From assembly GCF_000012285.1 (NCBI RefSeq), contig NC_007181.1, positions 1,530,001 to 1,562,000 on the forward strand: 32,000 bases of DNA. The letters are read 5' to 3'. The position numbers were made by a program, and so were the translations under genes. This DNA comes from Sulfolobus acidocaldarius DSM 639 (GTDB lineage Archaea > Thermoproteota > Thermoprotei_A > Sulfolobales > Sulfolobaceae). Within the stretch, counting starts at the first letter, position 1, and every line of letters begins with the position of its first letter. This document shows positions 1-32,000 of the stretch, in pieces. The notes below the pieces were generated by a model, which was not told the origin of the DNA, ran no database searches, and worked only from the letters and a program-made list of their open reading frames with translations.

Positions 1-1320
1 GGCAGTTGGTCTACCTTCATAGACCAATTAAATAACGGTACTCTCCCATCAGTATCATGGATTTTACCAAGTCCGACGACAGATATGGGTCCTCCTGCAA
101 ATGTGCTACAAGGTGAAATGTGGTTACTCTACATCGTTAATGCAGTAATGAGGAGCCCTGAGTGGAATAGTACCGCCATATTTATAACCTTCGATGAGGC
201 AGGAGGTTATTATGACCACGTACCTCCTCCTGTATTTCAAGGGCAACAGTTAGGTGAGAGAGTTCCTTTAATAGTTATATCACCTTACAGTAAGGAAGAT
301 TACGTCTCAAATACACTCTTAACCCACGCTAGTTTAATAGCCTTCATAGACTATAATTGGGGTTTACCAGCTCTTAACAAGTTTGTATTAAACAGTTATC
401 TCCCTCTCGATTTCTTCAATTTCACTCAACCTCCAAGACCTCCAATAAACATGTCAGGTTTTCCAATTCCCTCCTCACCTTATTTTACATTCAATAATAG
501 CGTTATACAGGAGTACAGTAATTTGGGTAAACTATTTCCTCTCCCACCACAAATACCATTTAATAAACTTGGTTATCAACGTTCAGGATCTACTAACCTC
601 ACTTTAGCCTCTATATCTTCGAAAGTTTACATAAGCAATGATGTGAGTTTCACTCCCCTATTCTTGACCCCTCAATTCTTATTATTAATTGGAAGTGTAC
701 AGTTGTTAGCGGTGATTGTCTCACAGAAGTATTCACTGAGAGAGTCAAGTAAGGTGATTAGAATGGTGGAGCAACTAGCCATATGTATTCTCGGTTTTCT
801 ATTAATCTCAAGCGTGGGAGGATCCATTCTAGATTTCATTGGTGTCATTGACTACGGAGGTTATGTGGGTGAATCCATACCAATTCTAGAGGGAGTAATC
901 ATAGGTATACTCGTCCTTAGTGTTGTAGGTTACCTTCTGAGTAAATTTATCAGGAGTTCTTGGATACCCATCTTGCTTACTGTGGTACTACCTATAATAG
1001 ACTACGTGATTTTCTATCTGGAAGCTAGCCAAATCTACGTATTTGGCGACACACTGTTAGGATTTGGCGCATTTCTTTCAGCCTCTCCTTCAATACTTAT
1101 TTCCTTCTTGGTCTCAAGGGAATTCAGCAAAAGAAAGTGGGTGTTAATCCCTGTTTTAGTAATCCTTTCATCTCTAACAACAGTTGTAATAGCGAACGAA
1201 TACATAGCACTAGGACAGCCAGGAATTTCCACTCTCTTATTGCCAATAACCTTAATTGCTGTTCCCTTTACTGCTGTCTTTAGTCTGATCAAGGTAATTA
1301 AAGTGAAGGTAGCAAAGTAA
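1..1320 (+). CDS. Phosphoesterase-family protein (phospholipase C / acid phosphatase superfamily) with a C-terminal polytopic membrane domain; 5' end lies upstream of the window
   Basis: Frame 1 is open from nt 1 (GSWSTFIDQLNNGTLPSVSWILPSPTTDMGPP...), so the listed ORF 85..1320 is only the in-window part. FITFDEAGGYYDHVPPP and GERVPLIVISPY resemble the conserved C-terminal core of the PF04185 phosphoesterase family. The last ~220 aa are consecutive hydrophobic helices. Confidence 0.75.
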   Translation, partial: GSWSTFIDQLNNGTLPSVSWILPSPTTDMGPPANVLQGEMWLLYIVNAVMRSPEWNSTAIFITFDEAGGYYDHVPPPVFQGQQLGERVPLIVISPYSKEDYVSNTLLTHASLIAFIDYNWGLPALNKFVLNSYLPLDFFNFTQPPRPPINMSGFPIPSSPYFTFNNSVIQEYSNLGKLFPLPPQIPFNKLGYQRSGSTNLTLASISSKVYISNDVSFTPLFLTPQFLLLIGSVQLLAVIVSQKYSLRESSKVIRMVEQLAICILGFLLISSVGGSILDFIGVIDYGGYVGESIPILEGVIIGILVLSVVGYLLSKFIRSSWIPILLTVVLPIIDYVIFYLEASQIYVFGDTLLGFGAFLSASPSILISFLVSREFSKRKWVLIPVLVILSSLTTVVIANEYIALGQPGISTLLLPITLIAVPFTAVFSLIKVIKVKVAK

Positions 1321-1349
1321 TTTGGCTAGAATTAAGCGAAGTTGAAGTA

Positions 1350-1372
1350 GAGGAAGAAGTTGTTTTTTCCTC
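1350..1372 (+). terminator. Hairpin plus oligo-T between convergent genes
   Basis: GAGGAA (1350-1355) pairs with TTCCTC (1367-1372). A T6 run lies at 1363-1368, directly after the stop at 1320. Archaeal termination commonly uses oligo-T tracts. Confidence 0.3.
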
Positions 1373-1394
1373 ACTCACTCTAATTTTTTCAATT

Positions 1395-2090
1395 TTAATT
1401 ACGTGTATATTTTTTCACAGCAACCGAATCTAAGCCAATTTTCACTAGTTTTTCATTTAATTTACTTACTAAACTACTTTCGCTCTCCTCTGTAAGCCAG
1501 TTGTTTACTCTGAGAGAGAATAACTTATCCAGTCTCAGTTTCCTCATATGTTCATAGACGTCGTTTAGTCTAGGTAGCCAGAAGTTTAGTGCTCCCTGTA
1601 TCTTATTTCTGTTCTCTCTTGAAAGTCTGATTATCTCGTTCTCGCTAAACATAGTGTGGTACTCGTCATCCTTTACTATACTTTTTGCCAACTTACTTAA
1701 TGGTTCGTATTCACAATCCATAAGTGAATTCATCAGAATTACGTTGTAGCTGTCAATTACGAAAACAAACGCCACGGCGTCCTCCCATGTAAATAAGGGC
1801 AAATTGAAGGGCTCTAACCTATGTAATCCAAGCCTCAGTTCTTGTAGCTCTTTAACCTTATCCTTTTCACCAAAGTCCTCGATCATACGAGACATCTGCC
1901 ATGCGTGATTCAGCTCATCTGCGACAAACCTAGCAGTGAATAGTCTGGAGTCCACAGTTGGGGAGTTAACTAGCCATGGAGATGTTTGCTCCACAATAGC
2001 TAGTTTAGAATCGGCGATCACAAAAATTAGATCTAAGAGCTCCGTCTTCAGCTCCTCATCTTTTATATCGCTGGGAGTTTTGATTGTCAT
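1395..2090 (-). CDS. Phenylacetic-acid-catabolic family protein (PaaC-like second ferritin-like subunit)
   Basis: 231 aa and paralogous to the upstream gene. Shared blocks include RFVADELNHAWQM vs RIMADEMRHGWQI, and LHRLEPFNLPLFTWEDAVAFVFVIDS vs KHRLDAFNMPFNLWEDTIAFTFLIDR. It starts 9 nt after the stop of the PaaA-like gene, so the two are probably co-transcribed. The second metal motif is altered (DDEYH instead of EEEFH). Confidence 0.7.
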   Translation of the reverse strand: MTIKTPSDIKDEELKTELLDLIFVIADSKLAIVEQTSPWLVNSPTVDSRLFTARFVADELNHAWQMSRMIEDFGEKDKVKELQELRLGLHRLEPFNLPLFTWEDAVAFVFVIDSYNVILMNSLMDCEYEPLSKLAKSIVKDDEYHTMFSENEIIRLSRENRNKIQGALNFWLPRLNDVYEHMRKLRLDKLFSLRVNNWLTEESESSLVSKLNEKLVKIGLDSVAVKKYTRN

Positions 2091-2099
2091 TATATGTCC

Positions 2100-2870
2100 C
2101 TAAAGAACTCTCCTGTTCTTGTAGGGATCAGGTAATTCTAAACCGAGAGGCGATACTAGTTCCTCTACGTCTTTCATATACATCTTTCTCATCTCCTCAT
2201 TACTCCACTTCTTTAAGCCGTATTTGTAAGCTAACTCAATAGTTCTAGATCTGGAATGCCCAAACATGTCTAAGCCCCTAGGGTACCATTTATTAATTAA
2301 CTTTTGGGCTATGTCCCTCTTTCCGCTCTCTACGAGCCTCTTTATTCCAGTGTAGCCAAAGTTTATGTGAAACTCCTCCTCCATCAGCATTGTTGGTATT
2401 ATCCTTGAGAGGGGACCAAAACTTGAATCTTCAAAAGCCATTAATTGGTAAAGACCGACCCTGTCAATTAAGAACGTGAAGGCTATTGTATCCTCCCATA
2501 AGTTGAAAGGCATGTTAAAGGCGTCTAACCTGTGCTTACCCATCCTAGTGGCTAGGAGTTCCTCCGCGATTCTTTTCCCCGGTTCGCCAAACTCCTTGAG
2601 CACTTGTATGATCTGCCATCCGTGTCTCATTTCGTCTGCCATAATTCTTGCTATGGTAACCCTTTCGGTGAGACTAGGGGCGTGAAATAGCCAATATAGG
2701 TGTTGTTCAATTGAGGCAAATTCAGTATCCCCTTGGACACTCAATAATTTTAATAGAACCTCCACAGCCTCCTGTGGCAACTCGTAAACTGACTCAAACT
2801 TCCTAATACCTGTGAAGTCGCCCCAGTTAATAACCCTCTTTGGTTTCTTATACTCCCACTTTGTTACCAT
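2100..2870 (-). CDS. PaaA-like ferritin-fold di-iron oxygenase subunit (1,2-phenylacetyl-CoA epoxidase family, PF05138-like)
   Basis: 256 aa. It has paired carboxylate/His motifs typical of di-iron four-helix-bundle oxygenases (ADEMRHG and MEEEFH), and its overall pattern resembles PaaA. A TATA-like TTATATA lies on the minus strand at 2893-2899, about 26 nt upstream of the ATG. Confidence 0.75.
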   Translation of the reverse strand: MVTKWEYKKPKRVINWGDFTGIRKFESVYELPQEAVEVLLKLLSVQGDTEFASIEQHLYWLFHAPSLTERVTIARIMADEMRHGWQIIQVLKEFGEPGKRIAEELLATRMGKHRLDAFNMPFNLWEDTIAFTFLIDRVGLYQLMAFEDSSFGPLSRIIPTMLMEEEFHINFGYTGIKRLVESGKRDIAQKLINKWYPRGLDMFGHSRSRTIELAYKYGLKKWSNEEMRKMYMKDVEELVSPLGLELPDPYKNRRVL

Positions 2871-2890
2871 GTTATAACTTTCACATTTTG

Positions 2891-2985
2891 CGTATATAAC
2901 GCTTTCTATACGTGTTACGTTTTTAGCGAAAATCTTGTAATTTTTGAGATTTATGAATAATTTCTATACGTTTATTTTACGCGCA
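2891..2985. promoter_or_regulatory. Divergent promoter region with repeated TTTCTATACGT / TATACG elements between two TATA boxes
   Basis: TTTCTATACGT occurs twice as a direct repeat (2903-2913 and 2961-2971). CGTATA (2891-2896) is inverted relative to TATACG (2907-2912). The TATA boxes are at 2893-2899 (minus, PaaA-like gene) and 3002-3010 (plus, crotonase gene). Confidence 0.45.
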
Positions 2986-3032
2986 TTAAACATAACATAA
3001 AATATATAAATAAGGAATTACAGTCATCTATC

Positions 3033-3836
3033 ATGGGTCTGTCAGAGTTATCACCAAAGTTCTTCAAGATAGAAGTGGAAGACGGAGTAGGTATAGTGAA
3101 GCTAAATAGACCTCCAGCAAACGCTCATAATCTGGAAATGCTAAGAGAGCTTGATAACATAATAGTGGAGTCGAGGTTTGATGACAATGTAAAGGTTATA
3201 GTGATAACCAGCAATACTCCTAGATTTTTCTCTGCTGGGTTCGATATAAACGAGATAAAGGACAAATCCCCTGAGTACATTGGTCTATCCAGCCAGTACA
3301 GTAAGGAAGTTATGCTTAGGATGATGTCTACGAGGAAGCTGATAATAGCCTCTATAAACGGACATTGTATGGGTGGTGGATTGGAACTAGCAATGGCTTG
3401 CGATATAAGGTTCATTGCCAATGACGATAACATTAAATTAGGTATGCCAGAGGTCTCTAACCTTGCTCTTATCCCAGGGGAAGGAGGAACACAATTTTTA
3501 GCTAGGATAGTAGGTAGGTCTAAGGCGATATATCTTATGACTACAGGCAAGACTCTTACTCCAAAGGAAGCCTATGAGTTGGGACTTGTTGAGCGACTCG
3601 TGGAACCAGAGAAGTTGTATACAGAAACCATGGACTTTGCAAGGAAGGTTGCTAGTGGTCCTGCTAAGGCAGTGGGATTTGCGAAGTTGGCTGTTAATGA
3701 AGGTTTAGATATACCTCTGTACACTGCTTTTGCACTAGAGAGAGAAATGCAGAATCAGGCGTTAGCCTCAGAAGATGCCAAGGAGGGTGCAAGGGCATTC
3801 TTTGAAAAGAGGAAACCAGTGTTCAGGGGCAAATAG
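3033..3836 (+). CDS. Enoyl-CoA hydratase/isomerase (crotonase superfamily)
   Basis: 267 aa. Crotonase hallmarks are FSAGFDINE, INGHCMGGGLELAMACDIR and LPGEGGTQ-like IPGEGGTQFLARIVG, with a C-terminal EGARAFFEKRKPVF. Confidence 0.9.
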   Translation: MGLSELSPKFFKIEVEDGVGIVKLNRPPANAHNLEMLRELDNIIVESRFDDNVKVIVITSNTPRFFSAGFDINEIKDKSPEYIGLSSQYSKEVMLRMMSTRKLIIASINGHCMGGGLELAMACDIRFIANDDNIKLGMPEVSNLALIPGEGGTQFLARIVGRSKAIYLMTTGKTLTPKEAYELGLVERLVEPEKLYTETMDFARKVASGPAKAVGFAKLAVNEGLDIPLYTAFALEREMQNQALASEDAKEGARAFFEKRKPVFRGK

Positions 3837-4021
3837 TTAAAGTTATTTTAACATTATATTGATCTTAGCTTCCAAAACAACTCCACTCCACACTTGAGGG
3901 ACAACAAATGTCAACACATTTTAAGTTAGTTGAGGAAGTCCGTTTTATGGCTAAACAAGTCTATAACTGTTCTCTTTCCTCTTTTTGTTGAAGCTCTCTA
4001 ACGTTCATCGCTATCGGAAGT

Positions 4022-5308
4022 TTAAAAAATCTCGTAAAACACTCTTTCTGAAGATATCAGGTATAAAAAGATGGATATGGGCATTATTACCTTGTTGTCT
4101 TTCATCCCTATTTCATCGAGACTTAATATGTACCCCTCACTTAACCTTAAGTCGTTATAGTTTGCACTCCCATACTTCACCTCCACTCCCACATTTCTTA
4201 CCACAAAGTCAACTTCCTTACCGCTCTTAGTGAAAGTATATCCAACTTCACGTCCGTACTCTCTAGCCAAATGTTCACCTACTATTCCCTCAACGACTCT
4301 GGGCAACTCCTCCCTACTGATATCACCGATTCCTCTGGTATACATTTTCATAACCCTGTATATAAAGGGGTCAATAAAGTAAACCTTCTTAAAGGATTTA
4401 TTGTTAAAGTGTCCGTTCTCGATTTTCCTGAACACTCTGAAAGTGAATAAATTTTCACCCAGCTCAAGGTAGCTCTTAACCGTATTGTGTGAACCTATTG
4501 AGGTCTTTTTTGCTATGGTGTTTTCGGAGATTCTGCTACCAAGAGAGTCAATTATCTCCCCTATAATATCAATAAATATTCTCTCGTCCCTGCCTAATTT
4601 CGCTAAATCGCTTAATGTTGCATCCTTATAGACACTATATAACTCTAATGGGTTATCGATTAAGTTTGTGGCTAGAAAGCCTCCTCTTTCAACGTATCTT
4701 AATAACGCAGTATTTAACTCCTGTAAGTATGGTAATAAGTCTTTAGCCTTCTCATAACTTTCCTTAAGGTTGAACAGGTTTATCCTGTCTACGTTGATCT
4801 TATTTTGGAAGAATACGTTGAAATAAGTCCTAAAGTCAAGTGGGTAAAAGACTAATTTCTTTAGTGGTCTTCCTGGTAGTGTCTCCTTCATTAAGTACAT
4901 TGACGTAGATCCAGTAACGTAAACTATTGAGTCTCTAAAGTATCCAGCATTAAATAAGTGTAGAAGCCCAACATTCCAGTCCTTTACAAAGGTTATCTCG
5001 TCAAGGAAGATGTAACCATTGTTGGGATTAATTAAATTCCTGTACTCATGTATTAGCTCTATTAGGTCTTCCATGTCCCTCATAGAATCGCATGAGAAGA
5101 AAAGGGCTTTTTTAGGATTAGCCTCGCTCTCTAGAACCTCCATTATGGTAGTCTTCAGAAAGGTCGTCTTGCCTACCTGCCTGGGACCCAGTAACAGAAT
5201 GTTCTCTCGGATGGGAGGTATTCTATAAGGGGAATTAGCTACCTTTCTCACTGTTTCGTCCTCATAAATTTTGCTCTTATCACTCCACCAAGGGTTTTGA
5301 AAGACCAT
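4022..5308 (-). CDS. AAA ATPase (AAA_14/DUF4143-type 'archaeal ATPase') with a C-terminal PD-(D/E)xK nuclease-like motif
   Basis: Walker A is LLLGPRQVGKTT and Walker B is GYIFLDEITF. The C-terminal GKEVDFVVRNVGVEVKYG (nt 4175-4216) gives a D...ExK signature. The track ORF starts at GTG 5326. The ATG at 5308 (MVFQNPWW...) is the more likely start. Confidence 0.8.
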   Translation of the reverse strand: MVFQNPWWSDKSKIYEDETVRKVANSPYRIPPIRENILLLGPRQVGKTTFLKTTIMEVLESEANPKKALFFSCDSMRDMEDLIELIHEYRNLINPNNGYIFLDEITFVKDWNVGLLHLFNAGYFRDSIVYVTGSTSMYLMKETLPGRPLKKLVFYPLDFRTYFNVFFQNKINVDRINLFNLKESYEKAKDLLPYLQELNTALLRYVERGGFLATNLIDNPLELYSVYKDATLSDLAKLGRDERIFIDIIGEIIDSLGSRISENTIAKKTSIGSHNTVKSYLELGENLFTFRVFRKIENGHFNNKSFKKVYFIDPFIYRVMKMYTRGIGDISREELPRVVEGIVGEHLAREYGREVGYTFTKSGKEVDFVVRNVGVEVKYGSANYNDLRLSEGYILSLDEIGMKDNKVIMPISIFLYLISSERVFYEIF

Positions 5309-5339
5309 TCGTGATATGAGTGACACATTGTTAATGTAT

Positions 5340-5412
5340 TGACAAGTTTAATATAAACTTTGTCATTGGTTGACAACTTTAAGGTAAAACTTGTCATAAG
5401 AGTGACAAGTTT
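5340..5412. repeat. Array of five TGACAAGTTT-type 10-mers in alternating orientation (iterons/operators) upstream of the ATPase gene
   Basis: TGACAAGTTT 5340-5349 (+). AAACTTTGTCA 5355-5365 (inverted, 1-nt insertion). TGACAACTTT 5371-5380 (+, 1 mismatch). AAACTTGTCA 5387-5396 (exact inverted copy). TGACAAGTTT 5403-5412 (+, exact). A degenerate TGACACATT lies at 5321-5329. Confidence 0.7.
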
Positions 5413-5610
5413 AGGAAATCTAATCAGTTTATATAAACCATCTTACTAACGCATTACTCCATGTCTGAAGAAAGGAGTTAATGATCTCCCCAAGACCAGT
5501 AGTTCTTGTTTTGATCATTTAGATAAAAAGTTCCTGCTCTACGAATCTGTGGACCCATGTTAATCCTCAAAACTCCTCCTGATTGGGGTCATTGTAACAG
5601 TAGTTTGATA

Positions 5611-5640
5611 TATACGACAATTTTACGTATAACAATTTTA
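5611..5640. promoter_or_regulatory. Palindromic operator-like site upstream of the aromatic-CoA ligase promoter
   Basis: TATACGacaattttaCGTATA (5611-5631) is an inverted repeat. ACAATTTTA is directly repeated at 5616-5624 and 5632-5640. The site shares TATACGnnnATTTTACG with 2965-2981. Confidence 0.4.
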
Positions 5641-5690
5641 GAATAAAATACTTAAATACTGAATTATAAAAAATATATTTAGGAAATAGC

Positions 5691-7271
5691 ATGAGCAGTA
5701 AGTATGGGGACATTTTAAATGTAACAGATGCTATTTTCTCGAAAAGGAGTAATGAGCTAGGGAGACCTGCTATATACTACAAAGACGAGATATGGACCTA
5801 TAGGAGGTTGATAGACGAAATAAATAGAGTAGGTAATGCATTGAAGAAGTTCTTAGAGAGAGAACAGAGACTCCTCATGATTTCTTATGACTCGCCATAC
5901 TTCATATCAGTGTTTTATGGCGCAATGAAAATAGGAGCCTTCCCAATTCCAGTTAATACATTTACAATACCCGATGACCACATATTCTACTTGGAGGACA
6001 GTAAAGCTAAAGTCCTAGTCGTAGAGCCTGAAATTTGGGACAGGCTAGCCAGTAAATTAAACGGTAGAACTGAGGAGTTGAAGTATGTCATGATATTGCC
6101 CGGAGGACATAGGGAACAGTTACATATTTCCCCTCACCCAGCTAAGGTTATGCTGTATGAGGATATAGTCCCCCACGAATCCACTGACTTAAATCCAGCA
6201 AAGACGTCCCCTGACGAACCTGCATTTGGACTATACACTTCAGGGAGCACAGGGCATCCCAAGTGTGCTGTCCATCTCCACAAGGACATAATAGTTGTTT
6301 TAAATACATACGTTAAGAACGTTCTGAAAATTAATGAAAATGATAAGCTCTTTAGCGCGTCAAAGCTCTTCTTCGCATATGGGCTAGGTAACTCCTCTTA
6401 TTTTGCCTTCGGAAATGGTGCATCAGTGGTCTTAATGCCTGAGAGAGTAGAACCAAAGAGAGTCCTTCATTATATCCAGACATATAAACCCACAATATTC
6501 TTCGCAGTTCCGACAATTTACAACTCTCTACTTAACGTGGAGGAGTGGAAAAAATATGATTTAAGCTCAATAAGGCTTTGCGTATCAGCAGGAGAGCCAT
6601 TACCTGGAAAAATTTATGAAGAGTGGAAGAAGAGGTATGTTGTTGAGATCTTAGACGGAATAGGTTCAACGGAAGCTCTTCACATATACATATCGAACTT
6701 TCCTGGAGAATCAAGACCTAACTGCACGGGAAAAGTAGTCCCTGGCTATGAGGTTAAAATAGTTGACGAAAATGGTAACCAGGTTAAGGCTGGGGAAATA
6801 GGTGACTTGTATGTGAAAGGTGACAGTGTAGCCATGTATTATTTACACAAGTATGAGGACACCAGAAAAAACATGCAAGGTTATTGGTTTAGAAGTGGAG
6901 ACAAATTTTACTTTGACGATAATGGATATTTGTACTATATCGGGAGGTCTGACGACATGATCAAAGCAGGGGGTATGTGGATTTCCCCCATTGAGGTGGA
7001 GTCAGTTATACTCACCCATGAAGCAGTGCTAGAGGCAGCAGTTGTGGGAATAAAGGATGAGGTGGGATTGACTAAGGTGGTCGCTTTTGTTGTACCTAAG
7101 CAGGGATATGAGGCTAATGAAAAATTAGAGGAGGGAATAAAGGAGTATTTGAAGGGCAAACTTCCTTCGTATAAAATACCAAAACAGATTAGGTTTGTTA
7201 ATGAATTACCTAAGACAGCTACAGGAAAGATTCAACGTTATAAGTTCAGAACCGGTGAAGTGAAATCTTAA
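5691..7271 (+). CDS. Aromatic-acid--CoA ligase (benzoate / 4-hydroxybenzoate-CoA ligase family, ANL superfamily)
   Basis: 526 aa. The AMP-binding motif is YTSGSTGHPKCAVHLH. The block EILDGIGSTEALHIYISN closely resembles the DGIGSTEMLHIFLSN block characteristic of the benzoate/4-HBA-CoA ligase clade. The C-terminal PKTATGKIQRYK is also present. A TATA-like TTATAAAAAA lies at 5664-5673. Confidence 0.85.
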   Translation: MSSKYGDILNVTDAIFSKRSNELGRPAIYYKDEIWTYRRLIDEINRVGNALKKFLEREQRLLMISYDSPYFISVFYGAMKIGAFPIPVNTFTIPDDHIFYLEDSKAKVLVVEPEIWDRLASKLNGRTEELKYVMILPGGHREQLHISPHPAKVMLYEDIVPHESTDLNPAKTSPDEPAFGLYTSGSTGHPKCAVHLHKDIIVVLNTYVKNVLKINENDKLFSASKLFFAYGLGNSSYFAFGNGASVVLMPERVEPKRVLHYIQTYKPTIFFAVPTIYNSLLNVEEWKKYDLSSIRLCVSAGEPLPGKIYEEWKKRYVVEILDGIGSTEALHIYISNFPGESRPNCTGKVVPGYEVKIVDENGNQVKAGEIGDLYVKGDSVAMYYLHKYEDTRKNMQGYWFRSGDKFYFDDNGYLYYIGRSDDMIKAGGMWISPIEVESVILTHEAVLEAAVVGIKDEVGLTKVVAFVVPKQGYEANEKLEEGIKEYLKGKLPSYKIPKQIRFVNELPKTATGKIQRYKFRTGEVKS

Positions 7272-7525
7272 GTATTATTGTCCAACCACTAGGAGATGTA
7301 TGTTAACATGTTGTTACTGAATATTATGACTAAAAATTTAAATTTTTACTTATCTTTGTGAAGAATGTGATATTATGAAGGTTTCAAATATTTCTGACGT
7401 ATTTATATTCACACATAATTTTACACAAGATTGTGTATTATGTCGTCTTTCTAAATCAAAAATAAAAAGTATGACATTCGAGGGAGAGATATCTAAATTA
7501 ATTTCTGTTGCATTAAGTGAGTAAT

Positions 7526-8314
7526 ATGAAGTTTCAAACGCTGTTCTTCACGATTTATGGAGACTACATTATAAACTACGGAAATAGCATAACTGTGAGG
7601 AGTTTGATAAAGATAATGAGAGAGTTCGGTTTCACAGAGGGGGCAATAAGGGCAGGTCTATTCCGTTTAAGGCAAAAGGGACTGGTGGACATGATTGACA
7701 GGAGGAGGTGTAGTTTATCCGAAGCTGGGTTATATAGGTTACAGGAAGGTATGAAAAGAGTCTACGAGAAGAGGAACGGAGAGTGGGACGGAAAATGGAG
7801 AATAGTAGTTTACAATATACCTGAGTCAAATAGGAGTGTCAGAGACGAGATGAGAAAAACCTTAAAGTGGTTGGGCTTTGGATACCTGGCTCAATCGACA
7901 TGGATATCGCCAAACCCAGTTGAGGAGAGCCTAACTAAATTCATTAATGAATTAAAAGATAGTAGAACCAATGTTGACATATTCTTCTTTATTTCGGACT
8001 TTGTTGGAAATCCCCTTGAGATAGTAAGGAAGTGTTGGGATCTGAAAGAGGTCGAGGAGAAATATAAGGAGTTTGTGAACCAATGGGGCAAAGTTATGGA
8101 GAACATATCTTCTCTGAAACCAAATGAGGCATTCATAACCAGAATTAGATTGGTTCATGAATACAGGAAATTTTTACACATTGATCCAAACTTACCTAAA
8201 GATCTACTACCGCCAAATTGGGTAGGTTACGAGGCATATGAGCTATTTCAAAAACTGAGGAATAAGCTCTCAACATTGTCTGACCAGTTCTTTAAGTCGG
8301 TATATGAACCTTGA
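7526..8314 (+). CDS. paaX: PaaX-family transcriptional regulator
   Basis: LFFTIYGDY, the wHTH-like region LIKIMREFGFTEGAIRAGLFRLRQKGL, and WDGKWRIVVYNIPE...LKWLGFGYLAQSTWISP all parallel E. coli PaaX (SLYGDS..., ...WDGKWLLLL...LIWQGFGALAPSLMASP). The track ORF begins at GTG 7517. The ATG at 7526 is the likely start. Confidence 0.85.
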   Translation: MKFQTLFFTIYGDYIINYGNSITVRSLIKIMREFGFTEGAIRAGLFRLRQKGLVDMIDRRRCSLSEAGLYRLQEGMKRVYEKRNGEWDGKWRIVVYNIPESNRSVRDEMRKTLKWLGFGYLAQSTWISPNPVEESLTKFINELKDSRTNVDIFFFISDFVGNPLEIVRKCWDLKEVEEKYKEFVNQWGKVMENISSLKPNEAFITRIRLVHEYRKFLHIDPNLPKDLLPPNWVGYEAYELFQKLRNKLSTLSDQFFKSVYEP

Positions 8315-8533
8315 ACGATTAAATCACGGATTTTTGTTATCGAGTCTTCTTCTATTATCACAAAGAATAAGCATTATCCCCTTAAATTAAGTTAACAGTG
8401 CCTAAAACCACGGAGTTTTTGAGACCCTTAATTTAAGTTAAAGTATACACACTCAGTTATATTCTCTTCAAGTAATCAAAAAAACTAGAGCGAGATTTCA
8501 GGTAAATTAAGATCTAAGTGAAAAAAGATTAAT

Positions 8534-8887
8534 TTACTTGTTTGAGGTGGAGGGTTTTTTAATTATTAAATTCACTATTAACGCTGTCAGTAACGATATT
8601 ATGCCATAGATCAATGGGTAAAGCAATACCACTACAACCCCATTCAATCCTAAAATTCCACCAACTTTATCTGCCAATTGAAGAACGTTCCCTAGGGGAT
8701 ATAAAAGGTAAAGCGAAAGTGAGGCTATAAACCCTACTAGGAACCCTGAGATAGCTGAGTATTTTCTACTCAGTAATCCCAAAGGAATACCAACTAGTAT
8801 GGCAGTAAATGGGTAAAGTACAAACAGTTCAAAGATGTAAGCTAGAATAATGGACACAACTATGTAAATTATTGATCTAGTCTTCAT
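8534..8887 (-). CDS. Small integral membrane protein (about 4 TM), translationally coupled to the acylase gene
   Basis: 117 aa, almost entirely hydrophobic helices. Its ATG (8887-8885) sits 1 nt after the acylase TGA (8891-8889), reading TGAAATG on the minus strand. Confidence 0.6.
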   Translation of the reverse strand: MKTRSIIYIVVSIILAYIFELFVLYPFTAILVGIPLGLLSRKYSAISGFLVGFIASLSLYLLYPLGNVLQLADKVGGILGLNGVVVVLLYPLIYGIISLLTALIVNLIIKKPSTSNK

Positions 8888-8888
8888 T

Positions 8889-11342
8889 TCAATCAGCCTC
8901 CAATGTTATGTTAGCGATAGTAGTGTAACCATACCCGGAGTATGATACATACCTAAAGTTTAGCCAAAGTGGTAGTTGGTTTTGGCTGTACTGATTGAAT
9001 ATTCCCTCTGATGGTCCTCCTGGGAATATCCCGTAGAACAGTGAGGAGTTAATGCATGCGACAAATCTAAGTGAGGACCCTACAGTAACATATGGTAGTG
9101 GAACAGTCGGTACGTATGGGGTTGAACCCACTGCCAAAGTGTGAGGGTCTCCAAATATGGGTATTGGACCTATGGATAACTGACTTAACTGTAATGGATC
9201 ATAGATCTCAAGGAAGTGTACTTTACCCCAGTTCCAGCCACTTACATTAGTTCCTAACTCTTGTTGGAGCAGTGAGATAGCTTTGGCAAAGGCATTTTGA
9301 ACAAGGCTATTGAAATTACCGTTAACCCATATTGATGTAGGATCATTTAGAGCAATATAGATAAGGTCAGGGACAACATAAGGTATACCGGAGATGCCTA
9401 TAATTCCTAGACCATAGTTGTCAAGTATCCTAGCCATACTCATGTTTACCATTTCTGCCACTATATACGTATATATTGTGGGTGCGACCTCTCCCTGGTA
9501 GAATGTATAGTTCCATGATTTAAGGTATTGTACTGCTTGAGCCTCAATTGTCGTATTCCCGTTACCTATGGCTTTAAGTAGAAGAGGTGTGAGCTGAGAA
9601 GCCCAATAATCCGTCACATTTGACTGTAATGACATCATATCGCTCACGTCCACAGACTTCTGGTACTTAAGATAATGATATATGTCCTCTGCTCTTCCTC
9701 CAGAACTCCAATAACCACCTATAAATGGATAAGGATAATTTATCCAGGCAGTTGGCTGATTTGGAGCGAAGGCATAACCTCTTGACGGGTCAAACACTTG
9801 GGGTAAGTACTTGAACGGAACATAACCTACTGGTTCAAACTTACTGGTGGTACCGTTTAGGGGTGTTCTTGCACCAATGACTAAGACGGTCTTCCCGTTG
9901 GGTAAGGTCTCGTTTATAAGGGGATAAGAGCCAGCCACAATGTAGCCCGCATGGTTTCTGCTTATCATTGCTATGTTCTGCGGTGGTATTACCCAGTACT
10001 TAGCAGCATTTATTAAGTCGTTGAAGGAAGTGGAGTTGTCTAGCAGAAGTATTGCAATAACAGTAAGTATTGGTTCTTTCATAGCAGTCCAATAAAGGCT
10101 TATCCCGTAATTTCCTTCTCTTGCAACTAATGGTCCGTTATTAGTGTAATAAACGGTATAGGTCTTTCCCATAAGTGTGTAGTTATATTCCTGCATCGGA
10201 TACCATTTACCGTCAAAGTAATAGTAAGTCCCATTAACCCTTTCCACATAGGCATTAGACGAGCTCCCCTCTGGAGTTGTCAACCCCCACACAGTGTAAG
10301 GTGTATGCCCTATAAGTACTCCAGGGATTCCAACTAGTCCCCAACCTGTAACATTAAATCCTCCCCCAACTAGTTGTAAGGGTATCCACACTGAAGGGTA
10401 AAGTAATGGTAAATGTGGATCATTGGCTAATATAGGTCCTTGAGATGAGAAGTTAGATGTAATTACCCATGAGTTGCTTGCCAGAATAGGTGCAGTGAAA
10501 TCAACGTAAGGGTCTGAGATGTTTAGTAGAGCATATTTCATTAAGGGCACTAGACTTATCAGCTGTTGTTTAGTTAAGCCTGTTGCCCATGACTGATACC
10601 AGTCCAGTGACCATAGATATGACGGAGATATCCCCTGACTTGTGAGATTGTAACCGTTAACAGTCCCATCACCAGGCATCACTGTGAGATTACCATCAAT
10701 GAAGTGCGGATAGTAAGGATTTATCTCGTTGACCTCTGAGAAGTTGAAATATGCGTAGAGGAGGGCAGATGCTAGTTCGTCCGAAAAACCTGAGGTTAAA
10801 CTCCATGCCATGTATTCTCCGAACGCCAGCGAATATATCGGTGCCCAGTTATACGGCTTAACCCCTAAAAACTTAAACTCGAGTGGTAAATTCCTGTAAC
10901 TCAGAGTGCTAATGTAATCATTGACCCCCTCAGAGAAGTCTACGAGGTAAGAGTAAACGGTAGGATAATTTTCCCTTATATAGTTGGTGCTCATATTAGC
11001 GTTCTGAGGTATACCAATTAAGTGCATGGCAATGTCTGAGCTCAGTCCCCTACTACCTACCCATGAGCTCAGGTTTCCCATGGCAAGTAGACCGAAAAAC
11101 TCCATCTGAAAGAGTCTCTGGCTCGCCTCGTAATAACCCTCTGCCAGGAGAAGGTCATGAAGGTTATCAGCGTAAATGTGGGCAATACCATTGTTGTCCA
11201 CATATATATTAACGTTACCCTGAAGCCCATTAATATGGGTTACGTAAGTTAATTCCTTAGTGTTTCCTGTTGTAACCCAGACTCCTAAGTAAGGGTTCAA
11301 AATCGCAAGGGGTAGAGTGAACAGAGATACTAGTATTAACAC
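8889..11342 (-). CDS. Penicillin acylase / penicillin amidase family Ntn hydrolase (PF01804-like), secreted and sequon-rich
   Basis: 817 aa. The Ntn nucleophile context is ILASNSWVITS (the SNxW motif at the start of the beta chain in this family), and the length and architecture fit the family. It has an N-terminal hydrophobic anchor and many N-x-S/T sequons. The GTG start at 11342 is uncertain. The frame stays open upstream to 11390 (CKISIRNYVFAGILVV...) with no ATG. Confidence 0.85.
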   Translation of the reverse strand: MLILVSLFTLPLAILNPYLGVWVTTGNTKELTYVTHINGLQGNVNIYVDNNGIAHIYADNLHDLLLAEGYYEASQRLFQMEFFGLLAMGNLSSWVGSRGLSSDIAMHLIGIPQNANMSTNYIRENYPTVYSYLVDFSEGVNDYISTLSYRNLPLEFKFLGVKPYNWAPIYSLAFGEYMAWSLTSGFSDELASALLYAYFNFSEVNEINPYYPHFIDGNLTVMPGDGTVNGYNLTSQGISPSYLWSLDWYQSWATGLTKQQLISLVPLMKYALLNISDPYVDFTAPILASNSWVITSNFSSQGPILANDPHLPLLYPSVWIPLQLVGGGFNVTGWGLVGIPGVLIGHTPYTVWGLTTPEGSSSNAYVERVNGTYYYFDGKWYPMQEYNYTLMGKTYTVYYTNNGPLVAREGNYGISLYWTAMKEPILTVIAILLLDNSTSFNDLINAAKYWVIPPQNIAMISRNHAGYIVAGSYPLINETLPNGKTVLVIGARTPLNGTTSKFEPVGYVPFKYLPQVFDPSRGYAFAPNQPTAWINYPYPFIGGYWSSGGRAEDIYHYLKYQKSVDVSDMMSLQSNVTDYWASQLTPLLLKAIGNGNTTIEAQAVQYLKSWNYTFYQGEVAPTIYTYIVAEMVNMSMARILDNYGLGIIGISGIPYVVPDLIYIALNDPTSIWVNGNFNSLVQNAFAKAISLLQQELGTNVSGWNWGKVHFLEIYDPLQLSQLSIGPIPIFGDPHTLAVGSTPYVPTVPLPYVTVGSSLRFVACINSSLFYGIFPGGPSEGIFNQYSQNQLPLWLNFRYVSYSGYGYTTIANITLEAD

Positions 11343-11397
11343 AACTACTAAAATGCCTGCAAATACGTAATTCCTAATACTAATTTTACATCACCTC

Positions 11398-11607
11398 CTA
11401 AAACTGTCCAGTGGGTGTTGAAGTTCTGATATGGTTAAGGAGAGTATTTATCGCGTATTTATCTCCTAGTTGCACAATCGTCGAGGGAGATAATTTAGAA
11501 TGGTGGTCTGTCCCACATACGCTCCCTGTTGATCCCAAGATTGTTGTATCTTTTTCAACGTCTCGGTTTCTTAAGGACAAACTCAGAAGTGGTTTGTTTT
11601 TCTTCAT
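11398..11607 (-). CDS. Hypothetical small protein (weak call)
   Basis: 69 aa, ATG start, with an A/T-rich box about 25 nt upstream on the minus strand. It ends just before the acylase gene. I see no recognisable motif, and an equally long ORF lies on the opposite strand. Confidence 0.3.
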   Translation of the reverse strand: MKKNKPLLSLSLRNRDVEKDTTILGSTGSVCGTDHHSKLSPSTIVQLGDKYAINTLLNHIRTSTPTGQF

Positions 11608-11805
11608 AATGATCTAATTTATAGATATATTTAACTAATTAAATATCTGCAGCTAATAACTGACTTTTCACTTCTTGTTAACTAGACAAATTGGGATTAA
11701 AAATTTTAATTATCTTTACATAAGGAAACTTGAAGACAATCTTGAATTTATAAAATAAATTTCAAATATAGGAAAATTTAATATTCAAAAAGTACATTAT
11801 GTATA

Positions 11806-13482
11806 ATGATGTCTGAGGACTCATGGAAAAACGTTTATTCATACCTCTCTAACTCTTACGGCAAAAACCACTTCACTATTGATAAACCATTTCAACAACT
11901 TTTGAAGTACTTTAGAGGGGCTGTCCCCGATCTGACACCATTAGGTGAATTTGCTGGAGGGGAGTTACTGGAAATTTCAGATTATATAGATAAAGGGGCT
12001 CACCCTAAACACATCATGTGGAGTATAGACGGACAAAGAGTTGATGAGGTCTGGATTTCACCTATGCAAAGGTTAGTTCTAGAGAGATTGTTAAAAGAGT
12101 ACCACGTTAATGCCTATCCGTATAAGGGAGGGGATTGGTTCCAGCACTTTGCATCAATATACCTAATCTCAGATCCCGGAATAGCGTGTATCCTGACTGT
12201 GACAAATCAAACAGCTTATACCCTATACAAGTACGGAGACGCTTATCAGAGAACACTTGTAGACGGAATGATCGGTGAAAACGATAAGATACTCTTTGGT
12301 GCAACATGGTTTACAGAAGTTCAGGGAGGAAGTGATTTAGGTGCTAACCTCGTTGAGGCTTATAAAGATGGGAATACTTGGAAATTAAACGGAATCACCA
12401 AGTATTTCGCCAGTGATGCAGGGTTAGCTCATTACGCTTTAGTTACAGCCAGACCTAAGGGAGCTCCATCAGGAGCAAAAGGGTTAGGTCTCTTCTTAGC
12501 CCCTAAATTAGATTCCTCAGGGAGAAGGAACTTTTTGATCAGGAGATTAAAGGAAAAAAGTGCTACTATCAGTGTTCCTACTGGAGAGGTAGAGTTTCAT
12601 GGTTCTGAAGCCCAACCTATAGGAGAGTTAAATCAGGGAATATACTACACAGTCGAGACCTTAACTGTGTCCAGAATAGCTAATGCATTTGGAGCTCTGG
12701 GATTAGCCAGGAAAGCGTATCTTGAGGCTTACTACTACGCACAAAAGAGGAAAGCATTTGGAAAACCCTTAATTGAACATCCGTTAGTACGTAGAGACCT
12801 ATTAGATATGGAAGTTTACATTGAGGGTACTATGGCACTTGCTCTGAAGTCAGTTAGTGAATTTCAGAAGTCGTGGATGTCGACTCCACCCTATAATGAA
12901 AATTACAATTACGCCAGGTTGTTGACTCACATAGCCAAGAATATGACTGCTGATATGTCAGCTTACGTCACCAAAATGGCTATGGAGCTTCATGGCGGTA
13001 TAGGGTTTCTGAGGGAGTTTCCCATAGAACGACTTCATAGGGAGGCTCTGATTACACCCATATGGGAGGGACCAAGTAATATTCAAGCTTTAGACATGCT
13101 TGAAGCATTGGTTAAAAAGAAAGCTCATTTGACACTTATAAAGGATATGGAGAATTTAGTAAATCAGTTGAAGGAGGATAGAGACCTTGGTGATCTAGCA
13201 TTAAGGAGTATTAATGAGTCCCTTTCAGGGATTTTGGGCATGCAGATTCAGGACGCCCAGTATTATGCGAAAGACCTACTGAATACCCTAGGTAATGCGG
13301 TTGCAACTGTTCTACTCCTTCATGCGGGGGAGAGTTTAGGATCCAGTAGGTTAAGGACAGTTGGCAAACTCTACGCTACGCGGTTCTTGGAGGGAAAAGT
13401 GTACCCGATTGAGGATCTCAGAGGTGGAGATGTAGTATTTATGATAGACGAAGTAGAGTTGAAGGCTGAGACAAATGGGTAA
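11806..13482 (+). CDS. Acyl-CoA dehydrogenase, long AidB-like form
   Basis: 558 aa. ACAD blocks are FGATWFTEVQGGSDLG, WKLNGITKYFASDAG, AFGKPLIEHPLVRRDL and HGGIGFLREFPIERLHREALITPIWEGPSNIQ. N- and C-terminal extensions match the ~550-aa AidB-type subgroup. A TATA-like box lies at 11774-11787. Confidence 0.85.
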   Translation: MMSEDSWKNVYSYLSNSYGKNHFTIDKPFQQLLKYFRGAVPDLTPLGEFAGGELLEISDYIDKGAHPKHIMWSIDGQRVDEVWISPMQRLVLERLLKEYHVNAYPYKGGDWFQHFASIYLISDPGIACILTVTNQTAYTLYKYGDAYQRTLVDGMIGENDKILFGATWFTEVQGGSDLGANLVEAYKDGNTWKLNGITKYFASDAGLAHYALVTARPKGAPSGAKGLGLFLAPKLDSSGRRNFLIRRLKEKSATISVPTGEVEFHGSEAQPIGELNQGIYYTVETLTVSRIANAFGALGLARKAYLEAYYYAQKRKAFGKPLIEHPLVRRDLLDMEVYIEGTMALALKSVSEFQKSWMSTPPYNENYNYARLLTHIAKNMTADMSAYVTKMAMELHGGIGFLREFPIERLHREALITPIWEGPSNIQALDMLEALVKKKAHLTLIKDMENLVNQLKEDRDLGDLALRSINESLSGILGMQIQDAQYYAKDLLNTLGNAVATVLLLHAGESLGSSRLRTVGKLYATRFLEGKVYPIEDLRGGDVVFMIDEVELKAETNG

Positions 13483-15016
13483 TTATTTCACTGTTTTTGA
13501 ACTCTTGAAAAGAGCGAAAGATCTGACACCTAATGTCGAGATCGTGTATGGTGACAATATATATACGTACAAGGAAGTTTATGAGAGGGTAGTGAAGCTT
13601 GCTAATTCTCTCCATAATCTTGGCATAAAGAAGGGGACAACAATAGGTGTTGCAGACTGGAACACCAACAGATTTGTGGAGTTACTCTATGCTTCAGCTC
13701 TGTTAGGCTGTGTAATTTACCCAGTTAACATTAGACTACCTCCTGAGCAAATAATCTGGACAATTAAATTCGCCAACGTGGAATGGTTGTTCATAAGCCG
13801 TGACTTTGAGGCGTTATCTAAGGTGTTTGATTCCTCTAAAGTTGTTTATCTAGATGGTAATAACGGTCAAATAAGTTATGAAGACCTCATTTCTAAGGGT
13901 GCTATGGAAAAGGTAAATTATGATGTTAAGGGAGGAGACCCTTACTCCATTCTGTTTACCTCAGGTACTACAGGTAAGCCGAAGGCTGTGATGTATACAC
14001 ACGAGAAGGTAATTCATGGTGCATTAAGTATAGTCCATCAGCTTGGTCTTTACAACTCTCCTGCAAAACTCTCCTCTAATGACGTCATAATGCCATTTAT
14101 CCCATTCTATCACTTGTGGTCGTGGGGTTCTGCATTTATAGCCTCTTACCTTGGAGCTAAATACGTCTTGACCGGTAAGTTTGACCCAAAAACCGCTATA
14201 CAACTAATCAAAAGGGAAAATGCTACGTGGATAAATGCAGTCCCCACAATGATACAGATGATATTATCTTCAGGAGAACAGTTGCCTGGAGTTAAAGCGC
14301 TTATAGGTGGACAGGCTATTCCCTATAATGTTGCTAAATCCATATCCGATGCAGGGTTAAAGTTCTCAACGATCTACGGAGGCACTGATATGTTGGCAAT
14401 ATCCATTTCAATTATACCAGGTAAGTTCCAAGTCAATGATGATATAGATTATTTACGCACAACTACCCATCCAGTCCCCTTTGTTGAGGTAAAGGTTATT
14501 AAACCAGATGGGACTGAGGCTAGTTACAACGAGATTGGTGAGTTATATGTTAGGGCTCCCTGGTTACCAGGTTCATACTACAATAATCCCGAAGAGACTC
14601 AGAGAGCGTATGACGAGAATGGCTGGTTCAAAACAGGTGATTTAGCAATAATAACAGAGGAAGGGGGTCTAAGGATAGTCGACAGATTAAAGGACGTGAT
14701 AAAGAGCGGTGGTGAGTGGATCCCCAGTAGCGTATTGGAGTCCATCATTTCGGAGATCCCTGCAGTCGAACAGGTTGCAGTATTAGGATATCCAGACCAG
14801 AAATGGGGAGAAAGACCTATGGCAGTAGTGAAACTGAAGCCAGGTCAAAGGACTGATCAAAAAGAGATTTTAGAATATCTTAGAGATGCAGTGAATAAGG
14901 GCAGGATAAATAAGTGGTGGCTACCTGATAAGATAGTGTTTGTTGATAATATGCCATTGACTAGCACAGGAAAGATAAATAAACTCGCCTTAAGGAAGGA
15001 TGTGGGAATAGGTTAA
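13475..15016 (+). CDS. Acyl-CoA synthetase (AMP-forming, medium/long-chain fatty-acid--CoA ligase type)
   Basis: 513 aa. Motifs are FTSGTTGKPKAVMYTH, YGGTDM, WFKTGDLA and TSTGKINK. The start overlaps the ACAD stop by 8 nt (ATGGGTAA). Confidence 0.9.
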   Translation: MGNYFTVFELLKRAKDLTPNVEIVYGDNIYTYKEVYERVVKLANSLHNLGIKKGTTIGVADWNTNRFVELLYASALLGCVIYPVNIRLPPEQIIWTIKFANVEWLFISRDFEALSKVFDSSKVVYLDGNNGQISYEDLISKGAMEKVNYDVKGGDPYSILFTSGTTGKPKAVMYTHEKVIHGALSIVHQLGLYNSPAKLSSNDVIMPFIPFYHLWSWGSAFIASYLGAKYVLTGKFDPKTAIQLIKRENATWINAVPTMIQMILSSGEQLPGVKALIGGQAIPYNVAKSISDAGLKFSTIYGGTDMLAISISIIPGKFQVNDDIDYLRTTTHPVPFVEVKVIKPDGTEASYNEIGELYVRAPWLPGSYYNNPEETQRAYDENGWFKTGDLAIITEEGGLRIVDRLKDVIKSGGEWIPSSVLESIISEIPAVEQVAVLGYPDQKWGERPMAVVKLKPGQRTDQKEILEYLRDAVNKGRINKWWLPDKIVFVDNMPLTSTGKINKLALRKDVGIG

Positions 15017-15053
15017 AGTGGGATAGACATTTGTTAAATTCCTGACATTCACC

Positions 15054-15659
15054 TCAATTTTTTAAGTAGAACTGTATGGCTAGATTAATAGCCTCTTGCA
15101 TTTTATCTAAGCTCATAAACGCCATATCTCTTTTGGACTCTATTGCACACTTCTCATGGCACGGTATATGTATAAACCCTCCCCTAGCGCCAATTCCTTT
15201 AGCCTCCCTGAGTACGAGGAACATAGTCATATTACAGATATACGATCCAGCACTGAGGCTTATCTCTGAGGGAATGTTCTTAGATTTCAGGTATTCAACT
15301 AATTCTTCTACAGGCAAATTAGAAAATATCCCGTCAGGCTCATTCATGTCAATTCTTTGTCCCTTATATGTGACTCCCATGTTATCAGGTATCCTGGAGT
15401 ACTTATAATTTATAGCAATTTTCTCAGGAGTGATCTTAGTTCTTCCAGGTGCCAATCCTATACCTAAAATTAGGTTTGGCTGGTAACGTCTTATACTCTG
15501 GGTCACCATTTCTTCAAGCTTATCGTATACAACAGGTAGTATTACTCCTATTATCTTATGCCCCTCAATTACATTACCGTTCAAATTTCTTACAATTATT
15601 TCAGATGGATTTTCACTATATTCAGAAAATGGTTCGAACCCAAATAACAAAACTGTCAT
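15054..15659 (-). CDS. pcp: Pyrrolidone-carboxylate (pyroglutamyl) peptidase I
   Basis: 201 aa. It has the family-typical N-terminus MTVLLFGFEPFSEYSENPSE, the catalytic Cys context SAGSYICN and the His context GGFIHIP. Confidence 0.9.
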   Translation of the reverse strand: MTVLLFGFEPFSEYSENPSEIIVRNLNGNVIEGHKIIGVILPVVYDKLEEMVTQSIRRYQPNLILGIGLAPGRTKITPEKIAINYKYSRIPDNMGVTYKGQRIDMNEPDGIFSNLPVEELVEYLKSKNIPSEISLSAGSYICNMTMFLVLREAKGIGARGGFIHIPCHEKCAIESKRDMAFMSLDKMQEAINLAIQFYLKN

Positions 15660-15949
15660 ACTAAAATTTTTAATTTTCTGATTAAAATTTTTAATTCAAT
15701 TTTAGACATAGGTTGCTTTTGCAGTGAGGGGGAGAATGAGAGGAGTTTAGAGCCTTTGACAAAAGGTAAATGCAACTTTGTACTATATTACCCTCTCTCC
15801 TCACAATCCGTATTTAGGTCTACATCGTCGAAGACATATCACAAAACTAAAAACCCTTAATTCATCTCAGTTAACTAAATCATTTCTAATAAAGCGTATA
15901 TCCTGACGATCCTAATCTTAAATACTAAATTTTCCACTAAACCAAAATA

Positions 15950-17152
15950 TTATTCCTCACTGTAGTTTCCATAGCCTCTATATATTTTACCGTCCTTGAC
16001 CACATACATTATATGAGATGGGGATAATTCCTCTAAACTGGCTAATGGGTCTCCCCTTACCGCAATTAGATCTGCCTTGAAACCAGCTCTTATATACCCC
16101 ACATTCCTTAACCCTAAACATTCACTGGCTACACTTGTCGAAGCTCTAAGTGCATCTATATTGCTCATGTACCTAGAGAGTAGCACAGCCTCTATGTAGT
16201 TCTGACCATGGGGTCTCTTCTTGGAGCCAACATAATCAGTACCTGTGGCTATCTTTAACCCGTGTTCAACAGCTATCTTCATGTCCTCATTAAAGTGTCT
16301 CCTTATCATTTCCTCTCTATACATCTTAGCCTCTGGATTTACTGATTCAAAGGGTATCTGATAAGTAGCTAATGTCGGTATATAACATATGCCTCTTTCC
16401 TTAATCATCTGAGCAGTCTCCTCATCTAAACCTAAACCGTGTTCTATTGTATCTACTCCAGCCATAATTGAGTTCATTAACGCCTCCTTTCCATATGCAT
16501 GAGAAGCTACTAATAGACCAGCCCTATGGGACTCCTCCACTATAGCCTTTAATTCATCTAAAGCAAAACCAGGTAATATTCTGCCTCCCTGAGAGAATGC
16601 ACCTGAAGAGTAGACTTTTATCACAGTTGCCCCCTGTCTTATTGCCTTTCTAACTGCTTTCCTACATTCGTACGGTGAATCACAGTAAAAGGAGTACGAG
16701 ATTGACTGTGCGAAGTCCAGGGGAAGTTCCTTAGGGTCATCATTACCGCCTGTTATTGCCAATGAGTATCCTGAAGCAATAACCCTTGGTCCTATTATCT
16801 CTCCTCTCCTTTGCAATCTGTCAAGTCTTACCGCTACCTTGCTTCCCAGATCCCTCACAGTAGTAAAACCTGATCTCAAAAGCGTTTCCATGTCTCTAGT
16901 GCTCCTTATTGCTACATCTATCTCATTTACTATATTCCAGGAGAGTACATTATCCTCTTCCACTCCAAAGAAGTGTAGATGAGCATCGATTAGCCCCGGC
17001 ATTATCAAGTCAGCGTAGATTGTTTTTGAGCTTGCCCTACTGTTCTCCTCACCTTCAATTACATCCACTATCTTGTCATCCTCTACTACTACAGTCCCCT
17101 TAGGGATAACTCTCTCTCCATCAAATATTTTACCAATTAAGGTTAATTTCAT
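15950..17152 (-). CDS. Metal-dependent amidohydrolase (PF01979-type; prolidase / imidazolonepropionase-like subgroup)
   Basis: 400 aa. The HxH metal motif is PGLIDAHLHF. Later ligand contexts are VASHAYG, IEHG and TGTDY. The substrate cannot be inferred. Confidence 0.8.
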   Translation of the reverse strand: MKLTLIGKIFDGERVIPKGTVVVEDDKIVDVIEGEENSRASSKTIYADLIMPGLIDAHLHFFGVEEDNVLSWNIVNEIDVAIRSTRDMETLLRSGFTTVRDLGSKVAVRLDRLQRRGEIIGPRVIASGYSLAITGGNDDPKELPLDFAQSISYSFYCDSPYECRKAVRKAIRQGATVIKVYSSGAFSQGGRILPGFALDELKAIVEESHRAGLLVASHAYGKEALMNSIMAGVDTIEHGLGLDEETAQMIKERGICYIPTLATYQIPFESVNPEAKMYREEMIRRHFNEDMKIAVEHGLKIATGTDYVGSKKRPHGQNYIEAVLLSRYMSNIDALRASTSVASECLGLRNVGYIRAGFKADLIAVRGDPLASLEELSPSHIMYVVKDGKIYRGYGNYSEE

Positions 17153-17301
17153 GACTAAATAAATTACTTAAAGGTTTATAGCATTAAGTGAAGGAAAGTT
17201 GTCATTATTGGCTTCTCCTGTCAGTAATGTATTATTTAAAAGTTTGAGAAAGAAAAATAAGAAAAATACTAGATATTCGTTATAGAACATATTCAACTCT
17301 A

Positions 17302-18780
17302 CTAAGGAGATATCTCGTCTAGTCTTTTATTTGCCGTCTTATGTCCAGACGATATAGCAATTAATGTTGATATGAGTTGAAATACTCCTATTATCACAAA
17401 CACTTCAACAGCTAAACCAGTTGTCACTCCAGAGGACAGGAGAGAGCTTATGAAAGAGGCTATTATTATCAACCCTATCCCTCCTCCCACATGTCCTATC
17501 CCATCGCATAACGCAAACCCTGTACTCCTAGCCCTTGTTGGAAAACTCTCGGCAGTCCACGCATATGATATTGGTACCCACAGATTAAATCCATAGAATA
17601 GTATTATTGACCCTATAAACGATACGACCACATTTGTGCCTGCTAGTGCTATTAAAAGCCCTCCTAAGAAGGTGAAGATTACAGAGATCGCAGTCCATAC
17701 TTTCCTCTCCAGTCTATCTCCAACAGCGAAAGTAGTCAAGGGGACTAGTATAAACCCAATACTCCCCATTGCAGCTATTATACCTGCTTCTGGTGGTGGG
17801 TAACCAAGAGAGGCTAAAACAGATGTAAGCCCAGCTGCTAGTGTGTAGACTGTCATGTAACCAAACAACCACATTGTAAATAGGATTACAAAACGTTTTA
17901 CGTACTGGGAGTTTGAGAAGATTGTTTTTAAAGTATCAGCATATGAGAGCATTTCAGATAAATAGGGAGTTATAACCTTCGGAAGGGAAGGTAATTGTTT
18001 GAGTTTCTTCGTAGCTTTATCCTCCATCATGTTTACAATCTTCTCTGCCTCACTTATCCTATTACGGGAAATCAGCCACCTAGGTGATTCAGGTAAACTG
18101 AACCTTAATAATAGTCCTACCAAAGCGAGTAGCGCACCAATACCATACATTACTCTCCAACCATTTACGGCAAAGAAGCCAGATAAGCCTAATGCGAATG
18201 GAAGACCTAATGGAAACGGAGCAGGAGGGGTCGTCAATAATAATCCTAACCATATACCCAACGTGGCACCTAGGGTTGAGAACAAAAACACTAGACTTGT
18301 GTATTTCGCTCTACCGTTAGTGGGCGCAACTTCTCCTATGTATGTATTGACTATTGCTAGATCTGCGCCGACACCGATGCCTGTTATGGTTCTAGCCATT
18401 ACGAAGTTAAGGTAATCATTCACAAATGTGTTATAAAGACTACCTAAACCTGTGATAATCATTGTTATCATCAACATTCTCCTTCTGCCTATGATATCCG
18501 AAACAGGTGATAATACTAATGAACCTATTACATAACCTATCAAATTCAATAAAACTGCTGGTCCCAGAAGAAGAGGGATCTGTGGCGATGACGGACTTGA
18601 GACATGAAATATGGTCACGGCTGTTTGTATGAATGATACGTTTATGTCAAAAATGTCATAAAAGGTGAAGAGGAAGCCTATTCCCAGTATTCCTATGAAT
18701 ATGTAAGATAGACCCCATATTGGAATCCTATCCATTCTGGCAATAATCTCTCCTGCTTTTATTTCCGCTTTCTCAGACAT
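17302..18780 (-). CDS. MFS transporter (sugar-porter/metabolite:H+ symporter-like)
   Basis: 492 aa with about 12 TM. It has the D-R/K-x-G-R-R-like loop SDIIGRRRM and the LPESPRWL motif after TM6. Confidence 0.85.
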   Translation of the reverse strand: MSEKAEIKAGEIIARMDRIPIWGLSYIFIGILGIGFLFTFYDIFDINVSFIQTAVTIFHVSSPSSPQIPLLLGPAVLLNLIGYVIGSLVLSPVSDIIGRRRMLMITMIITGLGSLYNTFVNDYLNFVMARTITGIGVGADLAIVNTYIGEVAPTNGRAKYTSLVFLFSTLGATLGIWLGLLLTTPPAPFPLGLPFALGLSGFFAVNGWRVMYGIGALLALVGLLLRFSLPESPRWLISRNRISEAEKIVNMMEDKATKKLKQLPSLPKVITPYLSEMLSYADTLKTIFSNSQYVKRFVILFTMWLFGYMTVYTLAAGLTSVLASLGYPPPEAGIIAAMGSIGFILVPLTTFAVGDRLERKVWTAISVIFTFLGGLLIALAGTNVVVSFIGSIILFYGFNLWVPISYAWTAESFPTRARSTGFALCDGIGHVGGGIGLIIIASFISSLLSSGVTTGLAVEVFVIIGVFQLISTLIAISSGHKTANKRLDEISP

Positions 18781-19247
18781 ATCTGGTATTATTTGACGTG
18801 AATTATTATATTCATTATAAAACTAGTTTAATATAATAGATTAAGTATATTTTGAGTCCAAAAAGTAAAGTCAAGTCCGTAGTAACATATATCTAGACCT
18901 AAGTACACGTTGGTCTTTCTCGTTAACTGAAAGTTAATCCCTCCATGACATTGGTTCATAAAAACATTTTATGTGTGTTTCATAGAAAATTTAGACTAAT
19001 TATACTGTCCAGTCGCAAATGGAGAGATCTGACCAAGTAAGGGTGAGGTATAGAAGGGCTATAAATTAATCAAATGAATAATCGTTGGTTCACTTTTTCA
19101 CGCGAATATTAATAAACTAAGTCAGAGTTCATGTACAGTAAAATACAGGGAGAGCTATTTTCGACCTTGTAGTTTACTTGATCATCTAAATTATTTCCGA
19201 AGCAAAATATAAATAATGCGTTTCGAATCTCTACTTGGGTTTAATGG

Positions 19248-20798
19248 ATGAATCCAATCTGGTATGATTTTAAGAGGACTTTTATTAGACTCTCAGTAGT
19301 TATCCTCCTTATCGTATCTGTTCTAATAGCTGTAGGACTGGGTTACTTGGTAAAATCATCCTTATCCTCTACAAATAACTTAGGGAATATCAATGTTGTT
19401 GCGACTACCTCAGGAGATAAAATAATTGGCTATGTATTTGATAATTCTGGTAAACCAATATCTGGAGCAAGTGTTGTCGTCTTCTCAGAAGCTGAGGTAG
19501 CTCAAGCTAACAACGGTCTCGGATTTAGACCAGTTAATGAAACTTCCCAAACTACCACCAATTCCTCAGGTATGTTTATTACCTCAGTAGTTCCTAATGG
19601 GACAATAACATGTAATGTAACTTATGGAGGTAAAACTGTAACCTTGATATCATTTTTAATATCCTCAGTAACTACTACAGACTATGCGCTGTCCAGTGGT
19701 ACAGTGACCTATTCTAGTTATTCTAGCTATTCTGGTGAGACCAGAAGTCGAGGCGGTCTAGTAGTTGGAACCAGCGAGACAATGTATTCGACTCCTTCAT
19801 CAATAGTGGCTAGTTATGCTGTTACAGGAAATAAGGAGTTGATTGTAGCATCTAATGTCTATGGTTCAAACTTAAAATTATACGTAGGATTTATGAACTC
19901 CATGCCATCAAATGTGACGCTTAATATTTCCTCATTGCCTAATTATGTTAAACTGACGTATGTGGGTACGGTGAATAGCTACATTAATACTTATGATATA
20001 GGGAACCTAAATGCAAATGGCAGTTACATAGTTGTAGAGATACTGAATAGTAGTAGTACTAATACAGGTAACACTGGGTCTTCCTCTGGTTCTTTTGGTT
20101 TCTCTAGATTCTATCCTTACGGTTATGTTACTGACTATGTTATTACGACTACATACGCACAACTTTTGCCGTTTTCCTTCATATTTCCTATAATGATGTT
20201 ATACCTGTCATATGCCATATTCGCAAAACCCAGAGATTCAGGTGCATTAAAGTTCCTTTTAGCCAGACCTGTTACTAGACGTGATGTATTCATTAACAGG
20301 TATATTTCTGGGGTTTTAACCGCACTAATTATTGCTATAGTGTTCTCGTTGGTATCATTAGTTACTATTGAACTCATTATTGGAGCTAGAATTCCTTTAA
20401 TTCCAATACTCCCTATCTCCCTGTCACTATTTGTGGGTCTTGTAGCTTTCTTCTCTTTGACGTACCTATTTCCAACATTTATTAAATCTTCCGGAGGTTA
20501 TTTAGGCATATCGATATTCCTATTTTTGTTATTTACGATAGGGTATTCTATAATTGGTGCAATTTTGGGATTATACACTAACCTAGGTATAGTTAAAGCC
20601 CAGTATGTGTTAGGCTACTTTAATCCACTAGGCATATTCCAATTTGGGGAGTATTATGTAGACAAACTTATAGGTGCAGGCTTAGTTTCAGACGCCTCAG
20701 GTGTAGTTATACTGCCCCTAGTAGTCCTCTCTAGCGTATTGTGGATAGCTGTACCTTTAATTTTAGGATACATGAGGTTTAGAAAGGTGGAAATATAA
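19248..20798 (+). CDS. ABC-2-type permease-like membrane protein with a ~270-aa extracytoplasmic insert
   Basis: The N-terminus MNPIWYDFKRTF plus TM1 is typical of ABC-2 permeases. The block AKPRDSGALKFLLARPVTRRDVFINRYISG resembles the ErEsGTle-LL-sPvsR signature of that family. Five or six C-terminal TM segments follow. The insert contains a carboxypeptidase-regulatory-like strand pattern (IIGYVFDNSGKPISGASVVVF) and Ser/Thr/Asn-rich sequon-bearing segments. Confidence 0.65.
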   Translation: MNPIWYDFKRTFIRLSVVILLIVSVLIAVGLGYLVKSSLSSTNNLGNINVVATTSGDKIIGYVFDNSGKPISGASVVVFSEAEVAQANNGLGFRPVNETSQTTTNSSGMFITSVVPNGTITCNVTYGGKTVTLISFLISSVTTTDYALSSGTVTYSSYSSYSGETRSRGGLVVGTSETMYSTPSSIVASYAVTGNKELIVASNVYGSNLKLYVGFMNSMPSNVTLNISSLPNYVKLTYVGTVNSYINTYDIGNLNANGSYIVVEILNSSSTNTGNTGSSSGSFGFSRFYPYGYVTDYVITTTYAQLLPFSFIFPIMMLYLSYAIFAKPRDSGALKFLLARPVTRRDVFINRYISGVLTALIIAIVFSLVSLVTIELIIGARIPLIPILPISLSLFVGLVAFFSLTYLFPTFIKSSGGYLGISIFLFLLFTIGYSIIGAILGLYTNLGIVKAQYVLGYFNPLGIFQFGEYYVDKLIGAGLVSDASGVVILPLVVLSSVLWIAVPLILGYMRFRKVEI

Positions 20799-21049
20799 TA
20801 CAGATTTTTCCCTTTTGTCGTATGATCTAACTTTCTCATTAAGTTTATTCTGAATCTCGTTCCGGAGTACTTGTTTTTTAACAGCGTATATAGGGGATGG
20901 GTTTTCAATTAATTCAATATGTTACATTCTCTATATATAAAAACTATTTCATTATGACTCTGTATCTATATAGTGATTCGTTTATAAACTCTTATAATAT
21001 TACTTTTCATAAACTAAGTATTAATATTAAGAGATTAAAACGCAAATTT

Positions 21050-22651
21050 ATGAAAGCCCTATTGGTGAGACCAACAAATCCTACGGGCAGTGGTTATAAT
21101 AAGTCATTTGGTTTTATGCCGACACCACTAGGTCTACTTCAATTGGCGGGTGACCTTAGAGCTGTAGGAAATTGGGACATAAAGGTTGTAGATATGGAAG
21201 CAGACTCCCTCTCAGTTAGTGACGTAATAAGCTTAGCTAAGTCTTATGATCCTGAAATAGTAGGAATCACATTACATGCCACAGCGTCACATAATATCTC
21301 AACCCAGTTGGCAAAAGGGATAAAGCAGGAACTCAATGACTCATTGATAATTGCCGGCGGTCATCATGCAACATTTGTACCTTCTCAGATGTTGGCAGAG
21401 GGGTTCGACATAGTTGTTCTAGGGGAAGGAGATTTAACTATGATGGAGATAGGGAAAAATATACAGGAAGGATACAGAGATCTTTCTAAAGTTAATGGTA
21501 TTATGCACAAAAAGGACGGAAAGACTGTAAGAAATCCTCCAGCACCTTTGATAGACGATTTAGACAAGCTTCCCTTACCTGCATTCGACTTAGTGAGAAA
21601 AGAACTCTATAGGATAGACATATTCAATGAGGATCAATATGTGGCATGTATGGAGACAGCTAGAGGGTGCCCTTATGCATGTGATTTCTGTTCCGTTACG
21701 CCCACTTGGGGCAATAAGTGGAGGAATAAGTCTAACTCTAGAATATTAAAGGAGATTGAGGAGATAAAGAAACTTGGTTATAACTGGATCTTCTTTGTTG
21801 ATGATATCTTTATAGTATGGCCCAACAGGTCTCAGAGGGAGAAGCTATTCAGAGAGATGATAGACAGAAAATTAACTATAAATTTTATAACACAGATTAG
21901 GGCTGATGTTACTGCTAGGAATCCTCAGTTAATAAAGCTAGCATCAGATGCAGGTTTAAGAGTAGCTTTTTTAGGTATAGAAAGTGGTAGCCAAGAGACG
22001 CTAAAGAAGATGCACAAGGGACTTGCAATACCCGACTCTGTGAAGGCTGTAAAAGTGCTCCATGAGAACGGCGTAATAGTGTTTCTAGGTATGATGTTAG
22101 GTGCACCGTACGAATCATTAAAGGACATGATAGCTACCATAAAATTCTCGAGGAAACTAGCTGATGTTGGTGCCGATGGCGTCCAATTCTCGATATATAC
22201 TCCTTTACCAGGGACTAGAATATTTGTAAATTCACTGGAACATAATTCAATATTTACTCTAAACTGGGACTTTTATGATCTATTAACACCTGTTGCGCGT
22301 ACCAAAGTCAACCCTGCAATTATCAAGTTGTTATCGGTTTATGCTAACCATACATTTTATCTTTACAAGTATTTCAAGAGTAAACTGAGAATTTCTAAAC
22401 TAAAGATCCCTGACAGGAAACTAGAACTACTTAGAAGGGCTGAGAAATACATATGGAGGAAATTACCATTCTACTTAAGGGGCACATTTATTGATCTACC
22501 TAAATCCATGATCGGAGTTCTGCGGTTATCCATGAGGAAGACAAATCAAGTATCAAAAGACATTCTAGACCTGATGATCTCAGAATCGAGTAAAATAATA
22601 TATCTTGAGCAAGGTGATAAGAACAGGTACTTCAAGATAAAGACAGAATAA
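21050..22651 (+). CDS. B12-binding-domain radical SAM enzyme (class B rSAM)
   Basis: The CxxxCxxC cluster motif is GCPYACDFC. The upstream Rossmann-like cobalamin-binding region is VGITLHATASH...IIAGGHHATF...VVLGEGD. The track ORF starts at 20897, but residues 1-51 are A/T-rich promoter-like sequence. The ATG at 21050 (MKALLVRPTNP) has a TATA-like box at about 21018-21030. Confidence 0.85.
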   Translation: MKALLVRPTNPTGSGYNKSFGFMPTPLGLLQLAGDLRAVGNWDIKVVDMEADSLSVSDVISLAKSYDPEIVGITLHATASHNISTQLAKGIKQELNDSLIIAGGHHATFVPSQMLAEGFDIVVLGEGDLTMMEIGKNIQEGYRDLSKVNGIMHKKDGKTVRNPPAPLIDDLDKLPLPAFDLVRKELYRIDIFNEDQYVACMETARGCPYACDFCSVTPTWGNKWRNKSNSRILKEIEEIKKLGYNWIFFVDDIFIVWPNRSQREKLFREMIDRKLTINFITQIRADVTARNPQLIKLASDAGLRVAFLGIESGSQETLKKMHKGLAIPDSVKAVKVLHENGVIVFLGMMLGAPYESLKDMIATIKFSRKLADVGADGVQFSIYTPLPGTRIFVNSLEHNSIFTLNWDFYDLLTPVARTKVNPAIIKLLSVYANHTFYLYKYFKSKLRISKLKIPDRKLELLRRAEKYIWRKLPFYLRGTFIDLPKSMIGVLRLSMRKTNQVSKDILDLMISESSKIIYLEQGDKNRYFKIKTE

Positions 22652-22667
22652 TGGTTTCATCATATCC

Positions 22668-23003
22668 ATGATTTGGGTAAATCTTTTTAACACCCATGGT
22701 ATAAAGCCTTCCTATATGTTTGAATTATGGTATATTCACATTTCTCTTGCTATAGTATCAGCAATATTCTCTATATTAATTTTCCTTGAATTTAAGTCTC
22801 TGAGAAAGGAGTTTCATGGAAAGCTCTCTGGGGTTCTACTATTGATATCTGTACTACTACTCTTTGAGAGTGTAGTGAACGCTGTAGCATTTAGTATGTG
22901 GAGCTATGGTCATGACCCAGTATATGTATATCCTTCCATGGCAATAGCAATAGTTTCAACGTCAGTGATCATACTCTTTTACTATTACGTGGCTAAAGTA
23001 TAA
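22668..23003 (+). CDS. Small membrane protein (3 TM)
   Basis: 111 aa with three hydrophobic helices. It starts 17 nt after the rSAM stop. An internal start at MFELWY is possible. Confidence 0.5.
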   Translation: MIWVNLFNTHGIKPSYMFELWYIHISLAIVSAIFSILIFLEFKSLRKEFHGKLSGVLLLISVLLLFESVVNAVAFSMWSYGHDPVYVYPSMAIAIVSTSVIILFYYYVAKV

Positions 23004-23062
23004 AACTCTTTCAATTTGTATTGAGAAATTATATTAGTTTGGAAACATTGTAGTAAATACGA

Positions 23063-23362
23063 ATGAATAATAAGGAGAGAAAGCAGATAAAGAAAATATT
23101 GAAATTCCTATTCTTCTCATCAAGGGGAGGTAAAACTAGACTAGAAATAGTAAAACTCCTAGAGTTTAATTCGTTGAACGCAAATCAGATAGCTGAAAAG
23201 TTGAACCTAAACTACAAAACAGTAATTCATCATTTAGAGGTGTTAATGGAAAATAGAATAGTAGTAAAAGAAGGAGACGGATATGGGGCAAAGTTTAGGT
23301 TAAGTAGAGAGTTCGTAATTTTTAAAGAAGTTCTCGTGGAACTCGAAAGAGAAACTAAGTGA
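23063..23362 (+). CDS. ArsR/SmtB-like winged-helix transcriptional regulator
   Basis: 99 aa. The pattern RLEIVKLLEFNSLNANQIAEKLNLNYKTVIHHLEVLMENRIVV is the canonical ArsR HTH arrangement. No metal-binding Cys motif is visible. Confidence 0.75.
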   Translation: MNNKERKQIKKILKFLFFSSRGGKTRLEIVKLLEFNSLNANQIAEKLNLNYKTVIHHLEVLMENRIVVKEGDGYGAKFRLSREFVIFKEVLVELERETK

Positions 23363-23563
23363 AATCAACTGCAAAACAACTATTCCTGTCGTTATTTAAA
23401 GTTATAACAACCTTATATTCCTTCCCTTTGACTTTTATGTTTTGAAGGCTCATCTATGCTTTAATCCGGCTTTTTCTTTTTCTCTTCTCGCATAATAAAC
23501 TAATGTAACTAAATTTGGGTAAATCTTTATAAACAGATTAGACCTTACACGTATCGAAGGGAA

Positions 23564-25882
23564 ATGCCCGACACAAAAACAATAGGTTTCGTAATAGTTG
23601 CTATTATATTATTAGTTATAGCAGCAGTAGGTTTTTATGAGTACAGTGTTGTAAGTTCAAACTACACATCTCTACAAAATTCCTATACATCACTAAGTTC
23701 TACCTTATCTCAAGCTCAAGCTAACGCCAGTTACTTTATGAAGTTAGCGGAAGAAAACTATACCAACTATCAAAAGTTACTGTCAAACTATACCACCTTG
23801 GAAAACATGTATTCTGCTTTGTTGAAACAAAAAGTGTCGGCACAATATGCTGAGGGTAGCGCACTTGCCAACGTCTTTAAAGTGTGGGACGGTATAGCGA
23901 TAGAATCTCCAGGAGACGTAACTCCTTATCTAGCCTCAAACTTCACTGCGACAATCTCTGGTGTACCATTCCCTGGTACATATAATTTACAGACGTTCAA
24001 CTCCTCATGGCTCTCTAAATTCTTCTCTGACTACGAGACAGTGTATTTCTACACTACCGAACTACCCAAAGTAACTCAAATGAGTAATACATCATACCAA
24101 ATATCTGCAGTAGTTCAATACTTTGTAGCTCCCACACAGGATCCCATATACCTTCAAGTTTTTAATGCATCAGTAACCTTAATGGTCCAAGTAATAAATG
24201 GAGTGCCTGAGATAACTTCAATGAATTGGGTGGGTAATGAGGTCTCCCCATCGGCTGTAATCTCTGGGTATCCATCACAGCATTTAATGCAGGCAAATCA
24301 AGTTGCCTATGAGGTTCTGTCGGAAGTTAATGGACTAGGTGCAGAGTTTGCCCCTAATGTAATTGCTCAGTACTTCAGTCCCAATGCTGTACTAAACATT
24401 TCTGGAGTACTTCCTCAAGGTTTATCAAACGGGACTTACAACGGTTTAACAAATATACAGAATTTCTTCAATAATTGGGATAAATATTTCATATTTGCTG
24501 TAGAGTATTCACAAAACCTATTACCAAATGGTACTGCTGTACCTCCATCAATCAAAGTAACATTACTTCCAAACGAGTCCATGGCAGTAGTTACGGCTAA
24601 TGTGACACCAATAATTGGTTTTGTAAACCAAGGTGAGCCAACATTTCCTGGTATATACGACTTACATATATCGTTAACAGCCTACTTGATGTATAACTCA
24701 ACTGCTGGAATGTGGCAAATTGTTAAAGAGAACTGGAATGTAGATTCAATTCCATCGATAGAAGACACGTTGTTCTACAACATAAATCAGCCCATATTTA
24801 AGGTGATAAAGGAAAGTACAATCACTGTAAACGCATCTACAGGTGGAATAGTCCAGGCAGGTAATATCGTCTCAATAGTACAACCAGGTACCTATGCTGA
24901 GTTGCCTAATGGTTCATTATTATCAGTTTATAATTTCTCGTTGGTACTATTCAGTGTTCAGGGAGTTTATCCACCTCCATTAGCATTCTTTAACTATACA
25001 CCCTCATACGCTTTCGCATTTGCTTTAAACGGCAAGATATCTCCAGCTTATTCCTTCGTGAATTCATCAAAGGTGTCTAAACCAATAATAACAATTGTAT
25101 ATGGATCAAATACTTGGACAAGCTGGACTTGGCTTGGAGGAAGCTTCAATGGTACAGCTTACGTAGGTGGAAGCTATAAGTTCCCAGACAAGTGGATTTA
25201 CGGAAATAATGTAATGGTAAACACCCAGTTCTTTAAACCTGTACTCTGGATATTCGAAACAGGTCAAACACCCTTAGCTACTCCACCAAGTCCCTCTAAT
25301 GTTTCAGTTACTAAAGCCTTTGGTTTAACACCCATAAACGCATATTCATATCAGGTTAACGGAATGGAAGGAGGAGTTATAACAGCAGGGAATATAATGG
25401 TAGTCATAAAACCTGGCACTATAATTCACACTCCCACAGCAAACTTAACTAATTACAACTTCTCAGTAGTGTTCTACTCAACAAATGGTTTACCAAACTC
25501 TCCATCTGGAGAAGTACCATTTATAGCTTTTGCATACGCCATAAACGGTAATGTTACATTTAGCTATAGTGCCTCACAGAGTTTCATTACAATAGTATCA
25601 ACACCTGATAATAACGGACAAATGTGGACATGGGGTCCACCAGGATATATTCTTAAAGACCCTATAATACTTGGTAACGGTGTAATGGTGAATTTAACGT
25701 TCTTTAAGCCGGTACCATGGATAATTACACTCCCCACATTAACCAGTAGTGCAAGTACAACCAGCTCCTCGACGAGCTCTATGTCAACTTCCAGTAGTAC
25801 TACAGCTTCAAGCACGACATCAACCACTTCAAGTACTACAACAACGACCTCCACATCCTCTACTTATCCATATTGGGGATAA
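23564..25882 (+). CDS. Large N-terminally anchored, heavily sequon-decorated surface glycoprotein with internal duplications and a Ser/Thr-rich C-terminal tail
   Basis: 772 aa. The N-terminal TM segment is IGFVIVAIILLVIAAVGFY. A heptad-like NYT-rich segment follows. There are two related ~120-aa modules, then two related ~135-aa modules. The tail is about 40 aa of almost pure Ser/Thr. I counted more than 20 N-x-S/T sequons by hand. Confidence 0.7.
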   Translation: MPDTKTIGFVIVAIILLVIAAVGFYEYSVVSSNYTSLQNSYTSLSSTLSQAQANASYFMKLAEENYTNYQKLLSNYTTLENMYSALLKQKVSAQYAEGSALANVFKVWDGIAIESPGDVTPYLASNFTATISGVPFPGTYNLQTFNSSWLSKFFSDYETVYFYTTELPKVTQMSNTSYQISAVVQYFVAPTQDPIYLQVFNASVTLMVQVINGVPEITSMNWVGNEVSPSAVISGYPSQHLMQANQVAYEVLSEVNGLGAEFAPNVIAQYFSPNAVLNISGVLPQGLSNGTYNGLTNIQNFFNNWDKYFIFAVEYSQNLLPNGTAVPPSIKVTLLPNESMAVVTANVTPIIGFVNQGEPTFPGIYDLHISLTAYLMYNSTAGMWQIVKENWNVDSIPSIEDTLFYNINQPIFKVIKESTITVNASTGGIVQAGNIVSIVQPGTYAELPNGSLLSVYNFSLVLFSVQGVYPPPLAFFNYTPSYAFAFALNGKISPAYSFVNSSKVSKPIITIVYGSNTWTSWTWLGGSFNGTAYVGGSYKFPDKWIYGNNVMVNTQFFKPVLWIFETGQTPLATPPSPSNVSVTKAFGLTPINAYSYQVNGMEGGVITAGNIMVVIKPGTIIHTPTANLTNYNFSVVFYSTNGLPNSPSGEVPFIAFAYAINGNVTFSYSASQSFITIVSTPDNNGQMWTWGPPGYILKDPIILGNGVMVNLTFFKPVPWIITLPTLTSSASTTSSSTSSMSTSSSTTASSTTSTTSSTTTTTSTSSTYPYWG
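24812..25732 (+). repeat. Intragenic tandem duplication of a ~135-aa module
   Basis: Copy 1 covers residues ~417-565 (nt 24812-25258): TVNASTGGIVQAGNIVSIVQPGT...YNFSLVLFS...YAFAFALNGKISPAYSF...ITIVYGSNTWTSWTW...GNNVMVNTQFFKPVLWIFE. Copy 2 covers residues ~594-723 (nt 25343-25732): QVNGMEGGVITAGNIMVVIKPGT...YNFSVVFYS...IAFAYAINGNVTFSYS...ITIVSTPDNNGQMWTW...GNGVMVNLTFFKPVPWIITL. Confidence 0.75.
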
Positions 25883-25923
25883 TTTTGGTGAAATGGTAAA
25901 AAGTCAAGTAATTTTTTCTTTAA

Positions 25924-27159
25924 CTATTCTACGTTCAATCTATCAATTCTCTTCTTCTCTCTAGCCTCCGGTACATTCCAAAAGAACTTGTAGTATAACC
26001 AGAGGTTAAATGAGTTAGTAAAGAATGCTAGAGTAAAAGGAAATATGACAGAAAGACTTAGCAGAAACCCTGACAGTAAGGTTGATGAAGCTAATGATAG
26101 TAACCTTGCGGTTTGATTTGTTCCACTGGTTGTAGCTCTCCTATTGCTCGAAACTAGACTCATCATTAATGCCTGTTGTGCAGGTAACGAAATAGCTCTA
26201 AAAGACGTGAATATAGTGTAATCTAATGCAGCTAATAAATCATATCTAAGAAAAGGAAAAACTAAAGTTAAAATCGTTGATACGAGTCTTGTGTAGATTA
26301 TTAGCCTAACAAAACCTAATCTTTCATTTAGTTTTGGCGTAAGTAAAATTAAAGATGCTGAGACTATCCCACTAAGGGATACAATGTAGCCAATTTCAGC
26401 CTGAGGAAGATTATAGAACTTCTCAAATACTATAGGTATAAATGGGACTATTAATCCTTGGGATAGTCCGTTAAAAAGTCCTGTATATGTAAACTTCTTT
26501 ATGATATCTCTATTTCTATTATTATCGCCATTTCTACTATTTTTACTATTTGTATTTATCTCGACAGGCTTTTCCTTCAAGTCACTTGATTTTTTCTCGG
26601 AAACGGGTATCACAAATATAAAGGATAATGCGGATAGTAGGATTCCCAGAAGAAACAGTATCCTGTAATCATTAATACCTGCTAATACTGCTCCTGCGGC
26701 ACCACTATATGTGGAGATGGTTGTAAATAAGGAATATATCTTGGTGAGCTCTTCTTTCTTAGTTTTTTCCGCTAATATAGCAGTTTGAATTGGTGCGACT
26801 ATTGCCCCTATACCTCCCCCTATTAAACCACCTGCTATTCCAAACCCTCCCAGTGCTGCAGATAATGCTAAAAGCGGAAAGTACCTCGTGAAAAGAAGTA
26901 TTACCAGACTTATTGGTAAGAAGGATGTACTAAGTAGTAGGAACGGTTTCCTTCCGTATTTGTCAGCGTTTACGGAGAAAAGGAGGGAGAATAGAGGATT
27001 GATAAATGCTCCTATTGCGAACAGGATACCTACTTGGATAATGTTTAGCCCTATGTATAGGTAATATATACCTATTATGACCGACATGAAACCAGCTGCA
27101 AGACTTCTCGAAACTCTGGAACCCATAAGTAGATAAATGTCGATCCTATCCTTATCCAT
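25924..27159 (-). CDS. MFS transporter
   Basis: 411 aa with about 12 TM. It has the loop ADKYGRKPF (MFS motif A-like) and a central hydrophilic loop. The substrate is unknown. Confidence 0.8.
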   Translation of the reverse strand: MDKDRIDIYLLMGSRVSRSLAAGFMSVIIGIYYLYIGLNIIQVGILFAIGAFINPLFSLLFSVNADKYGRKPFLLLSTSFLPISLVILLFTRYFPLLALSAALGGFGIAGGLIGGGIGAIVAPIQTAILAEKTKKEELTKIYSLFTTISTYSGAAGAVLAGINDYRILFLLGILLSALSFIFVIPVSEKKSSDLKEKPVEINTNSKNSRNGDNNRNRDIIKKFTYTGLFNGLSQGLIVPFIPIVFEKFYNLPQAEIGYIVSLSGIVSASLILLTPKLNERLGFVRLIIYTRLVSTILTLVFPFLRYDLLAALDYTIFTSFRAISLPAQQALMMSLVSSNRRATTSGTNQTARLLSLASSTLLSGFLLSLSVIFPFTLAFFTNSFNLWLYYKFFWNVPEAREKKRIDRLNVE

Positions 27160-27435
27160 AGTTTATAGACGTATGAAGAATAAATATAAAACTTTCGAGA
27201 CCAAACTATGTTAATAAATGGATTAGTTCTCAAGCCCAAAATAATATTAATAAAATGAAATATTCATTCTCGCTATCATGGGACGTTACCTACTCTAAGA
27301 CTTTTATTACCTGGTCATGTTGCCAGTTTAAAGTCCTCCTTTCTTTATTCTCACTCAAAACAGTTTTTGTCTTACATGACTAACAATGAGGGCATAAGTA
27401 TGTATCTTTTTATGTGATGTGCTGTTCTGCATATG

Positions 27436-27846
27436 TCAGATTTTGAAATCTTTTATGTGTTTAGCCCATTGCAAACTTCTAACCTTCCTCAACAGCTTCT
27501 CATCCGCAGTATAAACCTCTTCACCAAGAGTTTTTCCTAGGGTTATATAGGCAGAGTCATAAATTGTTATACCGTACTTCATGGAGAAGGTTATAATTTC
27601 CTCTGTATCGAAAAAGCTGTAATAGGTTATTTGAAAATCATCTAAAATCTTTGAAATTATGACCAGTTCTTCTTCTCCTAAATTATACGTATATTTCAGC
27701 CCGTTAATTACTTCAAAGGGTAAAATACAAGGCGCTTTAAGGTCTACTAGACCTTCAGAGTATGCTCTCTTAAGCCTGTTTGCGTCATCGCTATACTCCT
27801 CTTTAGTATACCATTTTATGACAACGGAAGCGTCTACAACTGCCAA
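27436..27846 (-). CDS. vapC: PIN-domain toxin VapC
   Basis: 136 aa. The N-terminal AVVDASVVIKW supplies the first acidic residue of the PIN fold. Later acidic residues are in ITIYDSAYITL and VYTADEKLL. The start appears to be TTG (27846-27844) and overlaps the vapB 3' end by 13 nt. Confidence 0.85.
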   Translation of the reverse strand: MAVVDASVVIKWYTKEEYSDDANRLKRAYSEGLVDLKAPCILPFEVINGLKYTYNLGEEELVIISKILDDFQITYYSFFDTEEIITFSMKYGITIYDSAYITLGKTLGEEVYTADEKLLRKVRSLQWAKHIKDFKI

Positions 27847-28103
27847 TTCTTATCTCTCCATTCCCTTATTTTTTCTTCAGACTTCTCGCCACCTAAATAT
27901 GCGTAAAATTCCTCTGCTTTAACAGAAGCCCTTTTTATTCTATCATTGTCTTTTTTCTTAAAATTCTCTTTTCTTTTTTTGTTCTCCTCCTCAATTACAC
28001 TGATTATACTTCTCCTTATAACTTCACTCCAATTTATATAGCTCAATTGGTCCATTTTCTCTTTTAGTTCATCGTCAATTCTGACTGTTATTACAGGCAT
28101 CAT
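27834..28103 (-). CDS. vapB: Ribbon-helix-helix (CopG-like) antitoxin VapB
   Basis: 89 aa. MMPVITVRIDDELKEKMDQL is a typical RHH N-terminal strand plus helix. The C-terminal half is Lys/Glu-rich. A TATA-like box lies at 28121-30 on the minus strand. Confidence 0.8.
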   Translation of the reverse strand: MMPVITVRIDDELKEKMDQLSYINWSEVIRRSIISVIEEENKKRKENFKKKDNDRIKRASVKAEEFYAYLGGEKSEEKIREWRDKNWQL

Positions 28104-28519
28104 TTTCTTATTATAGCCGTATATAAAAAACTTTACGTCACGTAAATACTTGTCCTCGTATAGTGCAATTTAATGTTCGTCCTCATGAGAATTTCACTTA
28201 CTTTCCAAATTTACAGCTTATATATTTAGAAAAACGGTCTTGTCGAAGAGATTCTAGGTAAGGATAGGAAAAAGTTAAACTGGAGATTTTGAAGTAGCTC
28301 CCTGATCTGACTTCCTATCCGTTATAAATGGTGAGGCTTTCCTCACTTTGTAAATATATTCCGTTTAAATCTCCATTGGGCAGACGTTTAAGGTTTGATT
28401 ATAAAATGAACCGGGGGTTGGAAACTTATTTCCTATAGACTGCTGAGAACTTCAGTGATCACACAGTTTTTAATACTTTACGAGATTATATTGAAGGTAC
28501 CTTACATAGGGGGAGAAAT

Positions 28520-29434
28520 ATGGGAAAAGTTGCCATTGTAACTGGTGGAGCAAAAGGTATAGGAGCGTCTATAAGTTATACATTAGGCAAGAGAGGTTAT
28601 TCCGTAGTCATAGCTGATGTTGATGAGGAAGCTGGTCTTTACAGGCTTGAGCAATTTCACAAGGAGAATATAGATTCACTCTTTGTTAGGACTGACGTAT
28701 CATCGGAAACTGATGTGAAAAATCTGATGGATGAGGTTTACAAAAGATACGGTAGGATAGATGTGTTAATTAACAATGCAGGGATCGGGTTCAGCGGAAG
28801 AAGTATAGAGGAGCAGACACTTGAGGAATGGAGAAAAATAATTGACACTAACCTAACAGGCACTTGGTTATGTTCGAAGTATGTTATAAATTACATGAAG
28901 AGGAACAAAGAAAGGGGAGGGGTAATTATAAATATAGCGTCAACCAGAGCGTTACAATCTGAACCAAATACCGAGCCTTACTCCGCATCTAAGGGCGGAA
29001 TTGTAGCCTTAACTCACTCTCTAGCGGTAAGTCTAAGTAAGTATAATATAAGGGTTATAGCCGTCAGTCCTGGATGGATAGACACTAGTAGGTGGCAATA
29101 TCCTCCAAAGGAAAGCAGGTTAACTAACCTAGACCACAAACAACATCTCACTAGAAGAGTTGGGATACCTGAGGACATATCTTCTATAGTCTTATTTTTA
29201 GTTTCGGATGAGGCTTCATGGATATCTGGTGTAAATTTTGTAATAGATGGCGGAATGACTGTCAGAATGATTTACTTGGACGAGAACGTGATTAGGGATT
29301 CATTATCGATTTTACTTGATGATGAAGAGTTATCAGGTTTATTAATCAAGCTTGTGGAGAAGGCTAAATCAGATAAGGACTCTGTAAAGAGATTGTTAAA
29401 CAGTCTTGTACGAGATAGGGGTGACATTTACTAA
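28520..29434 (+). CDS. Short-chain dehydrogenase/reductase (classical SDR) with a ~55-aa C-terminal helical extension
   Basis: Cofactor motif TGGAKGIG, NNAG, the catalytic S...YSASK, and PGWIDT. The tail after DGGMTV (IYLDENVIRDSLSILLDDEELSGLLIKLVEKAKSDKDSVKRLLNSLVRD...) lies outside the usual SDR fold. Confidence 0.9.
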   Translation: MGKVAIVTGGAKGIGASISYTLGKRGYSVVIADVDEEAGLYRLEQFHKENIDSLFVRTDVSSETDVKNLMDEVYKRYGRIDVLINNAGIGFSGRSIEEQTLEEWRKIIDTNLTGTWLCSKYVINYMKRNKERGGVIINIASTRALQSEPNTEPYSASKGGIVALTHSLAVSLSKYNIRVIAVSPGWIDTSRWQYPPKESRLTNLDHKQHLTRRVGIPEDISSIVLFLVSDEASWISGVNFVIDGGMTVRMIYLDENVIRDSLSILLDDEELSGLLIKLVEKAKSDKDSVKRLLNSLVRDRGDIY

Positions 29435-29673
29435 TAATATCCGAGTACTAGAATAGCACTTAAAGATTTTTATCACTACATTGTTCATCTAACTTATTGA
29501 ACGATATGAGCCCAAATCAACTATAACACTGACAAGATTGGGTACTAATATCTTCAAATCTAAAACAAAATACATTGGTACGACTTATCGGCTTTCCTGG
29601 CTATTGTTTATGTGTCTGCTCCTTACGAATCTCCATTAAGCCCTTAAATTCTCTTTGGCGCTTTAATAATCAC

Positions 29674-29943
29674 TTATCCCTTAAGTTTACGTTCTATTGT
29701 TAAATAGTTCTCTATCATCTCAAGCTCTCTTTTACCACTATCTGTAAGTGAGTATCCTTCCTTGTTTACCCTAACTAAACCCAGTTTCTCGATACGGGAT
29801 ATGTATTTGGAGAACACATCATAGTTTAATCCCACTAAATACATCAAATGAGTCTTCTTCACTTCAGTTTCACTTTCCCTGAGTACTTTAAGTATTGTAT
29901 ACATTATCTCGATTTTGCTCCTATGCTTGGGCATTTCACTCAT
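29674..29943 (-). CDS. Small winged-helix DNA-binding protein (HTH_45-like)
   Basis: 89 aa. The pattern KIEIMYTILKVL...THLMYLVGLNYDVFSKYISRIEKLGLVRVNKEGYSLTDSGKRELE is a typical small archaeal wHTH layout. It is divergent from the secreted-protein gene. Confidence 0.65.
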   Translation of the reverse strand: MSEMPKHRSKIEIMYTILKVLRESETEVKKTHLMYLVGLNYDVFSKYISRIEKLGLVRVNKEGYSLTDSGKRELEMIENYLTIERKLKG

Positions 29944-30497
29944 CGGTGGTATTATGATTTTGATAAATTAAGTTTTTCGTGTAACTTTTATAAATAACAC
30001 TTATAATTGAGGCAAATACTCTACTCTTAAAACTGAAATGAACCTTTTCTCAAGAGGATAAATTCTCTAAATTCATAAATAATTTTTCCCATCTTTCAAT
30101 GTCTAATAGGAATTTCTAAATATTTCATCTGAGACTACCTAACATCATAATCTGATTTTATATACCTCTCTGGAATCAGACTCTCTCGTCTTAGTAAGTT
30201 AAAATATTGTTATAAAATATGGAGCTAGTCACTCTCATTCCTAAAAATACCTAAAAAGGTTTAGCTTAACAGAGGTTGATTAATCATTTGTACCTAATGT
30301 TCACACAGTTACTCTTTCACAACAATACTAAGGGTAATGTCATAATATCTATTATCCTATATATTTCTGCTTGTACAAAGGTATATTTTAGTTTAGATAT
30401 AGTAATATATTTAGTATCAGCTAAAAATATATGATATTTCAATTTTTTATCCTTGTCTATTTAAATATGTAAAAAACAATAATAGGTTTGAACACAA

Positions 30498-31211
30498 ATG
30501 AATCTAAACATTAAAACCGTAGCAATGATATCCGTAGCAGCTCTACTATTATCAATGCTAGTATACCAAGCTTTTGTAGCAGGATTCGTAGTGAGCAATT
30601 CCGTGACAGGTAGTGTAGTTAGGATAAACTCAGAGAACGCTCTTCTTCAGATAGATCCATTAGAATTTTCCTTAATCTCTAACAATGGTGGATTATCAAT
30701 ACAATTACCAGCCATAGGTCCAGGTACAGCTGACTATGCAGCTTTCCTTTATGACTCACATTCCAATGTTGTAGCTAGCTATTCAGCAGCATATCTATTT
30801 GCAATAGTTGAGGTAGAGTTTAACTACCCAGGTAATAATAATCAAGTGATCAATGTAGCAGCGTCCTTAGAACATGTGACTAATAACACTCCTATCCAGA
30901 TCCTAGTACTAGGAACCCATGGTTCTACAATGGACCCCATAACCTCATTCCCTAACAATTCAATATCTGTTGATCCTACGAACACTCCAGGAACAGTCAT
31001 GATAAATGGTCTTCAATTTACAGTTTTAGGAAGTTATGGTTTACCATCTTCAGTGTCTTCTGCTATAGGTAGTACAACTGCAACAATAGGCTCTGGTAGT
31101 AGTAATGGAGAAGTAGTATACGTGTTAATATTATTACCATCCTACGGAACTGTACCAGCCTCAGGCTCTAGTTTTTCAGCTGCACTAAACTTCTACGGAT
31201 ATCAGAGTTAA
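30498..31211 (+). CDS. Secreted beta-rich protein; candidate TasA/camelysin-like or thread-like filament subunit
   Basis: 237 aa. The N-terminal signal/anchor is MNLNIKTVAMISVAALLLSMLVYQA, followed by FVAGFVVSNSVTGSVV. This loosely resembles the SipW-cognate N-terminus of TasA-family proteins (FAYFSDTETSTGNTF...). The mature part has no Lys and one Arg, and is rich in Ser/Gly/Val/Asn/Thr with alternating beta-strand-like patterns. A signal peptidase gene follows 46 nt downstream. Confidence 0.6.
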   Translation: MNLNIKTVAMISVAALLLSMLVYQAFVAGFVVSNSVTGSVVRINSENALLQIDPLEFSLISNNGGLSIQLPAIGPGTADYAAFLYDSHSNVVASYSAAYLFAIVEVEFNYPGNNNQVINVAASLEHVTNNTPIQILVLGTHGSTMDPITSFPNNSISVDPTNTPGTVMINGLQFTVLGSYGLPSSVSSAIGSTTATIGSGSSNGEVVYVLILLPSYGTVPASGSSFSAALNFYGYQS

Positions 31212-31257
31212 ACAGGTGAATAAGAGGGATGTAAATATAAATTAAAGGGGTTTTTTA

Positions 31258-32000
31258 ATGTCTCCAAATATAATTTTTTCGTTTTATTCATTAAAAGTAT
31301 TAAAGATCATAGGAAAGGTATTCGCTTTAATTGTTCTTATCTTCTCGATATTTCTCACCTTTACCAATTTAATGGGTAGACCGACTTTCGTAGCAATTAC
31401 TTACGGTTACAGCATGTTTCCTTACCTAAAACCTGGAGACGTTGCCATAACAATTCCCGAACCAGTAGCAGGAAAAATAACCAATGGCTCAATAGTCGTA
31501 ATAAAAGACCCAGATTACGGTGTACTACCAGGTTATCCACCGTATATAATACACCAGGTAATTAACGTATTACCAAATGGGTCCTTCGTAACTAAGGGAA
31601 TTAATGATAACTTCGTGGATCAGATCTACATGCCTCCTGTAACAGTTTCCAACATATACGCCAAACTCCTAGTCATAAATAATAATCCTGTGGTAATACC
31701 ATACTTAGGGGAAATACTCAACAGCGCTAGGCTCAACTTAATTCCCTCTGTAGGGATGTTGGCGTTATTGGGAATTTCCTTTGCTGTCTTAGACAGGAGG
31801 AACAATAAAAGTAAAAAGAGGAGAAAAATAAACAACAGTGAATATGTTAACCTGAAAATTGTCGTGTTTTTCTTGTCCATCTTTGTGTTTTCCGTCTTCG
31901 TGATCATGGCTAGCGCACAGACCTCTAACACTACAGTAGTTTACTTGGTGTCCAGAACGCCAGGATATTTATACGGGGGAACACTCCAGTCCTCTTCAGT
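31258..32000 (+). CDS. S26-family (archaeal/eukaryotic Sec11/SipW type) signal peptidase I with extra C-terminal TM segments; 3' end beyond the window
   Basis: This ORF is not in the supplied track because it has no stop inside the window. My hand translation from ATG 31258 is MSPNIIFSFYSLKVLKIIGKVFALIVLIFSIFLTFTNLMGRPTFVAITYGYSMFPYLKPGDVAITIP...YIIHQVINVLPNGSFVTKGINDNFVDQ... The catalytic Ser box YSMFPYLKPGD corresponds to SGSMxPxLxxGD. The His box IIHQV corresponds to IVHRV. TKGINDNFVD corresponds to TKGDNNxxxD. The frame remains open to nt 32000. Confidence 0.75.
   Translation, partial: MSPNIIFSFYSLKVLKIIGKVFALIVLIFSIFLTFTNLMGRPTFVAITYGYSMFPYLKPGDVAITIPEPVAGKITNGSIVVIKDPDYGVLPGYPPYIIHQVINVLPNGSFVTKGINDNFVDQIYMPPVTVSNIYAKLLVINNNPVVIPYLGEILNSARLNLIPSVGMLALLGISFAVLDRRNNKSKKRRKINNSEYVNLKIVVFFLSIFVFSVFVIMASAQTSNTTVVYLVSRTPGYLYGGTLQSSS

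Follow-up and report, generated by a model that had tools for sequence, protein, structure and literature searches.

Does the 13.6-kb stretch at positions 1395-15016 of the window (the 32-kb piece of the Sulfolobus acidocaldarius genome analysed here) form a single aromatic-acyl-CoA island, in which a PaaX regulator is linked to a penicillin-amidase-family enzyme, as the first-pass annotation proposed? All genes named there were recovered as open reading frames at their positions, and profile matches upheld their family assignments; two further genes had been missed, an AAA_14/DUF4143 ATPase (4022-5326, minus strand) and a 117-aa membrane protein (8534-8887, minus strand). As a conserved unit the island did not survive genome comparison, as it resolves into three modules which adjoin only in G000 and G001, from the genus of the window. 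Quite likely, the 13.6 kb thus comprise three independent units that are neighbours in this genus alone. A crotonase, a PaaA-like/PaaC-like di-iron pair, a benzoate-CoA-ligase-family enzyme and PaaX make up Module A (1395-3836 and 5613-8314). Module B consists of the acylase (8889-11342) and the membrane protein, and Module C (11806-15016), a 4-kb unit found separately elsewhere, of an AidB-like acyl-CoA dehydrogenase (ACAD) and a fatty-acid-type ligase. Their adjacency in the two Sulfolobus species could reflect local co-regulation.

Judged from its sequence relationships, the PaaX/ligase/oxygenase/crotonase core is a real, uncharacterised and reduced variant of the paa/box type. The PaaA/BoxB-like catalytic di-iron subunit (2100-2870, minus strand; PF05138, 103 bits) was aligned to the BoxB structure 3PER and retains all six metal ligands (E50, E80-x-x-H83, the Asp of LIDR and E165-x-x-H168). 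It falls in a separate short-form clade in a quick tree and scores below both equivalog cut-offs (105 vs 499 bits for BoxB, 98 vs 280 bits for PaaA), and its substrate and reaction are therefore extrapolated. Saci_1770 has been called a PaaA-like 'catalytic subunit' (PMC6101591), and we infer that this is the ORF at 2100-2870 rather than that at 1395-2090. The latter encodes the PaaC-like second subunit (minus strand; PF05138, 74.6 bits), which is partly degenerate in S. acidocaldarius, where the alignment shows Lys in place of the first Glu ligand and, in the second E-x-x-H box, Asp in place of Glu. Its nearest solved homologue is PDB 4MUD (198 bits; 'ring oxydation complex/phenylacetic acid degradation related protein'), which is also the closest to the PaaA-like subunit (150 bits) and which, unlike the S. 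acidocaldarius PaaC-like protein, retains all ligand positions; no paper on the function of 4MUD was found in the literature searched.

The other three genes of Module A are on the plus strand. The crotonase-fold enoyl-CoA hydratase (3033-3836; PF00378, 189 bits) contains the two catalytic Glu residues, in its GGGLE and MPE motifs. Its nearest NCBIfam and PDB matches are generic hydratases, and it reaches 172 bits with PaaF and 138 bits with PaaG. The aryl-carboxylate (benzoate-type) CoA ligase (5691-7271) scores 505 bits with TIGR02262 against a cut-off of 375, and its closest solved structures are anthranilate-CoA and benzoate-CoA ligases (354-396 bits), with the next class at 226 bits. The PaaX-family regulator (7517-8314, with the likely start at the ATG at 7526) matches PaaX, PaaX_M and PaaX_C above their Pfam cut-offs and the E. 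coli PaaX structure 8A39 over residues 8-250 (101.7 bits), and reaches 207.5 bits with TIGR02277, under the cut-off of 264.55. The ATPase at 4022-5326, identified by a Pfam match, is no part of Module A: it interrupts the module in this genus only, and is missing from the contiguous cores described below.

The association of regulator, ligase, oxygenase and crotonase noted in the first-pass annotation is kept across genera despite rearrangement. The five genes are contiguous at three loci in a second genus (L010 and L011 in G019, L012 in G009), with their order changed and unrelated genes on either side, and a Metallosphaera variant has an additional thiolase, DUF35 protein, PaaK-type ligase and 3-hydroxyacyl-CoA dehydrogenase. 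The bacterium Sulfobacillus thermosulfidooxidans contains a similar, uncharacterised array (L034) of a crotonase, a PaaA-like protein (57 % identity, sister clade of the Sulfolobaceae proteins in a quick tree), an AMP-forming ligase and PaaX, although with a single PF05138 subunit, and with lower-pathway and ferredoxin genes encoded alongside (CoA-transferase, thioesterase, thiolase, aldehyde dehydrogenase, MaoC hydratase, SDR and ferredoxin). A distant bacterial relative is likewise accompanied by crotonases, an aldehyde dehydrogenase and a thioesterase. The lack of canonical Paa components extends beyond the window: in five genomes searched per family (G000, G001, G009 and G019, plus G018 or G022), PaaB and PaaE gave no match, and PaaD, PaaZ and PaaK gave only matches below the cut-off. 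Chemistry or electron supply must therefore differ from the E. coli paa pathway, in line with the earlier suggestion of a chemistry unlike the bacterial one.

Both core promoters contain a candidate PaaX operator. At the PaaA-like gene, the block TATATAACG-N9-CGT (2893-2915, with ACG-N9-CGT at 2899-2913) overlaps the TATA-like box, and its columns are invariant in an alignment of six orthologous promoters from three genera; a second, weaker copy is located at 2967-2983. Upstream of the ligase gene, the palindrome TACG-N9-CGTA (5613-5629) is kept in an alignment of five orthologous promoters. When the 32-kb window was scanned with a weight matrix trained only on sites from other genera, the palindrome at 5613 ranked first, with 2967 second and 2898 fourth, placing three of the top four matches in the two core promoters. 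Of just 100 ACG-N9-CGT sites in the S. acidocaldarius genome, 24 are located outside long ORFs; the motif is short and, genome-wide, unspecific, with the ligase site ranking 11th and other good sites located upstream of unrelated genes. In S. solfataricus RNA-seq data, SSO2017/18 and SSO2019-2022 are co-induced, by hydroxyurea rather than an aromatic acid (PMC5134839). These Saccharolobus genes are the Module A orthologues.

The probable role of the conserved five-gene unit is to activate and oxidise an aromatic acid, with the PaaX-type regulator in control; the unit would represent a self-contained, reduced aryl-CoA oxidation module. The benzoate-type ligase would turn an aromatic carboxylate into its CoA thioester, which would be expected to free the repressor from the ACG-N9-CGT sites in the divergent PaaA-like/crotonase promoter and in the ligase promoter; E. 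coli PaaX, the sole characterised case in the family, responds to aryl-CoA, which fits the name given to 8A39 by its depositors. The PaaA/BoxB-like subunit and its PaaC-like partner would then oxygenate the ring, by what we infer to be epoxidation, with electrons from a donor encoded elsewhere, probably a ferredoxin. The crotonase would hydrate the oxygenation product, and general aldehyde dehydrogenases and beta-oxidation enzymes encoded elsewhere in the genome may take over the later steps. It is unlikely that the pair is instead a di-iron hydroxylase or desaturase which attacks an acyl-CoA at a non-aromatic or side-chain position to give an enoyl-CoA for hydration by the crotonase: the neighbouring ligase clearly belongs to the aryl-carboxylate CoA ligase family, and the aryl-CoA response of E. 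coli PaaX also argues for an aromatic substrate, albeit from one characterised case. In addition, PaaZ combines two activities, aldehyde dehydrogenase and MaoC, and adjacent genes for both are present in the Sulfobacillus cluster. Consistent with the non-aromatic substrate are the lack of PaaB, PaaE and ring-opening PaaZ orthologues in the searched genomes, the low equivalog scores and separate clade of the PaaA-like subunit, the resemblance of the crotonase to an ordinary hydratase with both Glu residues, and certain Chloroflexi homologues accompanied by a thioesterase alone.

Taken as an aryl-CoA oxidation module, Module A combines features of two known systems. The E. coli phenylacetate catabolon comprises paaABCDE, paaFGHIJ, paaK, paaZ and paaX, and in E. 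coli W PaaX also represses pac. Module A shares with it the three-domain PaaX regulator, a PF05138 catalytic subunit with a PaaC-like partner, a crotonase-fold enzyme and a CoA ligase making the presumed inducer, but differs in the Paa components not found or matched only generically, in the benzoate-type rather than PaaK-type ligase, and in the low PaaA score of its catalytic subunit. The box pathway of Azoarcus and Burkholderia proceeds via a benzoyl-CoA epoxide, using BclA, BoxA, BoxB and BoxC. Here the likeness lies in the benzoate-CoA-ligase family membership of the Module A ligase (solved relatives include Burkholderia 2V7B, a box-pathway enzyme), in the di-iron subunit aligning slightly better with BoxB than with PaaA over the metal core, and in a crotonase-fold enzyme acting downstream of the oxygenase. 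Conversely, the catalytic subunit is only 256 aa long, vs 481 aa for the BoxB chain of 3PER, has a separate PaaC-like partner and scores far below the BoxB cut-off, and a single hydratase-type protein of 267 aa serves as the crotonase.

Module B centres on a penicillin-amidase-family Ntn hydrolase (8889-11342, minus strand; PF01804, 521 bits). It has the fold of peptidase family S45 (penicillin G acylase (PGA), D-succinylase 7EBY and glutaryl-7-ACA acylase), and its predicted autoproteolytic nucleophile, Ser289 (SNSW), aligns with residue 1 of PGA beta chains. It differs from that family in scoring at most 98 bits against any solved member (D-succinylase 98 bits, PGA 77 bits), in belonging to an archaeal acidophile clade, in its richness in N-glycosylation sequons and in the small membrane protein gene which always follows its own. 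Secretion, as previously suggested, is plausible, given that the N-terminus is hydrophobic and that the protein contains 20 N-x-S/T sequons (2.45 per 100 aa, vs 0-0.75 in cytoplasmic neighbours). The gene for the 117-aa polytopic membrane protein, which had no Pfam match, starts 1 nt past the acylase stop codon, and a homologue is present downstream of the acylase in all other loci examined. The two are kept as a two-gene unit across the Sulfolobaceae, Thermoplasmata, Conexivisphaerales and Caldisphaera, with 31-58 % identity and a conserved LLYPL motif in the small protein. Quite likely, as for the three-module explanation of which this forms part, the acylase is an Ntn amidase that is extracellular and glycosylated and has a small, conserved membrane partner.

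With regard to the proposed PaaX-acylase link, the gene association is not conserved in relatives. Adjacency of acylase and core is limited to G000 and G001, from the same genus, and among the loci examined the acylase unit is never beside PaaX outside these two. More than 170 kb separate the two acylase copies of G019 from its two core copies, G009 contains the core but no acylase, and in G002, G010 and G020 the acylase is present and PaaX absent. As related archaea separate the PaaX core from the acylase, the link is not supported; nothing ties control of Module B to PaaX, and unlike in E. coli W, acylase-PaaX linkage is here confined to one genus. It is thus improbable that, in Sulfolobus, the acylase is under PaaX control along with the aryl-CoA genes, in a lineage-specific counterpart to the PaaX-pac arrangement of E. 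coli W, and equally so that aromatic acids are freed extracellularly from amides by the acylase before being activated and degraded. Both would be favoured by paaX and the acylase operon being convergent neighbours in G000 and G001, by the presence of core and acylase together in G000, G001 and G019, by an 11.3-bit matrix match (8314-8330) in the gap that separates paaX from the 3' end of the acylase operon, and by an HpaB gene 1.8 kb from the acylase in one Caldisphaera contig. However, the acylase promoter region, i.e. the acylase/ACAD intergenic region, contains no core-promoter element and has a matrix maximum of 6.6 bits, vs a genome 99.99th percentile of 8.5, while the acylase clade is common in Thermoplasmata and other acidophilic archaea with flanks lacking PaaX, and the enzyme itself is distant from PGA.

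The third independent unit, Module C, starts with the AidB-like ACAD (11806-13482, plus strand), which contains ACAD domains with a weak AidB_N match, and has 6SD8, ACDH-11 and AidB as nearest solved structures. Its gene is overlapped by 8 nt by that of the fatty-acid-type AMP-forming acyl-CoA ligase (ligase 2; 13475-15016, plus strand; PRK06187, 439 bits), which among solved structures is closest to an acyl-ACP synthetase and to the long-chain fatty-acyl-CoA synthetase of T. thermophilus. Both had been counted as island members, but they form a separate unit, of fatty-acid type by their nearest solved relatives, which would activate and dehydrogenate an aliphatic acid; in G019 and G022 the ACAD orthologues are paired with ligase 2 apart from Modules A and B. 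There is little likelihood that the acylase serves this unit by cleaving N-acyl compounds (acyl-homoserine lactones, lipopeptides or N-acyl amino acids) to fatty acids, which ligase 2 and the ACAD would activate and oxidise. In its favour are the divergent orientation of acylase and ACAD from one 463-bp intergenic region, the fatty-acid character of ligase 2 and the ACAD, and the ligase, crotonase or ACAD paralogues located close to the acylase in G002 and G018. Against it stand the acylase loci of Thermoplasmata, Conexivisphaerales and Caldisphaera without ACAD/ligase-2 genes, the distances of ~46 kb and ~124 kb between the G019 pair and the two acylase copies, and the movement of Module C on its own, as a 4.08-kb stretch which is 99.85 % identical between G019 and G022.

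Profile searches, including those for PF05138, the PaaX domains and PF01804, upheld the gene identities proposed for the 13.6-kb span in the first-pass annotation, and all genes listed there were found at the positions assigned to them. The window covers 1,530,001-1,562,000 of a single 2,225,959-bp contig; part of its PaaA-like protein is 100% identical to a database entry for S. acidocaldarius, and the control genome of this species has a PF05138 match. The window contains two PF05138 genes separated by 9 nt, encoding a PaaC-like (1395-2090, minus strand) and a PaaA-like protein (2100-2870, minus strand), followed by genes for a crotonase (3033-3836, plus strand), a benzoate-type CoA ligase (5691-7271, plus strand), PaaX (7517-8314, plus strand), a penicillin-amidase-family acylase (8889-11342, minus strand), an AidB-like acyl-CoA dehydrogenase (ACAD; 11806-13482, plus strand) with a weak AidB_N match in the profile search, and a second ligase (ligase 2; 13475-15016, plus strand), the gene for which overlaps the ACAD gene by 8 nt. 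The span also holds two genes absent from the earlier list, namely an AAA_14/DUF4143 ATPase gene (4022-5326, minus strand) and a gene for a 117-aa membrane protein (8534-8887, minus strand) located 1 nt past the acylase stop codon. A reading of the span as a mobile island was dropped, as the window has neither a tRNA gene nor flanking repeats, and its GC content is even (0.35-0.42).

The PaaX protein was searched in 40 related genomes, the 20 kb around each match were fetched, and all proteins of the window were compared with these loci. The proposed association of regulator, acylase, oxygenase and ligases did not hold as a whole, being kept only within the same genus (G001), whereas a five-gene core was also kept in a second genus. 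At the three loci of the latter (two in genome G019 and one in G009), the crotonase, PaaA-like, PaaC-like, benzoate-type ligase and PaaX genes are contiguous, with the crotonase and PaaA-like genes divergent from the PaaC-like, ligase and paaX genes, an order that differs from that in the window. The flanks of these loci resemble neither each other nor the window; among the genes found there are an IS605-type TnpB gene and a PaREP1 gene. That the same five genes stay together despite this reordering and the changed surroundings speaks well for a functional unit. Only in the genus of the window is the core split by the ATPase gene. The two G019 core copies (L010:5508-9552 and L011:5489-9539) share 76.8% DNA identity over 4.1 kb, and are old duplicates or separate acquisitions rather than the products of a recent duplication.

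In Sulfobacillus thermosulfidooxidans, the crotonase, PaaA-like protein (57% identity), ligase and PaaX are encoded in a single array, which further holds genes for a CoA-transferase, thioesterase, thiolase, aldehyde dehydrogenase, MaoC hydratase, SDR and ferredoxin. Of these, the aldehyde dehydrogenase and MaoC genes lie side by side and match the two activities of PaaZ, and the ferredoxin could serve as electron donor. In the variant from Metallosphaera yellowstonensis, the additional genes encode a thiolase, a DUF35 protein, a PaaK-type ligase and a 3-hydroxyacyl-CoA dehydrogenase. A quick, midpoint-rooted tree placed the Sulfolobaceae PaaA-like proteins as sister to a Sulfobacillus-type clade, within a short-form group that is otherwise of Chloroflexi type. 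These gene contexts support an aryl-CoA ring-oxidation pathway, of which the S. acidocaldarius locus would represent only the upper, minimal part.

With respect to the individual core enzymes, the ligase at 5691-7271 is a member of the benzoate-CoA ligase family (TIGR02262, 505.2 bits vs a cut-off of 375.25), and its closest solved structures are anthranilate-CoA and benzoate-CoA ligases (354-396 bits, with the next class at 226 bits). All six di-iron ligands (Glu, E-x-x-H, Asp, E-x-x-H) are present in the PaaA-like protein when aligned to BoxB (3PER) and its orthologues. This protein scores about equally with the PaaA and BoxB profiles and falls far under both equivalog cut-offs (TIGR02156, 98 bits vs 280; TIGR03225, 105 bits vs 499, with the latter match spanning the metal core only). 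The PaaC-like protein is similarly under the PaaC equivalog cut-off (TIGR02158, 45 bits vs 133). It has lost two ligands in S. acidocaldarius (Glu to Lys and Glu to Asp), while all are kept in the second-genus orthologue and in PDB 4MUD; the Metallosphaera protein has degenerated strongly, and the Sulfobacillus cluster lacks a second PF05138 subunit. The pattern of ligand loss and retention suggests that the PaaC-like subunit is mainly a structural partner, like PaaC. The crotonase has the ECH_1 fold (PF00378, 189 bits) and is closer to ordinary hydratases and PaaF than to PaaG; its sequence contains GGGLE and MPE motifs, the Glu residues of which we take to be the catalytic pair by analogy with rat enoyl-CoA hydratase.

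The absence of canonical Paa components from the window, noted in the first-pass annotation, was found to extend to the genome level. PaaB (PF06243) and the PaaE reductase (TIGR02160) gave no match in S. acidocaldarius, G001, G009, G019 or the further genome G018, with the control genomes matching for PaaB. In the five genomes searched, PaaD gave only generic matches distant from the cluster (~47 bits vs a 108-bit cut-off), and the best PaaZ match (TIGR02278) reached 138 bits vs a cut-off of 563, with aldehyde dehydrogenases and MaoC-like proteins present elsewhere only in separate form. A PaaK-like ligase is encoded approximately 600 kb from the core in the genomes containing the core.

The paa and box pathways for aerobic CoA-dependent aromatic acid breakdown have been worked out in bacteria, and no characterisation of such breakdown in the Sulfolobales was found in the literature searched. 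Judged from its predicted proteins, the core appears to resemble the upper part of the bacterial paa/box pathway under a PaaX-type repressor, but by curated criteria it lies outside both, as the searches recovered neither the accessory subunits nor the reductase and the ligase belongs to the benzoate type. We tentatively propose, while considering it somewhat more probable that this is wrong in at least some part, that the core represents a third type of aryl-CoA oxygenase, which would consist of a short PaaA/BoxB-like and a PaaC-like subunit, lack PaaB and a dedicated reductase, and be driven by ferredoxin. According to this proposal the module would have been exchanged between thermoacidophilic archaea and acidophilic Sulfobacillus, and would serve the disposal of aromatic acids, for instance benzoate, that permeate membranes and have an uncoupling effect when the external pH is low, with the archaeal PaaX sensing aryl-CoA.

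The PaaX protein contains the PaaX wHTH (58.8 bits), PaaX_M (93.4 bits) and PaaX_C (108.2 bits) domains, each above cut-off, and matches the E. coli PaaX structure 8A39 across residues 8-250, while scoring below the equivalog cut-off (TIGR02277, 207.5 bits vs 264.55). An invariant block TATAACG-N9-CGT is present in the divergent promoter of every core locus, across three genera, and the ligase promoters have T(A/G)CG-N9-CGTA in common. There are 100 ACG-N9-CGT sites in the S. acidocaldarius genome, 24 of which are outside long ORFs, and two of these 24 are located in the two core promoters. When a weight matrix made solely from the sites of the other genera was scanned over the window and genome, positions 5613, 2967 and 2898 took ranks one, two and four among the hits in the 32-kb window. 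The third-best match (8314-8330, AACGATTAAATCACGGA, 11.3 bits) lies in the gap that separates paaX from the 3' end of the convergent acylase operon, its first base coinciding with the final one of the paaX stop codon, and may well be due to chance. A genome-wide PaaX regulon based on ACG-N9-CGT was dropped, as for the six of the 24 sites that were annotated the downstream genes were unrelated (a wHTH regulator, thermopsin, TmcA, a DUF2079 protein, an M20 peptidase and an ORF without Pfam match). Since the motif is short, the matrix is unspecific genome-wide and good sites precede unrelated genes, we offer the element only as a conserved promoter element and candidate PaaX operator. A minimal reductase-less module that comes with a candidate PaaX operator, the first from an archaeon, would be tractable in S. 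acidocaldarius, for which genetic tools exist, and such a system could address both the electron supply of di-iron aryl-CoA oxygenases and the handling of aromatic weak acids by acidophiles.

A second PaaX paralogue (~48% identity) was found in G018 (L014:6147-17934) and G009 (L013), in neighbourhoods that again do not include the acylase. It is part of an array encoding an aldehyde dehydrogenase, 4HBT thioesterase, AMP-ligase, PaaX, LplA-like protein, AMP-ligase and SCP2-like protein, with genes of the acetoacetate decarboxylase family and acetyl-CoA synthetase type in divergent orientation, and contains no PF05138 gene. Literature searches with PaaX and penicillin acylase in Sulfolobus and with locus tags gave passing mentions only, with no functional study found. 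In S. solfataricus RNA-seq, the two divergent core halves (SSO2017/18 and SSO2019-2022) were induced jointly after hydroxyurea treatment (PMC5134839), and Saci_1770, named there as the PaaA-like 'catalytic subunit', was approximately twofold up in an S. acidocaldarius tfb3 mutant (PMC6101591).

With regard to the acylase, the presence of paaX nearby had been taken to suggest a scavenging pathway analogous to that of E. coli W, where PaaX represses pac. A coupling of this kind was not supported: the adjacency is limited to one genus, and the acylase promoter has no candidate operator, with the best matrix score in the acylase/ACAD intergenic region (6.6 bits) being under the 99.99th percentile of the genome. 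Both acylase copies of G019 are more than 170 kb from both core copies, G009 contains the core and no acylase, and three genomes (G002, G010 and G020, with assemblies 79-91% complete) contain the acylase and no PaaX match. Because the acylase is distant and belongs to a different, archaeal clade, and is adjacent to paaX in one genus only, the E. coli W precedent is not transferable here, and the parallel, attractive as it may be, is unfit for use in annotation. The 13.6-kb arrangement is real, but amounts to an ordinary side-by-side placement of genes around a variant, so far uncharacterised, of a known type of pathway.

The description of the acylase as a secreted enzyme of the penicillin amidase family does fit its features, i.e. 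a PF01804 match of 521 bits, a hydrophobic N-terminus and 20 N-glycosylation sequons, compared to 0-3 in cytoplasmic neighbours. Together with the alignment of Ser289 to the first residue of penicillin G acylase beta chains, these features make it very likely that the protein is an exported, self-processing Ntn hydrolase. In a wider search, the acylase fell in a large clade from acidophilic archaea at ~50% identity, including Thermoplasmata, Conexivisphaerales and Caldisphaera, and neither PaaX nor PF05138 genes were found within 7 kb of the acylase on one contig of each of these three. A homologue of the 117-aa protein directly follows the acylase at every locus examined (window 8534-11342, and loci L028-L033 and L042-L044), with the spacing ranging from a 14-nt overlap to a gap of ~60 nt. 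These small proteins (110-130 aa) are polytopic and without Pfam family, and align across phyla at 31-58% identity, with YPL invariant within a conserved LLYPL stretch. The small protein may serve the acylase as membrane anchor or maturation partner, and their conserved pairing in different archaeal phyla is an as yet unexplained trait of this enzyme family, which has industrial relevance. The G018 acylase orthologue (L021, or L031:8778-11207) contains one in-frame TGA, which could reflect either a pseudogene or a sequencing error. Thermopsin-family acid protease genes are located a few kb from the acylase pair on the Thermoplasmata and Caldisphaera contigs (L042:1-2649 and L044:10676-13612; G000:2003590-2005239 of S. 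acidocaldarius was also listed), and the Caldisphaera contig has an HpaB gene (4-hydroxyphenylacetate 3-hydroxylase family) 1.8 kb upstream of the acylase.

Finally, the ACAD and ligase 2 genes form a third unit, with orthologous pairs in G019 and G022 located apart from both the core and the acylase pair, and the closest solved relatives of both proteins are fatty acid enzymes. Over the 4,083-bp stretch with this pair (L045:6893-10975 vs L046:9121-13203), G019 and G022, which are of different genera, share 99.85% identity, and this indicates either very recent horizontal transfer or assembly contamination. Elsewhere in the window, a 772-aa ORF without Pfam match (23564-25882) is preceded by genes for an ArsR-type regulator (23063-23362) and a B12-binding radical SAM protein (20897-22651). 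The ACAD and ligase 2 genes are followed by genes for a pyroglutamyl peptidase, an amidohydrolase and an MFS transporter (15054-18780), and in G019 an orthologue of the pyroglutamyl peptidase is again nearby, at ~4 kb from one of the acylase copies (L030) and ~9 kb from the ACAD/ligase 2 pair (L045), a weak recurrent neighbourhood.

Follow-up and report, generated by a model that had tools for sequence, protein, structure and literature searches.

At the 3′ end of the window, the 32,000-nt stretch of the Sulfolobus acidocaldarius DSM 639 genome that we analyzed, we found an operon of four genes, present there with its 5′ half and flanked by regulators. A divergent ORF for an 89-residue wHTH protein of the HTH_45/Sso10a family (29674-29943, minus strand) is separated by an AT-rich intergenic region of 554 bp (29944-30497) from the plus-strand ORF of a secreted, β-rich protein of 237 residues (30498-31211), a candidate major subunit. 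After a gap of 46 nt follows the gene of a TafD-like S26B signal peptidase, 247 of whose 368 residues are encoded inside the window (31258-32000, plus strand). The initial annotation, which read these elements as a TasA/SipW-type surface-filament locus, had the wHTH ORF, the 554-bp spacer, the 237-residue ORF, the 46-nt gap and the S26-like ORF correctly placed. The peptidase gene crosses the window edge (L001 10761-11867) and ends at window position 32364, overlapping by 4 nt the gene for a 136-residue secreted protein, which is followed after 26 nt by the gene for a protein of 293 residues. These last two operon genes lie beyond the window and were outside the view of that annotation.

The divergent regulator matches the Pfam HTH_45 model (PF14947; E = 4.5e-17) and the NCBIfam Sso10a model (NF053610; 64.4 bits, cutoff 60), and a second, paralogous HTH_45 gene lies downstream of the operon (L001 13388-13708). 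Neither an Rfam match nor any notable repeat was found in the 554-bp intergenic region. It contains at 30462-30469 the TATA-like TTTAAATA, roughly 30 nt 5′ of the ATG of the 237-residue protein and a candidate promoter element for this gene, because its spacing to the start equals the usual TATA-to-start distance in Sulfolobus. A conserved small membrane protein was also considered as a counterpart of TafB and set aside for lack of similarity.

The 237-residue protein begins with a hydrophobic stretch (residues 3-33), and we predict a signal peptide of residues 1-29 ending in V-A-G29/F30 (30498-30584, plus strand). It is followed by FVVSNSVTGSVVRINSENALLQIDP (30585-30659, plus strand), the best-conserved stretch of the family and the start of the putative mature protein. 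Only two N-glycosylation sequons are present, and a Gly/Ser-rich segment does lie near the C-terminus (residues ~184-205), as had been noticed at first reading. The mature protein is indeed lysine-free and nearly devoid of basic residues (0 Lys, 1 Arg, 3 His), with a K+R content of 0.5% as against 10-15% in the cytoplasmic neighbors. This composition had been taken to suit an acid-stable extracellular polymer; the low K/R is real, but other probably extracellular proteins in the window are also low in these residues (3-4%), and it therefore points to export in an acidophile rather than to a fiber specifically. Relatives number only 13, all from Sulfolobus, Saccharolobus or Metallosphaera, and an exhaustive search with a profile, covering 1.84 billion representatives, recovered only three real clusters; the protein has no Pfam match at E ≤ 1 and no NCBIfam match, and thus appears to represent an orphan family restricted to the Sulfolobales. 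An AlphaFold2 monomer model (pLDDT 63.7, pTM 0.66) has 13 strands, and its Foldseek search gave no significant match (best E = 0.027), with pilus or adhesin folds appearing only at E ~0.1. In this model FVVSNSVTGSVVRINSENALLQIDP is unstructured (pLDDT <50). An N-terminal segment that is invariant yet unstructured is typical of donor-strand subunits, and we consider FVVSNSVTGSVVRINSENALLQIDP a candidate donor strand.

The two secreted proteins of the operon share a motif, small-small-Phe-x-[VI]-S-N, directly after the signal helix. Their families align over residues 1-38 only (hhalign E = 6.7e-5, against 0.06-0.5 for controls), [AGP][GA]/F being conserved in both, and a six-frame search of ~130 kb found the motif only in these two families. 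The motif appears to match the cut of the haloarchaeal fimbrial subunit TafA, whose mature N-terminus, as measured by mass spectrometry, is Phe after Gly-Ala. Cleavage of the 237-residue protein is accordingly likely at G29/F30 and not after LVYQA (A25/F26), where it had been placed earlier, since G29 and F30 are invariant in 14 homologs and the motif occurs in both families. Beyond this motif we recovered no detectable homology of either secreted protein to TafA/E: neither has a Pfam DUF1102 match at E ≤ 1, hhalign comparisons with TafA/E (DUF1102) gave E = 0.025-0.37, and under an HMM of the Taf N-terminal motif they score no better than shuffled sequences. Homology to TasA, AbpA or the thread subunit was likewise undetectable for both. 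A likeness seen by eye between INSENALLQI at the mature N-terminus and the N-terminal DUF1102 segment VGDENAYLGL was dropped because neither hhalign (E = 0.3) nor the motif HMM run against 3,000 shuffled sequences supported it. Likewise, an "SNS" stretch in the 293-residue protein was tried as a further instance of the common motif and rejected, the segment being the first membrane helix of that protein.

The peptidase is an S26B signal peptidase I of the Sec11/SipW clade with conserved Ser and His boxes. The codon of catalytic Ser52 lies at 31411-31413 (plus strand), in GYSMFP, which aligns with the S26 nucleophile box, and that of catalytic His99 at 31552-31554 (plus strand), in YIIHQV; the His99 box is followed by TKGINDNFVDQ, the Sec11/SipW-type box that carries Asp121. 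S52, H99 and D121 are invariant in 11 orthologs, and archaeal signal peptidases I are known to use a Ser/His(/Asp) mechanism. All 11 family members match the archaeal signal peptidase I model TIGR02228 (sigpep_I_arch; best E = 1e-14), the S. acidocaldarius enzyme doing so at E = 3.6e-10 with 39.9 bits, under the cutoff of 51.85. Its architecture, four membrane helices with two extracellular domains, agrees with the TafD layout of an N-terminal catalytic domain and a C-terminal Ig-like ectodomain; the secondary structure in an AlphaFold2 model of low confidence (pLDDT 51) has the same four helices and two β domains, and the top Foldseek match of that model is human SEC11C (E = 1.7e-3). The closest relatives are found among the TafD peptidases of haloarchaea: a BLASTP alignment with Haloferax mediterranei TafD has 31% identity over 144 residues (E = 1.5e-13), hhalign aligns the peptidase with haloarchaeal TafD over 288 columns (probability 99.4%, E = 2e-21), and the four hydrophobic helices fall at the same positions. 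As the hhalign alignment spans columns 25-332, both extracellular domains align, and by these comparisons the enzyme is homologous to TafD over both domains and is of neither the SipW nor the housekeeping type. The SipW-type assignment of the initial annotation thus does not hold, the SipW equivalog (NF046067, SigPepSipWBacil) giving 11.2 bits, far under its cutoff of 190, and the four-helix, two-domain architecture differing from it. A tblastn search of plasmids with the peptidase gave nine matches, all nine to haloarchaeal signal peptidase I genes, and at five of the six plasmid loci that we inspected a DUF5305 gene and Taf-type small secreted proteins are present as well.

We assign the product of the fourth gene as a DUF5305/TafG-like membrane protein. 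By itself the S. acidocaldarius protein has no match to the Pfam DUF5305 model; its Metallosphaera sedula ortholog (BLASTP E = 3e-33) matches PF17231 with 36.3 bits (cutoff 29), and hhalign relates the family to haloarchaeal DUF5305 over 289 columns (E = 1.4e-5, probability 80%). Its predicted layout, a helix, an ectodomain with 10 N-glycosylation sequons, a second helix and a basic cytoplasmic tail, fits the published description of DUF5305. It is the presence of this gene in the operon that identifies the system as Tafi-like.

Through the analysis of gene neighborhoods, we found the 237-residue protein, the peptidase and the downstream genes co-occurring in synteny in 7/7 Sulfolobales genomes inspected, with HTH_45 genes flanking the cluster in every one, and hence the adjacency is not a matter of chance; this also settles favorably the conservation of the gene pair, which the initial annotation had proposed to check. 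The module is conserved across Sulfolobus, Saccharolobus and Metallosphaera, and searching with a peptidase-alignment profile and scanning contigs yielded just one further locus from Metallosphaera and two from bacteria. An actinobacterial MAG displays the same triad of small secreted protein, signal peptidase and DUF5305-like protein. In S. islandicus an upstream LamG protein was considered as a TafC homolog and discarded: its signal is Tat-like, but the cleavage motif is missing, and BLAST gave no similarity to TafC.

Taken together, the locus probably represents in the Sulfolobales what the taf (Tafi fimbria) loci represent in haloarchaea, Thermococcales and Archaeoglobales. We propose that the 237- and 136-residue pre-proteins would be exported by Sec and cut by the four-helix S26B peptidase (Ser52/His99) acting with the DUF5305 membrane protein, after the conserved small-small pair and directly before the invariant Phe (G29/F30 in the 237-residue protein). 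The exposed, invariant and β-prone N-terminus could then serve as a donor strand, by which the 237-residue protein would polymerize into a thin, acid-stable surface fiber, with the 136-residue protein as a possible tip or initiator. The two HTH_45 regulators and the conserved small membrane protein may control expression, which would probably be off under laboratory conditions; a literature search by locus tags and accessions found no published expression or proteomic records for the operon genes, AAY81099-AAY81102. A TafD/TafG-related peptidase and helper accompany two orphan secreted proteins, and S. acidocaldarius may therefore hide a fifth fiber. In its full form our reading, to which we tentatively give a probability of about 0.35, is that of a cryptic fifth filament, a Sec-dependent, TafD/TafG-processed donor-strand fiber with subunits unrelated in sequence to TafA/E, TasA, AbpA, CanX or thread, in which the peptidase's C-terminal, PapD/MSP-like ectodomain would act as a built-in chaperone or assembly platform coupling cleavage to polymerization.

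It is possible, if rather unlikely, that the TafD/TafG homologs instead mature two proteins associated with the cell surface or S-layer that would not polymerize by strand donation, such as adhesins or matrix and envelope components. Homology of the substrates to known donor-strand subunits was undetectable, the Foldseek result is non-specific for β-sandwich folds, and no further filament is on record for S. acidocaldarius, which when deprived of archaella, Aap and Ups pili shows threads only according to published work. However, every experimentally studied SPase-DUF5305 pair (Tafi, AbpX loci) accompanies donor-strand fibers, an invariant but unstructured N-terminal segment is hard to explain in a monomeric protein, and the locus is collinear with the taf-like cluster of Pyrococcus.

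We give little credence to the original proposal of a TasA/SipW-type locus that might even supply the processing machinery so far missing for the Sulfolobus thread. An S26 peptidase does adjoin a secreted β-rich protein, the TasA fiber (8aur) is found at rank 11 in the Foldseek search of the 237-residue model (E = 0.095, TM 0.29), and HHpred comparisons in recent literature place TasA, AbpA, thread and Tafi together as a single superfamily. Against this, neither Peptidase_M73 (PF12389) nor a SipW-cognate signal is matched at E ≤ 1, the peptidase is of the TafD type, and phmmer and profile searches of all PDB chains with the 237-residue protein and the peptidase gave no match at E ≤ 10, which covers the suggested comparison with TasA, AbpA and the subunit of the thread (Saci_0406, PDB 7PNB). 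The thread chain is also absent from the top 50 Foldseek matches of the model, and its gene is located elsewhere, among its own conserved neighbors (Saci_0404-0409). What survives of the compact fiber-plus-peptidase module first envisaged is the dedicated peptidase module, whereas the family named for it has to be replaced by a TafD/TafG-like one. The notion of a dedicated, non-generic S26 enzyme is borne out, as it is locked to a secreted β-rich protein and wHTH regulators and has its closest relatives in the filament-dedicated TafD. Finally, a housekeeping Sec11-type peptidase set by chance beside unrelated hypothetical genes is hardly credible: the enzyme is of S26B type with intact catalytic residues, but its family comprises only 11 clusters from three genera among 5.8 billion proteins, where every member of the Sulfolobales would carry a housekeeping enzyme, and it scores under the archaeal equivalog cutoff, possesses one additional extracellular domain and two additional helices, and is in strict synteny with DUF5305 and motif-bearing substrates.

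For archaeal pili, S. acidocaldarius serves as the model organism amenable to genetics, and exactly four types of filament are supposed to occur on its surface. The locus shows that the machinery of Tafi processing (TafD and the DUF5305 protein TafG) is present and conserved in this organism and coupled to two orphan secreted proteins, and whether such systems are present or absent should not be judged from pilin homology alone; the 2025 Tafi literature records S. acidocaldarius as lacking Tafi pilins (TafE). With existing knockouts and electron microscopy, the locus makes three questions directly testable: the role of the SPase-DUF5305 pair and of the second peptidase ectodomain, the way in which the small-small-Phe motif encodes subunit specificity, and whether subunit families overlooked by current sequence searches can form donor-strand fibers.

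Among the known systems, the thread (Saci_0406), likewise of S. acidocaldarius, is a Sec-exported, β-rich, PibD-independent surface protein that forms a donor-strand filament with no known assembly machinery; unlike the 237-residue protein, to which it has no sequence similarity, it is encoded at a separate locus with no dedicated peptidase in its neighborhood. The tapA-sipW-tasA operon of Bacillus subtilis resembles the Sulfolobus locus in that an S26B peptidase gene adjoins that of its subunit, and donor-strand assembly has been proposed there too; SipW differs in being small and in lacking both the second domain and a DUF5305 partner, and the Sulfolobus locus matches neither the TasA (Peptidase_M73) nor the SipW-equivalog model. 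The initial annotation also invoked archaeal bundling pili, a parallel that fails for Pyrobaculum ABP, whose description has no dedicated peptidase gene near the operon, and holds for the AbpX and Tafi loci. AbpX loci (TasA superfamily) have a signal peptidase I and DUF5305 pair beside the fiber subunits, as in Sulfolobus, and DUF5305 has been proposed to be a signal peptidase subunit, being sometimes fused to the enzyme; however, the AbpX-associated peptidase is described with ten helices, and AbpX belongs to the TasA family, which the 237-residue protein does not match.

The Tafi locus tafA-G of Haloarcula hispanica and Natrinema sp. J7-2, like that of Sulfolobus, encodes a four-helix, two-domain S26 peptidase (TafD), a DUF5305 accessory (TafG) homologous to the 293-residue protein, its own regulator, and several small secreted β-rich subunits cut just before Phe, the Sulfolobus site being a predicted one. 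TafD has been shown experimentally to process Tafi subunits, and its deletion abolishes both TafA processing and the fimbriae. The systems differ in that Tafi subunits are TafA/E (DUF1102) exported by Tat, whereas the Sulfolobus secreted proteins have no detectable relation to these and carry Sec-type signals; the S. acidocaldarius locus also lacks a LamG tip protein (TafC) and a TafF-like anchor, and has HTH_45 proteins and a separate membrane protein in place of the TafB-type membrane-bound HTH regulator. Moreover, Tafi filaments are known, whereas that of the Sulfolobus locus is predicted. Alike in organization, as compared by their published description, are the Sec-dependent taf-like clusters of Thermococcales and Archaeoglobales, which have DUF1102 subunits in place of the Sulfolobus orphan family and share with it Sec/SPase I-type signals and the succession of subunit(s), peptidase, a ~130-residue secreted protein and DUF5305, the published order of the Pyrococcus horikoshii cluster (PH0565/64-PH0563-PH0562-PH0561) being the same as that of the Sulfolobus operon.

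The locus at the end of the window is a variant of the Tafi-type (haloarchaeal fimbriae) system in Sulfolobus acidocaldarius, the main crenarchaeal model organism. It is real and conserved, and it appears not to be described so far; a literature search returned no mention of its secreted proteins of 237 and 136 aa, its peptidase or its 293-aa membrane protein. A divergent 89-aa wHTH gene of the HTH_45/Sso10a family (29674-29943, minus strand) is separated by 554 bp from the ORF of the 237-aa protein with its N-terminal hydrophobic signal (30498-31211, plus strand), which is followed after 46 nt by an S26-type peptidase ORF (from 31258, plus strand; 368 aa in full) that runs past the window end, all as the initial annotation had placed them. 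On the identical 299-kb contig that supplied the downstream DNA (L001; window position = L001 position + 20497), the peptidase gene overlaps by 4 nt (GTGA) the gene of the 136-aa protein (L001 11864-12274), whose product has an N-terminal signal, and after a 26-nt gap the 293-aa membrane protein gene comes fourth in the operon.

The 237-aa protein is identical in sequence to AAY81100 and 97% identical to SUSAZ_08540. Its pairing with the peptidase gene, as tblastn and gene calls indicate, is conserved in Sulfolobales: together with the 293-aa gene, the HTH_45 genes and a small membrane protein gene, the two are found in 7/7 genomes (S. acidocaldarius, S. islandicus, Sulfolobus sp. A20, Metallosphaera tengchongensis, M. 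sedula, M. javensis and M. hakonensis), in each of which the slot of the 136-aa gene is filled by an ORF of ~135-141 aa. In three Metallosphaera species the homologue of the 237-aa protein has 233 aa and is encoded slightly upstream, on the other strand. In Sulfolobus sp. A20 the fourth gene seems to carry a frameshift (L016 8487-9349; two tblastn pieces, call of 247 aa), and in the annotation of strain SUSAZ it is shorter (234 aa), as is the downstream HTH gene (64 aa); these may reflect decay of the module in some strains or mere annotation differences. No AAY-series accession is listed for the 136-aa gene, those of the peptidase (AAY81101) and the 293-aa protein (AAY81102) being consecutive, and it may thus be missing from the original DSM 639 annotation, which could explain why surveys overlooked it.

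We consider it highly probable (about 0.9) that the peptidase and the product of the fourth gene are homologues of the Tafi peptidase TafD and of TafG (DUF5305) that form a dedicated processing module. The peptidase is an S26B enzyme: TIGR02228 is matched by 11/11 family members (best E 1e-14), the S. acidocaldarius protein itself scoring 38-40 bits, below the cutoff of 51.85, and Ser52 (GYSMxP), His99 (YIIHQV) and a TKGINDNFVDQ box are invariant. It is no ordinary SPase, having four hydrophobic helices and two beta-rich ectodomains, and its family comprises in single-sequence and profile searches 11 clusters only, all from Sulfolobus, Saccharolobus or Metallosphaera. Human SEC11C is the best Foldseek match of its low-confidence AF2 model (pLDDT 51); its narrow distribution, its extra domain and the synteny of its gene make a role as housekeeping signal peptidase unlikely. 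A tblastn search of plasmids matched nine haloarchaeal "signal peptidase I" genes, and five of the six loci inspected also encode a DUF5305 protein and small secreted proteins whose N-terminus reads GAF(S/T)xVxAxR, one of them annotated DUF1102 (the Hfx. mediterranei locus also encodes a LamG protein), and are therefore taf loci. In profile-profile comparison with five haloarchaeal TafD proteins the Sulfolobales family aligned at 99.4% probability (E 2e-21, 288 columns), query residues 25-332 reaching from the catalytic domain through the helix pair to the second ectodomain; Taf-type peptidases are its nearest relatives. Deletion of tafD is published to abolish TafA processing and fimbriae. 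The second ectodomain (residues ~221-335; L001 11421-11765; in the window from ~31918), with 6 N-glycosylation sequons, matches MSP/PapD-like Ig folds in Foldseek, including the chaperone-usher chaperones Caf1M, PapD, FimC and CupB2 (E 0.003-0.03; model pLDDT there ~50-60), which we treat as a lead only.

The fourth gene encodes a TafG-like DUF5305 protein, a family described as a putative SPase I accessory subunit. The M. sedula orthologue clears the Pfam DUF5305 threshold and aligns end to end with the 293-aa protein (E 3e-33), and its family as a whole can be aligned to haloarchaeal DUF5305 across 289 columns (E 1.4e-5, 80%). The layout of the protein agrees with that published for DUF5305: two helices flank an ectodomain bearing 10 N-glycosylation sequons, and the second helix leads into a basic cytoplasmic tail. 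Since this diagnostic gene lies beyond the window, it was invisible to the initial annotation. The peptidase pattern also led to an Actinomycetes MAG with the same triad (L007 7338-9639): a small secreted protein in which ATAGFAFMAENTV follows the signal, an SPase of 192 aa (TIGR02228, 48 bits) and a DUF5305-like protein of 430 aa (E 1e-5).

The 237-aa and 136-aa proteins are probably the substrates of this TafD/TafG-like module, cut before a conserved Phe. Their families, with the N-terminal signatures LLVYQAFV[AV]GFVVSN and LSS[FW]xP[AG]Fx[VIL]S[NF], resemble each other in residues 1-38 only (E 6.7e-5, against 0.06-0.5 for controls, helix-versus-helix pairs among them, and 0.16 for the mature parts), and in a six-frame scan of eight loci the motif regular expression matched these two families only. 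Ahead of the invariant Phe, position -3 is always V/M/T/S/L and position -1 always G/A, and the mature N-terminus of TafA by mass spectrometry is Phe30, after Gly-Ala, not the SignalP site; from these we infer cleavage of the 237-aa protein between G29 and F30. At the site proposed earlier, between A25 and F26, position -3 is Tyr and position -1 is Met in Metallosphaera, which disfavours it.

Whether the 237-aa protein polymerises into a fibre by strand donation is, in our estimate, close to an even question, the main rival being that the module matures surface proteins that form no filament. The 25 residues after the putative cleavage site are the most conserved part of the 237-aa family and are unstructured (pLDDT below 50) in the monomer model (overall pLDDT 63.7, pTM 0.66, 13 strands), which fits a donor strand without proving one. 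The family is small: no more than three real clusters emerged when 1.84 billion representative proteins were searched exhaustively with its profile. The mature part does lack Lys, with one Arg, as first noted, but other probably exported proteins of the window are likewise poor in K/R, and this composition therefore marks an extracellular protein of an acidophile, not specifically a fibre. No PDB structure matched the model significantly in Foldseek, and folds of pili and adhesins (FimG, MrkD, PapG, TasA, Ena) came up only at E ~0.1. Neither secreted protein matched DUF1102/TafA/E, Peptidase_M73/TasA or SipW-cognate signal models, PDB chains by sequence and profile (including the thread subunit, AbpA, TasA and cannula proteins), or, by hhalign, haloarchaeal Taf pilins. 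The TasA/SipW assignment names the wrong family, but the proposed kind of system, a candidate fibre subunit with a dedicated peptidase, is right. A by-eye likeness of the mature N-terminus to that of DUF1102 did not hold up in an HMM test against shuffled sequences.

Elsewhere in the window, a 772-aa ORF (23564-25882, plus strand) with no Pfam match and only 3% K+R has a composition like that of exported proteins and may encode another extracellular orphan. Between an MFS transporter and an SDR gene lies a VapBC-type toxin-antitoxin module (27436-28103, minus strand), in which a PIN-domain gene (136 aa) and one of ribbon-helix-helix-like type (89 aa) overlap. A phenylacetate/acyl-CoA-type block (1395-15016; two PaaA/PaaC-like genes, enoyl-CoA hydratase, PaaX-like regulator, two AMP-binding ligases and acyl-CoA dehydrogenase) adjoins the gene of a probably exported 817-aa penicillin-amidase family protein (K+R 3.8%).

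The arrangement had been likened to archaeal bundling pili, which holds for AbpX and Tafi but not for the Pyrobaculum ABP, whose authors state that no dedicated peptidase gene lies near the operon. Saci_0406, the thread subunit, lies among conserved neighbours of its own and has had no machinery assigned to it, and nothing at the present locus links to it. Beyond the window, 3' of the operon, a second HTH_45 gene and then that of the small conserved membrane protein (L001 13388-14280, window-equivalent 33885-34777) accompany the cluster in 7/7 genomes. The membrane protein, ~170 aa at this locus and ~170-200 aa across the genomes, combines a helical cytoplasmic portion with helices at its C-terminus. 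Together the two genes may correspond to membrane-bound regulators such as TafB or ArnR; hhalign of the membrane protein to TafB found nothing. In S. islandicus M.14.25 the gene directly upstream of the cluster (L004 3557-4672) encodes a LamG/ConA-like lectin of 371 aa whose signal resembles a twin-arginine one (KRRDF); haloarchaeal TafC tip proteins are also LamG, and the lectin has neither the cleavage motif nor BLAST similarity to TafC. According to the 2025 PNAS Tafi paper, TafE homologues are patchy in Sulfolobales, S. acidocaldarius has no TafE gene, and threads are the only filaments remaining on its triple mutants. The absence of TafE is not contradicted here; S. acidocaldarius nevertheless has the TafD/TafG machinery, combined with other candidate subunits. 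As described in the Tafi literature, Thermococcales and Archaeoglobales have taf-like clusters that are Sec-dependent, and the S. acidocaldarius operon is collinear with that of P. horikoshii as published, in which DUF1102 subunits (PH0565/64) are followed by a peptidase (PH0563), a ~130-aa Sec/SPI protein modelled as tip subunit (PH0562) and DUF5305 (PH0561).
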